In this document: piece after piece, positions 1 to 64,000 of the stretch
Numbering within the stretch: the stretch's first letter is position 1
Layout: every line of letters begins with the position of its first letter
Assembly: GCA_013426185.1 (NCBI GenBank)
Contig: CP058602.1
Coordinates: 206,873-270,872, forward strand
Reading direction: 5' to 3'
Source: Candidatus Woesebacteria bacterium
GTDB taxonomy: Bacteria > Patescibacteriota > Microgenomatia > UBA8517
Length of the DNA: 64,000 nt
Notes under the pieces: generated by a model
Told to the model about the DNA's origin: nothing
What the model saw: the letters and a program-made list of their open reading frames with translations, nothing else
Databases searched by the model: none
Program-made: the position numbers and the translations under genes

Positions 1-900
1 CCATTTACCAAGTTCTATCTCAAGATTACATTTTTCAGCCACTTTTACTGTATTTTGGATGGCATCGGGCAGATCGGCAAAAAGACTTACCATTTCCTCG
101 GGAGTCTTCAAGTAAAAGTCCGGGGTGTCAACATATCTTAATCTCTTTTTATCATCCACAGTTTTACCGGTTGAAATACAAACCAGAGCGTCTTGAGCAA
201 CAGCATCTTCCTTCTTAATATAATGGACATCATTCGTGGCAATAAGTGGTATACCCAAATCACGGCTTAATTTGACCAAACCATCATTTACTTTTTCTTC
301 ATCTTTTGCTGATTTTTCTATATTGGCTTTAATTTCATTATCATCCTGCGTAAAAGATAAATAATCACGAAAGTTATGTCTTTGAATTTCAAGGTAGTAA
401 TCTTCTCCAAAAAGATCAAGATACCAACTTGCAACTTCACGAGCCTTGTTGTAATTATCTTCTTTTAACCAATACGAGACCTCTCCCTGCATACACCCTG
501 AGGAAACTATTAGCCCATCTTTGTATTTAGCTAAAATTTCCTTATCAATTCTCGGTTTATAATAAAACCCTTCAAGATGGGCAATTGATGAAAGCTCCAT
601 TAGATTCTCATAGCCCTGCTTGTTTTTAGATAAAAGTAGAAGATGATGTGTTTGCCCCTTTGAACCCTCTTCCTTCTTTAGACTCTCAGTAATATAAGCT
701 TCCATACCAATTATCGGTTTTATTTCTTGTTCTTTTGCTTTTTTATAAAATTCTATAGCTCCATAAAGAACGCCATGATCAGTTATGGCTACAGCATCCC
801 CTCCCTGATTTTTGACCGCACTAACAAGATCTTTTATACGACTCAAGCCGTCAAGAAGCGAGTATTCAGTGTGGACATGAAGGTGAACAAATCTTGTCAT
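1..900 (-). CDS. dnaE: DNA polymerase III alpha subunit, N-terminal PHP domain (partial; continues beyond window start)
   Basis: Minus-strand translation from the ATG at 898-900 begins MTRFVHLHVHTEYSLLDGLSRIKDLV, then AITDHGVLYGAIEFYKKA. This is the canonical PHP-domain N-terminus of DnaE/PolC-type polymerases. The ORF is open to the window edge. Confidence 0.8.
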   Translation of the reverse strand, partial: MTRFVHLHVHTEYSLLDGLSRIKDLVSAVKNQGGDAVAITDHGVLYGAIEFYKKAKEQEIKPIIGMEAYITESLKKEEGSKGQTHHLLLLSKNKQGYENLMELSSIAHLEGFYYKPRIDKEILAKYKDGLIVSSGCMQGEVSYWLKEDNYNKAREVASWYLDLFGEDYYLEIQRHNFRDYLSFTQDDNEIKANIEKSAKDEEKVNDGLVKLSRDLGIPLIATNDVHYIKKEDAVAQDALVCISTGKTVDDKKRLRYVDTPDFYLKTPEEMVSLFADLPDAIQNTVKVAEKCNLEIELGKW

Positions 901-929
901 GTTTTTTATTATCCCAACAAAATAGCTGT

Positions 930-1604
930 TTATGATAGATCTTTATCTACATTAACAAAAAGACTACTTCCAACTGCTCTTCCGGTTTCATCAACTCCCC
1001 CTTTCCTTTTAATATCCTCCATCTTATCAATTACAAACTTGATTTTCTCTTTTATTTTCTCTTCGTCTAAACCCTCTACTAAAGAAAAACCCACATGCAA
1101 ATTTACCCCTTCTTGCCTTTTTTGAATAATCCTCTCAATCACAGAGGAGGGGTCAGGATTGTCATCCATATCCAAAAGTATAAAAAGCACAAATTCATCT
1201 CCCGACCATCTGCAGGCTAAATCATAATCCCTCATATTCTCTCTTAAAAGAACCCCAAGCGAAGCTAAAACCTGATCAGCCCCTTCATGGCCAAGTTCCT
1301 CGTTCATTCTCTTTAGCCCTATCACATCAATCCCCACTACCAAAGCTTGATAGTTTCTATCCTGCCTTTTTGCAAAAGAAACAATTCTATCCACTTCTTC
1401 AAAAAAGGCCTTTGGTCTATAAAGACCGGTTAAAGAATCAACCCTAGACTCCCTTAACAACTTTTCCAAAACCTCAAGCAGCATTGTTCCTTGCTCGGTC
1501 TCCAAGACAGGAATTCCTTGAATTTCAGCACTTCCTACAGTCTTGTTAGCAATTTTAGCAGCCTCGTGTTGTAAGTCTAAATCCCGATTGTTATTCCCTT
1601 CCAT
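930..1604 (-). CDS. GGDEF-domain protein (putative diguanylate cyclase; signature reads SGDEF, with an RxxD I-site)
   Basis: The 224-aa product carries DSLTGLYRPKAF, GIDVIGLKRMNEELGHEGADQVL and RDYDLACRWSGDEFVLFIL. RDYD (an RxxD I-site) lies 5 residues before SGDEF. Confidence 0.7.
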   Translation of the reverse strand: MEGNNNRDLDLQHEAAKIANKTVGSAEIQGIPVLETEQGTMLLEVLEKLLRESRVDSLTGLYRPKAFFEEVDRIVSFAKRQDRNYQALVVGIDVIGLKRMNEELGHEGADQVLASLGVLLRENMRDYDLACRWSGDEFVLFILLDMDDNPDPSSVIERIIQKRQEGVNLHVGFSLVEGLDEEKIKEKIKFVIDKMEDIKRKGGVDETGRAVGSSLFVNVDKDLS

Positions 1605-1610
1605 AATTTC

Positions 1611-2939
1611 TTATAGATTATCCTTTAATAAACTTTCAATAGTCTTTATCTCCCCTCTTCCTTTCAATTTCTTCTGCACCATTCCAATCAAATAGCCAAG
1701 TACTCGGCCATTGCCAGCTTGGAAATCAGCTACTGCTTTCCTTTCCTCCATTATAACCTCAAGAACAGCATTTTTTGTTTCCTCATAAGAAGCAAAATCT
1801 CTTTTCATCAATTCTACTGCTTTCTTTACAAGACCAGCCGGTTCAGGAAAAGCATCCTGCATCTTTTTATTGATAATCAAATCAGCCAGAAACCTAGGCG
1901 AGATACCATGTTCTTTACCAAGCCTTACAGCTTCTTCAAAATAAGAAGCTTTTTCCAAGTCAGAAACAAGAATTTCAGCGTAATTGACGGGGATACCAAA
2001 ATCCGACACAAGCCGTTCTTTCTTTTGGCGCGGCAGTTCAGGAACTTGCCTCCTTATCCTTTCTATCTCCTCTACCTCAAACCTAAGAGGAGGAATATCA
2101 GGCTCCGGAAAATATCTATAGTCTTGAGCTTCTTCCTTAGTTCTCTGAGAAAAAGTTAAATTTGTTTCTTCGTTATAACCCCTTGTCTCCTGAATAGGTT
2201 TTATACCACTTACCAAAAGTTCAGTCTGTCTCTTAATCTCAGCTGCTATTGCTTTTTCCAGAAAACGAAAGGAGTTAATATTCTTAAGTTCTACCTTGTA
2301 ATCAGGCAAAAATTCTTTAGAGTCGCTTTTTCTCTTAACCGAGATATTTGCCTCAAGTCTCATTGACCCTTTTTCCATATCAGCGGTTGAAATTCCTAAA
2401 TACCTCACAACTAGCTGAACATTTCTCAAAAATTCACTAACCTCGTCAGGTTTATCAAAATCAGGTTCTGTCACCATTTCCATCAAGGCAACACCGCTTC
2501 TGTTGTAATCAATAAGACTTACACTTTCTCCATTCACTTTTTGATGCACCAATTTTGCTGTATCTTCTTCCAGATGTACCCTCCTTATTCTAATTTCCTT
2601 TCCATTCTCCAGAATCCACTTTCCAGAATAACAAAGCGGCAAATCATACTGACTAATCTGATACCCCTTGGGTAAATCCGGATAAAAATAATGCTTGCGG
2701 TCAAATTTACTCAACAAATTAATTTGACAACCAAAAGCAAGACCAAATTTTATGGTATCAAAAATAGCCTCTTTATTAGCGTAAGGCAAAGCTCCCGGCA
2801 AGCCCAGACAAACAGGACACACCTGGGTATTTGGCTTTTTAGCAAAGTGATCTGCTGGACAACGGCAAAACATCTTGCTTTTTGTTGCAAGCTCGACATG
2901 AACCTCAAGGCCAATTACTGGAATAAAATTATCCTCCAA
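1611..2939 (-). CDS. gatB: Asp/Glu-tRNA(Asn/Gln) amidotransferase subunit B
   Basis: 442 aa. The N-terminus [29 protein letters not shown] is typical of GatB, and the C-terminal GatB/YqeY domain is present. Confidence 0.9.
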
Positions 2940-4173
2940 TTAAATCATCTCCTTTCTCTTTTAAGAATACACCAGCTGCAAAACTTGACGCAGCAATTAT
3001 TAAGAGCAAAAACCTTACTCCCAGAAACTCAGTAAAAGCGCCGGAAAAAATTACAGGGAATATGCTGGCTGCTGTTACCAAAAACCAGAAATTACCAAAG
3101 ATGCGCCCTCGCAAACCCCCCGGCACAACTTCCTGCAAAAAGGTTTGCGCTGAGACTATTATCCCACTGAAAGATAAACCTAAAACCACAAGTAAAAGAG
3201 AGGAAACAACAACTTTCCAAAACCCGGCTACCCAAACAAATAAAAAAGAAAAAAGAAGAAAAGAAAGTCCCATCAAGACAAAAGATATCTCAACCACTTT
3301 CTTCTTTCTGACCTTTTTCTTCTTGAATAAAGAAGGAATCAAAAAAGCTCCAAGTGCAGCTCCAACTCCGGCAGGAACTATTATCATAACACCAGCCTTA
3401 TCGTAATGAACTGACAAAATCTCGCTTGCCACCAAGGGAATATTAACCACAATAATAGCAAGTCCTATTTGCATCACCAAAAGCAATAAAAATGGGAAAA
3501 GAACCTTATTATTAGCCTTGATGAAATCGTATCCTTCCTTAATCCTTACAAAGAAGTCAAAAATCAATTTATCAAAACTCCCGCCCTTCATCTTACCCAC
3601 TCTCATTTTGGGTAAGTAAGAAACACTCACAAAAGCAATAAAGAGGAACAAAGAGCATAAAATCAAAGAATTTCTAAAACCAAAGAATTGATTCAAGACA
3701 CCAGCAAATCCAAAACCAACAATTAATGAAAACTGCTGAGTCAAAAAGAAAAGCCCGTTGGCAAAAGGCAAACCACTTTTATTAACCAAAGACGGCAAAG
3801 ATGCAGCTTCGGAAGGAACGTAAAACTGATTCAAAAATGAATAAGCCAAAGCCACACCATAGAGCAAAAAAACTCTAAAATTAAATGTAAATGCATAAAC
3901 CAAAATAACTAAAAATTGTAAGAAATTAGTAATCATCAAAAGCCTTTTCCTATCTGCCATATCAACATAAGCTGAGGCAAAAGGACCAATCAAAATAGCA
4001 GGCAAAGAGTAAGCTACCCAAAGAAAAGAAGTAGCTATACTTGAATTGGTAAGAGAAAAAAGGCGAGTCAAAAGCAAAAAATTCATCACATTGATAGCCA
4101 GTTGAGACAAAATTTGCGAAGTCCACAAATAAACAAAATTCCTGTTACTAACTAAAAACTTATACTCTTTCAT
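2929..4173 (-). CDS. MFS-type transporter (12 predicted TM helices)
   Basis: 414-aa, highly hydrophobic polytopic protein with MFS-like topology. Its start overlaps the gatA stop (ATGA) and its end overlaps the gatB start. Confidence 0.6.
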
Positions 4174-5582
4174 ATTATTTTCGCAACCTGCGGTTTGTAA
4201 TCTATAAATCGGTGATATTCAAGAGCACTAGCAAACAAAAGTTCTTCTGAAAATTTTGGCCCCATTATCTGAAAACCGAAAGGAAGATTGTCTTTATTAA
4301 AACCAGAAGGCACAGCTAGAGAAGGAATGCCACATAAATTAGCAGTCGCAGCATAAATATCGGTTAAGTACATTTTTAGAGGATCGTTGACTTTTTCCCC
4401 AAGTTTGAAAGGCAAACTAGGAGCAACAGGAGCAAGAATTAGATCTACATCTTCAAAAGCTCTATCCACCTCTTCTATTATCACAGATCTAACTTTCATG
4501 GCTTTAAGATAATAAGCATCATAATATCCAGCCGAAAGAACATAAGAACCAAGCATTATTCTTCTTTTTGCCTCATCACCAAAGAAGCTTCTATCCTTGC
4601 CATAGCGAACACCATCATAACGCGAAAGATTTGACGAAACTTCGGCTGGCTGAATTATATAATAAACGGAAATTCCATACTTAGTATGAGGTAAAGAAAT
4701 CTCCATGATTTTGTTACCCATTTTTTCAAAAGTCTTCGCAGCCTCAAGAACACCATCTCTCACATCATCTTCAAGTCCTTCTCCCAAAAATTCTTTTGGC
4801 AAGCCTATTTTAAGACCTTTGCTTTTAGGTTGATAAGGCTTATGAAGAGAACTTAGAGTTGAATCATGGCCATCTATTCCCCGAGTAACCTCAAAGACTT
4901 TCCTAACATCACTAACAACACGCCCAAAATGGCCAATACTGTCAAGAGACGAGGCCATAGCAATAATTCCAAACCTTGAAACCGAACCATAAGTCGGTTT
5001 TAAACCTAAAACTCCACAATAATTTGCAGGCAACCTAATAGAACCGCAAGTATCAGTCCCTGTTGAAATTAAGGAAAAATCGGCCGCTAAGCTTGCTGCT
5101 GATCCGCTTGAAGATCCACCGGGGACCAATTTTTTGTTCCATGGGTTTTTAGTTGGCCCAAAATCTGAATTTTCCCCAGATGAACCATGAGCCCAAGCGT
5201 CTTGGTTAGCCTTGCCAAGAGTAATACATCCTGCTTTCTCAAGCCTTTCAACCACAGTTGCCGAGTAGGCAGGAACATAATCTTCAAGCACATGAGAAGC
5301 TGCAGTAGTTCTTATTCCCTTTGTTAAAAACATATCTTTATGAATCACCGTCACCCCAAGCAAAGGAAACTCTTCAAAAGCTTTATCTCCCAGTTCTTTA
5401 ATTAACTTGTCAGCTTTTCTGGCCTGACTGTAAGCCAACTCGCTTGAAACAGTAAGAACGGCATTTATTTCAGGATTAAATTTATCAATTCTCTCAAGGT
5501 AATAATCAACAAGATCAACACAACTTAGATCTTTTTTCTTCAAAGCCTCTTGAGTTTCTTGAATTGTCAAAGGTACTTTCAT
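4170..5582 (-). CDS. gatA: Glu-tRNA(Gln) amidotransferase subunit A (amidase signature family)
   Basis: 470 aa. Amidase signature GGSSSGSAASLAADFSLISTGTDTCGSIRLPANYCGVLGLKPTYG. Ends with a TGA stop. Confidence 0.9.
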   Translation of the reverse strand: MKVPLTIQETQEALKKKDLSCVDLVDYYLERIDKFNPEINAVLTVSSELAYSQARKADKLIKELGDKAFEEFPLLGVTVIHKDMFLTKGIRTTAASHVLEDYVPAYSATVVERLEKAGCITLGKANQDAWAHGSSGENSDFGPTKNPWNKKLVPGGSSSGSAASLAADFSLISTGTDTCGSIRLPANYCGVLGLKPTYGSVSRFGIIAMASSLDSIGHFGRVVSDVRKVFEVTRGIDGHDSTLSSLHKPYQPKSKGLKIGLPKEFLGEGLEDDVRDGVLEAAKTFEKMGNKIMEISLPHTKYGISVYYIIQPAEVSSNLSRYDGVRYGKDRSFFGDEAKRRIMLGSYVLSAGYYDAYYLKAMKVRSVIIEEVDRAFEDVDLILAPVAPSLPFKLGEKVNDPLKMYLTDIYAATANLCGIPSLAVPSGFNKDNLPFGFQIMGPKFSEELLFASALEYHRFIDYKPQVAKII

Positions 5583-5585
5583 AAC

Positions 5586-5894
5586 TTATTTTTCTCCCCT
5601 TTCCGAAAGAAGTGCTTTTACTTTAAAATAACCGGCATATTGATTATCAGTAGAAAAGAAAACCTCTTCTTCTCTAAGACCTGGTGAAACTTCGTCATTA
5701 CGCCAGATGTTGTTAAGACCTGTTGTTTGACTAGTTGGCTCAACTTTGCTGGTATCAACCTCAGAAAGCTGATTCACAAAATCAACAACCGAAGAGAGTT
5801 GTTTTTTGAATTTTTTTACCTCAGACAAAGAGAGATCAAGACGAGAAAGTTTGGCAATATGTTTTATATCATTGTCCGTAAGTGATGCCATCAC
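5586..5894 (-). CDS. gatC: Glu-tRNA(Gln) amidotransferase subunit C
   Basis: 102 aa; contains DIKHIAKLSRLDLSLSEVKKF and sits immediately upstream of gatA. Confidence 0.75.
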   Translation of the reverse strand: MMASLTDNDIKHIAKLSRLDLSLSEVKKFKKQLSSVVDFVNQLSEVDTSKVEPTSQTTGLNNIWRNDEVSPGLREEEVFFSTDNQYAGYFKVKALLSERGEK

Positions 5895-5931
5895 AAGAAT
5901 AATATAACCTAAAGAAAGCTAAGGCAAGAAG

Positions 5932-6855
5932 TTAAATCATCTTTTCCAGGGCTTTAATTCTCTCCTCAATCGGCGGATGGGTATTAAAAAGCCCAGAGAA
6001 CCAATCTACTGCACCACGAGCTTTTTCTTTGAAAGGATTGACAATAAAAAGGTGGGCAGTTGCTTTGTTGGCAACTTCCAAAGGTTCGCTATCTTTTGAA
6101 ATTTTATAAAGAGCAGAAATTAAACCCGAAGGTTGCCTTGTAATAGCAACAGCTGAAGCATCAGCTAAAAACTCACGCCTTCTTGAAATAGCTAGCCTGA
6201 TAAGCTGAGCAATCAAAGGAGAAATAATAGCAAACAAGATACCAAGTATCACGAATAAAGCGCCAGCGCTATTTCTCTCATCCCTATTACCTCGGTAAAA
6301 AGCTCCTCTCAAAAACATATCAGCCAAAAGGGAAACCGAGCCTACAAGCACCGAAACAACAGACATCAAAAGAATGTCGTAGTTTTTAATATGAGAAAGC
6401 TCATGGGCAACAACTCCTTCAAGTTCGGTTCTATCAAGTTTTTCCAAAAGGCCACGAGTAGCACAAACTACGGCTTTTTCAGGACTCCTGCCTGTCGCAA
6501 AAGCGTTAGTAGCACTATCCTCAATAACATAAAGAGCGGGTTTTGGCAAACCAGCCGCTAAACTCAAATTTTCAGCAACGGTATAAAAAAGAAAATCCCT
6601 TTTTCTATCTGCCGGACGGGCCCCAGAAATAGTTAAGATAATACGATCAGAAAAATAATAACCCAAAAAGGTGGTTAGACCAGAAATAATAAGAGCAATA
6701 CCAGAAACCCCAAGCCACGAAACCTCATATCCTAAGTAGTAAACCATAGCTGAAGCAATAAAATAAGTTGCGAAAGCCACAAAAACAACAAAAAAAGAAA
6801 CAACCAAGAAACTCTTTCTCTTGTTATTTGATGTCACCTCGTAGATATTCTCCAT
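5932..6855 (-). CDS. htpX: Zn-dependent membrane protease HtpX (M48)
   Basis: 307 aa with N-terminal TM helices, an HELSHIKNYD zincin motif and M48 topology. Confidence 0.85.
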   Translation of the reverse strand: MENIYEVTSNNKRKSFLVVSFFVVFVAFATYFIASAMVYYLGYEVSWLGVSGIALIISGLTTFLGYYFSDRIILTISGARPADRKRDFLFYTVAENLSLAAGLPKPALYVIEDSATNAFATGRSPEKAVVCATRGLLEKLDRTELEGVVAHELSHIKNYDILLMSVVSVLVGSVSLLADMFLRGAFYRGNRDERNSAGALFVILGILFAIISPLIAQLIRLAISRRREFLADASAVAITRQPSGLISALYKISKDSEPLEVANKATAHLFIVNPFKEKARGAVDWFSGLFNTHPPIEERIKALEKMI

Positions 6856-6917
6856 AACAACAAGATTATATCATTTTTAAGCAATTACTTTACTAAGAAA
6901 ATACGAGAAGGTCAAAG

Positions 6918-7499
6918 TTATAGTTTCACTCTTGGCGCCTTCAAATCTTCTGCCTTGACCTCAACGTGTTCCCCCTCTGTTGGTGTTATCAAACCAGGCT
7001 GTTCTTTAAACCCAAAGATAGCTGCCACCAAATTAGATGGAAAAGAAACGCGCTTGACATTATAGTCGGCTGTTAAATCAATAACCAACCTTCTTGCATA
7101 CATCACTTTATCTGATGTGTCACGCAACTCATCCATTAACTTGCTAACAACTTCAGAACCCTTAATTTCAGGATTTGATTCAACCAATACCTGAATTTTT
7201 GGAAGAACAGCAGCAAGCTTACTGCCTGCTTCTGCCATTTCACTAACATCTTGAGATTTAACTGCTGCTTCAACTGCTTTCCTCGCATCAGTTAAAGACT
7301 TGAAAATTTCCTTCTCGTGCGAAAGATAGGCTTTAGCTGAAGCCTCAAGATTGGGTATCAAATCAGCTTGTCTTTTCAATTGATTGCCAATTTCCTGGAT
7401 CGAAGCCTTAATTCTAGCTTTGGTTGATACGAAAAAATTATAAGTATTAACCACCCACAAGAGTAAGGCAACCAAGACTGCAATTAACAAGTAGACCAT
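6918..7499 (-). CDS. lemA: LemA family protein
   Basis: 193 aa with one N-terminal TM helix followed by the LemA coiled domain. The LemA-HtpX adjacency is the classical arrangement. Confidence 0.75.
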   Translation of the reverse strand: MVYLLIAVLVALLLWVVNTYNFFVSTKARIKASIQEIGNQLKRQADLIPNLEASAKAYLSHEKEIFKSLTDARKAVEAAVKSQDVSEMAEAGSKLAAVLPKIQVLVESNPEIKGSEVVSKLMDELRDTSDKVMYARRLVIDLTADYNVKRVSFPSNLVAAIFGFKEQPGLITPTEGEHVEVKAEDLKAPRVKL

Positions 7500-7550
7500 T
7501 AATTATCACCACCTTTCTTGATTACATTCTAGAAGTAATACCACTTTTAA

Positions 7551-9377
7551 TCAAGAAGATAATTGCTTTTCAAATTCAGAAAGGCTAAGGCAGTTGATAA
7601 CATCAGCTTTAGTTGCCCAGCCACGTCTTGCAACCGATATTCCCCACTTCATATTGTCCAGGTTGTCCTTATGATGCGAATCAGTACCTAAAGTAAATTT
7701 AACACCAACACCCAAAGCCTCCTTAACCAAAAAATCAGGCAAATCAAGACGCATCGGATCGGCATTAATTTCCAACCACTTTTTATTTTTCACACAAAAT
7801 TCAAAAATTTTCATCCAATCAGCATCAACTCCTTCTCTCTCTCCTATCTTTCTTGCAGTAGGATGAGCTAGAATCTTAGCCTTGGGATGAGACAGTGCCA
7901 AGATTAATCTTTTAGTCACTTCTTCTTTTGATTGTCTAAAACTAGAATGAATAGAGACCAAAGCAAAATCAAGCAATTCCAAAGCCTCATCAGGAATAGA
8001 AAGTTTTCCATCAGGTAAGATATCTATTTCAAGGCTATTGAACACTTTTTTTACTCCAATATTTTTAGCTTTTTCCTCTGAACAATTAAATTGTTCTTTC
8101 TTGATTGTTGTTAATTTTTGATTTAATTCGGCGACCTTTTCTCTTTTTCTCTTCAAAATATCTAAAATTTGGAATTTAGAATGTCTGCTTTTTGAAGGGT
8201 TGTGCTCTGTAAAAGCAATATATTCATAATTCAAGCTTGATGCTTTCTTAACAATATCCTCCATTGACGACTCTCCCAGATCATGGCTTGTCTCAATATC
8301 AAAGTCTGAATGAATCTGTAAATCCGCCTTAACATCATCAAGAGTAATTAAATTAGGAAGCTTATGATTCTCAGCTGCTTCAATCTCACCTGTATCTTCA
8401 CGCAATTCCGGAGGAATAAAATCAAGTCCCAAAAAATTATAAAACGATTTTTCGTCTGCAAACTTCTTGAGAGTATTCTCACTTTTTATTTTTATTCCAT
8501 ACTCAGAAAGACTAAGCCCCTTCTTCAAGGCATATTCCCTCAAAGCTATATTGTGGTGTTTGGAACCTGTGAAATGCTGCAAAAGCGAACCGTAAGAATC
8601 AGGGTCAACTACCATCAAATCCACTTGAATATCAGAAGGCAGAAGAATTGAAGCTTTCTTTTCCCCCTTTTCTATAACCCGAACAATTTTAGGATAGGCA
8701 ACAAAATGCTCAATGACACGTGATTGATTTCTTGAAGCTACAGCTATATCTATGTCACCAATGGTTGAAACCTGCCTTCTCAAGCTTCCTAATGCGTCCA
8801 CACGAAGCGCGTATTTACTCTCCTTGATCCAGTTAATTACATTTTCTGCGATTTGGCTTGCATAAGGCAAGAGCATCCTTTTATCTCTGCCTTTAAACTC
8901 AGAAATTGCTTTAAGGATATCCTTTTGAGATTCTTCTCCAAAACCTTCAAGCAAAGCAATCTTTCCTTCCAAGGCCTTCTTTTCAAGATCAGAAATAGGA
9001 TCTTTTGACGAAGAAAGATCTAAATCCTGAACCAGTTTCAAGGCAGTTTTTGGTCCCACCCTTGGCAATTCCATAAGAACAAAAACAGCCTCAGGAATCC
9101 CCTTTGTGACTTCCTCAAAATGACGCGATCTCCCTGTCTTGAAAATTTCAGCCAAATGAGAAGCTATTGAAGAACCAACGCCAGGGATTTGATCTAATTT
9201 TCCTTCATCATAAAGGTCTTTTGCTTCGCTTGAAAGGTGTTCAATTGCACTAGCTGCACGATCATAAGCAATGATCTTAAATTTATTTTTATCAGGATCC
9301 TTTATTTGATAAGAAGCCGATATTGCTCTTAAGAGATTTGCAATTTGCAAATTATTCAAATTCTTATCAATTTTCAT
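7551..9377 (-). CDS. DNA polymerase X family protein with C-terminal PHP phosphoesterase domain
   Basis: A helix-hairpin-helix polymerase-beta-like N-terminal half (LDQIPGVGSSIASHLAEIF) is followed by a PHP domain (IHSDFDIETSHD ... HPTARKIGEREG). The likely start is the internal ATG at 9375-9377 (MKIDKNL) rather than the ORF-track start at 9425. Confidence 0.75.
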   Translation of the reverse strand: MKIDKNLNNLQIANLLRAISASYQIKDPDKNKFKIIAYDRAASAIEHLSSEAKDLYDEGKLDQIPGVGSSIASHLAEIFKTGRSRHFEEVTKGIPEAVFVLMELPRVGPKTALKLVQDLDLSSSKDPISDLEKKALEGKIALLEGFGEESQKDILKAISEFKGRDKRMLLPYASQIAENVINWIKESKYALRVDALGSLRRQVSTIGDIDIAVASRNQSRVIEHFVAYPKIVRVIEKGEKKASILLPSDIQVDLMVVDPDSYGSLLQHFTGSKHHNIALREYALKKGLSLSEYGIKIKSENTLKKFADEKSFYNFLGLDFIPPELREDTGEIEAAENHKLPNLITLDDVKADLQIHSDFDIETSHDLGESSMEDIVKKASSLNYEYIAFTEHNPSKSRHSKFQILDILKRKREKVAELNQKLTTIKKEQFNCSEEKAKNIGVKKVFNSLEIDILPDGKLSIPDEALELLDFALVSIHSSFRQSKEEVTKRLILALSHPKAKILAHPTARKIGEREGVDADWMKIFEFCVKNKKWLEINADPMRLDLPDFLVKEALGVGVKFTLGTDSHHKDNLDNMKWGISVARRGWATKADVINCLSLSEFEKQLSS

Positions 9378-9462
9378 TATTAATAAAATTATAGCAAAAC
9401 AATTTGCACTAAATATAAAAGCCACAGCTTAAAGCTATGGCTTTTAAAGACGTGGGGGGAAA

Positions 9463-9858
9463 CTATTCGCTAGTCCTCCCGTCAAATTCAGGCGCATCGG
9501 CTTCTGCTTCTTCTTTTGTAGCACGAACTACATCAAATCTGTGATGTGCCGGCGCATAAATTGTATAAAACTTAAGAGGCTCGTTCCCTGTATTAATCAC
9601 GTTGTGTCTAGCCCCAGCAGGAACTACTACAGCATCGCCATCTTTTACTTGATATTCATTTCCGTCAATTATCACCCTGCCTTCGCCTTCCTCAAAGCGG
9701 AAAAACTGATCATTTTCTTCGTGAATTTCTTCGCCTATTTCCTCTGATGGCTTTAAAGACATCAAAACCAGCTGGAGATGCTTGCCTGTATAAAGAACGC
9801 GACGATAATCGCTATTAGTCTCGGTAGCATTTTCTATATCGGTATGATAACCCTTCAT
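9463..9858 (-). CDS. Cupin-domain protein
   Basis: Cupin_2-like core GKHLQLVLMSLKPSEEIGEEIH. Start assigned to M14 (ATG 9856-9858) because a strong SD, AAGGGGGTGA, lies 7 nt upstream. Confidence 0.6.
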   Translation of the reverse strand: MKGYHTDIENATETNSDYRRVLYTGKHLQLVLMSLKPSEEIGEEIHEENDQFFRFEEGEGRVIIDGNEYQVKDGDAVVVPAGARHNVINTGNEPLKFYTIYAPAHHRFDVVRATKEEAEADAPEFDGRTSE

Positions 9859-9980
9859 ATTCTCACCCCCTTTCAAATTAAATATAACACAAGACAACTT
9901 AAGCGCAATAGCAAGCGATCACAATCTCTCGTAGAATAATTTATCCGTATACACGAATGCAAGTTGGATAAAAAATTGCG

Positions 9981-10056
9981 GGCGGGGCTGACGGGACTCG
10001 AACCCGCGACCTTCCGCGTGACAGGCGGACGCTCTGACCAACTGAGCTACAACCCC
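9981..10056 (-). tRNA. tRNA-Asp (anticodon GTC)
   Basis: The minus strand reads GGGGTTGTAGCTCAGTTGGTCAGAGCGTCCGCCTGTCACGCGGAAGGTCGCGGGTTCGAGTCCCGTCAGCCCCG. It has a 7-bp acceptor stem, a CTGTCAC anticodon loop and a GGTTCGAGTCC T-arm. CCA is not encoded. Confidence 0.85.
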
Positions 10057-10131
10057 AACAAGCTTATTTTATCATAAAAGATAAAAACAAAAAATACATT
10101 AAGGACAAGATCTCCCAAAAAATCATTGCTC

Positions 10132-10160
10132 TTGACAGAAACGAGTTTTTAATCTAAATT
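10132..10160 (+). promoter_or_regulatory. Sigma70-like promoter for the LysM gene (TTGACA - 17 nt - TAAATT)
   Basis: TTGACA at 10132-10137, a 17-nt spacer and TAAATT at 10155-10160, about 60 nt upstream of the start. The strong SD AAGGGGGTGA at 10204-10213 precedes the TTG start. Confidence 0.4.
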
Positions 10161-10219
10161 CAACCTTAGATTAAAACCTGCTTTTCTCCTGCCCCAGAAA
10201 GATAAGGGGGTGAAAAAAA

Positions 10220-10765
10220 TTGGACCTCAAAAAAACACTTAAAACATTAAAACTTAATGAATCAACCATCAGTACTATTCTTGGTGTTATTGTTATTATC
10301 TTTGCCGGCGTTTTAGTTTTCAATTACCTTAAAAAAGGTAAGCAAGGTTCAACAGTTCCTGCAACAAATACCCAGATTGAAGAAAAAGAGGAAAATCAAA
10401 ATAACAAGAAAACATACACTGTTAAAAAAGGACAATCATTATGGATGATTGCAGAGGAAGTTTATGGATCAGGTTATAACTGGGTGGATATTGCCAAGGA
10501 GAATAATATTAAAAACCCAAATCTCATCAAAGAGGGGCAAGAATTAAAAATCCCTGCAGTCGAGGCTAAGATAGCCAAAACAACAGACGAGGCAAAAGAA
10601 AAGATCACAGGCGGCACTTATACAGTAGTTAAAGGCGATAATCTTTGGGAAATAGCAGTCAGAGCTTATGGAGATGGTTATAAATGGGTTGAGATTGCAA
10701 AGGAAAACAAGCTTGCCAATCCAAACTTAATTCATGCCGGAAATGTTTTAAGACTGCCGCGCTAG
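10220..10765 (+). CDS. Membrane-anchored protein with two LysM peptidoglycan-binding domains
   Basis: An N-terminal TM helix is followed by two LysM repeats (YTVKKGQSLWMIAEEVYG...LIKEGQELKIP and YTVVKGDNLWEIAVRAYG...LIHAGNVLRLP). The apparent start is TTG with a strong SD, and there is no in-frame ATG nearby. Confidence 0.75.
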   Translation: MDLKKTLKTLKLNESTISTILGVIVIIFAGVLVFNYLKKGKQGSTVPATNTQIEEKEENQNNKKTYTVKKGQSLWMIAEEVYGSGYNWVDIAKENNIKNPNLIKEGQELKIPAVEAKIAKTTDEAKEKITGGTYTVVKGDNLWEIAVRAYGDGYKWVEIAKENKLANPNLIHAGNVLRLPR

Positions 10766-10808
10766 TATTGCCAAAGCACCAGATTTTTCTTATAATGAAA
10801 GTGTTTTT

Positions 10809-10883
10809 GCAGCGGTAGTTCAGTGGTAGAATGTCTCCTTCCCAAGGAGAAGGTCGCCGGTTCAAATCCGGTCCGCTGCTCCA
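10809..10883 (+). tRNA. tRNA-Gly (anticodon CCC), CCA encoded
   Basis: GCAGCGGTAGTTCAGTGGTAGAATGTCTCCTTCCCAAGGAGAAGGTCGCCGGTTCAAATCCGGTCCGCTGCTCCA. Anticodon stem TCTCC/GGAGA with loop TTCCCAA. The acceptor stem pairs perfectly. Confidence 0.85.
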
Positions 10884-10886
10884 AGT

Positions 10887-11078
10887 TTACTTTTCTTTCA
10901 ACTCTTTCTTCAAAAGCTTTAAAGTTTCTTTTTTAGTCTCCTCAAGGCTCATACCCCAAACTTTGGCCATATGGCGAAAGTCGTCTTCAGTCAAAGAGCC
11001 GCCGCCTTTTGAAACTTTGCCTTTACCCATATCATCCTCAGGCAAACCGCAGCCACAGTTATAACACATAGAAATCAC
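10887..11078 (-). CDS. Small Cys-rich hypothetical protein (63 aa, CxxCxC near N-terminus)
   Basis: The ORF fills the gap between tRNA-Gly and the next gene: MISMCYNCGCGLPEDD...TEDDFRHMAKVWGMSLEETKK. No recognisable family. Codon usage matches neighbouring genes. Confidence 0.35.
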   Translation of the reverse strand: MISMCYNCGCGLPEDDMGKGKVSKGGGSLTEDDFRHMAKVWGMSLEETKKETLKLLKKELKEK

Positions 11079-11107
11079 CTCCTTTACAATAATATATAAT
11101 AAGAAAG

Positions 11108-11827
11108 ATGAAAATTAAATTGTTAAAAAAGAAAAAGGAGGGTAAAGATATAAAATCCTTCATTTTTGAAAAACCTAAAGGTTTCAATTTTAAACCTGGT
11201 CAGTTTATCTATCTCACTCTACCCAAGCTTTTTTTTGACGATCAAAGAGGAAATACAAGGCACTTTACCATTGCTTCATCTCCAACAGAAGAACACCTAA
11301 TGATAACCACAAGAATAAGAAAAGAATCAGGTTATAAAAGAACACTTGATAAAATGCAAAAAGGAGATTTGATTAATTATCGCGGCCCCTTTGGAGATTT
11401 TATCCTTGGAAAAGAAAAAAAAGAAACACAAGTTTTTGTAGCAGGAGGAATTGGCATAACCCCCTTTAGAAGTATTATCAAATATCAGATTGACAAAGGC
11501 TATAAGACTCCGATGCATTTGATCTATTCTTGTTCAACCACCGAGGAGATTGCTTTTCGAAAAGAACTTGAATGTTGGGAAAAAGAAGGAAAAATAAAAC
11601 TTGATATCACCATTACTCACCCTGAAGAGTCAAAAGAAAAATGGAAAAAGTTAACAGGAAGGTTAGACCATAAAATTCTTAAAAAGCTAACCAAAAATTA
11701 TGATCTTAAAAAGACCAGTTTTTGGCTTTGCGGTCCTCCCCCTTTTGTCTCTGCAATAGAGATTGAAGTTGAAAAATTAGGAATTAAAGAAAGAAACATC
11801 ATTACAGAAAAGTTCTCAGGATACTAG
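11108..11827 (+). CDS. FAD/NAD(P)-binding oxidoreductase (ferredoxin-reductase-type FNR fold)
   Basis: RHFTIASSP (the RxYS FAD motif) and FVAGGIGITPF (the NAD(P) GxGxxP motif), in a 239-aa two-domain layout. Confidence 0.7.
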   Translation: MKIKLLKKKKEGKDIKSFIFEKPKGFNFKPGQFIYLTLPKLFFDDQRGNTRHFTIASSPTEEHLMITTRIRKESGYKRTLDKMQKGDLINYRGPFGDFILGKEKKETQVFVAGGIGITPFRSIIKYQIDKGYKTPMHLIYSCSTTEEIAFRKELECWEKEGKIKLDITITHPEESKEKWKKLTGRLDHKILKKLTKNYDLKKTSFWLCGPPPFVSAIEIEVEKLGIKERNIITEKFSGY

Positions 11828-11828
11828 G

Positions 11829-13247
11829 ATGATCAAAATTCCTCTTAAATTTATCCTCATTTTAAGTCTTATTCCTATCTTTTTTATCGCTTCGATTGAT
11901 AGCGACCTTGGCTGGCATCTAAGATACGGAGGTTACTTTCTTGAAAACGGCAAATTTCTCAAAGAAAATATACTCACATATTTTCTTTCAGGCTACTATT
12001 GGCCTAACTCATATTCTCTTTACCAAGCTATAACCACAATCCTTTACAAAATTGGCAATCTACAGCTTTTAACTCTTAGCTACCTTCTGGTTATGCTTTT
12101 TTCTTTCTATCTACTTAATCTAACCTACCCCAAAACCACAAAAACAAACTATCTTCTTTTTTTACTTGGGGCAATTGCCTCCTGGCAGGTTTTCAGATTA
12201 GGCCCAAGAGCTCAAATTTATAGCTTTTTATTCTTTGTACTTACCAACTTCTACCTTAGCAAGATGATCGAAAAAGAGAATAAAAAATATTTTTTGATAT
12301 TACCCCTTCTTTTTCTTGTTTGGGTCAATTTCCACGGAGGATTCGTAGTTGGGTTTGCTCTTTTTCTTTATTACATTATAAAAAGCATCACTGATAAAAA
12401 ATGGGGTACAGCAACTTCAATTAGTCTTGTTTTTCTTGCTTCGCTTTTTGCCACCTTGATAAATCCATACAGTATAAAAATATATGCTGAAATAATACGC
12501 CATATCACCACACCATTAAGGCTCCTAATTGCCGAGTGGACCCCTTCGCCATTTTATATCAAATTAACTATTCTGACGTCCTCTATCTACTCGATACTTG
12601 TTTTACTCTTATCCAAAGCAAGAAATAAAATACCAAATTCAATATTTTTGCTGGTATTTATGTTTTCTGCGATAGAAGCAAAAAGAAACGTCCCTTTCTG
12701 ATCTTTATTTTTAACAATTACGATCCTTGACAGTTTGCAAGATAAAATAAAGGCAATTGAAAAAAATAGCATTATGACAAAGTTTGTTTATATCACTTCG
12801 CTTGCCGTTTTTATCTTTCCTATTTTTACCTCGCTACCCAAAAATGTCTCAATAATTTACGATCAAGATAGTTTCTGCCGTCAGGGGCTTTTGCCTTACC
12901 CTTGCAAAGCAGTTGAATTCATCAAGAAAGAAAAAATAGATGGCAAAAATGTCTTTTCTTCCTATGAATGGGGAGGATTTCTTGAATGGCAGCTGCCAGA
13001 ATATAAGTTCTTTGTTGATGGTAGAATGCCTGCATGGGAAACTAAAAACAAAGAAAGGCCATACACCACTTATCTAAAAATAATTCAAGCGCAAGAAGGC
13101 TGGGATAAAAAACTTGAAGAACACAAGACCGATTGGCTTCTTCTGCCGGCAAACACTTTTCTTGATTTGTATCTTCAAGAACAAAACTCAAATTGGAAAG
13201 AAATTTATCGGGATAAAATATCGGCAATTTATATCAAAAAAGAATAG
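11829..13247 (+). pseudogene. GT-C-like polytopic membrane protein (~470 aa) interrupted by a single in-frame TGA at 12699-12701
   Basis: ORFs 11829-12701 and 12735-13247 are in the same frame (both start at a multiple of 3). The 33 nt between them (SLFLTITILDS) has no further stop. The first extracytoplasmic loop contains SIDSDLGWHLRYG, a DxD-like motif. The C-terminal soluble domain (FVDGRMPAW) is typical of GT-C glycosyltransferases. Confidence 0.5.
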
Positions 13248-13278
13248 ATGTATAATATTAATACCTTGGAAAATGATA

Positions 13279-13353
13279 GCCAGCGTAGCTCAACGGTAGA
13301 GCAATCCCTTCGTAAGGGAGAGGTTGGAAGTTCAAATCTTCCCGTTGGCTCCA
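13279..13353 (+). tRNA. tRNA-Thr (anticodon CGT), CCA encoded
   Basis: GCCAGCGTAGCTCAACGGTAGAGCAATCCCTTCGTAAGGGAGAGGTTGGAAGTTCAAATCTTCCCGTTGGCTCCA. Anticodon loop TTCGTAA, T-arm GGAAGTTCAAATCTTCC, acceptor stem with one G-U pair. Confidence 0.8.
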
Positions 13354-13400
13354 GTCAAGACAGAAAGGCGGAGGATAATCCAACAACTAATACAACAAAT

Positions 13401-14117
13401 ATGAACAATGTTTATTCGAGAAGAGCTATAGTTCAGGAACGAAAAAACATAAGAAAGGCGGCTCTTTATATCCTCTTAACTATTTTAGCCATAATTATCT
13501 TTATTTTCTTTGGAATTCCCCTTATTGCCAAAACAGCCTCATTTATCGGAGAATTAAGAAAAAGCAACGGGCCGATTGAAAAAACAGACACCACGCCTCC
13601 TGCTTCGCCAACAATTCAATCCCCTCCTGAATACACCAATCAACCTAAAATAGAAATAAAAGGATCAACAGAACCTGGAATTAGCATCATAGTTAATGCT
13701 AATTCAAAAAAGGAAGAAATAATTTCAACCAAAGAAGGCCTCTTTACTTACACTTTTGAACTTAACGAAGGTGAGAACAAAATCTCTTTTATTGCCAAAG
13801 ACAATGCAGGTAACGAAAGTCAGGAATCGAAAGTCTATACTATAATTTATGACAATAAACCGCCAAAAATAACTATAGACTCACCAAAAGATGGAGAATC
13901 TTTCTATGGCTCCAAACAAAGGCAAATTGTAATTCAGGGTAAAGTAGAAGATGCAGACACCTTAAAAATAAACGATCGAATTGTAATTATTGAAAACGAT
14001 GGCAGTTTTACCTACGCAGTTACTCTTCAGGAGGGCGATAACAATTTTGAAATCGTAGCAAGCGACAAAGCAGGCAATACCACAACCGAAAGGCTCACCG
14101 TCCAGTTTTGGCGTTAG
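13401..14117 (+). CDS. Membrane-anchored surface protein with two bacterial Ig-like repeats
   Basis: The true start is probably the ATG at 13401 (MNNVYSRR), because the ORF-track N-terminus is translated tRNA-Thr. A TM anchor is followed by two about 90-aa repeats ending ISFIAKDNAGNESQESKVYTIIYDNKPP and NNFEIVASDKAGNTTTERLTVQF. Confidence 0.6.
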   Translation: MNNVYSRRAIVQERKNIRKAALYILLTILAIIIFIFFGIPLIAKTASFIGELRKSNGPIEKTDTTPPASPTIQSPPEYTNQPKIEIKGSTEPGISIIVNANSKKEEIISTKEGLFTYTFELNEGENKISFIAKDNAGNESQESKVYTIIYDNKPPKITIDSPKDGESFYGSKQRQIVIQGKVEDADTLKINDRIVIIENDGSFTYAVTLQEGDNNFEIVASDKAGNTTTERLTVQFWR

Positions 14118-15294
14118 AAGAAAACTCCAAAGCAAAAATAACTGCCAAGAAAGCCAAGATCCAAGGATAAAAAAGACTGTTATCAAACTGGCTGTGGACT
14201 AAAAGAGAGATAAAAGAGGCTCTGGTGGCAAAACCCAATTGGGAATAGCCTATCTTCTTAAAAATCTCAAATCCTAAATAAAAGATAATCATAAAACCAA
14301 CAATACCTAAAGTAGAAAGAATCAGTAAAAAAGAGGAGCTTGAGCCGCTGCAGCTATGAGTCAAGATATTATCAACGCCAAGAAAATTTCTTCGAGCAAG
14401 ACAAAGATTATCAAATCCAACACCAAAAAGCGGCGAATAAGAAAAAATCTTCAAAGTTTCTTTATAATCATTGACTCTATCTGAAACACTGTAAAGCCTT
14501 TTTAAATTAACCCCCTCCCCTGCAGGCTTGGGCACAAAAGACAAAATTAAGATAAACAATATCAAAAAAATACCAATTTTCAACCATTTTTCTTTGAATA
14601 AAAAGGAGAGATAAAAAACAGAAACCAATAAAGAAAAATAACTTGCTCTTGAAAAAGTCAGGGAAACGCCAAGCAAAAAAAGAAAAGCTAAAAATATAAA
14701 TCTTTTATGGCTAGTAGACTTATACTTCACCCAAGACAAGATAAAACCAAAAACAAAAATAATACCAGTAAAACCAGGGTCTAAAAAGGCGCCTGTCATT
14801 CGAAAAAGATGATCATCCCACCCCAAAAATTTAAGAGAGGTCAAATCAGGATAAAGAAAATATTGAACAAGACCAAACAAAAGAGAAAAAAATAAGACTG
14901 AAAGGAGGCTACCAAACAAAACTGCAATCATCTTCTTGTTTTCCCTCAAAAAATCAAATAATAAAAGGCAAAAACCCAAATAAAAGACAACTCTCGCAAA
15001 ATATAAAAAGCCAATCAAAACTTCTCTAGTCTTAAATAAAAAGGCAGAATATATGAAAGAAAAAATAAAAGGTAAAAATAAAGTCCAAAGATTTCGATTT
15101 AAAAAGTAACCTTTTATCTTGCCCGAGAAAATAAGCAAGATGAAACCAATAAAGGCCAGGAAATCAAGAAGAATAAAGGAAACCCTAAAACCAAACAAGT
15201 TAAAATCAAAGGCCAAAAGACGCCCAAAGGGAAAGGCAACAAGAAAAGAGAAAACTAAAAACTCAACTATTTTTTGCTTTTTTGTAAGAGCCAT
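14095..15294 (-). CDS. Wzy/O-antigen-ligase-like polytopic membrane protein (putative glycan polymerase)
   Basis: 399 aa with 10 or more TM helices and a large extracytoplasmic loop near the C-terminal third (O-antigen ligase/Wzy_C architecture). It lies in a glycan locus. Confidence 0.5.
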   Translation of the reverse strand: MALTKKQKIVEFLVFSFLVAFPFGRLLAFDFNLFGFRVSFILLDFLAFIGFILLIFSGKIKGYFLNRNLWTLFLPFIFSFIYSAFLFKTREVLIGFLYFARVVFYLGFCLLLFDFLRENKKMIAVLFGSLLSVLFFSLLFGLVQYFLYPDLTSLKFLGWDDHLFRMTGAFLDPGFTGIIFVFGFILSWVKYKSTSHKRFIFLAFLFLLGVSLTFSRASYFSLLVSVFYLSFLFKEKWLKIGIFLILFILILSFVPKPAGEGVNLKRLYSVSDRVNDYKETLKIFSYSPLFGVGFDNLCLARRNFLGVDNILTHSCSGSSSSFLLILSTLGIVGFMIIFYLGFEIFKKIGYSQLGFATRASFISLLVHSQFDNSLFYPWILAFLAVIFALEFSSNAKTGR

Positions 15295-16019
15295 AATTTA
15301 CTCCAAGACAAAAACGAATGAAAACTCATCAAAAGAGAAAAAACCAAGCCATAATTGCCATCTAAAAATCCTAACTTGAAGATAAAATTATCTAGAAATT
15401 TAGATGGCGGACAAAAAATTATCTTAAACAAATTTGATTTTTTCCCTTCCTCTAAGTTGGAGACAGCATGAAGATCAGAGTAAAAATTAATCTTATCAAT
15501 AAAATCTTTAAGACTGAAAGAAGTGTAATGATCAAGATAGTTATTCAGAGTCCCAACCTTTCCTTCTACTTCCCAAAACTCATGAACCTTGCGTTTCCAA
15601 ATTCCAGAATTTTTCCTTGCCAAGCGTAAAACTTTATCATCTTTTGCCTGCCCGTATTTTATTTCCCTTCCCAAAAAAAATGTTCTTCTTTTCAAAAAAT
15701 AACCTGAGATTTTGTTCAAAGGATCGTTGATTTTGCTTACAATTTCAAGTTTAAGAGATTCGGAAACTATTTCATCTGAATCAACAAACAAAACCCAATT
15801 TCCATTTGCCTTTTCAAGACCAAAATTGCGCTGAGAAGAAAAATCCCCAGCCAGTTTTCTTTGAAAGACTAAAGCCCCGAGACTTCTTGCAACCTCAACT
15901 GTCTTGTCTTCCGAAAAATCGTCTACTAAGATAATCTCATCACAGAAAGCCAAGCTCTCAAGACACAGCTTGATATTTTTTTCCTCATTCTTTGACAAAA
16001 CGACAGCTGAAAGCATCAT
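15267..16019 (-). CDS. Glycosyltransferase family 2
   Basis: AVVLSKNEEKNIKLCLESL...IILVDDFSEDKT...LFVDSDEIV (GT-A DxD). Confidence 0.75.
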   Translation of the reverse strand: MMLSAVVLSKNEEKNIKLCLESLAFCDEIILVDDFSEDKTVEVARSLGALVFQRKLAGDFSSQRNFGLEKANGNWVLFVDSDEIVSESLKLEIVSKINDPLNKISGYFLKRRTFFLGREIKYGQAKDDKVLRLARKNSGIWKRKVHEFWEVEGKVGTLNNYLDHYTSFSLKDFIDKINFYSDLHAVSNLEEGKKSNLFKIIFCPPSKFLDNFIFKLGFLDGNYGLVFSLLMSFHSFLSWSKLWLLQKSKK

Positions 16020-16061
16020 TTAATAATTTTAAGACTTTATCACACTCCAAACAACCAAAAA

Positions 16062-16943
16062 CTAAAAAATCCTCCTAAGCAAAAGGAATACTATCAAAAT
16101 CAAAAGCAAAAATAAGAAATGCCATTTGGAAAATCTGGCAAAAACTTCAACCAAAAGTGCGGGAGCTAGACCAAAATGCTTTTTAAAATAATAGAATCTG
16201 CTTTTCTTAAAAATTTTCTTTATATAGGGAGGGTCTTTTTTGCCACCAGACCAAAAATGAACAACTTCTGACTCAGGAATAATATATAACTTATAACCCA
16301 GCTTCTTAATTCTTATCCCCAAATCGCTTTCCTCAAAAAAAAGAAAAATATTTTCATCAAAACCGCCAATCCTTTCAAAAACATCCTTTCTAATCAAAAA
16401 GGCAGAACCAGGGACAACATCCACCTCTCTTTTTTGATTAAGAGGCAAATCTTTAAGCCAATAATCCCTTGATATTTTGTTATGAGGAAAAACTTTGTTC
16501 AGAAAAGAAAGAGCAACTATACCCCTAAGTGGAGTAAGTTCTCTTGACCCCAGCTGAGTAAAAATTTTACCCTTTTTATCAATCAAATTCGGAGCTACCA
16601 CTGTCACATCCTTATTTTTAACCAAAAAATCAACTAAAGTGTCTATAGAACCAGGTTTGATTAAAGTATCAGGATTTAAGATCATTAAAAAATCACCATT
16701 TGCAAGGGAGGCACCTAAGTTATTACCAGCTCCATAACCAATATTTCCCGGAGATTTTACATACTTTATCCGATTAAACTGCTTTTTTACCTCTTTTTCT
16801 ATCCTCTTTACCTCATTATTATCAACTACTATCACCTCAAAAGAAACTTTAGGCCTGTTTTCTTTAATTGATTTAAGACAACTAAAAAGTGCCTCTTTAT
16901 CTTTATAATAAACAATAATTATTGAGACTTTTACTTTTGACAT
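16062..16943 (-). CDS. Glycosyltransferase family 2
   Basis: KVSIIIVYYKDKEALFSCLKSI...VIVVDNN...DPDTL. GT2 fold. Confidence 0.75.
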   Translation of the reverse strand: MSKVKVSIIIVYYKDKEALFSCLKSIKENRPKVSFEVIVVDNNEVKRIEKEVKKQFNRIKYVKSPGNIGYGAGNNLGASLANGDFLMILNPDTLIKPGSIDTLVDFLVKNKDVTVVAPNLIDKKGKIFTQLGSRELTPLRGIVALSFLNKVFPHNKISRDYWLKDLPLNQKREVDVVPGSAFLIRKDVFERIGGFDENIFLFFEESDLGIRIKKLGYKLYIIPESEVVHFWSGGKKDPPYIKKIFKKSRFYYFKKHFGLAPALLVEVFARFSKWHFLFLLLILIVFLLLRRIF

Positions 16944-17689
16944 ATTGCTATAAAAAATTCAGCATTTTTAATATCTGAGGTAATAGGAAAATCGGAAGTT
17001 TTAAGCGATTCCTGAGTCGCGCGGCCAAAGAAAGCTCCCAATAATTTCCAAATCTTTTCTTTCAAAGGTTTTGGCAGCAGTTTTCTAATACCAAAACTAT
17101 CACCCTGCACCATTTTTTCTCTCGCTTTTTGTGACTTAAGAAAATCGTCGAAGGCACTCTTTGCCTTTTCGCTTTTTGACTGGCCCATTATTTCCACTCT
17201 CTTAAAATACTTCTTCAATAAAGAAGACAATTCATCATAACTATATTCCCTGATATGATAAGGGCTTCTTAATTTGCGGCCAACTCTTTTGGGCGTAGAC
17301 ATTATAAACTTGCCTTCTTTTTTTAGAACCCTCTTTACTTCAGAGAGCATTTTCCTATCATCTTCAATGTGTTCTAAAACTTCAAAAGAACAGACTGCGT
17401 CAAATTCATCATCTCCAAATGGCAAAAAGACAGCGTCGGCAAAAATAAAACTTGCACTACCTGAATAATGTTTCTTGGCATAAGATATTGCCTCTTTATC
17501 AGAGTCAACAGCAAAAACTTCAAAACTTTTTGAAAGCAAGTTGCTGCCATAACCTGTACCGCAGCCAAGGTCCAAAACTTTAATTCCTTTCTTAAGATTC
17601 GCTCGAGCGAATTCATAGCGCGCAAGTGACTCCTGAAACTGAAAATTAGCAGTAACACCCGGTATCACTCTTTCATTAAAATCCATCAT
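16931..17689 (-). CDS. Class I SAM-dependent methyltransferase
   Basis: SAM motif I, VLDLGCGTGYGSNLL, plus an acidic motif II, VFAVDSD. Confidence 0.7.
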   Translation of the reverse strand: MMDFNERVIPGVTANFQFQESLARYEFARANLKKGIKVLDLGCGTGYGSNLLSKSFEVFAVDSDKEAISYAKKHYSGSASFIFADAVFLPFGDDEFDAVCSFEVLEHIEDDRKMLSEVKRVLKKEGKFIMSTPKRVGRKLRSPYHIREYSYDELSSLLKKYFKRVEIMGQSKSEKAKSAFDDFLKSQKAREKMVQGDSFGIRKLLPKPLKEKIWKLLGAFFGRATQESLKTSDFPITSDIKNAEFFIAICQK

Positions 17690-17693
17690 AAAA

Positions 17694-18944
17694 TCATTTT
17701 TCTTTAAAGACTTTAGCCAAATAATAAAAGACCAAAGGAAGAGAAACTAAAGTGCCAAAAAGAGCCGAAAAACCAGCTCCCACTATACCAAATTTAATTA
17801 CTAGAGGAACAATAGTTAAACCAAGGCCCAAAATGCCAACTAAAGTAACTATTGTAGAATACTCTTGTTTATCAACGCCCAGGTAAAGAGAATGAGCAGA
17901 ACTTGCAATAGACCTTACTATACCAAAAATAGATAGGACCTTAATTACAGGAACGGCAGAAAGCCATTTTTCCCCCAAAACTATTCTTACCAAAGGATCT
18001 GTAAAGAAAAATAAAATCAAGCCAAAAGGAACAACCAAAGCAGAAATTGTCAAGGTAACTTTATAAAAAGCCTTCTTTAACCTTTCTTTATCGTCTTTAA
18101 TCAAATTATAAACAGGAAAGGTCACCTTGTTAAAAACCTGACCGACCTCGTAAACAGGAAGAGAGGAAATTTTATAAGCAACTTGATAAATTCCCAAAGA
18201 TTGAGTTCCCATTATTCTCCCTACCACCCAATCATCACCCTGCTCAAAAAGATAGTTAAAGACACCAGCAAAAGTTAACCATTTGCCTCGCGAGATGATA
18301 TACCTAATTTTTTCCTTCTCAAACTTAAATCTTGGAGTAGGTTTCAAAAAATAGAAGGAAAGAAAAACCTCAAGAAGGGCACTACCGATAAGGCCAATAG
18401 CTAGACTCAAAACAGACTTTGTTAAGAAAGCAAAAAGAATAGCAAGCGTTGCATCAAAAGAAAAAACAGAAAACCTTAAAAGAAACTCTTTTTTAAAATC
18501 AAGTTCCTTTTGAAAACTAACTATCATTGGGTTGATAAACCCTCTTAAAAAAGGCACTAAACTCAAAAAGAGAATTACATTTAAAGAAGCAGGACTGCCA
18601 AAGAAAAGAGAAACAGGATAACTAACAAGAATCATAAGAAAAGAAATTAACATACCGCGAAAGATAGAAACAACCCAAGCGGTATCAAGATAATGGACCA
18701 ACTTTTTACGCGATTGGATTAAGACAATATTTACTCCTGTTTCTGTTATTACCTCAAGAAAAGCAAGTATCAAAGAACCAACACCGTAAATACCAAACTG
18801 GTCAGGAGTTAGAAGCCTTGCCAAAATGGCTATCCTTAAAAAAGCTATCGCACGCGTCGAAGCCCTGAGAAGACCCATCCAAGAAACTCCCTTCGCCGCA
18901 TTTTTAAAGTATCCCACAGACAGATTGTAACCTAAAAATGGCAA
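17694..18944 (-). CDS. Wzx-type oligosaccharide flippase (MOP/polysaccharide biosynthesis protein family)
   Basis: 416 aa with about 12 TM helices and the Polysacc_synt N-terminal pattern (LLRASTRAIAFLRIAILARLLTPDQFG). Confidence 0.65.
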   Translation of the reverse strand: MPFLGYNLSVGYFKNAAKGVSWMGLLRASTRAIAFLRIAILARLLTPDQFGIYGVGSLILAFLEVITETGVNIVLIQSRKKLVHYLDTAWVVSIFRGMLISFLMILVSYPVSLFFGSPASLNVILFLSLVPFLRGFINPMIVSFQKELDFKKEFLLRFSVFSFDATLAILFAFLTKSVLSLAIGLIGSALLEVFLSFYFLKPTPRFKFEKEKIRYIISRGKWLTFAGVFNYLFEQGDDWVVGRIMGTQSLGIYQVAYKISSLPVYEVGQVFNKVTFPVYNLIKDDKERLKKAFYKVTLTISALVVPFGLILFFFTDPLVRIVLGEKWLSAVPVIKVLSIFGIVRSIASSAHSLYLGVDKQEYSTIVTLVGILGLGLTIVPLVIKFGIVGAGFSALFGTLVSLPLVFYYLAKVFKEK

Positions 18945-18956
18945 ATATTAAAGAAA

Positions 18957-19922
18957 TTATCTTTCAAAAATTCCTTTCAGAAGACCAAGAATTACAGCAA
19001 AATCAGAAACAATCTGAACCAAAGGCAAATAAAGACGCTCTTTTTTCGTTTTTAAAACATCTCTCCACTTGTAAATCGGCCACAAAAGATAAAGCAAAAA
19101 CAAAAAAGGAACCCAAAAATAGAATCGTGTAAATCTTAAAAACTGAACCGATAAAAACAAAAATAAAATATAACGAGCAAAGACTAAAATTATTTTAATA
19201 TTGTGCGACATTAGGCCTTTGGATGGATGCCAGAAAATTTTGGATTTAATATCTCCACAGGCATAGCTTGAAACCTTGCCAAAGAATTCTTTAAGACTGA
19301 GCTTCCCCGGTTCTCCCCACACTACCCTAGCCTCTTTTGCCCTTGCAATTTTCACGCCAGATTTCACAGCTTTATAAAAAAACAAAGAATCCTCACCTGT
19401 TTTCTTTAAGCTTTCATCAAAACCCCTTAGCTTTTCCCAAACTTCTTTTCTAAAAGCGACACTTCTTGTTGAAGGCAAAAAAGAGATGGGGTCAAATCTT
19501 TCCTCAGGAACTCCAAGATAACAAGATATTACCTTTCCGAAAGGAGTTGGGGCTGGCATTTCATAAAAACCAGCAACTATTCCTATTTCTTTATGCCTCA
19601 AAAAATAGACAAGATTTTCAAGCCAATCACGATAAGGCTCGCAACCGGCATCAGTCAAGGCAACTATCTCATTTTTGGCCAGACTTATGGATAAATTTCT
19701 GCCCTGAGCAATGGTTGATTTCTCAACAACAAGCCTAATGCTCTTATCTTTCTTTTGAAAATGCCTGATTATTTCAGCTGTTTTATCAGTTGATCCTCCA
19801 TCAACAATAACTATCTCATCAGGCTTTTTAGTCTGCTCCAAAAGCCCCTCCAATACCCTCCCAATCGTCTTCTCCTCATTCAAAACCGTCAAACAAACAG
19901 AAACTTTCATATCAAAAATCAA
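18957..19922 (-). CDS. Glycosyltransferase family 2 with C-terminal TM helices
   Basis: KVSVCLTVLNEEKTIGRVLEGL...IVIVDGGSTDKT...TDAGCE. Confidence 0.7.
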   Translation of the reverse strand: MIFDMKVSVCLTVLNEEKTIGRVLEGLLEQTKKPDEIVIVDGGSTDKTAEIIRHFQKKDKSIRLVVEKSTIAQGRNLSISLAKNEIVALTDAGCEPYRDWLENLVYFLRHKEIGIVAGFYEMPAPTPFGKVISCYLGVPEERFDPISFLPSTRSVAFRKEVWEKLRGFDESLKKTGEDSLFFYKAVKSGVKIARAKEARVVWGEPGKLSLKEFFGKVSSYACGDIKSKIFWHPSKGLMSHNIKIILVFARYILFLFLSVQFLRFTRFYFWVPFLFLLYLLWPIYKWRDVLKTKKERLYLPLVQIVSDFAVILGLLKGIFER

Positions 19923-19958
19923 AACAATTAAAACATAAAATCTGTCAAAAATTTTCGA

Positions 19959-20987
19959 TCAAGTTTTCCACAGCGTTAAATAAGTATCAGCCAATTTATC
20001 CCACGTTTGTTTCTTGACCCACTTGTAGCCTGGTTCTATTTTCTTTTCAGCCTCATTTGGATTAAGAGTATAAAATTCTACATACCTTGCCAATTCGCTA
20101 GAACTATTACATACCACAATCGACTTATAAAAAGGCGTCATCTTAAGATAATCTTCTTTCAAAGGATCGTCAAACATAGCAAAGACCAACTTCTTGCAAG
20201 CTAGAGCTTCTAAAATAGAGAGATAACCTGAGACAAAAGCAAATCTTGATTTTTGGATAAAATGAAAAGGGTCCTCCACAGCACCTTTATAAACTAAATT
20301 TTTACTCTCCTTTATTTTACTTTTATACTTTCCGTCACCCAAAACCAGAAGTTTAAATCTAAGATTTTTCTTAAGCAAAATCTTAAAAGTATCTAGATAC
20401 TTCAAAAAACAACTTTGATCATCAAGTCGGCCTAAATAAACTGCGTCATAAATCATTTCCTCATTTGTAAATGGATAAAACTTTTTAAAATCTACTCCTC
20501 CATAAGTTACAAAACTCGGTCTGGTACCAAACCATTTTTCAATAAAAGATCCCACACAAATATTACCCCTAGTTAACTTCTCAGCCATCTTTTGATAAAA
20601 AATCGCTTTTCTGCTTAATGGAAAAGAAGGATAACCATGAAAGGTAATATACACAGGCTTGTTAGGAAATAAAAACCTAAACGGCAAGTACCAGATAAAC
20701 ACATCGTGTATATGAACAATTTCAGCTCTCTTAATTTCATCTAGATAATGAGAAAATAACTTAAACCAAATTAAAAGAAGCCCCACAAACTTAATCTTGG
20801 GATAATCAAATCTCAAAACCCTTACTTTACCCAGAAATTCATCATCTGAAAGATTTTCATTGTACTTTTCTGTGATTACAGTTACAAAAGCTCCCTTGTT
20901 GCACAAAACACTAGCTACACTAGATACGTGTCTCTCCACCCCCCCTATATGCGGATTGAAATACTTTGCAAACATCAAAACCCTCAT
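19959..20987 (-). CDS. Glycosyltransferase (GT-B fold, GT4-like)
   Basis: MRVLMFAKYFNPHIGGVERHV, an N-terminal GT4-type donor-binding pattern; 342 aa. Confidence 0.55.
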   Translation of the reverse strand: MRVLMFAKYFNPHIGGVERHVSSVASVLCNKGAFVTVITEKYNENLSDDEFLGKVRVLRFDYPKIKFVGLLLIWFKLFSHYLDEIKRAEIVHIHDVFIWYLPFRFLFPNKPVYITFHGYPSFPLSRKAIFYQKMAEKLTRGNICVGSFIEKWFGTRPSFVTYGGVDFKKFYPFTNEEMIYDAVYLGRLDDQSCFLKYLDTFKILLKKNLRFKLLVLGDGKYKSKIKESKNLVYKGAVEDPFHFIQKSRFAFVSGYLSILEALACKKLVFAMFDDPLKEDYLKMTPFYKSIVVCNSSSELARYVEFYTLNPNEAEKKIEPGYKWVKKQTWDKLADTYLTLWKT

Positions 20988-21070
20988 TGGCTTTAAAAAA
21001 CTAAAAAGATCATATTGACAACAAAATTAGAATCATGATTAACTGTAATAAATACAAGAGATTTCAATTT

Positions 21071-23017
21071 ATGAGAATAAACAAAAATTTAATTTCAATC
21101 ATTTTATCACTCTCACTCATAAATTACCTACTTTTACCCCGCTTAATAGCAAGACAGGCTGACGCACAAAACAGTGTACTTCTTTCTGACAATTTTGATG
21201 ATGGCGATTCTGATGGTTGGGAAGAACATACTTTCAATGGAGATTGGTTTGTAAATAACGGTGAGTACTGGGGAACAGCATCTCCGAGCGGAACGATAAG
21301 CAAAAATTCTTACACTGTTAGAGGAGATACTTCTTGGAAAAACTATAGCTACTCTGTAAAAGTAAGAAGTGAGGAAAAAGATGACGCTGACAAAATTATA
21401 TTCTTCTATTTCAATAAAGACCGAGCCGCATACGAGGTAAATCTCAGAAGCCAATACGACTCATCACATGGTAATGACATCGTACTATTTAAATCCCCCA
21501 ACTTAGACTCTACAGCAGGCAGTATTCTAAGTCAAAAAAACATAGACAATTACCCAAAAACAGACTATACAATAAAAGTAGAGGCAAGAAACATTGGGGA
21601 AGATGTACAGATAAAAATATATGTAGACTCCAAACTTCTTATCGAATATACAGACAAAAAGACAGAAAACAACACCCCAATATACAATGGAGCAGTAGGT
21701 TTGTTGGTCTGGACACAAACACCCCACACAACAGCTTTCGATGATGTTTTGGTGAAAAGCCTAGACACACCACCAACCCCACACGTTGAAAAAGTCATTC
21801 TTGCTCCTGGGATGGGGGCAAGTTGGAACACAGAGGCGATCCTCAATTGCAAGCTTAATGGATATCAAGGTAATTGGACAATGGCGCCTTTTGCTGAAGA
21901 CATTTATAACCCTCTGATCTCATCGCTTCAAGATAATGGTTTTCAAGTCATTCCTTTTTATTACGACTAGAGAAAACAAATTCAATCACACAGCACAAAC
22001 ATATCAAACTTAATAACAAACCTAAACCTTGGTGAGAATGAAAAAGTTGATTTTGTTGGTCACAGTATGGGTGGTCTTGTCGGCAGAGCCTATCTTGAAA
22101 GTGGCAGCGATAAAATCTACAAATACATTTCAGCAGGATCACCTCATCAGGGGACTGCTCTTGCCTACCCTGCGTGGTACGGAGGCGAGATATGGAATAA
22201 CAGTTTGGTAACCAAAATCGCAGCCACACTTCTGATTAAGCGCTGCGGAATCAATCACAAAAACGATATGGAAACACTAAGAGAAATCGCCCCTTCTTTT
22301 CGAGATCTACTTCCAATTTATCCATTCCTCATAGATAAAAAAACAGGAATTCTCAAAGGTATAGACACAAATCAATGGCTTGGGAAAAGCGTGTTTCCGC
22401 CAACTGGGACAGCTACAATCATAGCTACTCTTTCGGGAAATGGTTTTGATACCCTAGAAAACATTATAACAAAAGAACCTTCTAAAAAGGAAAAGAAACT
22501 CGGTCTTTGGGAAGAAGGCAAGCCAGCAGGAAAAGAAACAACAACTAAGGGAGACGGAACTGTGCTTTCAAAAAGCGCCAAAATAGAAAATAAAAAGGTT
22601 ACAAACTTTGAAATTAATCAAAACCATGGAGGTCTAGTGACATCACAGGAAGGAATAAATACCATCATAAATTTTCTTAAGGGAGAAAAATCAGCTCTAT
22701 CAGCAACGTCTTTAATCACTGGTGAAGAACCAAAATCCGCACTGGTAATGATAGCCTACCCGTCTACTTTTGTCTCAATTGATCCTCAAGGGAAAATCAA
22801 AAGAGACAAACACAATGTGGTAACTCAAATTAATCCCAAATCAGGAAAATACAAAGTTGGCTTTCTTCCTCTTGCTGATGAATCAACTCTCCTTATCGGG
22901 CAATTCCTTAAAAATGGCGACTATTCCTGGAAAGAATACAAAATAAAAGGAAGATTACCTTTTGCCAAGACTATAAAATTTGACGAGAATACTCTCACTG
23001 AAAATCCCCTGCAATAA
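21071..23017 (+). pseudogene. Secreted LamG/DUF1080-like domain + class-2 lipase-like alpha/beta hydrolase, interrupted by one in-frame TAG at 21968-21970
   Basis: ORF 21035-21970 and ORF 22067-23017 share one frame with no other stop between them. Read through, the sequence is ...VIPFYYD*RKQIQSHSTNISNLITNLNLGENEKVDFVGHSMGGLVGRAY, a complete lipase nucleophile elbow (GHSMGG) preceded by its normal upstream segment. A signal peptide, MRINKNLISIILSLSLINYLLLPRLIARQADA, follows the ATG at 21071. Confidence 0.6.
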
Positions 23018-23050
23018 TTAAGGTCTATTTTACTACATCTAATCATAAAG

Positions 23051-23070
23051 CCACGCGCTTTAGCGTGTGG
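23051..23070. other. Hairpin CCACGCGC-TTTA-GCGTGTGG (one G-U position)
   Basis: Seen directly in the sequence. It is the first of two tandem hairpins that share AAAGCCACG...TTTAG...GTGGAT flanks. Confidence 0.5.
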
Positions 23071-23101
23071 ATGTAGAATAGTTTAGATGGAGCCAAGAAA
23101 G

Positions 23102-23128
23102 CCACGGCCTTTAGGCCGTGGATTTTTT
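23102..23128 (+). terminator. Rho-independent terminator: CCACGGCC-TTTA-GGCCGTGG followed by ATTTTTT
   Basis: Perfect 8-bp GC-rich stem with a 4-nt loop and a 6-T run, 85 nt downstream of the lipase-gene stop. It is paralogous to the hairpin at 23051. Confidence 0.6.
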
Positions 23129-23159
23129 ACTTCACAATTACAAAAAAATATTTTTATTT

Positions 23160-23185
23160 GTATCCGTGTACTAGTACACGGATAC
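23160..23185. promoter_or_regulatory. 26-bp perfect palindrome GTATCCGTGTACTAGTACACGGATAC (operator-like or bidirectional terminator)
   Basis: Perfect dyad symmetry around CTAG, flanked by A/T runs, in the convergent intergenic zone between the lipase gene and the 23360-24034 gene. Confidence 0.45.
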
Positions 23186-23359
23186 AACACACAAATAGAT
23201 ATCTGTCAAATATCAAGAATAAAGAATCTCTTACAAAAAATAGATCAGCGTATATCAGGCTTGCCACCAAAAATTAAAAAAGAAGCCGATACATAGGACA
23301 CAAGAATAAAAATTATATATTCCGAAATTAAACTTTCTTGAACTTGAAAAAACAAACAA

Positions 23360-24034
23360 CTACTTCCACCTGAAGCTTGACTTAAACCAGAAAAGCAATT
23401 TTTGGAGAACAATCAAAGATACCACAATCACAAAAAACAAAAGAAAGTAAAAGAGGTATCCTTTGGGTGAAAAATCAGATCCTACAAAGAAAGCGTGAGG
23501 GGCAATGATTAAAAACAAAACATAATTAAGGTAATGAAAATAGCGCCAGTTTTCTTTCCACCAAGGCCTACTTCTTAAAACAGCCGCAATAACAGCAAGA
23601 GTCAAAAGATAAAATCCAAATCTGCCAAATGAATAAAAAAGCTCAAGCTTTGTTCTGCAAAGAATGCAAAAATCAACAAAAACATAAAAAGGGTTAAAGC
23701 CCTTTTTGGCGACAAAATTGAAAAAAAGCAAAGAAAAAGTATGAAGTAAAACCAAAAAATAAGCCACCCTGCCCTGCCAAATATGGAAATTCATTACCCA
23801 ACCACCCAATATTGAGGACCATTTTGGCCGATAAGCGCCTATTACTATCTGCACAAAAAGCAAGAATAAAGCCAAAGAACCGGATAATCTTTGCAATAAA
23901 TTCAAAACAGTCAAAGCAAAGTTGTAACTTTTATAGGCAGAAATAGCTTGAAAAACACTATTCAAGATACTGAAAGAGAAAAACAAAATAACAGAAATAT
24001 AAAAAAATAAAAAAATACGCGAGTTTTTATTCAT
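23360..24034 (-). CDS. Polytopic membrane protein with paired TM histidines (ferric-reductase/MsrQ-like heme-b domain?)
   Basis: 224 aa with 6 predicted TM helices. His residues in NFHIWQGRVAYFLVLLHT and HYLNYVLFLIIAPHAF resemble the bis-heme FRD/YedZ pattern. The assignment is tentative. Confidence 0.3.
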   Translation of the reverse strand: MNKNSRIFLFFYISVILFFSFSILNSVFQAISAYKSYNFALTVLNLLQRLSGSLALFLLFVQIVIGAYRPKWSSILGGWVMNFHIWQGRVAYFLVLLHTFSLLFFNFVAKKGFNPFYVFVDFCILCRTKLELFYSFGRFGFYLLTLAVIAAVLRSRPWWKENWRYFHYLNYVLFLIIAPHAFFVGSDFSPKGYLFYFLLFFVIVVSLIVLQKLLFWFKSSFRWK

Positions 24035-24048
24035 ATAACTTTAAGCAG

Positions 24049-24122
24049 TGCTCGTGCCTGGACTCGAACCAGGGACCTTTCGGATGTGAACCGAACGCTC
24101 TAACCAACTGAGCTACACGAGC
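24049..24122 (-). tRNA. tRNA-Val (anticodon CAC)
   Basis: The minus strand reads GCTCGTGTAGCTCAGTTGGTTAGAGCGTTCGGTTCACATCCGAAAGGTCCCTGGTTCGAGTCCAGGCACGAGCA. Anticodon stem TTCGG/CCGAA with loop TTCACAT. Confidence 0.85.
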
Positions 24123-24176
24123 AAAACAGGTTCTTAAACTAATATTTTAGCACCTTTTCATCAGCCATTTCCAGAA

Positions 24177-25289
24177 TTGACAAAGAACTACAAAAGCCAT
24201 AAAGTTAAATTTGTGTTTGGAATCAAGAAAGAAAAAGAAATACCTCTAGCTTTATCTTACGATGATGTGCTTTTAGTGCCCCAGCATTCAGAGATCAATA
24301 GCAGGCAAGATGTAGATCTGACTACTCAAATTACCCCTCGAGTTACCCTAAAAATCCCTCTTATCAGCGTTAATATGACTGATGTTACAGGAGTAAGAAT
24401 GGCAGTTGCTTTAGGCCAACTTGGCGGCATTGGTTTTCTGCCTCGCTTTAACGCCATTGAAGAAGAAGTACAAATGGTAAAAGAGGTAAAACAAGAGGGA
24501 GTTAAAGTTGGCGCGGCTGTTGGCATAAGAGATGGGGAATTAGAAAGAGCTAAAGCTCTAGTTGAAGCAGGAGCTGATATTCTCACAATCGATGTAGCCC
24601 ATGGTGCTCTGCAAAAAGCTATAGATGTTACAAAAACGCTCAAAAGACTCTATGGAAATAAAGTAGATATCGTCTCAGGAGTTGTAGCGACATACGAGGC
24701 AGCCTGTGATCTTTTTAAGGCAGGTGCTGATTCTGTTAGAGTTGGAGTCGGTCCGGGGACAATTTGCACCACGAGAATTACCACCGGAGCTGGAGTGCCA
24801 CAGATTACTGCTTTGCTTGAAGCCGCAAAAGCAGCTCGAAAATTTAAAAAGACTATTCTTTGCGACGGCGGGACAAAAAATCCTGGTGACATTATGAAAG
24901 GGCTTGCAGCAGGAGCCTCAGCGGTTGTCATTGGCAGTCAATTTGCAGGCTGCGACGAATCAGAAGGAGAGATAGTCATCAAAGATGGCAAAAAATACAA
25001 GGCCTACAACGCCTCAACTTCAAAAGCTGAAAAAGAAAAACATACACAAAAGATAAACACCAGCTCAAATTATCTCAAGCATATTGAAGGAATTGAAAGC
25101 CTAGTTCCCTACCGTGGCCCTTTAAGCGAAATCGTTTCTTATCTAGAAGCTAGCTTAAGAGCCGGTTTTTCCTATTCTGGAGCCAAAAATATAAAAGAAC
25201 TCTGGAAAAAGGCAAGATTTGTCCAAGTTACTCCTCAAGGTCAAAGAGAAAGCGGATATCATGACGTTATCCCCAATTTTGACAATTGA
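24177..25289 (+). CDS. IMP dehydrogenase / GMP reductase family TIM-barrel enzyme (no CBS pair)
   Basis: LSYDDVLLVPQHSEI, a catalytic Cys loop VGPGTICTTRITTGAGVPQITAL, and a phosphate-binding GGTKNPGDIMKGLAAGASAVVIGSQFAG. The 370-aa length is consistent with a CBS-less IMPDH or with GuaC. Confidence 0.7.
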   Translation: MTKNYKSHKVKFVFGIKKEKEIPLALSYDDVLLVPQHSEINSRQDVDLTTQITPRVTLKIPLISVNMTDVTGVRMAVALGQLGGIGFLPRFNAIEEEVQMVKEVKQEGVKVGAAVGIRDGELERAKALVEAGADILTIDVAHGALQKAIDVTKTLKRLYGNKVDIVSGVVATYEAACDLFKAGADSVRVGVGPGTICTTRITTGAGVPQITALLEAAKAARKFKKTILCDGGTKNPGDIMKGLAAGASAVVIGSQFAGCDESEGEIVIKDGKKYKAYNASTSKAEKEKHTQKINTSSNYLKHIEGIESLVPYRGPLSEIVSYLEASLRAGFSYSGAKNIKELWKKARFVQVTPQGQRESGYHDVIPNFDN

Positions 25290-25330
25290 CTATTACCACA
25301 ATCTTGAATTAGTATTTAAGAGATAAAAAT

Positions 25331-25894
25331 ATGAGAACTATCAAAAAACTTGGATCTTTTTTCTTTGACATACTTCAGACGGTAGTGTTTGCTATCTCAA
25401 TCTTTCTTTTTATCTATCTCCTTCTTTTTCAACCCCATAAAATCAAAGGAGATTCAATGCAGCCAAATTACCCCGATGGTGAATTTTTGCTGACCAATAA
25501 AGTCACCTACCGGTTTAATCCTCCGCAAAGAGGCGATGTTATCGTATTTAAGGCTCCTGCTAACGAAGAGGATGACTATATCAAAAGAATAATCGGTCTT
25601 CCAGGAGAAACAGTTTCAATAAAAAACGGTCATGTTTATATCAATGGAAAAATGCTTGAAGAAAATTATCTCGCAAGCACTCTTTACACAAGCGGAGGAC
25701 TTTTTCTGCCAAATGATAAAGAAGTTGTTGTTCCTCAAGATCACTTTTTTGTCTTGGGAGACAATAGACCTTATTCCTCAGATTCACGGGCTTGGGGCTT
25801 TGTGCCAAAGCAAAACATCATTGGCAGAGCCTGGCTTGTCTATTGGCCACCGCAAAAAGCAGGATTTATCCCCAAAGTGGAATATAATTTCTAG
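25331..25894 (+). CDS. lepB: Signal peptidase I (S26)
   Basis: A TM anchor is followed by GDSMQPNYPDGE (the catalytic Ser box), IKRIIGLPGE and GDNRPYSSDSRAWGFV (the Lys box region). Confidence 0.85.
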   Translation: MRTIKKLGSFFFDILQTVVFAISIFLFIYLLLFQPHKIKGDSMQPNYPDGEFLLTNKVTYRFNPPQRGDVIVFKAPANEEDDYIKRIIGLPGETVSIKNGHVYINGKMLEENYLASTLYTSGGLFLPNDKEVVVPQDHFFVLGDNRPYSSDSRAWGFVPKQNIIGRAWLVYWPPQKAGFIPKVEYNF

Positions 25895-26740
25895 TTAAGA
25901 AACTAAAGCTTTATATATTTTCTGAAGCCTTTCGTCTGTTTCCTCAGGAGTGCCTTTCAAAATAAAACTCACTCTTGTCTCCCGACGGGAACGAGAGAGT
26001 TTCACTTGGGTTGAGTTCTCTCGACCATCCTTCTCAAGTTTTTTCAAAGCCTGAAGCATTTCTTCCTGCATTCTATCTATTTCCTCTGAAATAATTCTCA
26101 TTTGAGACTCACGCGCTTGAGGCTTGGGTTTTTGTCCTGCCTTATGCTTCATCCTCCGTGCCAATTCTTCGGCTCTTCTGACTGAAGCTGACTCTCGAAG
26201 AATAATCTTATAAGCTTCAATCATTAATTCCTGATCTTCAATGCCAGCTAGCGCTCTTGCATGCCCCTCTGTTATCAATCCCGAAAGCAAACCGTCTTTT
26301 AGAGCATCAGGTAAAGCCAAAAGACGAATTGTATTTGAGACATAAGAAACAGACTTTCCGATCTTAATCGCAACCTCGGAAGTAGTCATCCCAAACTCAT
26401 TCATCAACCTCTCAAAACCTTTTGCTCTATCTATCGGATTCAAATCAACTCTCTGCACATTTTCAACCAATGCCATTTCAAGCATTCCTTTTGGAGTGGT
26501 TTCCCTAACAATACAAGGGACATGAGTCAAACCAGCTAATTTTGAAGCTCTCCAACGCCTCTCGCCTGCAATAATTTGATAACCAGCCGGAGTTTTAGCC
26601 ACAACCAGGGGCTCAAGGACACCATGCTCTTTTATAGAATCGACTAAATCAACTAGACTTTCAGGGGTGATTGCGCCTCTTGGCTGCAAAGGATTGGGGT
26701 TAATTTCATTTACATCAAGCTGGATTACTTCTTCAGCCAT
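25895..26740 (-). CDS. parB: ParB/Spo0J chromosome-partitioning protein
   Basis: The ParB box IIAGERRWRASKLAGL, an HTH (TTSEVAIKIGKSVSYVSNTIRLL) and a basic C-terminus. Confidence 0.8.
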   Translation of the reverse strand: MAEEVIQLDVNEINPNPLQPRGAITPESLVDLVDSIKEHGVLEPLVVAKTPAGYQIIAGERRWRASKLAGLTHVPCIVRETTPKGMLEMALVENVQRVDLNPIDRAKGFERLMNEFGMTTSEVAIKIGKSVSYVSNTIRLLALPDALKDGLLSGLITEGHARALAGIEDQELMIEAYKIILRESASVRRAEELARRMKHKAGQKPKPQARESQMRIISEEIDRMQEEMLQALKKLEKDGRENSTQVKLSRSRRETRVSFILKGTPEETDERLQKIYKALVS

Positions 26741-26741
26741 A

Positions 26742-26993
26742 TCAATTCTTAACTATATAAGCCTCTTTTTTACCCTCTATAGTCCTAAACTTAACAATTC
26801 CTGACTCAACCGCATATAAAGTATGATCTCTCCCAACCTTTACTCCCTTACCCGCTCTAATTTTAGTTCCTCTCTGGCGAACCAAAATCTCACCTGCTGA
26901 AACTTCCTGACCATCCGCCACCTTGAGACCCAATCTTTTTCCTTCAGGTCTTACATGTTGAGTTGTTTTTCCACCTTGTTTCTTCTTAGACAT
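26742..26993 (-). CDS. rpmA: 50S ribosomal protein L27
   Basis: 83 aa: MSKKKQGGKTTQHVRPEGKRLGLKVADGQEVSAGEILVRQRGTKIRAGKGVKVGRDHTLYA. Confidence 0.9.
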   Translation of the reverse strand: MSKKKQGGKTTQHVRPEGKRLGLKVADGQEVSAGEILVRQRGTKIRAGKGVKVGRDHTLYAVESGIVKFRTIEGKKEAYIVKN

Positions 26994-27080
26994 ATTTTAA
27001 GACAATATAAACAAATTTTTCACAGCTGTCAAGAGGATTCATTAATATATATTTAGATATATTCTGTTAGAAGAACCGAG

Positions 27081-27389
27081 CTAAGCTAATTTAATTTCCT
27101 TAACTCTAACCTTAGTAAATAACGGCCTAAATCCATATCTTCTCCTATAGCGAGATTTAGCTTTGTATTTTAAAACCTCAACTTTTTCTCCCTTAACTTG
27201 ATCTAATACTTCAAGAACAACCTTGGCTTTCTCTAAAACTGGCTTCCCCACTTCCACCTTATTGTCGTCATCAAAAACAAGAAGCACTTCGGGCTCTATT
27301 TTTGAATCTAAATTTCTATCTACTAAAATCTCTTCCCCTTCCGAGACTTCATACTGTCTATTTTTTATTCTAATTACTGCTCTTTTCAT
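27081..27389 (-). CDS. rplU: 50S ribosomal protein L21
   Basis: MKRAVIRIKNRQYEVSEGEEILVDRNL...YKAKSRYRRRYGFRPLFTKVRV. Start taken at the internal ATG (M9 of the ORF-track ORF). Confidence 0.8.
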   Translation of the reverse strand: MKRAVIRIKNRQYEVSEGEEILVDRNLDSKIEPEVLLVFDDDNKVEVGKPVLEKAKVVLEVLDQVKGEKVEVLKYKAKSRYRRRYGFRPLFTKVRVKEIKLA

Positions 27390-27432
27390 CACAAAGGATA
27401 TTTTAACCTCCAATCAAAATAAAAACAAGACC

Positions 27433-28482
27433 CTAACGTCTCCTTTTGGAGATTCCGTTTACGAGCCCCAAGGAAATCATAACCGAAATCAAGGAAGAGC
27501 CTCCAGATGAAAGGAGCGGTAAAGTAATTCCAGTCACAGGAACAAGGTTCATGTTCATACCAATATTAACAAGAACTTGAACCAAAAGAGTAAAGAAAAG
27601 ACCTGATAGAAAAGCTCTAACTGAATGCGACTTTGCTTCTAACATCAGTTTAGTTAGTCTCCAAAATAGAAAAAAATAAGCAATAAGAACAAACAAACTA
27701 CCCATAAATCCTAATTCCTCAGCAATTGCAGCGAAAACAAAATCAGTGTGTTTCTCAGGTAGGAACTGTAGTTGGGTTTGGACACCCTTACCCAATCCCC
27801 TGCCCAAAAATTGCCCTGCACCAACCGCCATCATAGATTGAATACTGTTGTAACCTGTACCAAAAGGATCAAGGGTGGGGTCCAGGAAAGTTTTAATCCT
27901 TTGCTTCTGATAAGGAGCAAGAAAGAGATAAAAAACGGGGATAATCAATGCAGAAAATAAAAGAGGTAAAAACAATTTCCTTCTGTCAATCGGCAAAAGC
28001 AAAAAAACTCCCAAAAAAGATACCGCTGTCAAAATAGAAACTCCTAGTGAAGGTTGAATTAAGATCAAAAATACAGGCAAAAAGAAAGATGCCAGAAAAA
28101 CAAAAAACCTTTTGGTCGTTAGCTTTTTGCTTGTCAGATAATCAGCCCAGAAAATAATCAAAAATGGTCTAACTATTTCTGCCGGCTGGATTGAAAAAGA
28201 ACCTAGAGGAATCCATCTGATAGAGCCTCTGGTAACTTCACCCACAAAAAGCACCAAAACCAACAAAAAAATAGAAAACCAATAAATATAGCGAGACAGA
28301 AAAGAGATAACTTCATAGTCCAACTTTGAAAAGACAATAAACAAAAGAATAGAAACTAAGATATAAAGATAATAGTTGGGAAACAGATAAGGTGAGATTG
28401 AATTTAGAATTAAAACACTAAGAGAAATAAGAAAAAATATGGGTATAACCAAAAAAAAATCAATCTTTTTTAAAGAGATCAT
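27433..28482 (-). CDS. rodA: SEDS-family peptidoglycan glycosyltransferase (RodA/FtsW-type)
   Basis: 349 aa, 10 TM helices; GLGKGVQTQLQFLPEKHTDFVFAAIAEELGFMGSLFVL and a C-terminal GITLPLLSSGGSSL. Confidence 0.75.
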   Translation of the reverse strand: MISLKKIDFFLVIPIFFLISLSVLILNSISPYLFPNYYLYILVSILLFIVFSKLDYEVISFLSRYIYWFSIFLLVLVLFVGEVTRGSIRWIPLGSFSIQPAEIVRPFLIIFWADYLTSKKLTTKRFFVFLASFFLPVFLILIQPSLGVSILTAVSFLGVFLLLPIDRRKLFLPLLFSALIIPVFYLFLAPYQKQRIKTFLDPTLDPFGTGYNSIQSMMAVGAGQFLGRGLGKGVQTQLQFLPEKHTDFVFAAIAEELGFMGSLFVLIAYFFLFWRLTKLMLEAKSHSVRAFLSGLFFTLLVQVLVNIGMNMNLVPVTGITLPLLSSGGSSLISVMISLGLVNGISKRRR

Positions 28483-31445
28483 TTTTCACTTAGAATCTCT
28501 ACTCTAAAAGCATTATCCTTTAATATCTTAGAAGAAGAACTTTTTTTCAATATCATTTGCAAGAATTGTTTATCTTTAGGCAACCAAGGCGAATAGACAA
28601 TTGTCGGTTGAGTAAAGGAAATATTCATTTTCTTTCTCTCTTCTTGAATCTTTCTTAACAATTCCCTAGCTTTCGCCTCCTCTTCTAATTTAGGGGTAAT
28701 TTTTGTGTTCAATTCTACCAACTCTTCTTTTGCAAACTTAAAAACCAATCTCTTCACATTTAATTCATCTTCTGCTATCTTAAACAAATCCATGCTTAAT
28801 TTTTCAAATCTTTTATCAGGGGACATAACAATAGCTTCAATAAGAGGCTGGCGAACAGGAATTCCCAACTCTTTTCGCTTAGCATGCACTTTCTCAACAA
28901 TATCTCTTAAGTAGACCATATCCTCAACTAAATTCTTTTCACCATCAAGAAATGCGAAATCAATATGCGGCCATTCAGAAAGGTGAACCGATTCTTTCTT
29001 GGTCAAATTGCAATAAATCTCATCACTGATAAAAGGAGTAAAAGGGGCAAGCAAACGGCTTAGAACTTCCAAAACAAGGTAAAGTGTTTGATAAAAAGCT
29101 TCTTTGGAAAGCTTATCCTCAGCCAAGAATCCAACTCTATCTCTTGATCGTCTTAAATACCAATTAGAAAGATCGTCAACAAAAACTTCAATCAAACCAC
29201 TAGCTGTTGCGGCATCATAACGATCCAGATTCTCTGTAACCTCTTTAACCAAGTCCTCAAGTCTAAGCAAAATCCATTTATCTAAAACTGATAAATCCGC
29301 TTCTTCTATTTTTCCGCCTGGTTTCCAGTTATCTATGTTGGCATAGGTCACAAAAAAGTTATAGACATTCCAAAGCTTAAGATGAAAGCGGCGTCTTGTC
29401 TCATCAGCTAATCTATACCCAAAAAGAAGATTTTCAGAGACATTTTGGCGCGCATAAATCCAGCGCATTACATCAACACCCATCTTTTCCGCACCCTCAT
29501 TGAATTCTATGAAATTACCCCAGGATTTATGCATCGGCCTTCCATCTTCAGCCAACAGAGTGGCAAAACCCAAAACGGTCTTGGTTGGATTTTCATCCTC
29601 AAGCACAGTGCTCATTGCAATCAAAGAATAAAACCAATTTTTAAACTGACCAGGGAAACTTTCGGTAATAAAATCAGCCGGGAACCATTTTCGCCACTCA
29701 TCTTTATCAACTAGATATAAAGGAGCAGAATGATTGTCTTTGCTAATAGTTGAAAAGGATACAATACCAGCGTCAAGCCAAGGATTGCCAACAGGCTCAA
29801 TTCTTGACATAATATTGCCGCACTTTGGACATTTTATCTTCACAAAATCTATCTGCGGCTTATGCGGGGACTTGCCTTCAAATTTTTCCCAGCCAGAGAC
29901 AGCTTTTTCCTTAAGTTCTTCTTTTGAACCAATTACCTCAAAATGGCTACACTCCTGGCACTCCCAGATTGGCAGAGCTAAACCCCAATATCTATTTTTC
30001 TTACTAATCAACCAATCACTCATATTCTTAAGCCAATCAATCTCACGTTTCAGGCCAAATGATGGAATCCATTTTATTTTCTTTGCCACCTTCATCATTC
30101 TTTCTCTTAGAGTTAATCCACGAGATGGGCCTTTTTTTGTGGGTTTATCCATAGCTATATACCACTCATCTGTCACCTTCCAAACAAGCTCCTCCTTACA
30201 ACGCCAACAAACAGGATAACGATGTTTATAAAGAAATTTATCAAAAACCCAATTCTCAGCTTTCTTTTCCCTACCTTCAAGATAATCAAAAATAATTTCT
30301 GGGTGTTTTTTCGCATTTTTACCAGTCAAAAACCCTAGACCTTCTTTATAACTTGCATCATCATTAATAACTGGAATCATTGGCAAATCAATCTTCTGAC
30401 CAAGTCGATAATCCTCAGTACCAGCACTAACAGCAGTGTGAACAAGCCCTGTTCCCTCCTCTGTCGTAATAGGCATTATAAGATCGTCAGTCGCCACCAC
30501 CGTATGAAACTTTGGATGAGATGAAACTTTTTTAACAGCAGGCAAATCATCAAAAGCGCTATCATAATGAAGTCCTACCAATTCCGAGCCTTTAACCACT
30601 TTTTTAATCGGCTTTTTATCAGTCTTAAAAATTCTTTTGATACAATCTTTTGCCAACCAATAAAGATCACCAGAATCTCCTTCAACCAAGGCATAATCCA
30701 AATTTTTATCAACAGCAACAGCTACATTAGCAGGAATAGTCCAAGGTGTAGTTGTCCAAACCAAAAGATACTCATTTTTTCTGTCCTTGATAGGAAATTT
30801 AAGAACAATAGACATATGAGTAATTTCTTTATAATCCTCAGTCAAAATTTCATGCTGAGAAATAGCAGTCTCACAACGAGGGCACCAAGGAACAGAATCA
30901 TTCCCTTTATAAATCCATTCGTTTTGATAACACACTTTCAAAAAGTGCCAAATCATATAGTTATTCTCTTCACTCATTGTGTAGTAGGAATGATCCCAAT
31001 CCATAAAATAGCCCAAGCGCTTGGATTGCTCCGTTTGAATTTGGGAAAACTTGAGGACTCTTTCTTTACACTTTTCTACAAACTTCTCCACCCCATATTT
31101 TTCTATATCCTTTTTAATCTTAAATCCGAGCTCTTTTTCAACTTCTACTTCTACCCAAAGACCCTGGCAGTCAAAACCATTTTGGAATCTCTGCTTAAAT
31201 CCTTGCATATTTTTATATCTCTGCCATAAATCTTTGTAAGTCCTTCCCCAAGCATGGTGAACCCCCATTGGATTATTAGCAGTAATAGGCCCATCAAGAA
31301 ATGAAAAATATTTCTCAGAGTTTTTATTCTTTTCGCGGTATTTTTTCTCAATATCTCTCTTCGACCATTCCTCAAGCAATTTTTTTTCCATCTCTTGAAA
31401 AGAAGTTCTGGGGTCAACTGGTTCAAAATAATTTTTAGGCTTCAT
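28479..31445 (-). CDS. ileS: Isoleucyl-tRNA synthetase (archaeal/eukaryote-like type 2)
   Basis: 988 aa. GPITANNPMGVHHAWGRTYKDLWQRYKNMQGF (the HIGH region), WLISKKNRYWGLALPIWEC (a WCISRQ-like motif), PMHKSWGN (KMSKS-like) and zinc knuckles CPRC and CWRC. ValRS cannot be fully excluded. Confidence 0.7.
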   Translation of the reverse strand: MKPKNYFEPVDPRTSFQEMEKKLLEEWSKRDIEKKYREKNKNSEKYFSFLDGPITANNPMGVHHAWGRTYKDLWQRYKNMQGFKQRFQNGFDCQGLWVEVEVEKELGFKIKKDIEKYGVEKFVEKCKERVLKFSQIQTEQSKRLGYFMDWDHSYYTMSEENNYMIWHFLKVCYQNEWIYKGNDSVPWCPRCETAISQHEILTEDYKEITHMSIVLKFPIKDRKNEYLLVWTTTPWTIPANVAVAVDKNLDYALVEGDSGDLYWLAKDCIKRIFKTDKKPIKKVVKGSELVGLHYDSAFDDLPAVKKVSSHPKFHTVVATDDLIMPITTEEGTGLVHTAVSAGTEDYRLGQKIDLPMIPVINDDASYKEGLGFLTGKNAKKHPEIIFDYLEGREKKAENWVFDKFLYKHRYPVCWRCKEELVWKVTDEWYIAMDKPTKKGPSRGLTLRERMMKVAKKIKWIPSFGLKREIDWLKNMSDWLISKKNRYWGLALPIWECQECSHFEVIGSKEELKEKAVSGWEKFEGKSPHKPQIDFVKIKCPKCGNIMSRIEPVGNPWLDAGIVSFSTISKDNHSAPLYLVDKDEWRKWFPADFITESFPGQFKNWFYSLIAMSTVLEDENPTKTVLGFATLLAEDGRPMHKSWGNFIEFNEGAEKMGVDVMRWIYARQNVSENLLFGYRLADETRRRFHLKLWNVYNFFVTYANIDNWKPGGKIEEADLSVLDKWILLRLEDLVKEVTENLDRYDAATASGLIEVFVDDLSNWYLRRSRDRVGFLAEDKLSKEAFYQTLYLVLEVLSRLLAPFTPFISDEIYCNLTKKESVHLSEWPHIDFAFLDGEKNLVEDMVYLRDIVEKVHAKRKELGIPVRQPLIEAIVMSPDKRFEKLSMDLFKIAEDELNVKRLVFKFAKEELVELNTKITPKLEEEAKARELLRKIQEERKKMNISFTQPTIVYSPWLPKDKQFLQMILKKSSSSKILKDNAFRVEILSEK

Positions 31446-31492
31446 AGATTAGAGCTATTTTACTACGAAAAAAAACTAAAAAGAAGAAGAAA

Positions 31493-32650
31493 TCAATGAA
31501 TCTTTCTCAAAAAAGCTGGAATTTCAAACTTTTGTCCGAAAATATCAGAATCTTCATCTGACGCTTGTGGAAACTCTTTCATTTCTTCCCCCTCCGTTAA
31601 TTCTTCTTCCTTACTTGTTTTAAGAGTTTCGCTGATAATACCTTCTATTTTAGTTTCATTGCCAACTTTAAAAAAACTAGCTAGTCTTGACTGTGTTTCA
31701 TCAAAACCCGTGGCAATAACCGTAATTTTTACCTGATCATTGAGATCATTTTTAACAACCGCACCAAAAATAATATTGGCATCAGCATCTGCTGACTGAG
31801 AGATAATTTTTGCAGCCTCGTTTACTTCAAACATTGTCAGATCATTTCCACCTGCAATATTGAAAAGAACCCCTCTTGCGCCTTCCATCGAAAGATCCAA
31901 AAGCGGAGAAGAAATAGCTGCGCGAGCAGCCATCTGAGCTCTGTTTTCGCCAACTCCAGTACCAATACCAAGAAGAGCGGTACCTGCGTCTTTCATTATT
32001 GTCTTCACATCAGCAAAATCAACATTAATAAGCCCCGGAGTGGTAATAATATCAGCAATTCCACCAACAGCCTGCGACAAGACCGAATCTGCTAATTTAA
32101 AAGCCTCAACCAAGGTCATCTTTTTATCAATAACATCCATCAAACGCTGGTTGGGAATAACTATTAGAGTATCTACCTCTTGGCGCAACTTCTCAATTCC
32201 CTCCTCAGCAATCACACTTCTTCTTGTCCCTTCAAAAGCAAACGGCTTTGTAACAACACCAACCGTCAAAGCTCCAGCTTCACGAGCAGCTTTGGCTATA
32301 ATGGGTGAAGCTCCAGTACCTGTTCCACCACCCATTCCAGCTGTAACAAAGACCATATCAGTGTCTATCAAAAGTTCCTTTATCTTTTCTATTGATTCTT
32401 CAGCCGCTTGCCTACCAATTTCAGGGTTTCCGCCAACTCCTAATCCTTTAGTTAGCTTTTCTCCTATTTGTATCTTTGTAGGAGCTTTATTTTGAAGAAG
32501 GACCTGAGCATCGGTATTAACCACTATAAACTCAACGCCATTAATCAGATCTTCTTCCACCATCGAAGAGACGGCGTTTCCACCACCACCACCCACGCCT
32601 ACAACTTTGATTTTTGCTATTCTTGCCTCATCGGGTTTTACTAAAGCCAT
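31493..32650 (-). CDS. ftsZ: Cell division GTPase FtsZ
   Basis: [14 protein letters not shown] and the [13 protein letters not shown] tubulin signature, with a C-terminal conserved peptide DIPAFLRK. Confidence 0.95.
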
Positions 32651-32705
32651 AAATTATTATAGGCAGATTGTATAACAGAAGGCAAATAAACACAACTGCC
32701 TCAAG

Positions 32706-33980
32706 TTAGGGCAGAAGATTCCTAATAGACTCAAAGATCTTATTAAAAGTTCCCTTACCTGGTAATTTAATTTTTTTACCCATTTTTGTCAATGCCTCAT
32801 CACTTGTTTGGTGCGAAGCATAAAGAATAAGACCAATCGCAACTGCATACTGTGGAGATAAAATATCGTCAATCAACCCACTAACACCAGTTGGTACTCC
32901 GATCCTTGCCGGAAGTGAAAGAACTCTTCTTGCGCTTTCAATTATACCAACTGTCTCTGCTCCTCCACCCGTTATGATTACACCCGAAGGAGTTTTTCCC
33001 AAGAGGCCAAACTTATCAAGCTCAAGTCTCACCATACTAAAAATTTCATTCAAACGAGGCCTAATAATTCCTTCCACCAAAGTTTTGCGCGAGACCTTCT
33101 TCACTTCAAGATTTTCCTTACTTAAATCAAGACTATCAGGCAAGGTTATCTCTTCTGTTTTATCCTTCCTTTTTTCATAATTAGAAAGCAACAGTTTAAT
33201 TTTCTCCGCTGATTCAAGGGAAATTCTTAGCCCAATCGCTAAATCGTTGGTAACATTTTTAGCGCCAATTGGTACAACCCCAGAATAAGCAAGAGCGCCT
33301 TCCACAAAAACACAAATTGAAGTTGTCCCTCCTCCTATATCAACCACGACGCAACCAAGCTCTTTCTCGGTAGCGGTAGCTACAGCCTCAGAAGCTGCCA
33401 GACCGCTAAAGACAATTTCGGAAATACCAACTCCCGCTTCATCCACAGCCTTTTTTAAGTTTTTAACTGATGCCGTTGAAGCTGTTATTACATGGGTTTC
33501 AACCTCAAGCCTAACTCCAGTCATACCAACTGGGTCTTTGACGCCACCCTCTCCATCAACAGTAAACTCGCGAGGAATAATATGCAAAATTTCCCTTGAA
33601 ACAGGCAGAGAAATAGCAGAGGCTGCATCAATCACACGCTCAATATCAACATCCTTTATCTCACCATCAGGATCTGAAATAGCTACCACTCCATGCGAAT
33701 TCTGAGAAGAAACACTCGCCCCACCTAAAGAAATATAAACCGAATCAAGATTATAACCCGCCATTCTTTCTGCTGATTCAACACTCTCCACTATCGATTC
33801 AACAGCCTCCTCAATATTAATGATCTGGCCTTTTCTTATACCACGCGAGGCAACAGAAGAAACTCCCACAACTCCAATTCCACTTTCATAGACATCTTGA
33901 GAAGAATCAATCTGCGCAATAATCGTGGTTATTTTGCTTGAACCTAGATCTATAGCTGAAATTATTTTTGACCTTGTCAT
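32706..33980 (-). CDS. ftsA: Cell division protein FtsA (actin-like ATPase)
   Basis: 424 aa: ISAIDLGSSKITTIIAQ, VVVDIGGGTTSICVF and IITGGGAETVGI. Confidence 0.9.
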   Translation of the reverse strand: MTRSKIISAIDLGSSKITTIIAQIDSSQDVYESGIGVVGVSSVASRGIRKGQIINIEEAVESIVESVESAERMAGYNLDSVYISLGGASVSSQNSHGVVAISDPDGEIKDVDIERVIDAASAISLPVSREILHIIPREFTVDGEGGVKDPVGMTGVRLEVETHVITASTASVKNLKKAVDEAGVGISEIVFSGLAASEAVATATEKELGCVVVDIGGGTTSICVFVEGALAYSGVVPIGAKNVTNDLAIGLRISLESAEKIKLLLSNYEKRKDKTEEITLPDSLDLSKENLEVKKVSRKTLVEGIIRPRLNEIFSMVRLELDKFGLLGKTPSGVIITGGGAETVGIIESARRVLSLPARIGVPTGVSGLIDDILSPQYAVAIGLILYASHQTSDEALTKMGKKIKLPGKGTFNKIFESIRNLLP

Positions 33981-33981
33981 T

Positions 33982-34674
33982 TTATCTTAGAATAGGATTT
34001 TTATATCTTAAGTCTATTGTAATATTATCATACGACTTATCAACCTTGAATTTTTCATAATTTTCCTCAAGCTGGCTAAGTAAGAATCTACTTGCACCAA
34101 CTAAATATTCTCTGTCCTTACCTTCTTTAGGCAAAACCAAAATAGGACCTGCAAGCATCTTAACTTCAAGTCTATCATCAAAAAGTTTAGCGTAATTAAT
34201 TTTATACAAATAATTAAGATAATAAAATAGCGACATAGACATTAAAACATCTTCAGGTACTTTATCACCTACCTTAAAATCGTAAGCATCCGTTTCTAAA
34301 AAAGAAATATCTGAAAGATTATCCCTTCTTGCTAAAACCTCTCCTTTCTCGCTTATCAAATAAAAGGAATTACTTTTTGTATTCTTCAGAACATAACTAG
34401 ATTTCCGCAAGATGATGTTCAAAATTAACTTTGAAGGAAAAATAAAACGACTATTGTAAGAAAAAACTAAACTGTTTCCCTTAAGAATCTTGTCAACTTC
34501 TCCCCTCGTTTTAAAATAAGGTTTTCCTTTCAGTCCTTCAAGTTGAGAGGCAATTTCAGAAGGGCAATCTCTATCAGAAATAAAACAAGACACCTCTTTT
34601 ACTTTTAAAAAATAAGGCAAAAGAAAAATCAAAAATAAAATTAAAAATAAAGACGAATAGATTACCTTAACCAT
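33982..34674 (-). CDS. FtsQ/DivIB-like cell division protein (TM + POTRA-like)
   Basis: 230 aa with an N-terminal TM helix, in the ftsQ position between murG and ftsA. Sequence similarity is weak. Confidence 0.5.
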   Translation of the reverse strand: MVKVIYSSLFLILFLIFLLPYFLKVKEVSCFISDRDCPSEIASQLEGLKGKPYFKTRGEVDKILKGNSLVFSYNSRFIFPSKLILNIILRKSSYVLKNTKSNSFYLISEKGEVLARRDNLSDISFLETDAYDFKVGDKVPEDVLMSMSLFYYLNYLYKINYAKLFDDRLEVKMLAGPILVLPKEGKDREYLVGASRFLLSQLEENYEKFKVDKSYDNITIDLRYKNPILR

Positions 34675-35773
34675 GGGCTACTTTTTCAACAAGATCAACA
34701 AAATTACTGGCAGCATTGATATCGGGACTAATTTTATCCTTACTTTTTCTAACATAAACTTCCCAATTAAGATAGATGTCTTCGATTTCTTCAAAAAGCC
34801 TTTTACTTGAAAGTTCATCTTGCTTCAACACTTTGGCGATACCAAATTTTTTGGCAAAAATTGCATTTTTAGTCTGTTCATCAAGATAGGAAAAAGGTAT
34901 GGGAATTAATATTGCTGGCCTTTTGACCACCATAATCTCAGCCACGGTATTTGCTCCCGCTCTTGCTACAATCATATCTGCTCGCCTATAAACTCCATCT
35001 ATTTGCATAGGATCAATCAGAGAATAAACTTCATATCGCGAGGCAAGTTCGGAAGATAACTTTTCTTTCAACTTTTTAAAATCAAGATAATCAATCAATC
35101 CCGTTTGATGAATTACATAAAACTTTTCAAGGAGATTCTTTAATATAGGTTTTAAAGCTTCATTGACAACCTGTGAACCTCTAGATCCGCCGGTAACAAA
35201 GAGCACCGGTATTTTTGACATCTTCTCTTTTGCCGGCACTTCAAGAATCTGAGTCATAACAGGGTTTCCCACAACCACCGACTTTGAAGAGCCAAAGTGC
35301 TTTATACTCTCCTTTCTGGCAAGAGCAACCTTATTTACAAAAGGCAAAGAAAAAAGATTAGCCCTACCAGCCGCAGCTGTCTGCTCATGAAGTAAAGAAG
35401 GAATTCCCAAAAGCTTGCCAGCCAAGACTACGGGAAAAGCAGCAAAACCGCCAAAAGAAACAATAACATCCGGTCTTGTTTTTATTACCAGATATAAGGC
35501 ATGCAAAAGACCAAACGGTATTTTCAAAAGAGACGGAATTGTCCATAAAGTAAATCTGCGCTGCAATCTGCCCATTCTAATAAAATATGTCTTAATCCCC
35601 AATTTAGAGAAGTGGACTGATTCTAAAGTAGGTATTTCCCTGCCTTCAAATGCATTTTTGACCCCAATCCAATAAATCTCAAGAGGTTTATCTTGATATC
35701 GCCTTATAATCTCTTCAACAACAGCTATTGCTGTAGTTGCAGCATGTCCTCCAGTCAGAACAATCTTTCTCAT
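34667..35773 (-). CDS. murG: UDP-GlcNAc:lipid I N-acetylglucosaminyltransferase MurG
   Basis: MRKIVLTGGHAATTAIAVVEE, a GT28 N-terminal G-loop, and a C-terminal FVTGGSRGSQVVNE. Confidence 0.85.
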   Translation of the reverse strand: MRKIVLTGGHAATTAIAVVEEIIRRYQDKPLEIYWIGVKNAFEGREIPTLESVHFSKLGIKTYFIRMGRLQRRFTLWTIPSLLKIPFGLLHALYLVIKTRPDVIVSFGGFAAFPVVLAGKLLGIPSLLHEQTAAAGRANLFSLPFVNKVALARKESIKHFGSSKSVVVGNPVMTQILEVPAKEKMSKIPVLFVTGGSRGSQVVNEALKPILKNLLEKFYVIHQTGLIDYLDFKKLKEKLSSELASRYEVYSLIDPMQIDGVYRRADMIVARAGANTVAEIMVVKRPAILIPIPFSYLDEQTKNAIFAKKFGIAKVLKQDELSSKRLFEEIEDIYLNWEVYVRKSKDKISPDINAASNFVDLVEKVAHG

Positions 35774-36909
35774 CTTCTCTTTAAAACAGATCTTTTCTTA
35801 AATCTTTTTAAAACCGATCTTTCTTGCCTATATCTTGATATATTCAAGATTATACCAGTTGACGCTAAAAGCATCACCAAAGATGAACCTCCATAGGATA
35901 TAAAAGGAAGGGGGATACCAGTCAGCGGTGTCAGAGCTGTCATAGAACCTAAATTCAAGAGGACTTGAACACCAATCCAAACAACAAAGCCAAAGGTAGC
36001 GACCTTGGAAAAAGTGTCAGGCGATGAAATCGCGATCTTGAAACCCCGATAGATAAGATAGACAAAAAGAAAAATCAAGACTAAAGAGCCAAGAAAACCC
36101 ACTTCCTCAGCAATAACTGCAAATATAGAGTCAGTGGCTGCTTCAGGTAAAAATAAATATTTTTGTTTAGATTCCCCCAAACCAACTCCAAATAGTCCGC
36201 CCAAACCCAACGAGATTAAAACTTGAGTTATATGATAACCATGGCCTAAGGGATCAGCGGTCTGCTCAAGAAAAGTCATAAGTCTTGCACGGCGATAATC
36301 AGAAGAAATAATTAAAACAACTCCGAAAAACAAAGAGGTTAGAACCAAAATAAAAAAATAAAAAACATTAACACCAGAAATAAATATCTGAAAAATACCA
36401 ATTGCAGCTACCACAAGAGTAGTACCCAAATCAGGCTCAAGCATAATAAGAAAAGACACCAAAACAAGAGGAATTACAAAAGACAAAAGACCTTTCTTTA
36501 ATTCTGAAAGCCTGGCAAAATAAAGTACTAAAGCAAACTTAATTAGCTCTGAAGGCTGAAAACTAAAAGAACCAAAATTTAACCACCTCCTAGCGCCTAA
36601 CGACTTAATTCCAAAAGCAGGAACAATAACTAAAATCAAAGCTAAAACACTTAAGAAAAAAATAACGCTGGCATAACGAAACCAAAATTTATAATTAATT
36701 TTTGAAAACAGAACAAATAGAACAATACCAACCAAAGACCAAACTAGTTGCTGTCTAGCAAAATAAAATCTGTTGTTAAAAAATTTAAGAGCTTGAGGCG
36801 CCGAAGCGTCAGCGATAAAAAGAATGCCGAGTAAAGTAAGGGATAAAACCAATAAAGCAAACTGCCAATCTGCACCTGTTTTTACCTTTTTATTAACCGA
36901 AGAAAGCAT
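35770..36909 (-). CDS. ftsW: SEDS-family lipid II flippase/polymerase FtsW
   Basis: 379 aa, 10 TM helices, in the dcw position between mraY and murG; GIPLPFISYGGSSL. Confidence 0.8.
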   Translation of the reverse strand: MLSSVNKKVKTGADWQFALLVLSLTLLGILFIADASAPQALKFFNNRFYFARQQLVWSLVGIVLFVLFSKINYKFWFRYASVIFFLSVLALILVIVPAFGIKSLGARRWLNFGSFSFQPSELIKFALVLYFARLSELKKGLLSFVIPLVLVSFLIMLEPDLGTTLVVAAIGIFQIFISGVNVFYFFILVLTSLFFGVVLIISSDYRRARLMTFLEQTADPLGHGYHITQVLISLGLGGLFGVGLGESKQKYLFLPEAATDSIFAVIAEEVGFLGSLVLIFLFVYLIYRGFKIAISSPDTFSKVATFGFVVWIGVQVLLNLGSMTALTPLTGIPLPFISYGGSSLVMLLASTGIILNISRYRQERSVLKRFKKRSVLKRR

Positions 36910-36931
36910 AAATTAGATTAATAAACCCAAA

Positions 36932-37990
36932 TTAAATAGTAGAAAGCCAAAGAGCAAAAATTGCAAGTATAAGTCCTGCAAGCCAAGCTCTTGTTACTAT
37001 TTTCGGTTCCTCCCATCCACGAGCCAAAAAAATATGATGAGCCGGAGCTATCAAGAAAACTGGTCGTTTGAGAAACTTCCAGCCCAATATTTGAATTGCA
37101 GAAGTAGCTGTCTCAATAAGATAAATAGCACCCACTAAAAAAAGAGCAAAGACAGAACCCGTCAAAAGACCAATGACAGCAAGAGTGGCCCCAAAAGAAA
37201 GAGCTCCCGAATCCCCAAGGAATATTCTTGCAGGCCAAATATTAAAATACAAAAAGGCAATAAGAGAACCTATCCACAAAGCAATGAAAACTGAAAGAGG
37301 AGTGTCAAGGTTACCGCTTGCAATAACTGCAAAAACAGCCAAAGAAATAACCAAAAGTCCGGCAGCCAAACCATCAAGCCCATCGGTGATATTATAGGCA
37401 TTGGAAAAAAGGACAATCAAAAAAGCCGCAAAAGGGATATACCAAAATCCTAAATTGAACGTAATATCAAATAAAGGGATGTGAATTATTTTAATACCCA
37501 TCTTAAAATACAATAAAAATGAAATTGCAAATGCCAAAACCCATTGAAGAGCAAATTTCTGCATTCTGGTCAAACCATAGACTACTCCCAGACCAGCTCT
37601 ACCTTTACCAAAAATTTTAACTAAATCGTCAAGCAATCCCAAAAAACCAAAAGACAAAAAAGTAAAAGCAATTACAAAAATCTCATATCTTAAGTTGTAA
37701 GCGCTTCTAATATAAACTCCCATACGAGACGAAAAAGGAAAAATTAAAGTAAAAAGCAAAAACACGACCAGAATAATCAAAACTCCACCACCAACAGGAG
37801 TTCCAGCTTTTATATCATGTAGTTTGTCAAAAAGCGGAACTTTGCCCTTTTTAGGGGCTTCTTTCCTGCGCTGAAGTTTAAGCTTATAGAGCAAGTTGAT
37901 AAAAGGCACCACAAGAAGACTTGTAATGACAAAAGAGAAAATGACCAGTCCTAAAAAAAGTGTCAAATAATTATTCATAATTAAGAACAA
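36932..37990 (-). CDS. mraY: Phospho-N-acetylmuramoyl-pentapeptide transferase MraY
   Basis: NAYNITDGLDGLAAG, FLGDSGALSFGATLAV and a 10-TM topology. Confidence 0.9.
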   Translation of the reverse strand: MFLIMNNYLTLFLGLVIFSFVITSLLVVPFINLLYKLKLQRRKEAPKKGKVPLFDKLHDIKAGTPVGGGVLIILVVFLLFTLIFPFSSRMGVYIRSAYNLRYEIFVIAFTFLSFGFLGLLDDLVKIFGKGRAGLGVVYGLTRMQKFALQWVLAFAISFLLYFKMGIKIIHIPLFDITFNLGFWYIPFAAFLIVLFSNAYNITDGLDGLAAGLLVISLAVFAVIASGNLDTPLSVFIALWIGSLIAFLYFNIWPARIFLGDSGALSFGATLAVIGLLTGSVFALFLVGAIYLIETATSAIQILGWKFLKRPVFLIAPAHHIFLARGWEEPKIVTRAWLAGLILAIFALWLSTI

Positions 37991-38205
37991 GAGACTATAA
38001 CGTAATCATCAACTGGTAAGACTCTTTTATTGCTATCGACCAAACACCCTTTATTGTTTAGCGGACAACGACACACACCCTCTTTAGTATCATGGTCAGT
38101 CTCTACAACTTTGCCATCTGAACTGCAAGGATCAATAGTAGGTTTACGACTAACCCTATAAACATCATAGCTACAAACACTAAACATTTTTTCAGCTTTA
38201 GTCAT
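37981..38205 (-). CDS. Cys-rich 74-aa protein of unknown function embedded in the dcw operon
   Basis: MTKAEKMFSVCSYDVYRVSRKPTIDPCSSDGKVVETDHDTKEGVCRCPLNNKGCLVDSNKRVLPVDDYVIVSCS has 6 Cys. The ORF exactly fills the murE-mraY gap, and its stop overlaps the mraY start by 10 nt (translational coupling). Confidence 0.45.
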   Translation of the reverse strand: MTKAEKMFSVCSYDVYRVSRKPTIDPCSSDGKVVETDHDTKEGVCRCPLNNKGCLVDSNKRVLPVDDYVIVSCS

Positions 38206-38223
38206 AAACTCTTTTATTATAAA

Positions 38224-39459
38224 CTAACACACCACCGGTTTACCATAAGTTGGTAAAATGCCTCGAAGTGATTCTCTCACTGCCTTTTTTTCAGACCATT
38301 TGTACTCGGTTTTGCCAAAACACAAGCTTTCCTCATGACCTTTGCCGCAAATTACTACAGTATCACCTTTTTTTGCCAATTCGTTTATTGCAAAATAAAT
38401 AGCTTTGCCACGATGTTCAACTTCAAAAACTTGAACTTGAGAACTTTTTATACCCTTTCTAATTTCGCGATTTATTGCACTAATTGACTCGCCTCTTGGA
38501 TCCTCAGCTGTTAGAATTATTTTATCTGCCAATTTACTAGCTACTTTCCCCATTAATAGTCTTTTGGTCTTATCTCTTTCACCAGCGCTGCCAAAAACAA
38601 CTATTAAATTTCCTTTTCCTTTTGTTTTGGATAAAAATTTTAACAATTCTTCTAAAGCATTCGGTGTATGAGCAAAATCTACTATCAATTTTAGACCTTT
38701 ATAATTTGTAATATAATCCAATCTGCCTTCGGGGGTCCTGAGTTTCCCTATAATATTTTCTATCTTGGTATAGGAAATTCCCAACCTATGGCAAGCTACA
38801 GCTGCCAAAGCCAAATTTTCCCTATTATATTCTTGAGTAAATTTTTTATACACAGCCTTTTTTAAACTATAAGGCAAAGAGGAAATGCTCACAAAACTAA
38901 CTTTAAGTTTTTTGTTCTTTATAAAATGAACAAATTGTTTGTACTTTTTATTTATTATAGCTACTTTAGATCTATTAAAAAGCTTAGCCTTAGCTAAGGC
39001 ATATCTTTCCATAGTTAAATGATAATCAAGATGCTCATGAGTAATGTTGGTTAAAACAGAAATATCAAAATTTATCCCTAATACCCTATGTTGATCAAGA
39101 CCGTGAGAAGTTACTTCAAGAACTAAAAACTCGCTATCAGCATCTTTGGCATCGGTAATCAACTTTTGCAGAGTTTTGGAATCAGGCGTAGTTGTATGTA
39201 AACCGGTTTTGATCTTTTTGCCTCCTATGATAGCTCCTGTTGTTGAAACCAAGGAGACCTTCTTACCTACTAATTTCAAAATTTGGTGTATCAAAAAAGA
39301 GGTGGTAGTCTTACCATCCGTACCGGTCACGCCTATTACTTTTAAGTGTCTTGAAGGAAAATGATAATAGATATTCCAATATATGGCTTCAAAAAAGTGA
39401 AGAGTATTCTTATAGCGAGAAATAAAAAATCTTCTTAAATTATTATATCTATTTATCAT
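38224..39459 (-). CDS. murE: Mur ligase, MurE-like (UDP-MurNAc-tripeptide synthetase)
   Basis: The P-loop VIGVTGTDGKTTTSFLI, then TTPDSKTLQKL (the MurE-type TTP motif), LEVTSHGLDQHRV and NITHEHLDYHLTMERYALAKAKLF. Start placed at the internal ATG (MINRY) so that it does not overlap ftsI. Confidence 0.65.
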   Translation of the reverse strand: MINRYNNLRRFFISRYKNTLHFFEAIYWNIYYHFPSRHLKVIGVTGTDGKTTTSFLIHQILKLVGKKVSLVSTTGAIIGGKKIKTGLHTTTPDSKTLQKLITDAKDADSEFLVLEVTSHGLDQHRVLGINFDISVLTNITHEHLDYHLTMERYALAKAKLFNRSKVAIINKKYKQFVHFIKNKKLKVSFVSISSLPYSLKKAVYKKFTQEYNRENLALAAVACHRLGISYTKIENIIGKLRTPEGRLDYITNYKGLKLIVDFAHTPNALEELLKFLSKTKGKGNLIVVFGSAGERDKTKRLLMGKVASKLADKIILTAEDPRGESISAINREIRKGIKSSQVQVFEVEHRGKAIYFAINELAKKGDTVVICGKGHEESLCFGKTEYKWSEKKAVRESLRGILPTYGKPVVC

Positions 39460-41176
39460 CCGGGTGAATGCCGTAAAACAAAAACAAGTCTTTTGCGATA
39501 TTATACCAAAGGGGAGCTGCCGTTTCTGAGGCCCAAGGAGAAGAAGAAGGTTCTGACAAAACAACAAGCATCACAAACTTGGGATCATCATAAGGAGCAA
39601 AACCGATAAAAGAAGCCATCGTCTTTTCAGGATCATAATGACCAGCTATCGGAATTTGAGCTGTGCCAGTCTTGCCTGCAACTTTAAATCCTTTAAGATA
39701 TGTCCATTTTGACTCTCCGTTTTTGGCAGCCTCAACCATCATTGCCGTTATCTCAAGTGCTGCTTTTTCACTAATTACTCTTCCTTCAGTCTGAGTCTTG
39801 ATATCTTTATTAACTCCATCAATCAACACTTTATCTACCACAACCGGCTTAACCATTATTCCTCTATTGGCTATTGCTCCCACCGCTTTAACCAATTGAA
39901 TTGGTGTCACCGCTATACCCTGCCCAAACGAGGCCGTTGCCAAATCAACATCACTCCACTCATTCCTATTTCTTAAAGGAGGAGCAACCTCTCCTTGCAA
40001 ATCAATACCTGTTAATTTTCCAAAACCAAATCTATTTAAATAATCAAACATTTTTTCCTTATCCAATCTAAAGGCAACAAAAGACATTCCAACATTGTCA
40101 GAATTAACTATTACCTGAGTCATTGTCGAATTAGGATTATATTTATTATTCCAAGTATTAATGAAATACTTATCAATTTTCAGAGGACCACCGCAAATAT
40201 CACATTCTGTCTCAGGACGAACCACACCAGCATCAAGAGCGGAGGCCATAACAATCACTTTAAAGACTGATCCCGGTTCAAAAGAATTAGAAATAGCTGG
40301 GTTCTTAAAGACAGAGTTATCGTATTTAAAATAATAAAAGGGATCATAAGAAGGGAAAGAAGCCATCACTTTGATTGCTCCAGTTTTAGGTTCCATAACA
40401 ATAACAGTTCCTCCCTTAGCTCCATATTTTTCAATTCCTTCCTTGAGTTTTTGCTCTACCATTATCTGCAAGCCCTTATTAATATGTGTTTTTAAATCAA
40501 CACCTTCTTGTGCTCCTACTTCCCTCAACCAATCCGAAAAGACAATCCCCCCCAAAGCATCTTTTTGCCTCAAGATATAACCTTTCCTACCTGATAATAT
40601 GGAATCGTAATAACCTTCAATCCCAAAATATCCCTTATCCAAACCATTTTCATCTTTGCCAACAAAACCTAAAATGTGAGCAGAGCTTGAAGCCTCAGGG
40701 TAGACTCTTAAATCCTGCTCTTCAAAACCAATGCCTGAAATATTCATCGCTTCAATATTTTTCTTAGTCTCGCTGTCAATTCTTGATGCCAAGGCAACCC
40801 AATTAATGTCCTTATTTGATAATAAATTCACTATCTTCTGTTTCAGTTCAGACAAAAAATTGCCTTTACTTTCCCCTTCATTCTCCTTCGAAACCAAAAA
40901 TGGAACCAAAGAAGAAGCTATCTTTTCAAAACTCTCTTTGACTTCAGGTTTATAAGCATAAACTAACCACCCTTCGGTAGTTCCAGCTAGGTAAGAACCA
41001 TCGTCTGCTAAAATCTGGCCTCGAGGAGCTGAAACTTCAGTTTGGTGCTGATATTGGCCTTTAGCTCTTTCTTGTAAATCACGAGCTTTAATAACCTGCC
41101 AAAAGAAAAGTCTTAAAATAATTGCCAAAAATGAAAGCCAAAAGAAGATACTAATGATTCGTATGCGCGAATCCAT
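39449..41176 (-). CDS. ftsI: Penicillin-binding protein 2B / FtsI transpeptidase
   Basis: 575 aa with an N-terminal TM helix and dimerisation domain, then a transpeptidase domain carrying GSVFK (SxxK), SDN and KTGTAQ. Confidence 0.85.
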   Translation of the reverse strand: MDSRIRIISIFFWLSFLAIILRLFFWQVIKARDLQERAKGQYQHQTEVSAPRGQILADDGSYLAGTTEGWLVYAYKPEVKESFEKIASSLVPFLVSKENEGESKGNFLSELKQKIVNLLSNKDINWVALASRIDSETKKNIEAMNISGIGFEEQDLRVYPEASSSAHILGFVGKDENGLDKGYFGIEGYYDSILSGRKGYILRQKDALGGIVFSDWLREVGAQEGVDLKTHINKGLQIMVEQKLKEGIEKYGAKGGTVIVMEPKTGAIKVMASFPSYDPFYYFKYDNSVFKNPAISNSFEPGSVFKVIVMASALDAGVVRPETECDICGGPLKIDKYFINTWNNKYNPNSTMTQVIVNSDNVGMSFVAFRLDKEKMFDYLNRFGFGKLTGIDLQGEVAPPLRNRNEWSDVDLATASFGQGIAVTPIQLVKAVGAIANRGIMVKPVVVDKVLIDGVNKDIKTQTEGRVISEKAALEITAMMVEAAKNGESKWTYLKGFKVAGKTGTAQIPIAGHYDPEKTMASFIGFAPYDDPKFVMLVVLSEPSSSPWASETAAPLWYNIAKDLFLFYGIHPDDK

Positions 41177-41181
41177 AGTAA

Positions 41182-41520
41182 TTAAGGGAGTTTAGCTACT
41201 GCTTTCTCACCTTCAAGGTAAACAATGTTATCTAATTTATAAAAACCTCTCTCCTCTGCTTTTTTAGCTAGTTCAAGCAACGAATCTCCTTTAACAAGCT
41301 TGTCTTCTAGCTCTTTTTTCTCCAAAACTAATTTTTTCTCTTCTAAATTAAGAGAGGCCATTCTAGAACTCGCTAAGGCAATTTGAACAGCAAAAAGAAC
41401 GCTTCCAACAATAGACACCAAGAAAACTATGGCCAAAGCAAATCTTAATCCAAATACACCAATAGTCAATTTTCCTTTATTAAAATTTCTTCTTTGCGGA
41501 TGTCTTTTAAAATTAATCAT
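41182..41520 (-). CDS. ftsL: FtsL-like cell division protein (TM + coiled coil)
   Basis: 112 aa with one TM helix (LAIVFLVSIVGSVLFAVQIALA) and a following coiled coil, in the ftsL position between rsmH and ftsI. Confidence 0.55.
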   Translation of the reverse strand: MINFKRHPQRRNFNKGKLTIGVFGLRFALAIVFLVSIVGSVLFAVQIALASSRMASLNLEEKKLVLEKKELEDKLVKGDSLLELAKKAEERGFYKLDNIVYLEGEKAVAKLP

Positions 41521-42428
41521 ATTTTCTCAATAACTCTTAACCTTGCACTCCTTGAGCGAGGATTTGCTAATATCTCATCCTCAAAAGGTGCGATCGGTTT
41601 CCTAGTTAATAAATTACCAAGACCCCTGTCTCTTAAACTTTCAAAAAAATCCTTAACAATCTTATCTTCACCAGAATGAAAACTAATTACAGATAGCCTC
41701 CCTCCCTTCTTAAGAAGAGAAAAAGAATCGGGCAAGGCTGATTTAAGATTTTCAAGCTCACTGTTAACTGCCATCCTCAAAGCCAAGAAAACTTTGGTTG
41801 CAGGGTGTAATTTTCCCTTTTTTAAACTAAGCTTATCTATCAATTCCAAAAGATCTTTTACCTTTTCAAAGCTTTTCTTCTTCCTAGTCTCGGTCACCAA
41901 TCTTGCAATTCTCCTTGATAGATTCTCATTTAGGACCACTTCAAAAAGACTTGTCAGCTGACTTTCGCTTAGAGTATTGAGTAAATCAGACGCTTTAATC
42001 TCACTAATCTCTCTCTCAAGCCTCATATCAAGCAGGCTTTCAGGATACCTAAAAGAAATGCCATAAGAAGGAGAATCAAGTTGAAAACTTGAAACACCCA
42101 AGTCAAAAATAATTGCGTCAACTTCTACAAAATTTTCCTTCTCAGCGATGTCTTTAATATCTCTAAAATTTCCCTGAACAAGCCTAAAGCTTAATCTACT
42201 TCCACAAAAGCCAGATACCACTTTTTCTGCTTCTTTTATGGTCTTAGGGTCAATCTCAATACCCAAAATATCCAAATTCAACTCAGTCATCAGCCTCTCA
42301 TAACCTCCAAGACCAAAAGTTGCATCTATCAGCTTGCCTCGTAATTTTGAATGTGCGAAACGAGAAAGGTTTAATAAATCAATTAGCCTTTCTGCTAAAA
42401 CCGGTTTATGTAAAACCTCTTCTTTCAT
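41517..42428 (-). CDS. rsmH: 16S rRNA m4C1402 methyltransferase RsmH (MraW)
   Basis: HKPVLAERLIDLL...IDATFGLGGY...FDLGVSSFQLD. Confidence 0.9.
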   Translation of the reverse strand: MKEEVLHKPVLAERLIDLLNLSRFAHSKLRGKLIDATFGLGGYERLMTELNLDILGIEIDPKTIKEAEKVVSGFCGSRLSFRLVQGNFRDIKDIAEKENFVEVDAIIFDLGVSSFQLDSPSYGISFRYPESLLDMRLEREISEIKASDLLNTLSESQLTSLFEVVLNENLSRRIARLVTETRKKKSFEKVKDLLELIDKLSLKKGKLHPATKVFLALRMAVNSELENLKSALPDSFSLLKKGGRLSVISFHSGEDKIVKDFFESLRDRGLGNLLTRKPIAPFEDEILANPRSRSARLRVIEKI

Positions 42429-42865
42429 TTTCTTTGTCTTGCGATTGCCTCAAGCATTTTTTCTGACTCCGCTTTAATCTTTGCTTCCTCACTCTCCCAA
42501 ATTAACTTATTCCAAAGCTCAATTCGATCTCCTAAACCTATAAAAACTACTTCATCACCAGGTTTAATTCCTGAAACATCTCTTAAAAATAAAGGCAAGA
42601 CAAATCTTCCCTGTTCATCAAGATCTATTTCACTTGCACTTGAGAAAATAAACCTCTCAGTTGACCTGATTGGTTTGGTCAAGACATCGGTCTTTCGTGC
42701 AAGTCTTGACATAAAAGCTTCCCAACCAGCTCTGCCAACAATCACAAGACATCCTTCATACCAACGTGCGATAAAAATTTTGTCCGTTGTTTCCTGACGA
42801 AATCTTGCTGGCAAAGCCAGTCTCCCTTTCTCGGAAACTTGAGAATAGTATCTTCCTAGAAGCAT
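42425..42865 (-). CDS. mraZ: Transcriptional regulator MraZ
   Basis: 146 aa with duplicated SpoVT/AbrB-like halves (DEKGRLALPARFRQE ... DEQGRFVLPLFLRD). Confidence 0.85.
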   Translation of the reverse strand: MLLGRYYSQVSEKGRLALPARFRQETTDKIFIARWYEGCLVIVGRAGWEAFMSRLARKTDVLTKPIRSTERFIFSSASEIDLDEQGRFVLPLFLRDVSGIKPGDEVVFIGLGDRIELWNKLIWESEEAKIKAESEKMLEAIARQRK

Positions 42866-42916
42866 CTTCTTTTTTTGTTATTTGGGCAGGCATTTTCATT
42901 TGTTTAAAGCTAAATA

Positions 42917-42971
42917 TTCACCACTTTAAACCACTTTAAACCATTTTCACATCTTTTCACAGACTTGTCAA
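42917..42971 (-). promoter_or_regulatory. mraZ promoter region with three 10-bp-spaced direct repeats (MraZ-operator-like)
   Basis: The gene-sense strand reads TTGACA AGTCTGTGAAAAGATGT GAAAAT GG TTTAAAGTGG TTTAAAGTGG TGAAT: a -35 TTGACA, a 17-nt spacer, then (A/G)TGG repeats at 10-bp phase overlapping the -10, about 55-100 nt upstream of the mraZ ATG. Confidence 0.45.
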
Positions 42972-43022
42972 GAGTCAATTGAGGAGACTTTTCTTAGAAT
43001 AACTTTAAGAAAAGAAAAACAA

Positions 43023-43781
43023 TTAAGAAGAGCTCTTTTGAGAAGCAAAAATTCCAATATTCGAAGCTTTCCCTTCATCAATCTTGAGCCAAGAATCACC
43101 TTCCAAATAATAGACAGAGTCTCCTTCCAAAATTACCTTACCAGAGAATTTCTTATCCAAAGAAGCAAAAACACCATAAGGACCGGAAGCAAGGGGAAAT
43201 TGAGGCTTTATCTTAACACCAAAAGTTTCCATAACTACAAAAAAAGCACCTTTGGGCATTTCATCCAAAACATATTTAAACTTTGAATCAAAAGAGGTCA
43301 ATTCACGAGTATCAGAAAGGAGAGCAAAATCGGTTGATAATTTGCCAACAAGCTTTCCCTTATCATCCCTAAACTTTAGGGTCAAAGTCCCATTTTTTAC
43401 TCCTTCATCGAAGCGGTATTTACCAGACGACTCGGAACCCAAAAGTATATCCCTCTCAAAATTTGACTCTGTCAATTTAACCGTTCCAGGCACTCCTTGG
43501 GTTCTGCCATCCGGCAATTGATAAAGAATCTCATAATCTAAAGAAGCTGCTTGAACTTTAATATCCTCTACTTTCAGCTTAAGCCAATGACCATCTTTAC
43601 TGGGAATAAGCGAGGTAAAAGGCCTTTTATCAAAAGGTATTTCAGGCACATTTTCTTCTTGGTCTGATGGCACTTCTTCCTTAACTGAGGCTCTCTTTTT
43701 GACAGTAACTATTGCAAACAGAAGAACTAAAAAACCAATCACTAAAACTAAAAACGGCAGGTACTTTTTAAGCTTTTCCAT
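43023..43781 (-). CDS. Membrane-anchored hypothetical protein
   Basis: 252 aa with an N-terminal TM helix (LPFLVLVIGFLVLLFAIVTV) and a beta-rich extracytoplasmic domain. No family recognised. Confidence 0.4.
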   Translation of the reverse strand: MEKLKKYLPFLVLVIGFLVLLFAIVTVKKRASVKEEVPSDQEENVPEIPFDKRPFTSLIPSKDGHWLKLKVEDIKVQAASLDYEILYQLPDGRTQGVPGTVKLTESNFERDILLGSESSGKYRFDEGVKNGTLTLKFRDDKGKLVGKLSTDFALLSDTRELTSFDSKFKYVLDEMPKGAFFVVMETFGVKIKPQFPLASGPYGVFASLDKKFSGKVILEGDSVYYLEGDSWLKIDEGKASNIGIFASQKSSS

Positions 43782-43783
43782 AC

Positions 43784-45085
43784 TTAACTTATTCTATTTA
43801 ATATGTAATCTTTCAAATTGTCAACTAAAACTCTTTCTTGAGCCATCGTATCCCTGTCTCTAACAGTTACGGTTTTATCCTTAAGGCTGTCAAAGTCAAC
43901 CGTAACACACCACGGTGTACCTATTTCATCTTGAGTAAAATAGCGCTTGCCTATATTGCCACGGTCATCAAAAACTGCAGGGAAAGCCACAAGTAAGTCC
44001 TTATAGATAGAATAAGCCATATCAACAAGATCTTCTTTGTTTGCCAAAAGAGGAAATACAGCCACTTTGTAAGGAGCAAGCTTGGGATCAAGTTTAAGAT
44101 AAACCCTTTTTTCATCCTTTTTGTAAGATTCAAGCAAAATCACAAGCAAAGTTCTATTTGCTCCAAATGTTGGTTCAACCACATGAGGATAAAAAGGCTC
44201 ACCATCTGGAGGATAATACTTTAAATCAACACCAGACTTCTCGCTGTGATTTCTCAAATCATAGTCTCCACGATAAGCAAGTCCATATAATTCACTTCTA
44301 CCAAAAGGAAATTCATACTCAATATCCTCAGTTCTTTTAGAATAATGGGCTCTTTCTTTTTCTGAGTGTTCTCGCCAGCTCAATTTTTTCTTATCAACAC
44401 CAAGGTCAATTAACCAACTCCACATTTCCTCCTTCCAAACCTCAAAGGCCTTTTCCCAGACTTTTTCCTCTACAAAATACTCAATCTCCATCATATCAAA
44501 CTCCAAAGTCCTGAAGATAAAATTACCAAGAGTTATTTCATTTCTAAAACCTTTGCCAATTTGCGCCAGACCAAAAGGAAGCTTGGGATGGATACTATCA
44601 AGGATATTCTTAAAATTAACAAACATACCTTGAGCTGTCTCAGGACGCAAAAAAATTTCAGCACCTTTGTCTTCTGTTGCTCCAACATGAGTTTTGAACA
44701 TCCCCTGAAACATTTTAGGCTCGGTTAATTTTCCACCACATTCAGGGCACCTTTCTTTATCCTTCAGGTGATCAGCGCGAAAACGTTTATGGCACGAAAG
44801 ACATTCAACTAAAGGGTCTGTAAAATTTTCAACATGGCCTGAAGCTTCCCAAACCCTTCGGTTCATTAAAATACTGGTATTAACTCCATAGATGTCAGGT
44901 CTTTTCAAAACAAATCTCTTCCACCAAAGGTCCTGAATATTTCTCATCAACTCAACCCCCAAAGGTCCATAATCATAGGTATTAGCCAAACCACCATAAA
45001 TCTCGCTCCCGGGATATATAAAACCTCTCCTTTTGGTAAGTGAAACTACATCTTCAAGTAAGCCCATAATCAAAGTATACAACAA
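43784..45085 (-). CDS. glyQS: Glycyl-tRNA synthetase (alpha2 homodimeric type)
   Basis: MLYTLIMGLLEDVVSLTKRRGFIYPGSEIYGGLANTYDYGPLGVELMRNI and a class II core. Confidence 0.85.
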   Translation of the reverse strand: MLYTLIMGLLEDVVSLTKRRGFIYPGSEIYGGLANTYDYGPLGVELMRNIQDLWWKRFVLKRPDIYGVNTSILMNRRVWEASGHVENFTDPLVECLSCHKRFRADHLKDKERCPECGGKLTEPKMFQGMFKTHVGATEDKGAEIFLRPETAQGMFVNFKNILDSIHPKLPFGLAQIGKGFRNEITLGNFIFRTLEFDMMEIEYFVEEKVWEKAFEVWKEEMWSWLIDLGVDKKKLSWREHSEKERAHYSKRTEDIEYEFPFGRSELYGLAYRGDYDLRNHSEKSGVDLKYYPPDGEPFYPHVVEPTFGANRTLLVILLESYKKDEKRVYLKLDPKLAPYKVAVFPLLANKEDLVDMAYSIYKDLLVAFPAVFDDRGNIGKRYFTQDEIGTPWCVTVDFDSLKDKTVTVRDRDTMAQERVLVDNLKDYILNRIS

Positions 45086-45092
45086 AAAGGTG

Positions 45093-45638
45093 CTAAGATA
45101 AAATCTTAAGTCCTACTCTTTTGGAATTAATTTTCTTCTCCAAAATTCTTTCTAAAACTAAATCAAAATTTTCCAACTTTTTACTTTTTGGCCAAAAACC
45201 AAGGGTACTCAAAAGCTCAAACAAAAACTCCTGTCTTAGAATACTTAAATCTCTCCTCATCTCAAGATCTTCAAAATAAGAAAGTGCAAGATCAAAAACT
45301 TTTCTATTTTCCTCACCTTCCGCCAAGATTTTTAAAAGCACTTCTGAAAAATAGTAAGCCAAGCTAATTTTCTTCAAGTTTTTGCGGATCTTGTCAAATG
45401 ACCTAACCACCTCAACCTCAATTATCAAATCTAAATTCTTGCCTCTTAAAGCTTCAAATTTGACCAAATTAAAAAGTTCAAGCGATCCTCTTTTTCTACT
45501 TTTAGTTCTTCTAACCCCTTTGGCTATAAAAGGCAACTTACCGTAATCTTGAGTCAAGATAAAAAATATTCTATCAGCCTCTCCATAGTCAACTTTTGCC
45601 AAGACCAAACCCAAAGAAGAAAGAGAACGTTTTTTCAT
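45093..45638 (-). CDS. recO: DNA repair protein RecO (short form)
   Basis: LGLVLAKVDYGEADRIFFILTQDYGKLPFIAKGVRRTKSRK, an OB-fold N-terminus typical of RecO. Confidence 0.65.
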   Translation of the reverse strand: MKKRSLSSLGLVLAKVDYGEADRIFFILTQDYGKLPFIAKGVRRTKSRKRGSLELFNLVKFEALRGKNLDLIIEVEVVRSFDKIRKNLKKISLAYYFSEVLLKILAEGEENRKVFDLALSYFEDLEMRRDLSILRQEFLFELLSTLGFWPKSKKLENFDLVLERILEKKINSKRVGLKILS

Positions 45639-45642
45639 TCAA

Positions 45643-47628
45643 CTAAAAGCTGATACTAGTATCTTTGTTCAAATAAAACTCTTTATTTTTCTTGCCAAAA
45701 GTGAGGGTATATAAAGGAGCATCTTTACCAGGCTGTTTTTGAATCAAAAGATTATATTTACCATCAAGCTTAAAAGGCAAACGGTATTTGACTTCAACCC
45801 TAGCAATACCTTGCGGTCTAAGCTCAAAAAAACCAGCAAATACTGTTTTACCAGCCTCATCATAGGGATCAGCCATGTCTTTTAAGCCATCAAGAGATAA
45901 AAGCTGGCTACCCTGGGGGACATAAATTCTTACCCAATTCGGTAAAACCGAATTCAACCAACCATCATGTTTTTCCGAATTTTTATAGGTAATTACAAGC
46001 TTCTTTTCCAGGTATCCATCCTTGTCAACTAATATTTCTTGACTTACTTCCTGAGTTACATAAAGATTTGACTTTCTCCCGCCCAAATTAGCATCGTTGA
46101 TATACAAGTAGTCTCCTTTTGATTCAATAAATCTCCCTGTAATACCAAATTTATCAGCAGCTTCTTGAACTTTATTGTCTTTAAAATAAACCAGGATGTG
46201 CTTTTCCTCAAGAGATTTAAGAAAGACAGAAACAAGCTCAGACATTTTACTCGCTGGCTGGCCTAAAGAATAAGCAGCAATAGAATTCATCAAAGGACCA
46301 ATCATTTTCTTGCGATTAAGCCAGTTTGGAGGAGCGTAAATAATCTTTCCATTACCACTCGGGTCCCAAACAATCGGACCTTCAACATCAGCTAAGCTCT
46401 CAAGCTCATAAATTACCTGAGGACAATTACACTCAGGAGTAATTTGATCACTAAAAGTGCCATAACCTGCCACCTGAATAGGCCCAAGAACTTGAAGGAG
46501 ATTTACCAAGAATTGAGTGTCAACAGCAATTACACCATCAATATCTTTAACACCCACCTTTTCTATCTCGCTAGTAAAAATCTTCATAGATTCATAAAAA
46601 TCAGGCGACCAATTTAAATCTCTCAATCTAAATTTATTTGAGATTGCATAAGGCCCTTTTAGATATCTAATTATAGGATCAGGAGCTACTATTGACGGTC
46701 TGTATCTTGAATCCAGATTGTAAATATCATCGGAAGAAACCGGATTAAAAGTTGCTTTATCTACTTTTGTTATCGCATAAGCAGTCATAAAACCTCCAGT
46801 AGGCCTTAACTCCTTATCGTTCTGAAAAAGCAAAAGATAATTACGAGGTGAATTTATACCCAAAATATAAGGCAGCTGCTGCAACAAAGGCTCACTTTCT
46901 TCAACTGCCGAAATCGCACGATCTGCTTCTTCGAACAAAGACTCTATCCTTGACCTTACCTCACTTTTTCCAAAACGAACAGGATAACGCTTGGGGTTAA
47001 TTTGATTGATCTCTCCTCGTACTAAAGACAACTTTTGAACAATAGGTCCTGTTTTTGGTAAAACCTCAGGTAAAGCTTTTGTAACAAAAGCTATCTTATC
47101 AACAGTAGCCCCAGATTCCTTCGTTAAGGAAGAGCCAGTGAAACCCAAAAGATCAAGATGGGGACCAAGAGCTTTAATACCATCATCCAAAGCCTGAAAT
47201 GAATATTCACCAGCATTAAGCAAATGTCCAAAATCAGAAGTATAACCACCCAAAAAAGGAATGAATTTTGTCCATTTAACCAAATTGTAAGCACCCTTAA
47301 GCTCCGACAAACTTCCTTGAGAATTATGCAAAGAATAATTAATTTTATCCAAATCTTTGATAGCAAGAGAAACTTTAAGTTCTTTAAGACTAATGTAGAA
47401 AGACTTTGTCTTAAGATAAACATTTAAAAACAATAAGAAATTAATAACAAATAGTAAAAACATAATGAAAAGAGTTATCAAAAATTTCTTTCTTCTCTGC
47501 CAAAATCCTTTTTCTTTTAGGTTGGACTCTTTTAATTGAATGTCGCCCGCATTGCTCCCTTGAATTACCTTGCTATTAGAAAATGGGGTTGTATTTAGAT
47601 TTATCTGGGGGATAAGTGTTTCAACCAT
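45643..47628 (-). CDS. Large membrane-anchored extracytoplasmic protein (DUF4012-like?)
   Basis: 661 aa; a cytoplasmic N-terminal tail, one TM helix (FLITLFIMFLLFVINFLLFLNVYL) and a long outside domain. It opens the second glycan locus. The family call is from memory only. Confidence 0.35.
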   Translation of the reverse strand: MVETLIPQINLNTTPFSNSKVIQGSNAGDIQLKESNLKEKGFWQRRKKFLITLFIMFLLFVINFLLFLNVYLKTKSFYISLKELKVSLAIKDLDKINYSLHNSQGSLSELKGAYNLVKWTKFIPFLGGYTSDFGHLLNAGEYSFQALDDGIKALGPHLDLLGFTGSSLTKESGATVDKIAFVTKALPEVLPKTGPIVQKLSLVRGEINQINPKRYPVRFGKSEVRSRIESLFEEADRAISAVEESEPLLQQLPYILGINSPRNYLLLFQNDKELRPTGGFMTAYAITKVDKATFNPVSSDDIYNLDSRYRPSIVAPDPIIRYLKGPYAISNKFRLRDLNWSPDFYESMKIFTSEIEKVGVKDIDGVIAVDTQFLVNLLQVLGPIQVAGYGTFSDQITPECNCPQVIYELESLADVEGPIVWDPSGNGKIIYAPPNWLNRKKMIGPLMNSIAAYSLGQPASKMSELVSVFLKSLEEKHILVYFKDNKVQEAADKFGITGRFIESKGDYLYINDANLGGRKSNLYVTQEVSQEILVDKDGYLEKKLVITYKNSEKHDGWLNSVLPNWVRIYVPQGSQLLSLDGLKDMADPYDEAGKTVFAGFFELRPQGIARVEVKYRLPFKLDGKYNLLIQKQPGKDAPLYTLTFGKKNKEFYLNKDTSISF

Positions 47629-47668
47629 AAATTAAGAATAAACTATTAAACAGTAAATAATCAAGAAG

Positions 47669-48334
47669 TCAAACAGCACCCTTGCCACTAATCATTACAA
47701 AAGGAGTCTTGAGGATAATAAGAAAATCAAGCCACAAAGATTTTTTTTGGGCATAATAAGCATCCATTTGAATCCGCTTTTCAAAATCAACCTCACTTCG
47801 TCCGTTTACCTGCCAATAACCTGTGATACCAGGTTTTGCTTCCAGCATCTGCTTTACCAAATCCTTAGTATGCGGATACTTCTTTTGCTGCTCTTCGAGT
47901 TCATCTGGGTAATAAGCCCTTGGCCCAACCAAACTCATATCACCTTTCAAGACATTAAAAAGTTGAGGCATCTCATCAATTGAATGCTTTCTAATAAATT
48001 TTCCTATCCTAGTAACTCTGGGGTCATCGTGAAGTTTGTAACCAGAATTTTTATAAACTTCATACAATTTTTTATACTTTGGGTCCGTTTTCATTAATTG
48101 ATGTGCATTAACAAACATTGATCTAAATTTATAAATTCTAAAGAGTTTCCCTCTTCTGCCAACTCTTTTTGGAATATCAGCTAGAATAGGACCAGGGGAA
48201 GTAATTTTTATCAGCACCGCAGTTACTAACATTATTGGAGAAAATATTATTAAAAGAAAAATAGCAAAGAATATATCTATAAGCCTCTTTGCTAGATAGT
48301 AAAAACTATCGTCTTTTTTACTTAAAGATACCAT
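47669..48334 (-). CDS. Initiating polyprenyl-phosphate sugar-1-phosphate transferase (small monotopic PGT, WbaP/PglC-like)
   Basis: IKRLIDIFFAIFLLI..., SIDEMPQLFNVLKGDMSLVGPRA and a C-terminal PGITGYWQV. Confidence 0.8.
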   Translation of the reverse strand: MVSLSKKDDSFYYLAKRLIDIFFAIFLLIIFSPIMLVTAVLIKITSPGPILADIPKRVGRRGKLFRIYKFRSMFVNAHQLMKTDPKYKKLYEVYKNSGYKLHDDPRVTRIGKFIRKHSIDEMPQLFNVLKGDMSLVGPRAYYPDELEEQQKKYPHTKDLVKQMLEAKPGITGYWQVNGRSEVDFEKRIQMDAYYAQKKSLWLDFLIILKTPFVMISGKGAV

Positions 48335-48371
48335 AAGGCAGGTAAATTTATACCAGTTTTAAAGAAAAAAA

Positions 48372-49481
48372 TCAAAGCACCTTGTTTTTACCTCTTTTTT
48401 TTAACTCTTCAACAATTTTCTTTACATTTTGAGCTTTACTCTTAGCACATACCAAAAGAGCCTTGGGAGTATCAACAATAACAATGTTATCAACATCAAC
48501 AATAGCAATAAGCCTTCCATCCGTGTGAATCAGAGCATCAGAGGTGTCAATATTAATCACTTCCCCACCATCTTCATCTCCATCTATAATCACATTACCA
48601 AAAGCATCCTTACGACTATTTTCCCAAACTTCTTTCCAATCCCCTATATCTGTCCAGTAAAAATCGGCCTGAATAACAGCAAAATTACGGTCCCGCTCGG
48701 CAACTGCATAATCAATAGAAATTTTAGGCATAGTTTCGTAAATCTCTTTTAAGGCCTGTCTTTCTTTTGAAGTTCCCAAATATTCCCCGATACTGTTCAA
48801 ACTCTTAGCAATTTGAGGTTCATATTTATTTAGAGAAGACAAAAGGCTATCTGCTCTCCAAACAAATTGCCCAGCATTCCAAAGGTAATTTTTTGAAGCA
48901 ACATATTTTTCAGCAAGCTCAAGAGGAGGTTTTTCGGTAAACTTCTTGAGCTTGAAAAATTTTACTCCATTAACTAAGGCCAATTTCTCGCCTTTTTTAA
49001 TATAACCATAACCGGTATGAGGATAGGTAGGTTTAATTCCAACACTAACCATTTTCTTAGTTTCAAAAGCATAACTTGCTGCTGCCCTCAAGGTTTTCAA
49101 ATAAAGATTAAGAGGTTTGACCAAACGATCAGCAGCTTCGGTTATTATTACCGCTTCTGGATCCTTTTTATAGATATAAAGAGCCCCCAACCCATGAGCA
49201 GGAGCTGTTTCCCTTCTTGCCGGTTCGACTATAACATTTTCAGGCAAAAATTCCTTCACTTGCTTTAAAATCTCCTTCTTATAATCATCAGAGACAGTAA
49301 CGCAAAACATTTTTTCCCAGCTCGTTAATTTGCTTAGTCTATAGGCAGTTGTCTGAAACAAAGTCTTCTTGCCAAATAAGCGCAAAAATTGTTTTGGAGT
49401 TTTTTCAACAGATTTGGGCCAAAGACGAGTTCCCCCTCCCCCAGCAAGAATTAATGTATAAAGATGGTTGCTAAAATTCAT
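48372..49481 (-). CDS. manC: Mannose-1-phosphate guanylyltransferase (GDP-mannose pyrophosphorylase)
   Basis: YTLILAGGGGTRLWPKS, an NTP-transferase G-loop, in a 369-aa ManC-like arrangement. Confidence 0.7.
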   Translation of the reverse strand: MNFSNHLYTLILAGGGGTRLWPKSVEKTPKQFLRLFGKKTLFQTTAYRLSKLTSWEKMFCVTVSDDYKKEILKQVKEFLPENVIVEPARRETAPAHGLGALYIYKKDPEAVIITEAADRLVKPLNLYLKTLRAAASYAFETKKMVSVGIKPTYPHTGYGYIKKGEKLALVNGVKFFKLKKFTEKPPLELAEKYVASKNYLWNAGQFVWRADSLLSSLNKYEPQIAKSLNSIGEYLGTSKERQALKEIYETMPKISIDYAVAERDRNFAVIQADFYWTDIGDWKEVWENSRKDAFGNVIIDGDEDGGEVINIDTSDALIHTDGRLIAIVDVDNIVIVDTPKALLVCAKSKAQNVKKIVEELKKRGKNKVL

Positions 49482-50593
49482 TTCTTCAATAATTCCAAAA
49501 CCTCATTCAAGAATAATTCTCTAAATCTATCAAAAGAGAACCTCTGCAAATTACTTTTAAAATCATCGCGGTTAAATCTCATTTTAGCAAATCTATTAAT
49601 TGCGTCAACTAAAGAAAAAACATCTTGCTTATCAAAAAATACTCCAGTTTTTTCCTCCAACACTGTCTCGCAAGCACCTCCTTTTCTGTAGGCAATAACG
49701 GGAAGAAAATGACTTTGAGCCTCAAGCGAAACAAGACCAAAATCCTCATACTGAGGCATTATCAAAGCCTTAGCGTTTTGATAGTAGAAAGCCAAAGCTC
49801 TATCATCCACATTTCCAAGAAGTTTAATATTAGGCCCCGCTTTTCTTTTGAGAAAGAACATCTGGCTTCCAGTTCCAATCACTACCAAATTATTCCCCAA
49901 TTGATTGAAAGCTTCCACAACCAAATCTACTTTTTTATAAGGCTCAAGCCTTGAAACTACTAAATAGTAATCCTGAGGATTGAAACCAAGATCAAGATGT
50001 AACGGATTTTTAAAATTAGTGTCTCCGAAATAAATTGGCGGATAAATTACCTCAGATTCTAAACCGTAATACTTCTTAACCCTTTTTCTTACTTCTTGAG
50101 AAATACTAACAATTTTATCAGGACGAAAGGCAGAAATTTTATCCCAATAATGCAAATAAGAAACAATCGGCCTAGATAAAAATCTTAAAACTCCATTCTT
50201 AAAATAATCATCATAATGGCTCCACAAATAGCGAGTAGGAGTCAATAAATAGCAGAGATATTTTGTCTTCGGTTTTGTAATTATCCCTTTGGCAGCCTCG
50301 CTCGTAAGAGAAATCACAAGATCGTAGTTGTCAAAATTGAAAGATTCAAAAGCAAGAGGCATAAGCCAAGGCAAACCTTGATGAAAAGATTTAGCAAAAG
50401 GTATTTTTTGCAGAAATGAAGTATAAACATTAGGAAAGACTTTAGCCCAAGACGCAGTCTTTGGATTATAAACGGAAGTAAAAAGATCAGCTTTGGGGAA
50501 AATCTTATAAAGAGCAAGTAAAACCCTTTCTGCCCCTCCCCATTTATTTACTCTATCATAGACTAAGGCAACTCTAAGATCCTCTATTTCCAT
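49478..50593 (-). CDS. Glycosyltransferase family 4 (GT-B)
   Basis: GT4 C-terminal pattern EDFGLVSLEAQSHFLPVIAYRKGGACETV. Confidence 0.7.
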   Translation of the reverse strand: MEIEDLRVALVYDRVNKWGGAERVLLALYKIFPKADLFTSVYNPKTASWAKVFPNVYTSFLQKIPFAKSFHQGLPWLMPLAFESFNFDNYDLVISLTSEAAKGIITKPKTKYLCYLLTPTRYLWSHYDDYFKNGVLRFLSRPIVSYLHYWDKISAFRPDKIVSISQEVRKRVKKYYGLESEVIYPPIYFGDTNFKNPLHLDLGFNPQDYYLVVSRLEPYKKVDLVVEAFNQLGNNLVVIGTGSQMFFLKRKAGPNIKLLGNVDDRALAFYYQNAKALIMPQYEDFGLVSLEAQSHFLPVIAYRKGGACETVLEEKTGVFFDKQDVFSLVDAINRFAKMRFNRDDFKSNLQRFSFDRFRELFLNEVLELLKK

Positions 50594-50690
50594 TGATCAA
50601 TTCTACTACAAGAACAAAATTAGCTTCAAAATTGTTAAAATTATTTCTCCCCTTACTTGTGTTATATAAAAACCAACCTAAATAACCAGT

Positions 50691-51827
50691 CTAACCTATC
50701 AAAACTTCATTATAAGAATTAATTACGATTTTGGTCATATCCGACCAAGAATATCTTTTCAATAGTTCTTGAGCACTTTCTATTTTCCTTTTTCTTTCAT
50801 TATCTTTCATTTCTAAGACAGAAATTATGATCCGCGCCAAATCTTTAGGATCTTGAGGGTTAAAATAGAAGCAAGAGTTTTGATAAACTTCTCTAAAGAC
50901 TGGTATATCACTCGCTAAAAGTAAAGTCCCAGCTGCTATTGCCTCAAGACCCGGCAGTCCAAAACCTTCAGAGAGAGAAGGAAAAACATAAGCCAAAGAA
51001 TAATGCATTAGAGAAGCCAAATCACGATCAGGCACAAAATCCAAAAAAATAACTCTATCCTCTAATCCCATTCTTCTGGCTTCTTGCTCAAGTTTTTGTC
51101 TGAAATTATTTCGAGGTGAGACAACTAAAAAAATAAAATCCTTAATTCCTTTCTTCTCCAAATACTTGATAGAGTCCAAAACTAGAGTCAAGTTTTTATG
51201 AGGATAGGAATTTCCACAATACATCACGTATTTACCTGATAAATTATACCTTACGTACAAATTTTCTATACCCACAAATTCATCTATAAATTTTTTGTCC
51301 ACTCCCTCATATGTGACCCTTATTTTAGACATTTTTACTTTAAAATTTTCAATTAGTTCTTTTGCAACAGCTTTTGTGGGAACAAAGATAAGCCTTGATC
51401 TAACAACAGCATGCTTAAATACTACAGAATAGAAAAATCTTTTGATTTGATACAAAGGATATGGAAGAGTAGTACTTGAAACTCCTTTAAACTTGTGCAT
51501 TAACATATCATGGATTGTAACCACATATTTACCAAAATAAAAAACAGGCATATTAAAATGAGGAAAATGAACAAGATCCGGCTTCTCGCGATACAGGATA
51601 AAAGGCAATAAAATCTGCTCTAAAACCGAATAATGCCTTATATCAAGACAAATCTTCTTAAAGTTAGAAGGCAACTTCAATTCATTGAAGTACTTTTTTC
51701 TTAAAATGATGACAAAATTAAATTCTGTATCTTCTGTTTTTTTTAACTCATCAATCAAACTAACCAGATACCTTCCCAAACCCATATTTTCAATACCATA
51801 AAGTCTTGCGTCTATAACAATTTTCAT
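50691..51827 (-). CDS. Glycosyltransferase family 4 (GT-B)
   Basis: EGFGLPGLEAIAAGTLLLASDIPVFREV (the EX7E region). Confidence 0.7.
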   Translation of the reverse strand: MKIVIDARLYGIENMGLGRYLVSLIDELKKTEDTEFNFVIILRKKYFNELKLPSNFKKICLDIRHYSVLEQILLPFILYREKPDLVHFPHFNMPVFYFGKYVVTIHDMLMHKFKGVSSTTLPYPLYQIKRFFYSVVFKHAVVRSRLIFVPTKAVAKELIENFKVKMSKIRVTYEGVDKKFIDEFVGIENLYVRYNLSGKYVMYCGNSYPHKNLTLVLDSIKYLEKKGIKDFIFLVVSPRNNFRQKLEQEARRMGLEDRVIFLDFVPDRDLASLMHYSLAYVFPSLSEGFGLPGLEAIAAGTLLLASDIPVFREVYQNSCFYFNPQDPKDLARIIISVLEMKDNERKRKIESAQELLKRYSWSDMTKIVINSYNEVLIG

Positions 51828-52756
51828 CTTAAGTCAAAAATCAACCACTCCAAAAACGTCTTGATAATTCTTGTTAATAAAACCAATTTAATTCCCACCA
51901 AAACTAAATAATTGACAAGAAGCGGGTATTTCTGCCAAAGTCTTTTGCGATAAAAAACCTCCATAGATTTGACTCCCTGGCTTCTTATTTTTATTTTTTC
52001 TCCAAGATTAACCTTGCGTCTTCTATCAGAAACTAATTTTCCCTTACTAACACCCTTCAAGTGAAGGATTTTAACCTTAGGATAATAGACCAACTTCCAA
52101 CCTTTCTCCTTTATTCTCCAAGAAAGATCTATATCCTCCCCATCAAGAAAATAATCCTCATCAAACCAGCCAACATCATCTAATATCTTCTTTCTTGTCA
52201 TAAAAAATGCTCCCTGCAAAGCATCAACTTCATGAATTTCATTTTCAGAAATATACCCATACCAATACCTTCCAAAAATAGGAGATTTGGGAAAGAGTCT
52301 ATCAAGCCTTAAGACCAGATGAATTAAGCCAATCCAAGGAGTAATAAAACTCCTTCTTGTGTCCTTATCTAGCTCCCCATTTGGCAAGACCAACTTGCAA
52401 CTTATCACTCCAACTTCCTTATTTTCATCAAGATATTTAACGGTTTCCTTAATAGCATTGGGGTAAACAACAGTATCCGAATTCAAAAAAAGAACGTATT
52501 TCCCTCTAACTTTATCCTTCGCTCTATTATTGCCAGCCGCAAAACCAAGGTTCTTTTCATTTTTTACCAAAATAACTTCAGGGAATTCCTTTTGAACAAT
52601 AGAGACACTTTTGTCACTCGAGGCATTATCAACTACAATCACCTCAAAATCAGCTTCATTTTTAACCTTCTTTAAAGAAGAAAGACAATCAAAAAGTAAA
52701 TCACAAGTATTATAATTTAAAATAACAATTGAAAGCTTGGGGTTTCCCTTCTTCAT
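51824..52756 (-). CDS. Glycosyltransferase family 2
   Basis: KLSIVILNYNTCDLLFDCLSSL...VIVVDNASSD...LNSDTVV. Confidence 0.75.
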   Translation of the reverse strand: MKKGNPKLSIVILNYNTCDLLFDCLSSLKKVKNEADFEVIVVDNASSDKSVSIVQKEFPEVILVKNEKNLGFAAGNNRAKDKVRGKYVLFLNSDTVVYPNAIKETVKYLDENKEVGVISCKLVLPNGELDKDTRRSFITPWIGLIHLVLRLDRLFPKSPIFGRYWYGYISENEIHEVDALQGAFFMTRKKILDDVGWFDEDYFLDGEDIDLSWRIKEKGWKLVYYPKVKILHLKGVSKGKLVSDRRRKVNLGEKIKIRSQGVKSMEVFYRKRLWQKYPLLVNYLVLVGIKLVLLTRIIKTFLEWLIFDLR

Positions 52757-52758
52757 TA

Positions 52759-53961
52759 TTATTCACTTTTTGCAGTCTCTTTATAAATCTTATCAAGTTT
52801 ATCTGAAATAACACTCCAGCTAAAATTTTTCTCCACTAAAAGACGAGCGTTAACTGCAAGTTCCTTTGCTTTTTGAGGATGAGTTAAAATAAATACGGCT
52901 TTTTCTGCCATCTTTTCAAAATCATCCTCAACCAAGATATGCTTTCCTTCAATAGCATCGAGGCCCTCAGCACCAACCGTCGTTGTCAAAAGAGGTAGTT
53001 TTGAAGCCATGGCCGCAAAATGCTTTAACCTTGTACCACCTGGGCCTTTCAGAGGAGAAATAAAAATAGAAGACTCGCAGTACGCCTTTCTTATCGTCTC
53101 CTCATCATCATAATCAAGATCGCTAACAATTACATTGTCACTACTTTTCTTCTTGATTTTATCTGGCACGTGCTGGCCAACTATCCAAAGTTTGCACTTT
53201 GGCAATTTCTGCAAGACCATTGGAAAAACTATATCAAGCAAGGCTTCTGCTGCTTCAGTATTTTGTAACCATTTAAAATTAGCAACAAAGAGAATCTTCG
53301 GATTTTCATCTTCCCAATTATCCTTAACTCGAAAGAAATCAAGATCAACACCATTGGGCAAAATGTCAACATCCAAATGAGGTGAAACCTTAAGCATTTC
53401 TCTTTTATCAGCCTCAGAAACCGCTACTACTTTGTTTGCCTTTTCCCAATATTTTTTCTCCCAATATTTTAGCTTAATAACATCAATCAAAAATAAAGGC
53501 TTCAAGAAAAGCCAAGCTTGCTCATCTACATAATGCTTATAGACCAAATATTCAATAGTCTGGTCAACTAAAAGTATCGGAATCTTAGTCTCTGGTATGT
53601 GAGGCATTACATAGAATGTTTCAGCGTGGATAATATCATACGGCGAATCTCTCAATTCTTTTTCAACCGCTTCTTTCTCCTCATTAACAAGATTGCGAAT
53701 AACCAAAAAGGGATAAGTGCCAAAACCAGTTCTCAAGATATTATTCAAAGTCCAAGGGCTCATTGATCTCTTGAAAACTTTCACTTTATGGCAATACTTT
53801 TCAAGCTCCGAAACATATTTTTTCTCATCATCGCTTTTGATCAAAGAAAAGAGAGTTATCTCATGTTTATCCGAAAGATGTTTGATAAGGTTATAAGACC
53901 TAATCTGTCCTCCTGAGGAAGGAGGAAAAGGCAAATATGGTGTTAGCATTAATATTTTCAT
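52759..53961 (-). CDS. Glycosyltransferase family 4 (GT-B)
   Basis: MKILMLTPYLPFPPSSGGQIRSYNLIKHL, a classic GT4 N-terminus, and a C-terminal nucleotide-binding region. Confidence 0.7.
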   Translation of the reverse strand: MKILMLTPYLPFPPSSGGQIRSYNLIKHLSDKHEITLFSLIKSDDEKKYVSELEKYCHKVKVFKRSMSPWTLNNILRTGFGTYPFLVIRNLVNEEKEAVEKELRDSPYDIIHAETFYVMPHIPETKIPILLVDQTIEYLVYKHYVDEQAWLFLKPLFLIDVIKLKYWEKKYWEKANKVVAVSEADKREMLKVSPHLDVDILPNGVDLDFFRVKDNWEDENPKILFVANFKWLQNTEAAEALLDIVFPMVLQKLPKCKLWIVGQHVPDKIKKKSSDNVIVSDLDYDDEETIRKAYCESSIFISPLKGPGGTRLKHFAAMASKLPLLTTTVGAEGLDAIEGKHILVEDDFEKMAEKAVFILTHPQKAKELAVNARLLVEKNFSWSVISDKLDKIYKETAKSE

Positions 53962-55406
53962 TTTTTGTTCTTAGTTAGGTCGGCTATAAAATAACTATCA
54001 GTCTCTTTAATCACCAAAAAATTAGATTTTATATATTTTGAGTCTTGGCTTTCCTTTTCAACTGAAACATAATAATCAGCTCCTCTTTCTTTTATCAATT
54101 TTTCAAAAGATGTGTCAACAGCAGGCCAACCAAAGCGCTTAGTCTGATACAAAAAAGCCGTATCACCATTGTAAGGAGCAATAACTCTTGCATCCTTTGG
54201 AGTTAGTTCATCAACAGCTCTGCCTGCTTCAATTATTTCAGGATGGTTAATTTGATAATAATCTTTAACTTTGTAAAAAGACATAAAAAACATCATAAAA
54301 CAAAAGAAAGACCAAATCAAAATTTTTCCAAAATCAAGACCTGAAAGCAGAAAATAACTCCCCTGTGCCAAAGCCAAAGAAACAGCAGGGACAACAAATA
54401 TCTGGTAATAATCATGTCTCACATTAGCAGACGCAAAAATTGAGACATATAAAAACATACCAATCAAAAAGAAACGAATAAAATTACTTTTTTGTTTATT
54501 AATTAATCCCAATCCAAAAAGAAATATTCCATAAATACCCAATATTAGATACCCCAGCCTTTCACCAAAAATCCAACGCCAAAAAGCAGGATGGAAACGA
54601 ATTAAGTCTCCGTTAAAAGACCATTCCATAAAAGGAATCCCTGCCGGGAATTTGTTGACCCAGACGCGCCAAAGGAAAAAAGGCAAAAGGATAATAGCAA
54701 GAAATACAACAATCTTAATAAAATTACTCGCTTTCTTGAAAATACCACCAAGAGAATATTTTTCTAAAAATAAAAGCAAAATCGGCATAAAATAAAAGAT
54801 TGCATGGGGTTTAACCAAAACCGACAAAGCCAAAAACAAGGAAGAAAGATAAAAAAACAAAATCTTCCCTCTATCTAAAAAATTAACAAAGAGGACTAAA
54901 GAAAAAAGAGCTAAACTGACGGCTGTCGGCTCAGGCAAAATAACACGCGAATAATATATGTTATAAGGCAAAAATGCAAAGAATAAGGCTGCCAAAACCC
55001 CTCCCCAAGAAGAGATAAACCTTTTCCCCAAAAGATAAATAAAAACAATTGAGAAAAGAGAAAAAATAACACTTGTCATCCTTCCCCAACCATCAAAAGT
55101 CAAAGGACCATCCAACCTTGCAAGTAAAGTATGAACTATATTAAAAAAAGGAAATTCAACAAAACGATAGCCTTGAGGATTAAAAAAACCAGATTGAATA
55201 CTTGAGATATCATAATAACGAGGATGAAGGATATCAATACCGTCGTTAAAATAAATACGAGAAACAGAAGCAGTATCAGCTTGACGCCAAGAGTGCCAAT
55301 CAGCAACCGGGCTATTAATCTTATAGAGCCTCGCCAAAAAAGCAAAAACTAAAATCAAAAACAAAAAGAACTCTTCCTTTAAAAAGATAAATCTTTTTTT
55401 TCTCAT
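53958..55406 (-). CDS. GT-C membrane glycosyltransferase (PMT/ArnT family, COG1807-like)
   Basis: 482 aa; the first loop LARLYKINSPVADWHSWRQADTASVSRIYF fits the GT39/GT83 pattern; about 11 TM helices plus a C-terminal soluble domain. Confidence 0.65.
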   Translation of the reverse strand: MRKKRFIFLKEEFFLFLILVFAFLARLYKINSPVADWHSWRQADTASVSRIYFNDGIDILHPRYYDISSIQSGFFNPQGYRFVEFPFFNIVHTLLARLDGPLTFDGWGRMTSVIFSLFSIVFIYLLGKRFISSWGGVLAALFFAFLPYNIYYSRVILPEPTAVSLALFSLVLFVNFLDRGKILFFYLSSLFLALSVLVKPHAIFYFMPILLLFLEKYSLGGIFKKASNFIKIVVFLAIILLPFFLWRVWVNKFPAGIPFMEWSFNGDLIRFHPAFWRWIFGERLGYLILGIYGIFLFGLGLINKQKSNFIRFFLIGMFLYVSIFASANVRHDYYQIFVVPAVSLALAQGSYFLLSGLDFGKILIWSFFCFMMFFMSFYKVKDYYQINHPEIIEAGRAVDELTPKDARVIAPYNGDTAFLYQTKRFGWPAVDTSFEKLIKERGADYYVSVEKESQDSKYIKSNFLVIKETDSYFIADLTKNKK

Positions 55407-56875
55407 ATTCTTTTGACAGCCCTAAAATTATAATCCAGATACCCAAAAGTTACTCCAAGTAAAAGCCAAAGTAAAGAAGCTATTTTACTTGCCTCAAAAA
55501 CGTCAATCAAGAAACTGTTGATAATAAAGGCAAAAAACAAGGCTATAACAGCCGAAATATAATATCTCAAAAAACCTGACGACTTTTTCCAAAAATAAAA
55601 CAGTCTTTTAAAGATTAAATAAATCAATATGACAAAAGTAAAAAAACCAAGAATTCCTACCTCTGCCAAAAGCCTTAAGAAATCATTATCAGTTGCAAGC
55701 TCTACTGAAGAATAGCCACTTCCCAAGAAGGGGTTTCTTAAAAACGCTCGCCAAGCCCTTGGCCACTCAACTTTAGTTCTAATCTCAAAAGAGCGATAAA
55801 CCGCAACTTCAGCAATATTAACGGGTTCTCCCGGAACGACATCGGCCGGTAAGTTTTCGCCGACATCAAGTCTTTTACCGCTTGAAGGCAGTGTCGGGAT
55901 ATTAAGCTGACTTCTTTTTTCCTGCTCTTTGTTTACAGCGCTAAATGAAATCCACTCTTTAGATATATTAACCTTAATTGTCAAAAGAAAACGATCGCGA
56001 AGTTGTGAAGGATAAGCCAAAATTGCAAGGAAGATCAAGACAGAAAAAAGAATAAGCTTCTTTTTATTAAGTAAAAGTAGCAGAAAGACAACACCAAGAA
56101 AAAGGGCAATAAAAGAAAGGCGTGCCGCAGTTAACATAAAAACATAAAAAGAGAGTCCCAAAGCAAAAATTAAAAGAAGAAAGACAAAAAACTTTATCTT
56201 ATCCTTTCTAACAAAAGGTAAGAGATAGACGACAAAAGAAACTAGAAGAAGCATCATCATTACCAAAAATACAGCCAAATCGTAATGTCCAGCAAAAGTA
56301 GAATTTACTCTCTGGCCAGGAACAAGATAAACGATTTTTCCTTTTGAGAGCTCTGTATTTATAGTTGAAATACTGGGAAAGTGAAAATAAAGCTGACCTA
56401 CAGCATAAAAGTTAACAATAAAAAGAGAAATAAATAAAGTCAAAAGAAACAAAGTAAATCTTCGCTTATTTATAGGAATAGTCATTCCCAAAAAAACAAG
56501 AATCAAAAGTTCAACTCTTCTTAAAAAATGAAAAACAACTGCAGAAAAAGAAACAGTTTGAATCAAGGATATAGCAGAATAAGAGGACACGATTCCTACT
56601 AACCAAAACAAAACAGCGGCTTGAAAAATTCTATTCTTAATTAAATCTTTCCACTTACCAGAAAAGAAAATATAAAAACTAAAAGACAATACAGTGAAAA
56701 GAATAAGAAAATCTTCAAGCCTCACCGAAACCACCATCCTGGGTAGTTCAATAAAAGGAAATTTCTGATACAAAAGGACAAACACCAAGACAGAAAGGAT
56801 AAGCCAAAACAAAAACTCTTCAAATTTGCTTAAGTATTTGTGCATAAGTTTTCGCATAACTAACCTTACCAACAA
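55403..56875 (-). CDS. Wzy/O-antigen-ligase-like polytopic membrane protein
   Basis: 490 aa with 10 or more TM helices and a about 90-aa extracytoplasmic loop (KVNISKEWISFSAVNKEQEKRSQLNIPTLPSSGKRLDVG...). Confidence 0.5.
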   Translation of the reverse strand: MLVRLVMRKLMHKYLSKFEEFLFWLILSVLVFVLLYQKFPFIELPRMVVSVRLEDFLILFTVLSFSFYIFFSGKWKDLIKNRIFQAAVLFWLVGIVSSYSAISLIQTVSFSAVVFHFLRRVELLILVFLGMTIPINKRRFTLFLLTLFISLFIVNFYAVGQLYFHFPSISTINTELSKGKIVYLVPGQRVNSTFAGHYDLAVFLVMMMLLLVSFVVYLLPFVRKDKIKFFVFLLLIFALGLSFYVFMLTAARLSFIALFLGVVFLLLLLNKKKLILFSVLIFLAILAYPSQLRDRFLLTIKVNISKEWISFSAVNKEQEKRSQLNIPTLPSSGKRLDVGENLPADVVPGEPVNIAEVAVYRSFEIRTKVEWPRAWRAFLRNPFLGSGYSSVELATDNDFLRLLAEVGILGFFTFVILIYLIFKRLFYFWKKSSGFLRYYISAVIALFFAFIINSFLIDVFEASKIASLLWLLLGVTFGYLDYNFRAVKRI

Positions 56876-57734
56876 AAAGAAAAGCCACCGACCTTAAAGC
56901 TACAAAAAGATAAATTAAAAATAAAAGAAAAGTTCTTGACAGCTCGCCAAAATGTTTTTCATAGAAATACAAAAGCCCTCTAAATTCCCCCAGCCATTGC
57001 CTCAGCTGAGGTTTATCTAAACTAGCACCACCAAGATGAATTATTTCTGCTTTATCGGTAAAACCAATTTTAAATCCTGCCTTTTTTGCCCTGAAACAAA
57101 AATCAACATCTTCTCCATACATAAAAATCTTATCATCCAAAAATCCTATTTTTTCAAACACTTTTTTTGAGACCAGCATTGCAGCGCCTGCAACCCAACC
57201 AACCAAGGCTCCATCTTTAAAGTATTTCAGGTTTCTTTCCTGATAAGAAGGAAGCCTTAAGATAGGGCGAAAAATATCATCAAGCCCCGATATCCAAAAA
57301 AACAAAGGCCAAAAATAAGGCAATTCTCCTCCACTTGGTTGAAAACTCATATCAGGATTAAGTAGCTTAGGAGAACAAATATCAAAGCCTGACTTGGCAA
57401 AACTATAAAGTTTGTCAAGAGAGCCTTCCAAAACTTCCGTATCTGAATTGAGAATTAAAAAATATTCAGCTTTATTTAGATATCGCTTGAGTGCCAAATT
57501 ATTTCCCCCGGCAAACCCCAAATTCCTGTCTGAAGCAATAAAATCTACATCTTTAAATTTTGGCTTAAGGTAATCAAGAGATCCATCATTTGAAGCATTG
57601 TCAACCACCACAATCTTGACCTTCCTACGCCATTTCTTATCCAAAATGCTTTTGATGCACTTTTCAGTTAACGCTTTGGTATTGTAATTTAGAATAACTA
57701 CTAAGATATTAGTCACAGCTAATTTTTCGAACAA
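56820..57734 (-). CDS. Glycosyltransferase family 2
   Basis: LVVILNYNTKALTEKCIKSI...IVVVDNASNDGS...LNSDTEV. Confidence 0.75.
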   Translation of the reverse strand: MFEKLAVTNILVVILNYNTKALTEKCIKSILDKKWRRKVKIVVVDNASNDGSLDYLKPKFKDVDFIASDRNLGFAGGNNLALKRYLNKAEYFLILNSDTEVLEGSLDKLYSFAKSGFDICSPKLLNPDMSFQPSGGELPYFWPLFFWISGLDDIFRPILRLPSYQERNLKYFKDGALVGWVAGAAMLVSKKVFEKIGFLDDKIFMYGEDVDFCFRAKKAGFKIGFTDKAEIIHLGGASLDKPQLRQWLGEFRGLLYFYEKHFGELSRTFLLFLIYLFVALRSVAFLFVGKVSYAKTYAQILKQI

Positions 57735-58272
57735 AATTATATAAAAGGATAACTATCAAATTAATTCCCGCCCAAACCCCCAGTCTATTTATGATTTTGG
57801 TTGGATAATAACGCAAAGTAACTTTCGTCTCATAAAGCATCCCACCGGCAGCAAAACGAGTAGCCCCATCGTATCTTGGTTCTTTAGTCTTTTCATCAAA
57901 AGGCTCAAGCCCATTAACAAACAAGGAACCACGCAGAGGATAGACATATTCTTCAAGATAAGTGCTTTGGGTTTGATCTTTTATATAATTAAAGGCATAT
58001 TCAGGAGGATGATTCAAAGTTAGAGGAGGAAAAGGAAATTTAGTCATAAACTGAAACTGATCGCGATAGTATTTAGTCACAAAAGAGCGATAGTTGTCAG
58101 AAAAATAAGCAGAGATATTAGGTACTTCAACTGTATCGCCACTTAATTCAGATTTCGTTGATTGAGGCAAGGAAGCAAAATCGGAAATTTTCTTCGGCTC
58201 AAAAGGCCAGACCAAATACAAGAGGAAAACAAAAGAAAAAATAAAAAAAAGAAGATTTAAGAAAATTCGCAT
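57709..58272 (-). CDS. Membrane-anchored hypothetical protein
   Basis: 187 aa with an N-terminal TM helix. No family recognised. It lies within the glycan locus. Confidence 0.35.
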   Translation of the reverse strand: MRIFLNLLFFIFSFVFLLYLVWPFEPKKISDFASLPQSTKSELSGDTVEVPNISAYFSDNYRSFVTKYYRDQFQFMTKFPFPPLTLNHPPEYAFNYIKDQTQSTYLEEYVYPLRGSLFVNGLEPFDEKTKEPRYDGATRFAAGGMLYETKVTLRYYPTKIINRLGVWAGINLIVILLYNFVRKISCD

Positions 58273-58877
58273 TATTGGAAAAGTCTTGCTCTGCCAAGGC
58301 GATAATTTAATTCTTTCAATTTCCTTTCTCCTATCACCCTGGCAGGCACTCCACCAACTATTTCAAAATCACCAACATCTTTGGTAACAACAGCTCCTGC
58401 TGCAACAACTGCTCCTTTGCCTATTTTAACTCCAGGCAAGATAATAACCCGAGGTCCGATAAAACAATAATCACCTATGACAACAGGCTCATTTATTGCC
58501 TTAAAATCTTTATCTGCCAAATCGTGCTCGGAATTAAAAATCATTACAGAGGAGGCAATGTCTGTATGACTTCCAATGATTATTTTGTCCCTACCATCCA
58601 AAAAAGCATGATCCCCAATGATAGTATCCTCCCCAACAACTATATTCTTAGGATCAAAAAAACTAGCCCACATGTGGAAAGTTGAACCACGACCAATCTT
58701 TATTCCAAAAAGACGATAGATATTGTTTCTTATGATATGCGAGGGAACGTGCCCCACCCAGCGAAGAAGCATCAACTCAAAATCAAGAAAATAATTATAA
58801 AACCTATTGGTTATCTTCCTTAAAGCCTCGCTCCAGCTAAGACTTTGACCATGTTTATCTTTAAAAAAACTTTTCAT
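58272..58877 (-). CDS. Hexapeptide-repeat (left-handed beta-helix) O-acetyltransferase
   Basis: Hexapeptide repeats IGDHAFLDGRDKIIIGSHTDIASSVMIF...IGDYCFIGPRVIILPGVKIGKGAVVAAGAVV (WcaF/maltose-acetyltransferase-like). Confidence 0.75.
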   Translation of the reverse strand: MKSFFKDKHGQSLSWSEALRKITNRFYNYFLDFELMLLRWVGHVPSHIIRNNIYRLFGIKIGRGSTFHMWASFFDPKNIVVGEDTIIGDHAFLDGRDKIIIGSHTDIASSVMIFNSEHDLADKDFKAINEPVVIGDYCFIGPRVIILPGVKIGKGAVVAAGAVVTKDVGDFEIVGGVPARVIGERKLKELNYRLGRARLFQ

Positions 58878-60010
58878 TTTCCTAATATTTTATCAAAGAA
58901 AGACAAAGTTTCTTTAGCCGTTTTCTCCCAAGAAAAAAGCTGAGCGCGTTTAATTCCCTTCTTAACCAATTCATTATACTCTTTTTCCCTCATACCAAGC
59001 ACTTTCTTAATACCATCTGCAATTGACTGGACACAATAAGGATCAACCAAAATCCCAGCATCACGAACCACTTCAGGAAAGCTCGCGATGTTTGAGACCA
59101 CAACAGGTGTTCCACAAGCCATAGATTCAAGCGCAATTAACCCAAATCCTTCCCAAAAAGACGGGCTAACAAAAACACGAGCGCCTGAAATTAATCCCGG
59201 CTTATCTATTTCATCAACAAAATCGGTAAAGATAACTTTCTTTTCAATACCCAACTTTTTTACTTTCTCAAAGATATTCTCAAAAAGCCAACCCTTTTTA
59301 CCAGCAATCACCAATTGATAATCAGGGAATTCCTCTTTTATTTTTGCAAAAGCCTCAATTAGACCCTCAATATTTTTACTTGGCTTTAAAGTTCCAAGAT
59401 AGAGGATATAGTTTTTACCAATTTTATACTTTCTTTGCACCTGTCGCACATTATCTTTAGGGATTGGAAAGTAAAATCTTTCCTTGTCATAGCCAAGATA
59501 AGTTACAGTAATCTTGCGGGAAGCAAAAGGATAATGTCGCAAAATATCACGAGCAGTTTCTTTTGAGATGGCTATGATACCTTTTGATACAAAAATAGAG
59601 ATAGCACTCCAATACTTTAACTGCCAAAACACTTTTTTTTCAAATTGTTCCGAAAATTCAAGATATCCTAAGTCCATTATGGAAACCACTCTTGGAATAC
59701 TTAAAAAGGGCACTGTATAATGGCTAGGAGAAAATAAAAGATCTAACTTGTCTTGATTAGCCCAAAGATAAGGCATCAGCCTTGTCAAAATCCAAAGGCC
59801 CTTTCCGGGTATAACTTTGTACTCCCAAAAATTAGGCACAGGAAGAGGCATATCAGAACGAGGTTTTGAGGCCAGATATACCATAAACCTATAGTTTCCT
59901 TTAATTTTATCCTGTAGTTTATAGAGGGACCAGAGCAAATTAAAGGCATAGATATTAACTCCTACTTTATTTTCAATGTTTGCCTCATTTCCATCTATTC
60001 CAATTATCAT
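58874..60010 (-). CDS. Glycosyltransferase family 4 (GT-B)
   Basis: EGFGLIALESMACGTPVVVSNIASFPEVV. Confidence 0.7.
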   Translation of the reverse strand: MIIGIDGNEANIENKVGVNIYAFNLLWSLYKLQDKIKGNYRFMVYLASKPRSDMPLPVPNFWEYKVIPGKGLWILTRLMPYLWANQDKLDLLFSPSHYTVPFLSIPRVVSIMDLGYLEFSEQFEKKVFWQLKYWSAISIFVSKGIIAISKETARDILRHYPFASRKITVTYLGYDKERFYFPIPKDNVRQVQRKYKIGKNYILYLGTLKPSKNIEGLIEAFAKIKEEFPDYQLVIAGKKGWLFENIFEKVKKLGIEKKVIFTDFVDEIDKPGLISGARVFVSPSFWEGFGLIALESMACGTPVVVSNIASFPEVVRDAGILVDPYCVQSIADGIKKVLGMREKEYNELVKKGIKRAQLFSWEKTAKETLSFFDKILGK

Positions 60011-60011
60011 A

Positions 60012-61100
60012 TTAGGCTAAAGCTTCTTCGTAAACTTCAAGTGTTTTTCGTGCAGCTTCATGCCAAGAGAACATCTTTAATCTCTTTTCCCCTTCCTTTA
60101 CTAGACTCTTTTGTCTCAAAAGGGCTGTTTTTATACCATCCGCAATATCTGACTCATCATATGGATTAACCAAAATTGCTGCTTTTCCTGCTACCTCAGG
60201 AAGACTTGAAACATTTGAGGTCACAACTGGACAGCCACAGGCAAAAGCCTCAAGGATAGGCAATCCAAACCCTTCGTACAAAGACGGATAGACCAAGGCC
60301 GATGCGCTATTGTAAAGCCTTCTTAATTCATTCTTAGTCACTTGACCTGCAAAAATGACTCCCCTTTTGCCCTGAAATTCGGAGATCTTCTCTCCAACCA
60401 CAATCAGTTTTAAGTCTTTACCCGCCTTAACTAAATCAAAAGCCGAAATTATACGATCTAGATTCTTTCTCTTGTTTGTACCGACAGCTAAAATAAAATT
60501 ATCAGCACGATATTTTTTCCTAACCGAATCTTTTTCCTTTGAAGAAATCTTTTTATAAAAAGGGTCGACTGCCTCAGGAATAACTTTAATTTTTCTTCTG
60601 TCAAACTTTAAAAGCAGAAGATCCTCATAAGTTGCCTGGCTTGGAACAATGATTCTATCAACTTCCTTTTTTATCCACTTTAATCTATTTTTTGTTACCT
60701 CAACTATTTTGGGGTGTGTCAACTTTGGGAATCGCAAAGGAGAAAGATCGTGAATTGTTGTTACACGAAAACCATAAGAAGGAGGTTGAACCCAATCAGA
60801 AGAATGAAAAACATTAAGTCTCCCAGTAAAAGTTTCAACCGGCAAAATATGCCATTTGTTCCAAAGCCAATCAAGAAAAGTTGGAGGCAAATGGAAAATA
60901 CGGCTTTTGACACGAGAGCCGTACTTATAATCAAGACTTTTAGCAAAGCTAATCAAGCCCTCTCTCCTTCTAAAAGAACCACCAAAAAGGAGATATTCGT
61001 TCTTTACATCAACTTCAAGAAGGCTTTTAACCAAGTTTTCAGTATAAATAGAAACTCCGGTTGAATAAACAATTTGCGATATATCAATTCCTATTCTCAT
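60012..61100 (-). CDS. Glycosyltransferase family 4 (GT-B)
   Basis: EGFGLPILEAFACGCPVVTSNVSSLPEVA; paralogous to the preceding gene. Confidence 0.7.
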   Translation of the reverse strand: MRIGIDISQIVYSTGVSIYTENLVKSLLEVDVKNEYLLFGGSFRRREGLISFAKSLDYKYGSRVKSRIFHLPPTFLDWLWNKWHILPVETFTGRLNVFHSSDWVQPPSYGFRVTTIHDLSPLRFPKLTHPKIVEVTKNRLKWIKKEVDRIIVPSQATYEDLLLLKFDRRKIKVIPEAVDPFYKKISSKEKDSVRKKYRADNFILAVGTNKRKNLDRIISAFDLVKAGKDLKLIVVGEKISEFQGKRGVIFAGQVTKNELRRLYNSASALVYPSLYEGFGLPILEAFACGCPVVTSNVSSLPEVAGKAAILVNPYDESDIADGIKTALLRQKSLVKEGEKRLKMFSWHEAARKTLEVYEEALA

Positions 61101-61129
61101 TTGGTTTCTTATTATCTCATAAAATAAAT

Positions 61130-61744
61130 TCAGGAGAGATATCTGTAAGTAGATTCTTCTAAAGTCTTTCTAACCTCATTCCAGTCAACATCAACCAAAA
61201 ATTCAGGATCGGGTTGTTTTTCTGCTTCTTCAAAATAAACAAGAGATTTTAAAATATGAGACATTTGATAATTTACTCCCTTAAACTTCTTCTCAAAAAG
61301 AGCTAAAAGCTCACCAAGACCGAACTTCTGCAAAATAAAATAAAGATCAATAAAATCTTTTTTGCTTCCTCTTGAGGATATTGCTGAAAGCTTCATACAA
61401 GCAATATCTTCAAGGGAGGCAACCTTAACTTGATCAAATTCAAGAAAATCACCAACCAAAGGATACTTATATTCTAAAAAGCTAACCTTAACATCATCGA
61501 TATATAAATCAAGTGTTCCTTTATCTTGATTAATAACCTTAGGATTAAGGGTTTTAAGTTTGGCCATTAGAATTTCAAACTTAGGAAAAGAAGAGGAAAA
61601 AAAATCAAGATCAATCGATTTTCTGTGCCCCAAAATCAAAGATAAAGCAGTGCCACCTGCAAGATAGAAGTTGTCTAAGACTTGAGTTTCTCTTATTTTT
61701 CTTAAAACCTGTCTTGTCTTTGAATCAATGGCTTTCTCAAACAT
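61130..61744 (-). CDS. Nucleotidyltransferase of the AbiEii/DUF1814 toxin family
   Basis: VLDNFYLAGGTALSLILGHRKSIDLDFF, the characteristic N-terminal NTase motif of AbiEii-type type IV TA toxins. Confidence 0.6.
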   Translation of the reverse strand: MFEKAIDSKTRQVLRKIRETQVLDNFYLAGGTALSLILGHRKSIDLDFFSSSFPKFEILMAKLKTLNPKVINQDKGTLDLYIDDVKVSFLEYKYPLVGDFLEFDQVKVASLEDIACMKLSAISSRGSKKDFIDLYFILQKFGLGELLALFEKKFKGVNYQMSHILKSLVYFEEAEKQPDPEFLVDVDWNEVRKTLEESTYRYLS

Positions 61745-61995
61745 AAAACCTCCTTTCTTGGAACCTTTAAAATTAAAGCATAAAAATTGGCACTTTTAAA
61801 TGACAAGTTACGAGAATTCTTCAAAACATTTTTAATATCTTCAAGAGAATAAAGTTTTTTTAAATCTTCAAAATCACAAACATCACCAAATTCAAGAACC
61901 CTCTCTATGATAAATTCTTTGTTTTTATCCTTTTCTAAAGTGGAAAAATCTATATCCCAGAAAAGTTTCTTGAAATACAAAGGAAGACTACTCAT
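61702..61995 (-). CDS. Small protein upstream of and overlapping the AbiEii-like gene (possible cognate partner/antitoxin)
   Basis: 97 aa, MSSLPLYFKKLFWDIDFSTLEKDKNKEFIIERVLEFGD..., with a 43-nt overlap with the downstream NTase gene. The function is inferred from position only. Confidence 0.3.
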   Translation of the reverse strand: MSSLPLYFKKLFWDIDFSTLEKDKNKEFIIERVLEFGDVCDFEDLKKLYSLEDIKNVLKNSRNLSFKSANFYALILKVPRKEVLCLRKPLIQRQDRF

Positions 61996-62023
61996 TGATG
62001 CTTAATTATACCATTCTCAACTG

Positions 62024-62520
62024 AAAACTTAAAAGTCAAAAGTCAAAAATTAGATTACAGATTACAGAATACAGATTAGAGAATATAGAACAAAATTACA
62101 AATTCCAAATTACCCGCCTGCAAAAGCTATCGCTTTAGCGATTGCGGGCAGGCAAATTACAAATTCCAATATACAAACAAATTACAAGAACCAAATTACA
62201 AACCCATTAAGGAATATGGATTTAGGATTTAGGATTTAGGATTTAGGATTTAGGATTTAGGATTTATGAATTTTTGCTTTCTACTTACTACTTTCTACTT
62301 GCATTCCCTGCGTAATACATAATACAAGATACTAGATACAATCTTTCGGCCGGATTCGACTAGCTTTGACTAAATTCCGATAGCCGATAGCTGATGACTA
62401 ATGTCCGACATCCGACAGCCAATGTCTTATGTCTGATATCCGATAGCTGATGTCCGAAGTCTGATGTCCGACATCCGAGATCCGACCTCTTTTACCTTTT
62501 AACTTTTACCTTTTACCTAC
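62024..62520. repeat. About 500-bp noncoding tract made entirely of consecutive blocks of 7-bp tandem repeats with an embedded GC-rich hairpin
   Basis: Blocks read directly from the sequence: AAAAGTC x2-3; AGATTAC x5 (degenerating); AAATTAC/AAATTCC x3; a hairpin at 62116-62153; AAATTAC-like x about 6; GGATTTA x6.5 (62213-62268); CTACTTN x3; NATACAA-like x4; CCGATAG x2; about 12 units of NNTCCGA/NNTCTGA (62374-62485); CTTTTAC x4 (62486-62520). Confidence 0.85.
62116..62153. other. Imperfect 38-nt hairpin GCCTGC-AAAA-GC-T-ATCGC[TTTA]GCGAT-T-GC-GG-GCAGGC inside the heptamer tract
   Basis: The only GC-rich, non-heptameric segment of the tract. Its apex CGCTTTAGCG is identical to the apex of the 23051 hairpin. 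Confidence 0.5.
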
Positions 62521-62547
62521 CAAACAAAAATTTGTTAAAATCAAGGA

Positions 62548-63222
62548 ATGAGTAAAAGAAAAATATTTATCGTCATTCCAGCTTATAACGAAGCGAAGGT
62601 TATTCATAAAGTTATTTCTGATATCAGAAAAGAGGGATTCAAAAATATAGTTGTGGTTGATGATGGATCAAATGATGATACAAAAAAGGTAGCTTCAAAA
62701 GCAAAGGCTAAAGTTTTAAGTCATTTTATCAACCGAGGAAAAGGAGCGGCTGTTAAAACAGGCCTTGAATACGCAAAATTAGAAAAGGCCGATATCGTGG
62801 TAACTATAGATGGCGACGGTCAGCATAACCCTAAAGATATTAAAAGAATGATCAAAAAAATAGATGAAGGATACGATATCGTTCTTGGTTCACGCTTTCT
62901 TAACAAAAAAAATAAAATGCCTCTTTTCAATAGATTAGCAAACCACCTTGCCAACATCATTGTCTTCCTAACTTACAGTCTCTGGGTTTCAGATTCCCAA
63001 TCAGGATTCAGAGCCTACACAAGAAAAGCTTTAGAAAAAATAGACACAAGGCTTGATAGATATGAATTTGATAGTGAAGTAATAAGAGAAATAGCAAAAC
63101 ATAAAATCAAGTTCTGCGAGACACCAATAGATGTTTTTTACACCCAATACTCAATTTCAAAAACCCAAAAGCAAAGCCTAAAAAATGGAATAAAAACACT
63201 AATAAAAATTCTTATCTCATAG
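62548..63222 (+). CDS. GT2 polyprenyl-phosphate sugar synthase (DPM1/GtrB/ArnC-like)
   Basis: KIFIVIPAYNEAKVIHKVISDI...IVVVDDGSNDDT...TIDGDGQHNP...GSRF, the hallmark motifs of Dol-P/Und-P-hexose synthases. Confidence 0.75.
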   Translation: MSKRKIFIVIPAYNEAKVIHKVISDIRKEGFKNIVVVDDGSNDDTKKVASKAKAKVLSHFINRGKGAAVKTGLEYAKLEKADIVVTIDGDGQHNPKDIKRMIKKIDEGYDIVLGSRFLNKKNKMPLFNRLANHLANIIVFLTYSLWVSDSQSGFRAYTRKALEKIDTRLDRYEFDSEVIREIAKHKIKFCETPIDVFYTQYSISKTQKQSLKNGIKTLIKILIS

Positions 63223-63277
63223 CTAAATACCTCTTAAACTTTAAATTGAATAACTTTTATATTAAGATATAAATATT

Positions 63278-63628
63278 ATGATTTGGGGAATTTCTATTAT
63301 CCGCTGGGTTTTAATAATTTTGGCCGTATTTATGGTAATTGATCGCGTCCTAAAATTCACAAGACGAGAATCAGGGCAAACACTTTTTAAATTGGTTTCA
63401 TCGGTCCTGATATGGGGAATCATTCTAGCTATTTCAATTTATCCCGATTTTGCCTACTTTATCGCCAGAAAACTAGGTATGGGAGAAAATCTAAACACTT
63501 TAATTTTCTTTGGTTTTGTAGTTGTTTTTATGCTTATCTTCAAAATCTTGTCTATTATTGAACATATAGAACAACAAATAACTGAAGTGGTAAGAACCAC
63601 CGCTATCAAAAAAGAAATAAAAAAATAG
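63278..63628 (+). CDS. Small 3-4 TM membrane protein accompanying the GT2 (DUF2304/GtrA-like partner?)
   Basis: 116 aa with hydrophobic helices and a charged C-terminal tail; in the position typical of small partners of DPM1-like GT2 genes. Confidence 0.4.
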   Translation: MIWGISIIRWVLIILAVFMVIDRVLKFTRRESGQTLFKLVSSVLIWGIILAISIYPDFAYFIARKLGMGENLNTLIFFGFVVVFMLIFKILSIIEHIEQQITEVVRTTAIKKEIKK

Positions 63629-64000
63629 ATGCTTCACTTGGTAAAAGAAAGTGCAAACAAGATAAAAGAAAAAATTCAAAGCAAAACGCTCCATTTCCCT
63701 AAAAACAAAAAAATTGTAGTTTATCCACTGCCAATTTACAAAAATCAGCTGGCAGACGCAAAAAAAGAAAAAATAGAAAAATTTTATGGAAAAATAGACG
63801 ACAAAAAAGCAGCATTAAAATTTGGAGCCAAAAATATAAAAGAATTTTCCTTCTGGGCATGGAGAAGCTGTGGTATAGCTTGCCTTCAGATGATCCTCAA
63901 AAACAACAAAAAAACTATGGAACTCGTTAACGATGGCATTCGAAAAAATGGCTATATATTCAAAAACGATATCGGCTGGAAGCATCAAGCTCTAGTTAAA
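63629..64000 (+). CDS. Papain-like Cys peptidase, C39-like domain protein (partial, runs off window)
   Basis: Hand translation from the ATG at 63629 (overlapping the TAG of the previous gene) gives MLHLVKESANK...EFSFWAWRSCGIACLQMILKNN. SCGIACLQM matches the catalytic-Cys motif of the C39/C39-like families. There is no stop before the window end. Confidence 0.4.
   Translation, partial: MLHLVKESANKIKEKIQSKTLHFPKNKKIVVYPLPIYKNQLADAKKEKIEKFYGKIDDKKAALKFGAKNIKEFSFWAWRSCGIACLQMILKNNKKTMELVNDGIRKNGYIFKNDIGWKHQALVK

Follow-up and report, generated by a model that had tools for sequence, protein, structure and literature searches.

The described enzymes that come closest to the one reported here are the OST proteins STT3, AglB and PglB of CAZy family GT66, which exceed 700 aa and cross the membrane with 13 helices, together with the C-mannosyltransferase DPY19 and ArnT, which use lipid-phosphate-sugar donors. 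The way in which such a gene can be interrupted also has well-described counterparts. Ordinary bacterial nonsense pseudogenes, which are met with in surface-polysaccharide loci and in genomes that are reduced or host dependent, owe their premature stop to a single transition; close relatives keep intact orthologues, dN/dS moves towards 1 and two adjacent hypothetical ORFs end up in the annotation. In the phase-variable glycosyltransferases of Campylobacter, Haemophilus and Neisseria, on and off alleles of a surface-glycan enzyme occur in one population, and switching at these contingency loci results from slipped-strand mispairing within homopolymers or repeats. Finally, the identity of the stop codon matters: UGA is the leakiest of the stop codons, its near-cognate read-through usually inserts Trp, and it has been reassigned in some CPR lineages, while in E. 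coli a U directly after the stop makes for strong termination.

In this report, we focus on an interrupted gene of Candidatus Woesebacteria Ch104c, a CPR bacterium of a West Siberian aquifer reached by a borehole at 2.8 km depth, whose closed genome of ~0.82–0.83 Mb was assembled from Illumina contigs with MinION scaffolding and Pilon polishing (PMC7509429). The window—the whole stretch of 64,000 nucleotides that was analysed—contains at 11829–13247 on the forward strand what we consider, with a probability of roughly 0.88, to be a true nonsense-mutation pseudogene of a 472-codon GT-C-fold membrane glycosyltransferase. With its one internal stop, this gene appears in GenBank as the two entries CH104c_0225 and CH104c_0226.

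One gene and its intact relatives

The two parts of the gene are an ORF of 290 codons at 11829–12701 (+), which ends in a TGA at 12699–12701, and an ORF of 170 codons at 12735–13247 (+), which starts with a TTG; their products of 290 and 170 aa are 100% identical to CH104c_0225 and CH104c_0226, respectively, both encoded on a contig of 818,817 bp. The first-pass annotation, drawn from the sequence only, had described the two ORFs as lying in one frame with 33 stop-free nucleotides between them (12702–12734), and the sequence bears this out: the joined frame 11829–13247 comprises 472 codons and a TAG, and reads ...AKRNVPF*SLFLTITILDS... across the stop. Same-frame adjacency was nevertheless rejected as evidence for a single gene, as the window holds five other pairs of neighbouring same-frame ORFs of at least 100 codons, among them gatC/gatA, which are clearly two separate genes. 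The case for one gene is made by homology, because same-frame adjacency alone is within chance.

Homologues of the merged sequence comprise 292 database proteins, nearly all of them 450–500 aa long and covering 95–100% of the query, in agreement with the single gene of about 470 codons that had been proposed. The closest relative is an intact orthologue of 472 aa (P0001, 95% aa identity), colinear with 11829–13247 end to end and encoded on a syntenic contig (L001) with 97.5% identity to the window over 9.1 kb; this gene is 97% identical and has TGG (Trp291) where the window has TGA. Codon 291 is also TGG in L014, which is more distantly related (91% nt identity), and four close alleles (P0122, P0127, P0129 and P0134) are intact at 472 aa. 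A scan using one genome per species found relatives in 333 genomes, and the matched reading frame is uninterrupted in 78 of the best 80 of these 333 species genomes. In the comparison of sense codon with stop suggested in the first-pass annotation, the close orthologues carry the sense codon and encode one full-length protein. Because the 97%-identical syntenic orthologue reads TGG, the lesion is W291*, brought about by one G>A transition at position 12701 of the window. An exact-pattern comparison of TGA with TGG, which is too stringent for use as a census, returned a single metagenome match (the same TGG in L014), while the GTDB genome set gave no match. The two disrupted-looking copies among the 80—L060:3001-4308 with an internal TAA and L074:3001-4363 with a frameshift—hint that the family is sporadically lost.

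The window, at 36% G+C, uses the standard code. TGA terminates 21 of its 57 long ORFs and is therefore a terminator here, not a codon reassigned as in table 4 or 25. One of the 21 is gatA (4170–5582, Amidase, E 4.6e-130, beside gatC), the example of a genuine TGA stop given in the first-pass annotation, whose TGA overlaps the ATG of the next gene.

Fold of the enzyme and its genomic surroundings

No significant match in Pfam, NCBIfam or PDB sequences was obtained with either half, the intact orthologue or a family profile, whose search against PDB sequences returned noise only, and the family was therefore placed by fold alone. An AlphaFold2 model of the intact orthologue, built on an alignment of 53 sequences, has a pLDDT of 93.1 and a pTM of 0.91, and all significant Foldseek matches in the PDB are GT-C enzymes, including STT3 (E 3e-7, TMq 0.64), AglB, DPY19, PglB, ArnT, ALG9 and Emb. 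The model shows a multi-pass membrane domain of the GT-C fold, closest to DPY19, STT3, AglB and ArnT, and a C-terminal globular domain of the OST type. Model and Foldseek matches thus agree with the earlier proposal of a GT-C enzyme whose soluble C-terminal domain is encoded after the stop. The residues D24 and D26, invariant in the 53 sequences, directly follow helix 6–18 (TM1) and place the acidic residues in the first extracytoplasmic loop, as is typical of GT-C enzymes. Further invariant residues are R127, Q129, W165-x-N167-x-H169, E236-W237, R286 and E380-W381-G382-G383, and a near-invariant pair of cysteines (C350/C359) suggests that the C-terminal domain is extracytoplasmic. The last of the invariant motifs reads YEWGG in the family, in which WWDYG is not present as such; we see in the DxD, xIAE and EWGG motifs a likeness to the OST motifs DxD, TIXE/SVSE and WWDYG. 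However, with 472 aa and ~11 membrane helices the protein is much smaller than OST, which is why we did not file it as one; on the strength of the model, it is classed as an OST-like enzyme of GT-C fold. It has neither a Pfam STT3 or NCBIfam match nor a sequence-level PDB match, and it shares 9–10% sequence identity with DPY19 and ArnT, again with no family-profile match. This compact, OST-like GT-C family, which has no Pfam or NCBIfam model, is widespread in Microgenomates-group CPR; the single paper retrieved when the literature was searched for OST-like enzymes of Patescibacteria has an off-topic title.

Mapped onto the model, the 5' remnant (codons 1–290, 11829–12698, +) holds TM1–TM9 with D24-x-D26 (11898–11906), W165-x-N167-x-H169, E236-W237 and R286. 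The premature stop (TGG>TGA, 12699–12701, +) lies in a predicted membrane helix spanning residues 285–302, and the 3' remnant (codons 292–472 and the TAG, 12702–13247, +) encodes the rest of TM10, TM11 and the predicted extracytoplasmic alpha/beta C-terminal domain, which carries C350/C359 and E380-W381-G382-G383 (12966–12977). Both final membrane helices and all of the outer domain are thereby lost. Translation would end after residue 290, inside TM10, and the product would retain TM1–9 and the D24xD26 loop; because the last two helices and the C-terminal domain with the invariant EWGG are gone, this truncated product is most likely inactive. Candidate restart codons (12735–12776, +) are the TTG at 12735 chosen in GenBank (170 aa) and an ATG at 12774 preferred by other callers (157 aa), and a restart at the latter may give a fragment consisting of TM11 and the C-terminal domain. 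Neither has a Shine-Dalgarno match, which is uninformative because such sites are rare in this genome: strong ones precede 3 of the 45 long genes of the window (e.g., 61744, 7499 and 5582), and the median anti-SD duplex energy over 45 gene starts, −2.2 kcal/mol, is near the background of −1.5. Translation initiation therefore seems, from these start regions, to be largely SD independent.

The neighbouring genes give the enzyme a possible context. Upstream lies an FNR-like FAD/NAD oxidoreductase gene (11108–11827, +). Between this gene and tRNA-Gly(CCC) is a small Cys-rich ORF (10887–11078, −; 60–63 aa, MISMCYNCGCG...), which is conserved, called in every related locus and has no Pfam match. 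Downstream are tRNA-Thr(CGT) (13279–13353, +) and a membrane-anchored protein with Ig-like domains, called by several pipelines as a 289-aa ORF (13248–14117, +). From its ATG at 13248, this ORF runs through the tRNA-Thr(CGT) gene, and the true start is probably the ATG at 13401 (238 aa), as in the JGI call in L009 and L012. The Ig-like gene is the most divergent of the locus, with 91.7% identity and indels between 13248–14117 and L001:7420-8289 as against ~97.5% regionally, which is consistent with a fast-evolving surface protein. Adjoining the pseudogene, a surface-polysaccharide cluster of Wzx/Wzy type occupies 14095–20987 on the reverse strand. It encodes a Wzy_C (O-antigen-ligase-like) protein (14095–15294, −), two GT2 enzymes (15267–16019 and 16062–16943, both −), a methyltransferase (16931–17689, −), a Wzx-type flippase (Polysacc_synt_3; 17694–18944, −), a third GT2 (18957–19922, −) and a GT4 (19959–20987, −). 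A role of the GT-C enzyme in surface glycosylation is plausible in such surroundings.

Spread of the stop codon and decay of the gene

At least seven further assemblies carry the identical TGA: L002 (ENA ERZ27245800), L003 (GCA_020725745.1), L004 (Logan SRR6825874), L005 (Logan SRR5011273), L011 (ENA ERZ511474), L012 (JGI 3300025161) and one more place. Since the carriers differ from the window by 0, 1, 10 or 23 SNPs over the common 6.9 kb, the stop is present on at least four haplotypes, and the mutation is old enough to have reached several haplotypes and several datasets. Within the gene, the two W291* haplotypes differ by 12 nt, all of them in a 54-nt stretch (gene nt 718–771, 12546–12599, +) that includes P240S in the haplotype of the window and looks like a short recombination tract or a hypervariable helix. 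Clustering of SNPs between near-identical strains is also seen in the LysM protein gene, with 9 in 82 nt (10490–10571), and outside these two segments there are almost no differences within the 6.9 kb. Such clusters suggest that genes of surface proteins undergo recombination in short tracts or contain localised hypervariable segments. At the end of the SRR6825874 contig, 62 nt (L004:2966-3027) match window positions 28022–28083 at 100% on the opposite strand; the probable cause is a chimeric join of unitigs or a short repeat common to both places.

A sister lineage carries a different nonsense allele, Y33* (TAC>TAA; codon 33 corresponds to window 11925–11927), together with an intact W291. 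Its gene is ~96.5% identical to that of the window at the nucleotide level and belongs to the same 90%-identity protein cluster. It was found, orthologous to window 11829–13247, at L009:2737-4155 on a 352.7-kb contig, at L010:1007-2425 and at L013:2737-4155, in assemblies that are otherwise clean, as two haplotypes 6 nt apart; L009 (JGI 3300045950) stems from groundwater of wells in Oman (PMC9586279). The gene was thus knocked out at least twice independently, in lineages from separate datasets and with all neighbouring genes intact. A T6>T5 frameshift at codon ~91, seen in the Logan contigs of SRR17454618-20 (L006–L008), was considered as a third allele and rejected, since homopolymer deletions (A8>A7, C5>C4, T8>T7) affect neighbouring genes as well. 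These single-base deletions lie at window-equivalent positions 11229, 11415, 11738, 12097 and 13620 (in ~10830–15120), and they lead gene callers to split the FNR-like, GT-C and Ig-like genes; they are likely to be long-read error rather than biology.

The substitutions on the W291* lineage tell how the gene fared after the stop. Counted against the non-carriers L001, L009, L013 and L014, the private changes in the gene are 11 nonsynonymous and 3 synonymous besides the stop itself, which is close to the neutral expectation, although the counts are small. In the flanking genes, 32 nonsynonymous and 74 synonymous differences separate the window from L001 (Fisher p=0.0007 against 11:3), and on the W291* lineage itself the neighbours show 7:14 (FNR-like), 0:6 (Ig-like protein) and 11:25 (Wzy-like). 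Against the background of the gene itself on the L014 branch (41:47) the excess is weaker (p=0.04), and the recombination-like clustered divergence within the gene blurs a simple branch-wise reading of dN/dS. The private changes sit on both sides of the stop, those in the 5' remnant being P22S, D35G, C142Y, A166V, I196T, M272I and L279F, and two of the columns struck are conserved: P22S (P in 41/52 homologues), which lies two positions ahead of the invariant D24, and S410R (S in 50/52). Two other changes were not retained: P240S (P in 51/52) was downgraded as a sign of post-stop decay, being confined to the haplotype of the window and located in the putative recombination tract, and Y432H is shared by one Y33* haplotype and so is not private. 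Taken as a whole, the pattern is one of neutral decay, in which both halves drifted without purifying selection once the stop was in place, and it argues that neither read-through nor restart sustains a selectable function.

Alternative readings and comparison with known systems

Of the three explanations offered in the first-pass annotation—nonsense mutation in a pseudogene, sequencing or assembly error, and programmed read-through or selenocysteine—it is the first that holds up. That the organism truly has TGG and the TGA is a consensus error might be suspected, since MinION scaffolding and Pilon polishing went into the genome, and since false frameshifts from long-read noise are indeed seen in this gene in other datasets (L006–L008). 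The lesion, however, is a substitution and not a homopolymer indel, and its recurrence in seven further assemblies from ENA, JGI, an NCBI MAG and two Logan short-read sets, on at least four haplotypes, refutes an error at the assembly level and makes this explanation practically negligible. Programmed recoding of the UGA, by selenocysteine, by reassignment to Trp or Gly or by regulated read-through, would supply full-length enzyme, and it would fit a frame that is still open for 181 codons 3' of the stop and an ancestral residue, Trp, that is just what near-cognate read-through would insert. Nevertheless, there is no hairpin 3' of the UGA: the fold of 12690–12780 has an MFE of −7.5 kcal/mol, weaker than that of shuffled sequences (z +0.82), which supports the earlier impression by eye that no SECIS-like hairpin is obvious, and an Rfam search over 11500–13500 found nothing except tRNA. 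Moreover, column 291 in 52 homologues is dominated by aromatic residues (F31, Y9, W3, T3 and V3 being the five commonest residues, with Cys not among them), the nearest relatives have TGG, the +4 base after the stop is a U, which in E. coli makes for strong termination, and TGA terminates 21 of the 57 long ORFs of the window, gatA with its ATGA overlap included. Together with the near-neutral evolution of both halves, these observations leave recoding, whether by selenocysteine or by programmed read-through, highly improbable.

A functional split enzyme, in which the 290-aa membrane fragment and a reinitiated fragment of 157–170 aa (TM11 and the outer domain) assemble, would also make sense of the open downstream frame. 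The ATG at 12774 falls exactly at the last membrane helix and would yield an anchored outer domain, the sequence upstream of the restart is A rich and most genes here do without Shine-Dalgarno sites. However, TM10 (residues 291–315) would be absent, 78 of the 80 species have a single-gene orthologue, both fragments are altered at conserved positions (P22S and S410R) at an N:S of 11:3, and an open frame of 181 codons at ~1% divergence is expected by chance in a young pseudogene; we therefore consider such an assembly very unlikely. The first-pass annotation had also raised the possibility of a phase-off allele, considered here as part of a reversible, high-frequency switch of a surface-glycosylation enzyme. 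In a loose sense the term off allele is apt, since intact, W291* and Y33* alleles all exist, and a switch would suit both a population in which on alleles occur beside off alleles that arose by two independent mutations, and the adjacent Wzx/Wzy-type glycan cluster and Ig-like surface protein. The lesion, however, is a base substitution with neither a repeat nor an invertible element: no tandem repeat was found by TRF over the gene, and at 12699–12701 there is no homopolymer of 8 nt or more and no invertible element, the longest homopolymers being 7 nt and located elsewhere. On and off alleles were not found on otherwise identical backgrounds, W291* being fixed with 14 other private substitutions and at least 14 other fixed changes away from every intact allele, and it is stable across at least four haplotypes rather than flickering, so that a switch has hardly any likelihood left.

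We thus regard the gene as an ordinary nonsense-mutation pseudogene. Together, W291* and the independent Y33* suggest that the enzyme would be dispensable in the species or that its loss would sometimes be favoured, a common situation among genes for cell-surface glycans. Two independent knockouts in near-identical subsurface populations mark the enzyme as conditionally dispensable, and the biological point is a modest one: even a CPR genome of 0.82 Mb harbours a decaying gene. A bolder version, in which loss of the enzyme is positively selected and recurrent in subsurface Woesebacteria, or in which W291* keeps a trickle of wild-type enzyme, strikes us as rather unlikely. As for the latter, read-through of the UGA would rebuild exactly the ancestral Trp and may allow low-level function; as for the former, the target of the enzyme might be a surface structure recognised by a host or a phage, for example the Ig-like protein or the product of the Wzx/Wzy cluster. 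In practical terms, the annotation calls for a single merged pseudogene entry in place of the two hypothetical proteins CH104c_0225 and CH104c_0226, and the GT-C family would be a sensible choice for studies of how CPR bacteria glycosylate proteins or the cell wall.

Compared with known systems, the locus has one trait in common with the contingency loci of Campylobacter, Haemophilus and Neisseria, namely that on and off alleles of a surface-glycan enzyme likewise occur in one population. Unlike in those loci, the gene has been altered by point substitutions, contains no repeat and has an off state that is stably inherited. With ordinary nonsense pseudogenes it shares the single transition, the intact orthologues in close relatives, the shift of dN/dS towards 1 and the annotation as two adjacent hypothetical ORFs. 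What sets this case apart from them is that it is found in a 0.82-Mb CPR genome, in which little dispensable DNA is expected, and that it is accompanied by a second nonsense allele, Y33*.

Follow-up and report, generated by a model that had tools for sequence, protein, structure and literature searches.

Stop codons are reassigned in some CPR bacteria: Gracilibacteria and Absconditabacteria use code 25, in which UGA encodes glycine, and UAG is recoded in phages. The locus described here, in the genome of a Candidatus Woesebacteria bacterium (contig CP058602.1), resembles these systems in having an in-frame stop inside a conserved CPR gene. It differs from code 25 in the codon (UAG, not UGA) and in the lineage (Woesebacteria), and it differs from reassigned codes in that the three stop codons are about equally used as terminators and that the one in-frame TAG in 64 kb is shared by no relative. 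A literature search turned up no case of stop-codon recoding in Woesebacteria.

Loss of an intact reading frame by point mutation has also been described in this group. In hot-spring CPR Roizmanbacteria, CasY is fragmented by nonsense and frameshift mutations carried by 82-100% of reads (PMC6509639). The present locus is like fragmented CasY in its single-base premature stop, in the existence of intact close relatives and in being an allele of one population; it differs in that the parent allele was recovered and is identical at every other base, whereas for CasY a read-level frequency was available.

The affected gene resembles those of LCAT/LPLA2, PGAP1-like and Bacillus LipA-type hydrolases in the motif Y-D-W-R, followed ~30 residues on by G-H-S-x-G-G, and in the residues Ser, Asp and His, which are invariant in its homologues. 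Matches to these enzyme types are weak and confined to the region from Y-D-W-R to the nucleophile elbow (~50-110 residues), and, unlike these types, the gene has an architecture of signal peptide, jelly roll, hydrolase and beta-sandwich that is specific to Microgenomates.

Results

In the window (the whole 64-kb stretch of DNA that was analysed; GC content, ~36%), ORF 21035-21970 (311 aa) and ORF 22067-23017 (316 aa) share a frame and are parted by a single TAG and an open linker of 96 nt (21971-22066) (Table 1). This layout was as described in the original prediction, and the read-through peptide quoted there, ...VIPFYYD*RKQIQSHSTNISNLITNLNLGENEKVDFVGHSMGG..., matched exactly. Orthologues P0001-P0003 start at the second Met (21071, MRINK...) and not at 21035. 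Same-frame open stretches (at least 100 codons each) parted by one stop form only seven pairs over all six frames, the remaining pairs being adjacent genes or the TGA case described below. Because the Pfam LCAT and Palm_thioest alignments span the stop and the orthologues are single ORFs, the juxtaposition of the two ORFs is not due to chance, and the prediction of one secreted jelly-roll and lipase-like gene with a single TAG just before GHSMGG was thus borne out. No second copy (paralogue) of the lipase-like gene was found within the 64-kb window. FtsZ of this DNA is 85% identical to that of Ca. Woesebacteria isolate Ch104a, and Woesebacteria also feature prominently in the named matches ranking next, which places the organism in this group of the Microgenomates (CPR).

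Table 1. Features of the disrupted gene and other sites in the window
Feature	Coordinates	Strand	Remarks
TGA interrupting a polytopic membrane protein gene	12699-12701 (gene, 11829-13247)		
Derived site	5905		Intergenic; G:C to A:T
Derived site	9037		R to K in PolX-like polymerase; G:C to A:T
Alternative ATG, upstream of 21071	21035	+	
Whole disrupted gene	21071..23017	+	649 codons, counting the internal TAG and the terminal TAA
Predicted signal peptide	21071..21166	+	MRINKNLISIILSLSLINYLLLPRLIARQADA; A-x-A (A-D-A) site, cleavage predicted
Concanavalin/LamG-like jelly roll, CBM66-like fold	21194..21754	+	Pfam 3keto-disac_hyd PF06439
Y-D-W-R motif	21962..21973	+	Reads TAC GAC TAG AGA here
Premature stop TAG	21968..21970	+	TGG to TAG; G to A at 21969
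Nucleophile elbow G-H-S-M-G-G	22058..22075	+	H, S, G and G invariant; strand-turn-helix 326-343 in P0001 model
Ser codon AGT	22064-22066	+	Directly before ATG 22067-22069
Putative catalytic Asp (G-D-G-T-V)	22553..22555	+	Invariant, D507 (A1) and D495 (A2); putative triad role
Putative catalytic His (N-Q-N-H-G-G)	22625..22627	+	Invariant, H531 (A1) and H517 (A2); putative triad role
C-terminal all-beta domain (beta-sandwich)	22739..23014, approximate	+	Strands at residues 555-636 in P0001 model, pLDDT >90
Two related hairpins 3' of the gene	23047..23128	+	Second followed by a T-run, likely a terminator

Domains were assigned with the read-through translation (X at the stop) as the Pfam query, with matches taken at E<=0.1, and with the AlphaFold model of orthologue P0001 (95% identical; mean pLDDT, 90.5) as the structure. 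The N terminus reads as an n-region and a hydrophobic core that lead to a cleavage-type site, A-D-A; the P0001 model has a helix there (residues 5-26), followed by a low-confidence linker. PF06439 was matched at residues 54-240 (28.1 bits; cut-off, 26.8), the top Foldseek match of the jelly roll was 4b1l, the CBM66 of Bacillus levanase [TM(target), 0.84; rmsd, 2.4], and a profile search matched levanase CBM66 and 4jqt; family model and fold thus agree on a CBM66/LamG-like jelly roll. Relatives within the Microgenomates family carry other N-terminal modules in the jelly-roll position.

In the hydrolase part, the Pfam alignments of Palm_thioest (35.9; cut-off, 26.8; residues 303-375) and LCAT (25.7; cut-off, 21; residues 290-397) both crossed the stop, and PGAP1 also scored above its cut-off (27.3 versus 24.3). 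A profile search of PDB sequences matched, over the stretch that runs from motif to elbow, Burkholderia lipases and the LCAT-family enzyme LPLA2 (4x90, group XV phospholipase A2); the closest folds to the P0001 hydrolase domain were those of BlEst2 and family I lipases. The gene had been described as a class-2 (LipA/PGAP1-like) lipase. Of this description the PGAP1 part held, together with LCAT and Palm_thioest, while Pfam Lipase_2 (PF01674) gave no match at E<=0.1 and Bacillus LipA chains appeared in the profile search only, with a match of ~50 residues (E~1e-5). The label "lipase-like, LCAT/PGAP1-type" is therefore safer than "class-2 lipase." An elbow, invariant Ser, Asp and His, and an alpha/beta fold with the strand-Ser-helix order in the P0001 model are all present, as in a lipase-like alpha/beta hydrolase. 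As read from its sequence, the gene is one for a predicted secreted protein made up of a CBM66/LamG-like jelly roll, a putative lipase-like alpha/beta hydrolase and a C-terminal beta-sandwich.

The position of the stop within this protein bears on what either ORF could encode. In the P0001 model, Y-D-W-R falls between the strand at residues 292-295 and helix 304-317 of the hydrolase core, and the codons for Ser, Asp and His are all 3' of the TAG. The downstream ORF has its first start codon at ATG 22067-22069, and the Ser codon is therefore inside the open linker. The assignment of the Ser-His-Asp region to the C-terminal half was thus correct for Asp and His, which are encoded in ATG-delimited ORF 22067-23017, and incorrect for Ser, the codon of which is outside it. 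With the Ser codon between the TAG and the next ATG, neither ORF would encode an active enzyme, in agreement with the proposal that neither half is functional alone.

The signal peptide and complete jelly roll kept 5' of the stop would fit a split gene that still functions in two parts, or a truncation that has been neofunctionalised: the 5' part would make a secreted carbohydrate-binding protein that acts by itself, and/or the two halves would cooperate. We nevertheless regard such an outcome as very unlikely. No orthologue is so organised, the stop interrupts the alpha/beta core itself, at a point between strand and helix (P0001 model), and the Ser codon is outside both ATG-delimited ORFs. 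There is no SD-like sequence at a proper distance before ATG 22067, so that re-initiation there is unsupported, and the downstream part is without a signal peptide, which would place the halves in different compartments. The allele is, moreover, only one mutation old and absent from every other sample.

The closest homologues are single ORFs of 642-654 aa, with 89-95% identity over 98% of the read-through translation. The residue in the column of the stop is Trp in each of 13 homologues, close and distant, and, in a wider set reaching down to ~32% identity, in 66 of 66; across these 66, Y, D and W of the motif are invariant and R is nearly so. At the DNA level, the codon is TGG in all ten other alleles recovered; the alleles read were those of L002/L003, L004-L007, L008, L009, L010, L011, L012-L014, L102 and L103. 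L012-L014 are three JGI metagenome contigs from an exact-pattern scan permitting A or G at 21969; the same type of scan of GTDB representative genomes gave no match. Intact genes were located in the same neighbourhood in L103 (648 aa), L002/L003 (646), L004-L007 (642), L008 (651) and L102 (654). The orthologue comparison proposed with the original prediction thus found no split at the same place, or any other split orthologue, among the ten other alleles, all of which are intact. The TAG allele is private to one strain or sample.

The nearest intact allele was that of L103 (contig DYEL01000014.1 of MAG GCA_020725745.1), which aligned to window positions 2774-23247 with 99.81% identity (38 mismatches, 0 gaps). 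Over the 1,947 nt of the gene, the one difference was at 21969, which is G in L103 and A in the window, and the L103 gene was called intact (648 aa). Of the 38 mismatches, 35 fell in a single tract (17922-19704; flippase and GT2 genes), evidently a recombination import. Outside this tract, only three sites differed in ~18.7 kb (5905, 9037 and 21969); all three are G:C to A:T changes derived in the window, with L102 as outgroup, and represent ordinary accumulation of point mutations. This single-base distance from an intact allele in an almost identical genome indicates that the event is extremely recent. The gene contains no further stops, frameshifts or other differences from L103, as expected of so young a lesion, and is better called nascent than eroded; the lack of a second downstream lesion would be equally compatible with continued read-through of the gene.

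Comparison with less similar alleles gave an apparent signal of decay. Measured against L002, L004 and L008, the window has 33 codon changes of its own, all of them at or 3' of the stop, and codons 1-270 are identical to those of L002. However, in the hydrolase part L009-like segments alternate with L010-like ones, and all 33 changes, mostly synonymous, are also present in the intact L103 allele. Decay after the stop, as suggested by these changes in a dN/dS test, was ruled out in favour of recombination imports from L009/L010-like alleles; since the changes were imported and are common to L103, the dN/dS test is uninformative on decay.

The TAG might be an error of sequencing or consensus, or a variant carried by a minority, with the A at 21969 arising from base-calling, polishing or strain mixture. 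Such an origin is improbable. The G at this position in the near-identical L103 and the record of the TAG allele from a single sample (the fragment proteins of 299 and 316 aa are likewise on record from the SRR6186653 sample only) would agree with it. On the other hand, Logan contig SRR6186653_69956 is 100% identical to window positions 12067-23056 (0 mismatches over 10,990 nt, TAG and TGA included), although the reads behind both assemblies may be the same; the repetition of the TAG in the Logan assembly makes an assembler artefact unlikely, and the local assembly error that had been put forward as one explanation was accordingly abandoned. The two other derived G:C to A:T changes, outside the gene, point to a distinct lineage with real mutations, and the local sequence, GACTGGAGA, is without an error-provoking homopolymer or repeat. 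The base is probably that of a real allele, and this allele may be fixed in its population or be only the majority form.

Whether TAG terminates translation in this organism was assessed from its use elsewhere in the window. The 60 ORFs of at least 110 aa end in TGA (21), TAA (20) or TAG (19); TAG ends 18 of the 59 other ORFs, including LysM ORF 10220-10765, as had been pointed out, and housekeeping genes with equal-length orthologues. No other gene in the 64-kb window contains an in-frame TAG. The same window has no tRNA with a CUA (suppressor) anticodon (it encodes tRNAs for Asp, Gly, Thr and Val only) and no release-factor GGQ motifs, and an Rfam search of the whole window returned the four tRNAs only, neither a riboswitch nor a recoding element being found near the gene. 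Folding of the RNA gave a weak hairpin at the TAG (-7.3 kcal/mol; z, -3.0), with the stop partly paired in the stem, and no structure at the TGA site; a tRNA-anticodon-like loop was found at neither site, so that editing or structured read-through signals are unsupported. Terminator depletion, in-frame recurrence and conservation of the in-frame stop, as expected of stop-codon reassignment or programmed read-through, were all lacking. Pyrrolysine at the TAG was set aside, as the window has no pyl genes, an invariant Trp occupies this position in homologues, and relatives lack the TAG.

A second gene in the window, which gave no Pfam match, is interrupted by the TGA at 12699-12701, 9 kb away. 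L002 reads TGG (Trp) at this position, so that a change from TGG to a stop occurred here too. The split arrangement (290 + 157 aa) is present in at least nine contigs from many samples, and those carriers for which the comparison takes in the whole TGA gene have 100% identical copies of it, except for L004, which differs at 12 nt, all 5' of the stop. L002, the sole TGG strain, has a separate stop at codon 33; with the TGA in the carriers, every copy seen is thus interrupted somewhere. Between the window and L002, pN/pS was 0.50 in the part 5' of the TGA and 0.17 in the part 3' of it, values that mostly reflect the time before the lesions. The two stops had been considered together. They are not one phenomenon, since the TAG is private to one sample and the TGA is found as an identical copy in at least nine contigs: they are separate events, of different age and frequency, with no evidence of a common decoding peculiarity, and both fit dispensable, fast-turning-over envelope or surface genes in a recombining population.

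These data also bear on whether the lipase-like gene is functional through decoding of UAG, whether a suppressor tRNA, near-cognate read-through or A-to-I editing (UIG read as UGG) is responsible, in which case the full-length secreted enzyme would still be made and the explanation would extend to the UGA at 12699-12701. Both in-frame stops are at Trp codons, the frame 3' of the TAG is fully intact, and the low pN/pS 3' of the TGA relative to the TGG-bearing L002 points the same way. Each of these points has a counterpart: TGG is among the codons that are one transition from a stop, an intact downstream frame is expected anyway in an allele with no other difference from its parent, and the invariance of the TGA allele among carriers (100%) gives no evidence of selection after the stop. 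In addition, TAG is a normal terminator, a CUA-anticodon tRNA is missing from the 64-kb window, and the TAG is missing from all ten other alleles. For editing in particular, no significant or tRNA-like structure presents the A of the stop in a loop, and the position that would be edited lacks a UACG motif. Decoding of the UAG is consequently very improbable, as is the low-level stop suppression suggested earlier, given that TAG terminates at a normal rate, that the window has no suppressor tRNA and that the stop is not conserved. The chances are slighter still, and extremely small, that UAG 21968 and UGA 12699 are both restored to Trp, by A-to-I editing (UIG and UGI) or by a Trp-inserting suppressor; were this so, these Woesebacteria would tolerate or regulate surface and envelope genes by conditional bypass of stop codons.

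Discussion

The TAG at 21968-21970 is very probably a genuine and very recent nonsense mutation that makes this copy a loss-of-function allele, or nascent pseudogene. The stop stands at a sense codon of the orthologues, relatives are intact at the same locus, and essential residues are missing from the product, as in a nonsense pseudogene. Of the three explanations put forward with the original prediction (pseudogene, assembly error and stop suppression), that of a pseudogene is therefore the one supported, in the form of a loss-of-function allele from which intact L103 differs by 1 nt.

A single G-to-A transition at 21969 turned the invariant Trp codon of Y-D-W-R into TAG. On this nonsense-mutation reading, translation would end after residue 299 (numbered from 21071). 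The secreted product would keep its signal peptide and jelly roll but only ~58 residues at the start of the hydrolase core, up to the strand just before Y-D-W-R (P0001 model), and would have no Ser, Asp or His. The 349 codons downstream would be untranslated or, if read from ATG 22067, would yield a cytoplasmic product in which the nucleophile Ser and the opening strands of the fold are missing. Enzyme activity would thus be lost, and the stop is presumably not read through.

The kind of event is already known, this being a standard nonsense pseudogene or loss-of-function polymorphism. For annotation, ORFs 21035-21970 and 22067-23017 are one disrupted gene and not two proteins, and the finding has little import beyond annotation. 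It does provide a clean natural case, from an uncultivated CPR population, of a loss-of-function allele that a single mutation separates from its intact parent. The gene affected belongs to a Microgenomates-wide secreted lipase-like family in which the N-terminal binding modules can be exchanged and the alleles are mosaic and recombine. CPR bacteria are thought to be unable to make their own lipids, and, from this general knowledge of CPR metabolism, secreted lipase-like enzymes of this kind may be plausible candidates for the scavenging of host lipids.

Differences from a near-identical contig

Comparison with L103 (DYEL01000014.1), a near-identical metagenome-assembled contig in which the lipase gene is intact, placed 35 of the 38 mismatches within window positions 17922 to 19704, in the flippase and GT2 genes belonging to the polysaccharide locus. 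This clustering indicates a recent recombination import into a background that is otherwise almost clonal. Only three isolated differences from L103 were found (table); all were G:C-to-A:T transitions derived in the window lineage, and together they are consistent with an AT-biased mutation spectrum.

The glycosyltransferase pair was considered as a further split gene, since the GT4-like (342 aa) and GT2 (321 aa) ORFs lie in one frame with a TGA and a short spacer between them. This candidate was rejected: the two are adjacent genes, because their Pfam families differ and all relatives have two separate gene calls.

Features of the window and of related contigs
Feature	Position	Remark
Isolated change	5905	Intergenic; G:C to A:T versus L103
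Isolated change	9037	R to K in PolX-like gene (7551-9425); G:C to A:T versus L103
Isolated change	21969	Nonsense change in lipase gene; G:C to A:T versus L103
Membrane-protein gene	11829-13247	No Pfam match; TGA at 12699-12701
Copies of membrane-protein gene	L002 753-2171; L004 759-2177	Also in L099-L105
Ig-like/Glucodextran_B ORF	13248-14117	289 aa
Predicted tRNA-Thr(CGT)	13279-13353	Same strand as the ORF
GT4-like and GT2 ORFs	18957-20987	Minus strand
First hairpin	23047-23072	Intergenic, after lipase gene
Second hairpin	23098-23123	T-run after it
Perfect 30-nt palindrome	23158-23187	Same intergenic segment

Interrupted membrane-protein gene and its neighbor

All copies seen of the membrane-protein gene carry an interruption. 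The TGG-to-TGA allele was present in at least nine contigs from many samples, and its copies were identical except for 12 nt that differ in L004, upstream of the stop. L002, the sole strain with TGG, carries another stop at codon 33; relative to this strain, pN/pS was 0.17 for the segment 3' of the TGA. Candidate explanations for the interrupted gene are that it is a widespread pseudogene, that the split is tolerated, or that the UGA is leaky.

The adjacent surface-protein ORF overlaps the predicted tRNA-Thr. In L002 and L004 this gene is called at 238 aa with a start beyond the tRNA, at about window position 13401; translation probably does begin there.

The lipase gene and its 3' flank

An intergenic segment of about 275 nt (23033-23307) that follows the lipase gene is missing in L002, L003 and L013; the spacer is similarly long in L004 and L008 (about 365 nt, versus 81 nt in L002). 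Its two related hairpins lie 51 nt from each other and show compensatory changes in their stems; the segment had no match in Rfam. The end of the Logan contig (SRR6186653_69956) falls within the first hairpin.

Judged from sequence comparison with L002, L004 and L008-L011, the lipase gene (21071-23017) is a recombination mosaic: about 270 codons of the jelly-roll part match L002 identically, and the hydrolase part consists of alternating L009-like and L010-like segments. In two protein homologues (P0004 and P0005) the hydrolase is nearly identical and the N-terminal domain unrelated, while at the N terminus of more distant members of the family Pfam lists Kelch, PQQ-propeller or GH32/43-like modules.

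Follow-up and report, generated by a model that had tools for sequence, protein, structure and literature searches.

A previously undescribed family of small proteins with four conserved cysteines, with a member encoded between murE and mraY in one Woesebacteria lineage

Patescibacteria make their peptidoglycan with a strongly reduced gene set and, as observed here, most of their MurE proteins are without the domain by which the enzyme of model bacteria recognises the UDP moiety of its substrate. The window (the whole stretch of DNA analysed here, 64 kb in length, from a Candidatus Woesebacteria genome) contains a dcw operon with one small additional gene, here called X, between murE and mraY. 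What does this gene encode, and does it share in the work of its neighbours? The X protein is unannotated, probably metal-binding, and repeatedly encoded beside truncated MurE and MraY, and it is a concrete candidate for a part in their organisation or regulation. Should X have no role in cell-wall synthesis, it would still represent a new family of small proteins, one whose fold is predicted with confidence and has no relatives among structures.

Gene X and its operon

The features of the locus are collected in Table 1. The gene order from mraZ to ftsZ, as given in the initial annotation, is confirmed by Pfam marks and open reading frames (ORFs). The cluster had otherwise been called canonical, and this description does not hold. 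The genes murC, murD, murF and ddl are missing from positions 1-64000, the entire 64-kb window, and the dcw cluster here is therefore a reduced version. Additionally, MurE is without its N-terminal domain of about 90 aa and has just the two other Mur ligase domains, the middle and the C-terminal one. The leaders of the dcw genes (31400-42900, minus strand) are rich in A and almost devoid of Shine-Dalgarno sequence, and several junctions between these genes overlap by 4-11 nt. Just upstream of mraZ, a 252-aa ORF (43023-43781, minus strand) has no Pfam match.

Gene X is a 74-codon ORF that opens with ATG and closes with TAA, and both its existence and its translation, MTKAEKMFSVCSYDVYRVSRKPTIDPCSSDGKVVETDHDTKEGVCRCPLNNKGCLVDSNKRVLPVDDYVIVSCS, are exactly as first reported. 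The translation contains six cysteines (C11, C27, C45, C47, C54 and C73). Its N-terminus is hydrophilic, not hydrophobic, which bears out the earlier statement that there is no signal peptide, and the product is cytoplasmic, with a mass of ~8 kDa.

The gap between murE and mraY measures 245 nt (37979-38223), and not 215 nt as initially annotated. X starts 18 nt past the murE stop and has an A-rich, Shine-Dalgarno-poor leader like those of its neighbours, and mraY has no Shine-Dalgarno sequence of its own. The stop of X had been said to overlap the start of mraY. In fact, the ATG of mraY lies 2 nt further on, and an overlap exists only if mraY starts at an upstream TTG at 37990, whereas public calls use the ATG. 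The translational coupling proposed along with that overlap is nevertheless plausible, since the 2-nt junction is kept in all strain variants. On the coding strand from murE to mraY there is no promoter-like or terminator-like site, in line with the proposal that X shares an operon with the peptidoglycan-precursor enzymes. Rfam covariance models run on 37700-38500 with E values up to 1 gave no match, hence no known structured RNA in the murE-mraY spacer. Public gene callers report the same X ORF in at least 15 contigs, with the ATG as start. Judged by these calls and by its membership in a conserved protein family, X is a real protein-coding gene, translated-looking and inside the operon.

Table 1. 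Features of the dcw operon and of gene X, in window coordinates
Feature	Coordinates	Strand	Evidence
dcw operon with X: mraZ-rsmH-ftsL-ftsI-murE-X-mraY-ftsW-murG-ftsQ-ftsA-ftsZ	31493..42865	(-)	Pfam marks in public gene calls and ORFs
mraZ	42425-42865	(-)	Operon member
ftsL-like gene, 112 aa	41182-41520	(-)	No precomputed Pfam match in public calls; named by position and size only
murE, N-terminally truncated, 411 aa	38224..39459	(-)	Matches PF08245 and PF02875, not PF01225; TIGR01085 positions 70-471 only
murE-X spacer, 18 nt, A-rich leader TTTATAATAAAAGAGTTT	38206..38223	(-)	Sequence; other operon genes have similar SD-poor A-rich leaders
Gene X	37981..38205	(-)	ORF and translation; phmmer homologues at E 1e-8 to 1e-4; family HMM 91 bits
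Conserved family core of X, residues 25-60, DPCSSDGKVVETDHDTKEGVCRCPLNNKGCLVDSNK	38026..38133	(-)	Invariant or near-invariant columns of the family alignment; holds C27, C45, C47 and C54
Junction TAAttATG: X stop, 2 nt, mraY start	37976..37983	(-)	Sequence; equal spacing in strain variants L001-L009
mraY, 348 aa from ATG	36932..37978	(-)	Pfam Glycos_transf_4; 55-72% identity to MraY of 80 Woesebacteria species
ftsQ-like gene, 230 aa	33982-34674	(-)	No precomputed Pfam match in public calls; named by position and size only
ftsZ	31493-32650	(-)	Operon member

A family of small proteins with four conserved cysteines

The X family is small, with about 30 homologues (57-90 aa) in a total of some 15 billion proteins. 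Only two near-identical relatives came from a word-indexed search of 5.8 billion proteins, and an exhaustive phmmer search of 1.84 billion cluster representatives gave 12 further small proteins (57-80 aa; E 1e-8 to 4e-4). With X as the query, the phmmer E values ran from 1.1e-8 for P0005 and 1.6e-7 for P0006 down to 3.6e-4 for P0016. A profile search brought the family up to 21 members. A degenerate, hand-made DNA pattern of the family had six matches, and three loci encoding the domain were newly added through it. Two of these matches, L098 and L101 (GC 62-66%, 47-aa ORF), were discounted as probable chance hits. P0003, P0004 and P0012 were likewise discarded as spurious, being long repeat proteins that match the low-complexity stretch HDTKEGVV only. 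X itself fits into the family through significant similarity to independent small proteins of other lineages. The family is previously undescribed, with a sporadic occurrence in Patescibacteria, and full-text literature searches returned no description of it.

The core of the family reads APCxPDGxVxxxDxDTKEGxCxCx(4-6)CxVDGRNxV and is preceded by a variable N-terminus of about 20 residues. In the alignment, C27, G31, V33, C45 and V56 are invariant, and A25, P26, D37, D39, K41, C47, C54, D57 and N60 are found in at least 90% of the members. The window copy carries A25D and N60K, departures from the consensus at positions that are otherwise nearly invariant, and it contains all four of the family-conserved cysteines, C27, C45, C47 and C54, spaced C-x17-CxC-x4/6-C. 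C11 and C73 are no family feature and vary even between strains. The initial annotation, which described a six-cysteine protein, was thus right on the count for this copy, but the motif of the family is one of four.

The predicted fold of X is all-beta, a small beta-meander. The prediction is a confident one, and the modelled fold is without a recognisable structural relative. A metal ion, most likely zinc, is probably bound by C27, C45, C47 and C54 and would hold this fold together, as suggested by the cytoplasmic location of a protein with no signal peptide and by the pattern of conservation. Neither of the two folds first considered for X agrees with these results. A classical zinc ribbon is contradicted by the C...CxC...C arrangement, in which there is no CxxC pair, by the lack of a zinc-finger Pfam family common to more than one member, and by the lack of a fold match. 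A knottin-like protein is contradicted by the missing signal peptide, by the presence of only four conserved cysteines and, again, by the lack of a fold match; EGF models matched single members only, at E 0.03-0.17.

Known families gave no better match. X alone has no match in Pfam or NCBIfam, 24 members searched against Pfam at E up to 1 matched no family consistently, and the family profile has no match among PDB sequences. PHROGs returned single members only, at E 0.019 or weaker, PADLOC returned none, and the DNA pattern had 0 matches in the viral contigs of IMG/VR; none of the three marks X as a small protein of phages or of anti-phage defence. The SEC-C motif (PF02810) of the SecA C-terminus shares with X a cysteine knuckle of the CxC...C type, and X lies immediately or shortly downstream of secA in three loci. 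However, the spacing of SEC-C is CxC-x8-C[CH], whereas that of X is CxC-x4/6-C with a distal cysteine 17 residues upstream, and PF02810 had no match among the 24 members at E up to 1.

Genomic contexts and variation between strains

Thirteen independent contexts of the family were read, five of them beside murE, three at secA, two at gdh, one at a NUDIX gene and two at a TPR-protein gene. X directly adjoins murE in the first five, in four layouts, and in two of these five it also touches mraY. The layout is murE>X>mraY in the window and X>murE>murF-like>full-length murE in L094/L099. X is divergent from murE-mraY-ddl across a 41-nt spacer in L095, and from murE across a 47-nt spacer in L104. 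In L100, murE and X are divergent by ~60 nt, and X is convergent with mraY, 25 nt apart. Seven of the 13 contexts contain no murE or mraY in the DNA read. Here X follows secA directly (L093 and L096) or lies two genes downstream of it (L103), follows the glutamate dehydrogenase gene gdh (L090 and L105), follows a NUDIX gene (L091/L092), or, on the short contig of L102, is a separate gene that follows one for a TPR protein. In L097, murF and murE are the second and third genes downstream of the X domain, in the order X-domain ORF, GNAT-like gene, murF, murE.

Were the contexts independent, five out of 13 at murE would have a binomial p of 1e-7 to 1e-10, but common descent may break this assumption. 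MraY of the window shares only 27-31% identity with its counterparts in L095 and L100, so the adjacency to murE spans distant lineages. It can also be argued from the four orders and orientations of X at murE that the adjacency has been kept through rearrangements. Read from these neighbourhoods, the link of the family to murE and mraY is recurrent and suggestive. The association with peptidoglycan-precursor enzymes that was first proposed is strengthened in this way, but the proposed tie to the divisome is not: the association is one with murE, and more than half of the homologues are located elsewhere.

Some of these loci have features of their own. In L097, a 789-aa ORF (9373-11742, minus strand) combines a hydrophobic N-terminus, a STAND NTPase, TPR repeats and an in-frame C-terminal X domain. 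In L102 (978-2586, minus strand), the TPR protein and X are separate adjacent genes, and the two loci share a conserved stretch, YHExLPExVDPxxLPLR, ahead of the X core. Consecutive genes in L094 (1731-7322) code for X, truncated MurE, a MurF-like ligase that is also truncated, full-length MurE and a beta-lactamase-like protein, with two MurE paralogues side by side.

The position of X in the window is not shared by its relatives. Among 80 Woesebacteria species representatives, whose MraY is 55-72% identical to the window MraY, none (0/80) has a member of the family within 3 kb of mraY by tblastn or by the family HMM. Synteny and tblastn therefore do not extend the position to related genomes as initially envisaged, and the murE-X-mraY arrangement comes, so far, from only one species-level lineage. 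In the 80 species, mraY-ftsW-murG-ftsQ is conserved, the gene upstream of mraY is variable, and a murE-mraY junction is mostly missing. In five relatives (L010, L030, L050, L062 and L078) mraY comes directly after ftsI; in many more, a different Mur ligase gene stands there. In L013 the order is murE-murF-mraY, with murE and murF both truncated and no X nearby.

Within the species, eight protein haplotypes of X differ at 16 of the 74 positions, with the frame intact and no indels. One double change in sister strains, G53W/C54F, hits a family-conserved cysteine. Between L001 and the window, nonsynonymous and synonymous differences number 5:0 in X and 6:18 in mraY (Fisher p = 0.004); between L002 and the window, they number 9:3 in X and 9:21 in mraY (Fisher p = 0.014). 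The overall divergence of X among strains is 2-5%, not above that of mraY. The evolution of X among close strains is nearly neutral, with a dN/dS near 1. X is under weak or relaxed constraint in this species, though its core is conserved over long evolutionary distances, and the nonsynonymous excess fits a dispensable or decaying gene.

A 667-nt tract over the 3' end of murE, X and the 5' end of mraY is identical between the window (37695-38361) and L004 (4842-5508). The genes flanking it differ by 2-4% between the two, which suggests mosaic recombination between strains. The zero differences in X between the window and L004 were rejected as a sign of selection, since X lies within this tract.

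Possible roles beside MurE and MraY

The reading we put forward, and consider evenly balanced, is that X is a dispensable accessory or regulatory partner at the MurE/MraY step, probably metal-binding. X would be transcribed within the dcw operon, and X and mraY would probably be translated in tandem, by termination and reinitiation at TAAttATG. The protein may bind MurE, MraY or both, as something other than a core enzyme subunit, and would act as an accessory or regulator on the MurE/MraY step of peptidoglycan-precursor synthesis. We infer the metal binding, the physical interaction and the direction of any effect. Against a role at this step stand the seven of 13 contexts that lie elsewhere, the extreme sparsity of the family and its absence near mraY in the 80 Woesebacteria species, the strain changes, including G53W/C54F, and the nonsynonymous excess relative to mraY.

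Helpers of this type are familiar from other bacteria. ReoM and IreB are small regulators of Mur enzymes, and PgsE and CapE are small subunits of Mur-ligase-like complexes. They resemble X in being small, non-enzymatic helpers or modulators, the type of role proposed for X. However, they belong to Firmicutes, show no detected sequence relationship to X, have folds other than that of X, and have no cysteine motif of the X type.

Possible, but on the unlikely side, is that X is a real and conserved metal-binding, redox or nucleic-acid-binding protein whose role is unrelated to peptidoglycan, for example a general stress or regulatory factor. X would then have come into the dcw operon of this species by rearrangement, and its adjacency to murE elsewhere would be a matter of common descent, or of a mobile murE segment that carried X along. 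The contexts at secA, gdh, NUDIX and TPR/STAND genes are consistent with this, as is the free rearrangement of the region upstream of mraY in Woesebacteria, seen in the five relatives with ftsI and in L013. The relaxed constraint on X in this species points the same way. Additionally, the MurE proteins beside X are 43-53% identical as against 27-31% for MraY, which would fit murE and X moving together. However, the four orientations and orders at murE resemble a maintained functional coupling, and would be hard to obtain from a single inherited arrangement.

The role as an accessory partner could also take a more specific form, which we regard as improbable. Here X would be an adaptor of the Microgenomates MurE that lacks its N-domain, a zinc-stabilised beta-module that docks MurE on the cytoplasmic face of MraY or provides substrate recognition in trans. 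If this were true, the last soluble ligase reaction would feed straight into the first step at the membrane, and this would represent a previously unseen organisation of peptidoglycan-precursor synthesis in ultra-small bacteria.

It is very unlikely that X is non-functional as a protein here, whether as a chance-open spacer, as a decaying gene, or as a frame whose translation only delivers ribosomes to mraY. Such a reading would be consistent with the counts of 5:0 and 9:3 among strains, with A25D and N60K in the window and G53W/C54F in sister strains, and with a mraY that has no ribosome-binding site of its own. However, all eight strain haplotypes keep an intact frame free of indels, conservation of the family core reaches across very distant lineages, the ORF has diverged no more than mraY, and most genes of the operon are also without a Shine-Dalgarno sequence.

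The truncated MurE raises a further possibility. The N-domain of MurE, about 90 residues in length, normally recognises the UDP moiety of the substrate (PMC6113224; PMC10214165). In each of the five loci (5/5), the MurE that immediately adjoins X is N-truncated, and in L094 X adjoins the truncated paralogue, not the full-length MurE two genes away. PF01225 is missing from about 106 of the best 120 MurE homologues, all of them similarly short and from Patescibacteria-type sources, with Collierbacteria, Cerribacteria, Microgenomates and Patescibacteria among the source names. The closest MurE relatives, P0037-P0042, have 59-82% identity and are encoded on contigs of 6.7-16 kb. N-truncated MurE seems to be the rule in this group, and full-text literature searches returned no description of it in Patescibacteria. 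The PF01225 domain of MurE and MurF has ~70-90 aa, the same size as X, and this domain is what the adjacent MurE lacks. It even has a faint motif echo, DSR...G...DG against DTK...G...DG in X.

That X is a separate module replacing this UDP-binding domain, as a split or substituted subunit, would agree with the truncation in the five loci, with the choice of paralogue in L094 and with the size and normal function of the missing piece, but we consider it the least credible reading: hhalign of the family against the MurE/MurF N-domains gives a probability of 0.17% over 8 aligned columns, the predicted fold of X is all-beta and its structural matches include no chain of MurE or MurF, L013 has a truncated murE without X nearby, and X has a dN/dS near 1 and has lost a conserved cysteine in strains. 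X thus has no fold like domain 1 of solved MurE and MurF structures, and X as a homologue of a split-off N-domain was rejected on the hhalign result and on the lack of PF01225 among the 24 members. Truncated MurE is common and the X family, at only about 30 members, is rare; most truncated MurE proteins must therefore work without X, and X is not a general missing subunit.

The closest analogy to X as an accessory partner is MurT/GatD, the lipid II isoglutaminyl synthase, in which GatD is the separately encoded partner of MurT (PMC6113224). MurT is a Mur-ligase-family enzyme without the UDP-binding N-domain of ~90 aa, and it contains a Cys4 zinc module whose role is unclear and which is thought to serve protein-protein contacts (PMC6113224). 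The likeness lies in a MurE without its N-domain that is repeatedly encoded beside a small four-cysteine protein. However, the zinc ribbon of MurT is inserted in the ligase, whereas X is a separate gene, and the ligase of the window scores as MurE (TIGR01085, 373 bits, positions 70-471), not as MurT. Neither the MurT ribbon nor GatD has sequence or fold similarity to X, and X is not a member of MurT/GatD or of any other known family.

Among the close homologues of MurE, four proteins of 634-716 aa (P0063, P0110, P0120 and P0151) are fusions of the ligase with an additional domain, a nucleotidyltransferase (PF00483/PF12804). These fused proteins occur with or without the normal N-domain.

Follow-up and report, generated by a model that had tools for sequence, protein, structure and literature searches.

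A half-kilobase heptamer mosaic in Candidatus Woesebacteria as one copy of a dispersed repeat family

Short tandemly repeated repetitive (STRR) arrays and mixed assemblages of heptamers have been described in cyanobacteria, Bacteroidota, Beggiatoaceae and Xanthomonas (MacGregor 2015, PMC4679880; Rehm 2015, PMC4692102), and heptamer repeats are also treated by Mazel (1990) and Mrazek (2007), as far as these works are cited in PMC4692102 and PMC4679880. In Coxiella burnetii, tandem heptamers precede the S23p ORF of the 23S intervening sequence (IVS), and their number varies between strains (PMC4990558). An effect of 7-bp repeats on expression has been measured for the hmw SSR of H. influenzae (PMC12721329) and for the TTTTGAT heptads of ctxAB in V. 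cholerae (bioRxiv 10.1101/2021.05.14.444153). For the Candidate Phyla Radiation (CPR), the literature search turned up no publication that deals with heptamer tracts. The omega repressor of pSM19035 recognises contiguous 7-bp operator heptads located upstream of a toxin-antitoxin (TA) operon.

The present analysis is centred on a heptamer tract found at positions 62024-62520 of a 64-kb stretch of DNA from Ca. Woesebacteria (the whole stretch analysed, hereafter the window). In Woesebacteria-related CPR bacteria mosaic repeats of this kind form a dispersed family, and the tract is one of its copies, not a locus-specific device. It is probably best understood as a lineage-specific, non-coding mosaic element made of heptamer arrays and a hairpin, with inverted ends, which changes by unit-step slippage and whose outer parts form a cassette-like shell. 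Its features suggest selfish or neutral DNA, not a switch built for a purpose.

The period of seven and its limits

When the tract is matched with itself, the identity is 0.588 at lag 7, 0.522 at lag 14 and 0.458 at lag 21, all other lags being between 0.22 and 0.31, and nowhere else in the 64-kb window does a 70-nt segment attain a match of 60% at any of the lags 2-15. Adjacent heptamers identical in at least six of their seven positions cover 66% of 62024-62520; the same coverage is 1.8% in shuffled sequences (maximum 10%) and 2.8% in other windows of 497 nt. TRF also finds period-7 arrays, including GGATTTA with 7.0 copies at 100% identity. The period noticed in the sequence-only reading is thus real, and the autocorrelation which that reading had suggested as a check singles out lag 7 and this tract alone. 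The units that it listed are found by TRF as well, with the correction that the perfect copies of GGATTTA are seven and not six.

Other parts of the same description do not stand. It had assigned essentially every nucleotide to a repeat and had taken the hairpin as the only non-heptameric insert; further non-periodic stretches are found at 62170-62216, 62270-62276, 62303-62310 and 62342-62375. The 71 consecutive heptamers without phase slip are only a matter of arithmetic (497/7): three AAATTMC units ahead of the hairpin are in register 3, two behind it in register 1 and two more, past an insertion of 4 nt, in register 5, and the change from 3 to 1 takes place because the hairpin, with 40 nt, adds 5 mod 7. 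Inside single blocks the register is constant, as in the 13 TCCGA-type units that share one register. There are no ORFs of at least 40 aa in the tract, whose parts are listed below (L001 is a JGI contig from another sample).

62024..62051, plus strand: left terminal array AAAACTT, AAAAGTC, AAAAGTC, AAAAATT (TRF), with matches in 17-25 other loci
62052..62092, plus strand: AGATTAC/AGAATAC array (TRF), polymorphic by one unit, one 7-bp unit shorter in L001
62093..62112, plus strand: AAATTAC/AAATTCC array (TRF, register analysis), whose last unit is CAAATTA (62106-62112)
62113..62152, plus strand: GC-rich hairpin of 40 nt, type A, with CAAATTA on each side (RNA fold, DNA fold)
62153..62205, plus strand: CAAATTA/AAATTCC/AATATAC array whose register shifts by 4 nt near 62175 (TRF, register analysis), found in up to 35 of 42 loci
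62218..62266, plus strand: perfect array of seven GGATTTA units (TRF), polymorphic by three units, 21 bp shorter in L001
62277..62300, plus strand: CTTTCTA/CTTACTA array (TRF), polymorphic by two units, 14 bp shorter in L001, found in about 30 loci
62301..62345, plus strand: conserved non-periodic module GCATTCCCTGCGTAATACATAATAC..ATACAATC, with matches in 16-31 loci
62376..62486, plus strand: degenerate NNTCCGA/NNGCTGA array of 16 units (TRF period 28, score 102)
62487..62520, plus strand: right terminal array CTTTTAC, CTTTTAA, CTTTTAC, CTTTTAC, CTAC (TRF), inverted partner of 62024-62048

The two ends form an inverted repeat in which 62024-62048 and 62490-62514 are 80% complementary over 25 nt, and the degenerate array has a higher-order period of 28 nt. 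The telomere-like appearance of GGATTTA was considered and is taken as a coincidence, GGATTTA and its complement TAAATCC/TAAATTC being ordinary units of the family vocabulary.

Absence from a relative and variation between strains

The gene context given in the sequence-only reading is borne out, with a minus-strand DUF6922 and AbiEii pair and a plus-strand GT2 gene, and so is the unusual length of the gap between them, which is 552 bp, the median intergenic gap being 5 nt. The flanking features are as follows.

61130..61995, minus strand: operon of DUF6922 (61702-61995; PF21956, 6.8e-17) and the AbiEii toxin (61130-61744; PF08843, 1.6e-19)
62005..62013, minus strand: putative extended -10 box TGGTATAAT, 9 nt upstream of the antitoxin ATG (read from the sequence)
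62533..62541, plus strand: putative extended -10 box TGTTAAAAT, 6 nt upstream of the GT2 ATG (promoter scan)
62548..63222, plus strand: GT2 glycosyltransferase, right flank (PF00535, 3.4e-30)

Judging from their sequence, both -10 boxes would belong to promoters, and transcription from the box on the antitoxin side may be leaderless. On the GT2 side the scan matched TTTACC, a spacer of 18 nt and TAAAAT with TG; this was its sole promoter-like site, 2.8 being expected. Both boxes are outside the repeat family, which has no matches at 61996-62009 or 62528-62547 and whose matches start within the bin 62010-62023.

In Ca. Woesebacteria Ch104a (L007), AbiEii-DUF6922 faces GT2 across a spacer of 54 bp from which the tract is absent. 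TGGTATAAT, which is also conserved in L006, and TGATAAAAT, which occupies the position of TGTTAAAAT, are conserved in Ch104a together with their distances to the start codons, and the two putative core promoters stand back-to-back, only 17 bp apart. DUF6922 and AbiEii are 70% and 75% identical in amino acids between L007 and the window, and the GT2 is 66% identical. Since the same gene pair has a 54-bp spacer with both boxes conserved, the tract is probably a lineage-specific insertion between the two back-to-back promoters; the empty site is seen only in this relative, at 66-75% protein identity, and no duplication is found at the tract ends. The element may have been inserted or built up between the core promoters, and it would add nothing demonstrably needed by either flanking gene. 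The view that the period of 7 is maintained for a function is weakened by this ordinary spacer, and a device serving the flanking TA or glycan genes finds no support, since the spacer of Ch104a has 54 bp and the blocks are also present at unrelated loci in all orientations. Ownership of the tract by the TA module was discarded too, as the module exists without the tract in the relative and no other composite locus carries these genes. A replication origin at the switch of gene orientation is likewise unsupported, because the plus-strand genes extend for only about 2.3 kb and then give way to minus-strand genes again.

The window and L001 are 98.6% identical over 11.5 kb, and the only three gaps of the alignment, of 7 bp (AGATTAC), 14 bp (CTTTCTA) and 21 bp (GGATTTA), are all in the tract, these strain differences being taken from metagenome assemblies, not from reads. 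Other close pairs also show 7-bp gaps within their tracts; the gap counts refer to close pairs only, the repeat alignments of diverged pairs giving many gaps of 1-2 nt. Block copy numbers therefore vary between strains in whole units, as had been anticipated, and these unit-step differences mean that the tract is a slippage-prone locus. Since all the gaps are multiples of 7, whole-unit slippage can preserve the period without selection. In the mechanism proposed here, perfect blocks would gain and lose whole units via slipped-strand mispairing, and, as changes in length mostly come in multiples of 7, each block would keep its register without selection for that period. In L006, whose coding DNA is 98.1% identical to that of the window, the 119 nt upstream are 70.6% identical without any change of length, which fits a module replacement. 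Substitution divergence is 2.7% both in the alignable segments of the tract and in the flanking, mostly coding DNA, and this equality could reflect constraint or homogenisation.

Whole-unit differences in three blocks between strains that are nearly identical are also what a contingency (phase-variation) locus would show, the heptamer number altering the upstream geometry at the divergent promoters and tuning the TA or the GT2/glycan genes. The tract abuts both promoters, its last unit gives the -35-like TTTACC of the GT2 promoter, the surface-glycan setting is typical of such loci, and the repeats of H. influenzae hmw and V. cholerae ctxAB are precedents. Nevertheless, this explanation is quite unlikely: the variable blocks are about 40-310 bp upstream of the nearer -10 box, neither in a reading frame, nor between -35 and -10, nor in a leader; both -10 boxes and their distances to the start codons are conserved in the tract-free relative; and the modules are also found between convergent genes and next to housekeeping genes.

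A check for an assembly chimera had been proposed, and the tract is not one. L001 spans it, and its left 58 nt, without a difference, and its right 228 nt, with one SNP, are found again in four independent Logan contigs, L002-L005, which end inside it (L004 and L005 terminate within the AGATTAC/AGAATAC array, 62052..62092). That five short-read contigs end inside the tract or at its edge would agree with an assembly or cloning artefact, an explanation which is hardly credible in view of the spanning contig from another sample, the ends reproduced in four others and the homologous mosaics found in about 12 metagenome data sets.

The dispersed family and its hairpin

The search for the heptamers elsewhere, which had also been proposed, revealed that all blocks from 62020 to 62525 recur at many unrelated, non-orthologous loci, in up to 35 of 42, and that the promoter-proximal flanks match none. 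These 42 comparison loci were retrieved through the hairpin motif, so that tracts of the window's type are over-represented among them. They contain 88 tract-bearing intergenic regions (by gene pair, 32 co-directional, 15 divergent and 12 convergent), with no bias in gene orientation around the tracts, and the 118 flanking proteins belong to 103 families. The closest genomes are those of Ca. Woesebacteria, Roizmanbacteria and Patescibacteria.

The composite itself recurs in L022, L030, L041 and L047, where its neighbours are different genes and the order of the modules is partly permuted. It is made up of the A4 array, AGATTAY, AAATTMC, hairpin A, CAAATNN, GRATTTA, CCGATAG/TCCGA, CTTTTAC and CATTYYCTGCRTAATACATAATAC. 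At the position equivalent to the AGATTAC array of the window these four loci carry AGATTAT versions, CCGATAG/TCCGA modules are shared with L030, L041 and L047, and the non-periodic module 62301..62345 is found in all four and also, with 88% identity over 51 nt, at 17264-17314 of L001; a paralogous tract (L001 17010-17450) lies 7 kb away from the one studied here. Within the 64 kb of the window the family has one copy, against five or six tracts in the 11 kb that follow, so that its distribution is clustered in the glycan locus; this clustering could reflect function. The blocks of the tract would derive from other copies of the family, by descent and recombination, rather than from local invention.

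The hairpin at 62113..62152 folds as RNA with -22.1 kcal/mol (z = -3.9), and the folds across the hairpin types have z from -2.1 to -4.5, types C and D keeping the stem through different sequences. A core regex found 64 copies of types A-D, among them 24 of type A (22 with this core and 2 with a variant core), and the motif scan with its follow-up gave 53 copies, spread over the 42 metagenome loci, L001, L002 and the window. The type-A hairpin is flanked by a perfect 7-nt direct repeat, CAAATTA. In two orthologous pairs the type-C hairpin shows presence/absence differences of 46 nt (39+7), which fits a 7-bp duplication or a deletion between repeats. The hairpin would therefore be regarded, in the proposed scheme, as a separate small insertion between two like heptamers. 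The orientation of the hairpins relative to genes is unbiased (24/23 and 28/28), and on account of this randomness a terminator or leader role was rejected; the terminator scan found none, the hairpin being devoid of a U-run. As for the means of dispersal, RAYT (Y1) transposase is not among the 25 families listed of the 103 (118 flanking proteins), and no transposase or other mobilising enzyme was identified among the flanking-protein families listed. A viral origin was also considered and set aside, the hairpin motif having no match in IMG/VR.

Repeated short motifs together with a stable hairpin could suggest a structured or sponge ncRNA, in which GGA or UCGGA motifs titrate an RNA-binding protein, as the sequence-only reading had ventured. 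This is very improbable. The tract is upstream of both conserved core promoters and would be transcribed by neither, the sole promoter-like site of the scan (2.8 expected) is the GT2 promoter, family copies and hairpins have no strand bias relative to genes, and the relative lacks the tract. Besides, Rfam gave no match for the tract, the whole window being searched at the gathering score and the tract at E≤1, with only four tRNAs elsewhere and three chance-level matches. The tract is probably untranscribed.

Terminal arrays, PF05635 cassettes and known systems

The terminal arrays of the tract are of the types that bracket small four-helix-bundle genes (PF05635/S23p, Avd-like) in the same and in related genomes. 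The left array (62024..62051) matches in type the 5' array of L061/L065, which are four-helix-bundle gene cassettes from the CPR, and the right one (62487..62520) is of the type of the 3' array that follows the four-helix-bundle gene in L022/L026/L039. The GGATTTA array (62218..62266) has the unit type of the array preceding the bAvd-like gene of L002/L033. Since the terminal arrays are of the same kinds as those around PF05635 genes, the tract is read as a cassette shell or relic. According to this design, short heptamer arrays and a 40-nt REP-like hairpin would be closed by AAAAGTC-type arrays on the left and CTTTTAC-type arrays on the right, as an ORF-less remnant of an intervening-sequence-like cassette loaded with further arrays. 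There is no PF05635 homologue anywhere in the window, and the stem formed by 62024-62048 and 62490-62514 is weaker than in true cassettes, e.g. L065.

A side observation of wider scope is that heptamer-periodic flanks, usually inverted arrays, surround PF05635 genes in seven phyla, in every genome examined. The Azospirillum 23S IVS with a PF05635 ORF has heptamer-periodic arms. Apart from the Coxiella note (PMC4990558), the literature search found no paper that connects heptamer arrays with PF05635 genes.

It is a tentative idea, more doubtful than the reading of the tract itself, that the heptamer arrays (cyanobacterial STRRs, TAACTGA-type arrays and the CPR tract) are terminal arrays or relics of one selfish cassette class, that its cargo is the Avd-like S23p/PF05635 protein and the same element is the 23S rRNA intervening sequence, and that this protein or the mobility of the element sets the 7-nt period. 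If true, the cassette class would explain heptamers as the over-represented long simple repeat of some phyla, and the tract of the window would be an ORF-less, multiply nested cassette relic.

The period-7 flanks that accompany PF05635 genes in all genomes examined are also in line with an array of candidate sites for a protein reading DNA or RNA in steps of 7, the tract acting as a sink, a nucleoid anchor or an insulator between promoters. Putative readers are the Avd-like four-helix-bundle protein of the related cassettes and a ribbon-helix-helix protein similar to the omega repressor, which binds contiguous heptads. A constant period with variable units is expected if spacing outweighs sequence. 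However, at least nine different units per tract could not all be read by one sequence-specific protein, the tract is without its own PF05635 gene and the tract-free relative keeps the same genes, so that this explanation is unlikely. An omega-type operator in particular was rejected, since WATCACW heptads are absent from the tract on either strand. Like the omega operators, which show that DNA can be read by a protein in 7-bp steps, the tract has contiguous 7-bp units upstream of a TA operon; unlike theirs, its units are heterogeneous, and the TA operon exists without the tract in the relative.

With the preferred reading, the mosaic element, an odd sequence becomes a copy of a dispersed mosaic repeat, and the survival of its period is explained simply by unit-step slippage. 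The CPR is shown to contain STRR-like heptamer arrays and REP-like hairpins; its genomes are otherwise extremely compact (median gap here 5 nt), so that fillers of half a kilobase are conspicuous and mark hypervariable glycan and pilin regions. From a practical point of view, tracts of this family break short-read assemblies, as five independent contigs end in the tract of the window. The most useful result is the side observation on the heptamer-periodic flanks of S23p/Avd-like genes in seven phyla, which links two long-unexplained features, the over-representation of heptamers and the S23p intervening sequences.

Regarding the known systems, the hmw and ctxAB repeats resemble the tract in having 7-bp units upstream of genes with a copy number that varies between strains, and TTTTGAC, the minus-strand form of AAAAGTC, is one base away from the TTTTGAT of ctxAB. 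They consist of one unit type in one array at a defined regulatory position, whereas the tract has about nine unit types over 500 bp, its modules are also present at unrelated loci, and it is known from sequence alone. The hairpin is an intergenic imperfect palindrome within the 20-40 nt of REP/BIME elements and is found in both orientations; like the REP/BIME and REPINs of enterobacteria and pseudomonads (PMC3116915), its family is GC-rich, dispersed, arranged in mosaics and subject to presence/absence differences between strains. Unlike them, it lies within heptamer arrays and has a 7-nt repeat on either side, and its copies so far are tens, not hundreds. The small dispersed repeats of Nostoc, reportedly described by Elhai in 2008, can be likened to the hairpin family alongside REP/BIME. 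The whole tract, in turn, has the terminal inverted repeats, the lack of an ORF, the size below 600 bp (about 500 bp) and the multiple copies that define MITEs.

The 23S IVS with an S23p ORF shares with the tract the complementary termini that enclose the element; the tract differs in having no PF05635 ORF, in being located between protein-coding genes instead of in an rRNA helix, and in an interior made of other arrays. Cyanobacterial STRR-type arrays are, together with this IVS, the nearest known kinds. Like the tract, they are dispersed, non-coding and intergenic (88 intergenic regions in this family), their 7-nt units are arranged head-to-tail (here with a lag-7 match of 0.59 and TRF arrays) and several different units stand side by side in one spacer. 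In both cases close strains differ in the length and sequence of the arrays, contig ends fall within the repeats, and related species may have a short repeat-free spacer at the same place. The tract is distinguished from them by its host, a Woesebacteria-related CPR bacterium with a streamlined genome and not a cyanobacterium, by AT-rich units (AAAAGTC, AAATTAC, GGATTTA, NNTCCGA) in place of the canonical CCCCAGT, TTGGTCA and CAACAGT, and by a mosaic of 0.5 kb that recurs as a whole composite and carries terminal inverted arrays.

Periodicity and strain variation of the tract

The tract at 62024-62520 lies in an intergenic gap of 552 bp (median gap 5 nt) between the minus-strand genes for DUF6922 and AbiEii and a plus-strand GT2 glycosyltransferase gene, as the sequence-only reading had described them. 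The overwhelming period 7 that this reading had noted is confirmed by the self-match of the tract, which reaches 0.588 at lag 7, 0.522 at lag 14 and 0.458 at lag 21, all other lags giving 0.22-0.31. The signal is unique within the 64-kb window: a 60% match in 70-nt windows at lags 2-15 is reached nowhere else. Adjacent heptamers identical in at least 6 of 7 positions make up two thirds of the tract; the corresponding share is 2% both in shuffled sequence and in other 497-nt segments. The repeat units listed beforehand were recovered by Tandem Repeats Finder, GGATTTA being present in 7.0 perfect copies instead of six. The observation is real, and it was somewhat overstated: to say that essentially every nucleotide belongs to a repeat is too strong, 62170-62216, 62270-62276, 62303-62310 and 62342-62375 being non-periodic, and the absence of phase slips holds for the 13 TCCGA-type units, all in one register, but not for AAATTMC, whose unit register is 3 upstream of the 40-nt hairpin, 1 downstream of it and 5 past a 4-nt insertion. 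The tract is not an assembly artefact, as a JGI contig from another metagenome (L001) spans the tract; four independent Logan contigs match both tract ends and then terminate within it.

The window belongs to the same strain as two of the Logan contigs (L004 and L005, 99.9-100% identity). Compared with L001, it shows 98.6% identity over 11.5 kb, with 115 substitutions and three gaps only, all of them inside the tract and each a multiple of 7 (one AGATTAC, three GGATTTA and two CTTTCTA/CTTACTA units). Block copy numbers do vary between strains, then, as had been proposed, through three whole-unit differences taken from assemblies, not reads; 7-bp gaps in tracts are also found in other close pairs of related loci. 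Unit-step slippage explains the puzzle that many different units all keep period 7, since arrays that mostly grow and shrink by whole units stay in period. In a more distant strain (L006) the coding DNA is 98.1% identical to the window, whereas the 119 nt upstream are 70.6% identical, of equal length and made of different heptamers, which looks like module replacement rather than point mutation. Two strains, compared at L002 8476-9003 and L001 17009-17200, differ by an additional bAvd-like four-helix-bundle gene bordering a mosaic tract, and the adjoining hairpin-plus-array module is inverted; the glycan locus is therefore rearranged at its tracts.

Homologous locus, probable promoters and genome context

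The proposal that period 7 is functionally maintained is weakened by Ca. Woesebacteria Ch104a (L007), a relative with an ordinary spacer, a finding named beforehand as counting against it. Gene order is the same there, AbiEii and DUF6922 on one strand (70-75% protein identity) and GT2 on the other (66%), and the spacer between DUF6922 and GT2 measures only 54 bp. In both genomes TGGTATAAT stands upstream of the antitoxin ATG (9 nt in the window, 13 nt in Ch104a) and TGnTAAAAT stands 6 nt upstream of the GT2 ATG.

Extended -10 boxes (TGnTAnAAT), from reading of the sequence
62005-62013, minus strand, window
62533-62541, plus strand, window
L007 9960-9968, Ch104a, conserved with the window genome
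L007 9986-9994, Ch104a, conserved with the window genome

Ch104a has 17 bp between its boxes and the window has 519 bp, a space taken up by the tract. The boxes are probably the core promoters of both divergent genes, and their position suggests that both transcripts may be leaderless or near-leaderless, without a Shine-Dalgarno sequence. If the boxes are core promoters, the tract would be a lineage-specific addition upstream of both, needed by neither gene.

The window is chromosomal, since it encodes IleRS, GlyRS, GatA, FtsA, a PBP and four tRNAs. The nearest relatives of the GT2 protein in a one-genome-per-species GTDB set (Ca. Woesebacteria Ch104a, 66%; a Patescibacteria MAG, 55%; Ca. Roizmanbacteria, 51%) point to a Microgenomates-type CPR bacterium as the probable host, a placement from one gene. 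Between 14000 and 62000 almost all genes across about 48 kb are on the minus strand, and on the plus strand GC skew is negative throughout and AT skew positive. Sets of GT2-GT4-PMT_2 genes recur in the glycan locus (about 50-62 kb and beyond) and resemble segmental duplications.

A dispersed mosaic family and its hairpin

Five or six further period-7 tracts are found on the same contig within 11 kb just past the window. One of these (L001 17010-17450) has in common with the window tract a hairpin followed by GGGCAGGCAAATT, plus a 51-nt non-periodic module. A scan of JGI metagenomes with the 3' flank of the hairpin gave 42 loci (about one expected by chance, as estimated), and the motif amounts to 53 copies when L001, L002 and the window are counted. 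Every block of the window tract (62020-62525) matches other loci, up to 35 of the 42, and its promoter-proximal flanks have no family match among them. The composite itself consists of A4 array, AGATTAY, AAATTMC, hairpin, CAAATNN, GRATTTA, CCGATAG/TCCGA, CTTTTAC and CATTYYCTGCRTAATACATAATAC, in that order; it recurs, partly permuted, in L022, L030, L041 and L047, next to genes unrelated to those of the window.

In the retrieved loci, which were chosen by the hairpin motif and carry simple ORF calls, 88 intergenic regions bear tracts (median length 468 bp). The surrounding gene pairs are co-directional (32), divergent (15) or convergent (12), and about 100 different protein families adjoin the tracts, among them GT2, pilins, DnaB, GroES and tRNA ligases. 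Such mixed orientations and diverse neighbours are not expected of a locus-specific regulatory device, but are expected of a dispersed selfish or neutral element. A regulatory or protein-binding role is less likely, no support for one having been found in this analysis.

GC-rich hairpins
62113-62152, window, 40 nt, with CAAATTA on both sides
L047 5967-6005, type C, differing from L041
L027 7598-7636, type C, differing from L055

The hairpin is a REP-like element from a family of 39-40 nt with at least four types. Types A, C and D have the common outer stem CCYGCCYGCA...TGCRGGCRGG, and their inner 5-bp stem is kept through different, covarying sequences (AAAGC/GCTTT, TCAGC/GCTGA, GATGC/GCATC). 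Copies are invariably seated between two like heptamers; neither an orientation preference relative to genes nor a transposase was identified in this analysis. Each of the two orthologous pairs L041/L047 and L027/L055 has a type-C hairpin in one member and none in the other. The length difference is 46 nt in both pairs, made up of 39 nt and one heptamer, as expected either from an insertion that duplicated 7 bp or from a deletion between the flanking repeats. A tandem pair of two hairpin types is found at L046 13147-13225.

Four-helix-bundle cassettes and known heptamer systems

The most promising lead is the link between the tract and cassettes carrying a small PF05635 gene, whose product is annotated as a four helix bundle protein and goes by the names S23p, 23S_rRNA_IVP and Avd-like as well. 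The tract ends are imperfect inverted repeats of 25 nt (62024-62048 and 62490-62514, 80% complementary). Of its terminal arrays, the left one belongs to the cassette 5' type and the right one corresponds to the 3' array seen in the L022, L026 and L039 cassettes, while its GGATTTA block is of the type preceding the bAvd-like gene of L002 and L033; no four-helix-bundle ORF was found in the tract. We infer that the tract is a shell or relic of such a cassette, lacking the ORF and filled with additional arrays.

PF05635 genes with heptamer-periodic flanks
L001 15596-16177, JGI contig
L022 8005-8422, metagenome locus
L061-L070, CPR genome loci
L065 3973-4435, operon-inserted cassette, Ca. Roizmanbacteria GCA_016181745
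L068 3978-4432, operon-inserted cassette, CPR genome

Within this genome and related ones, period-7 arrays lie within 0-48 nt of nine of ten PF05635 genes, the tenth (L033) having heptamers before its ATG below the scan threshold. In other CPR genomes an AAAAGTC/AAAACTC-type 5' array reaches into the ATG of the gene, and a TTTTGAC/TTTTAAG-type 3' array reaches into that of the next gene. These cassettes interrupt operons, for example at the boundary of the ATP synthase delta and alpha genes or ahead of DNA polymerase III delta', and in their predicted RNA the two arrays pair around the ORF, like the paired termini of rRNA intervening sequences. Of the 978 homologues of the CPR protein, many are represented solely by contigs of 0.5-3 kb, as expected if repeat flanks routinely break short-read assemblies.

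Beyond CPR, tblastn of this protein against plasmids gave 32 records, mostly cyanobacterial. Tandem heptamers adjoin all eight genes picked across the ranking (L071-L078: Dolichospermum, two Nostoc, Planktothrix, Gloeocapsa, Euhalothece, Bernardetia, Treponema), in three on one side only by the strict array criterion. Upstream and downstream arrays are mutually reverse-complementary in seven, those of Treponema running in the same direction. The unit differs from copy to copy around PF05635 genes and the period is always 7. As a control, 50 kb of Nostoc punctiforme pNPUN02 (L079) contain only two period-7 arrays, both flanking the PF05635 gene. Four further records (L080-L083: Chlorohelix, Azospirillum, Monoglobus, Chondrinema) have degenerate flanks, lag 7 being the top self-match in 8/8 arms; the Azospirillum gene is a classical intervening sequence, since it sits within a 23S rRNA gene. 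Such flanks thus span CPR, Cyanobacteriota, Bacteroidota, Spirochaetota, Chloroflexota, Bacillota and Pseudomonadota, and the two arrays of a copy are mostly reverse-complementary. At L083 1334-1447 (Chondrinema litorale plasmid) the heptamers are of the TAACTGA type, studied by MacGregor and abundant in Beggiatoaceae, cyanobacteria and some Bacteroidota (PMC4679880). The Coxiella intervening sequence is reported to have a 28-bp terminal stem, and its S23p start codon to be preceded by two or three GACAGAT units in tandem, their number varying between strains (PMC4990558). A published statement of a general PF05635-heptamer association was not found in a literature search of incomplete coverage.

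Compared with known systems, the tract fails as a classical contingency locus by its position, as an omega-type operator by the absence of consensus heptads, and as an S23p intervening sequence because it has no ORF and is not in rRNA. It is a member of a dispersed, slippage-prone CPR mosaic repeat family, and the DNA it places between the two promoters is most likely neutral or selfish. According to Mrazek 2007, as cited in PMC4679880 and PMC4692102, heptamers outnumber all other long simple repeats in the genomes of many prokaryotes, and a link with polymerase slippage has been proposed. In Microcystis and several Bacteroidota single spacers hold mixed different heptamers; in these groups as well, the repeats are missing from related species and interrupt contigs (PMC4679880). 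The window tract extends this kind of object to another phylum and adds three features: recurrence of the whole mosaic as a composite, a REP-like hairpin, and cassette-type inverted ends.
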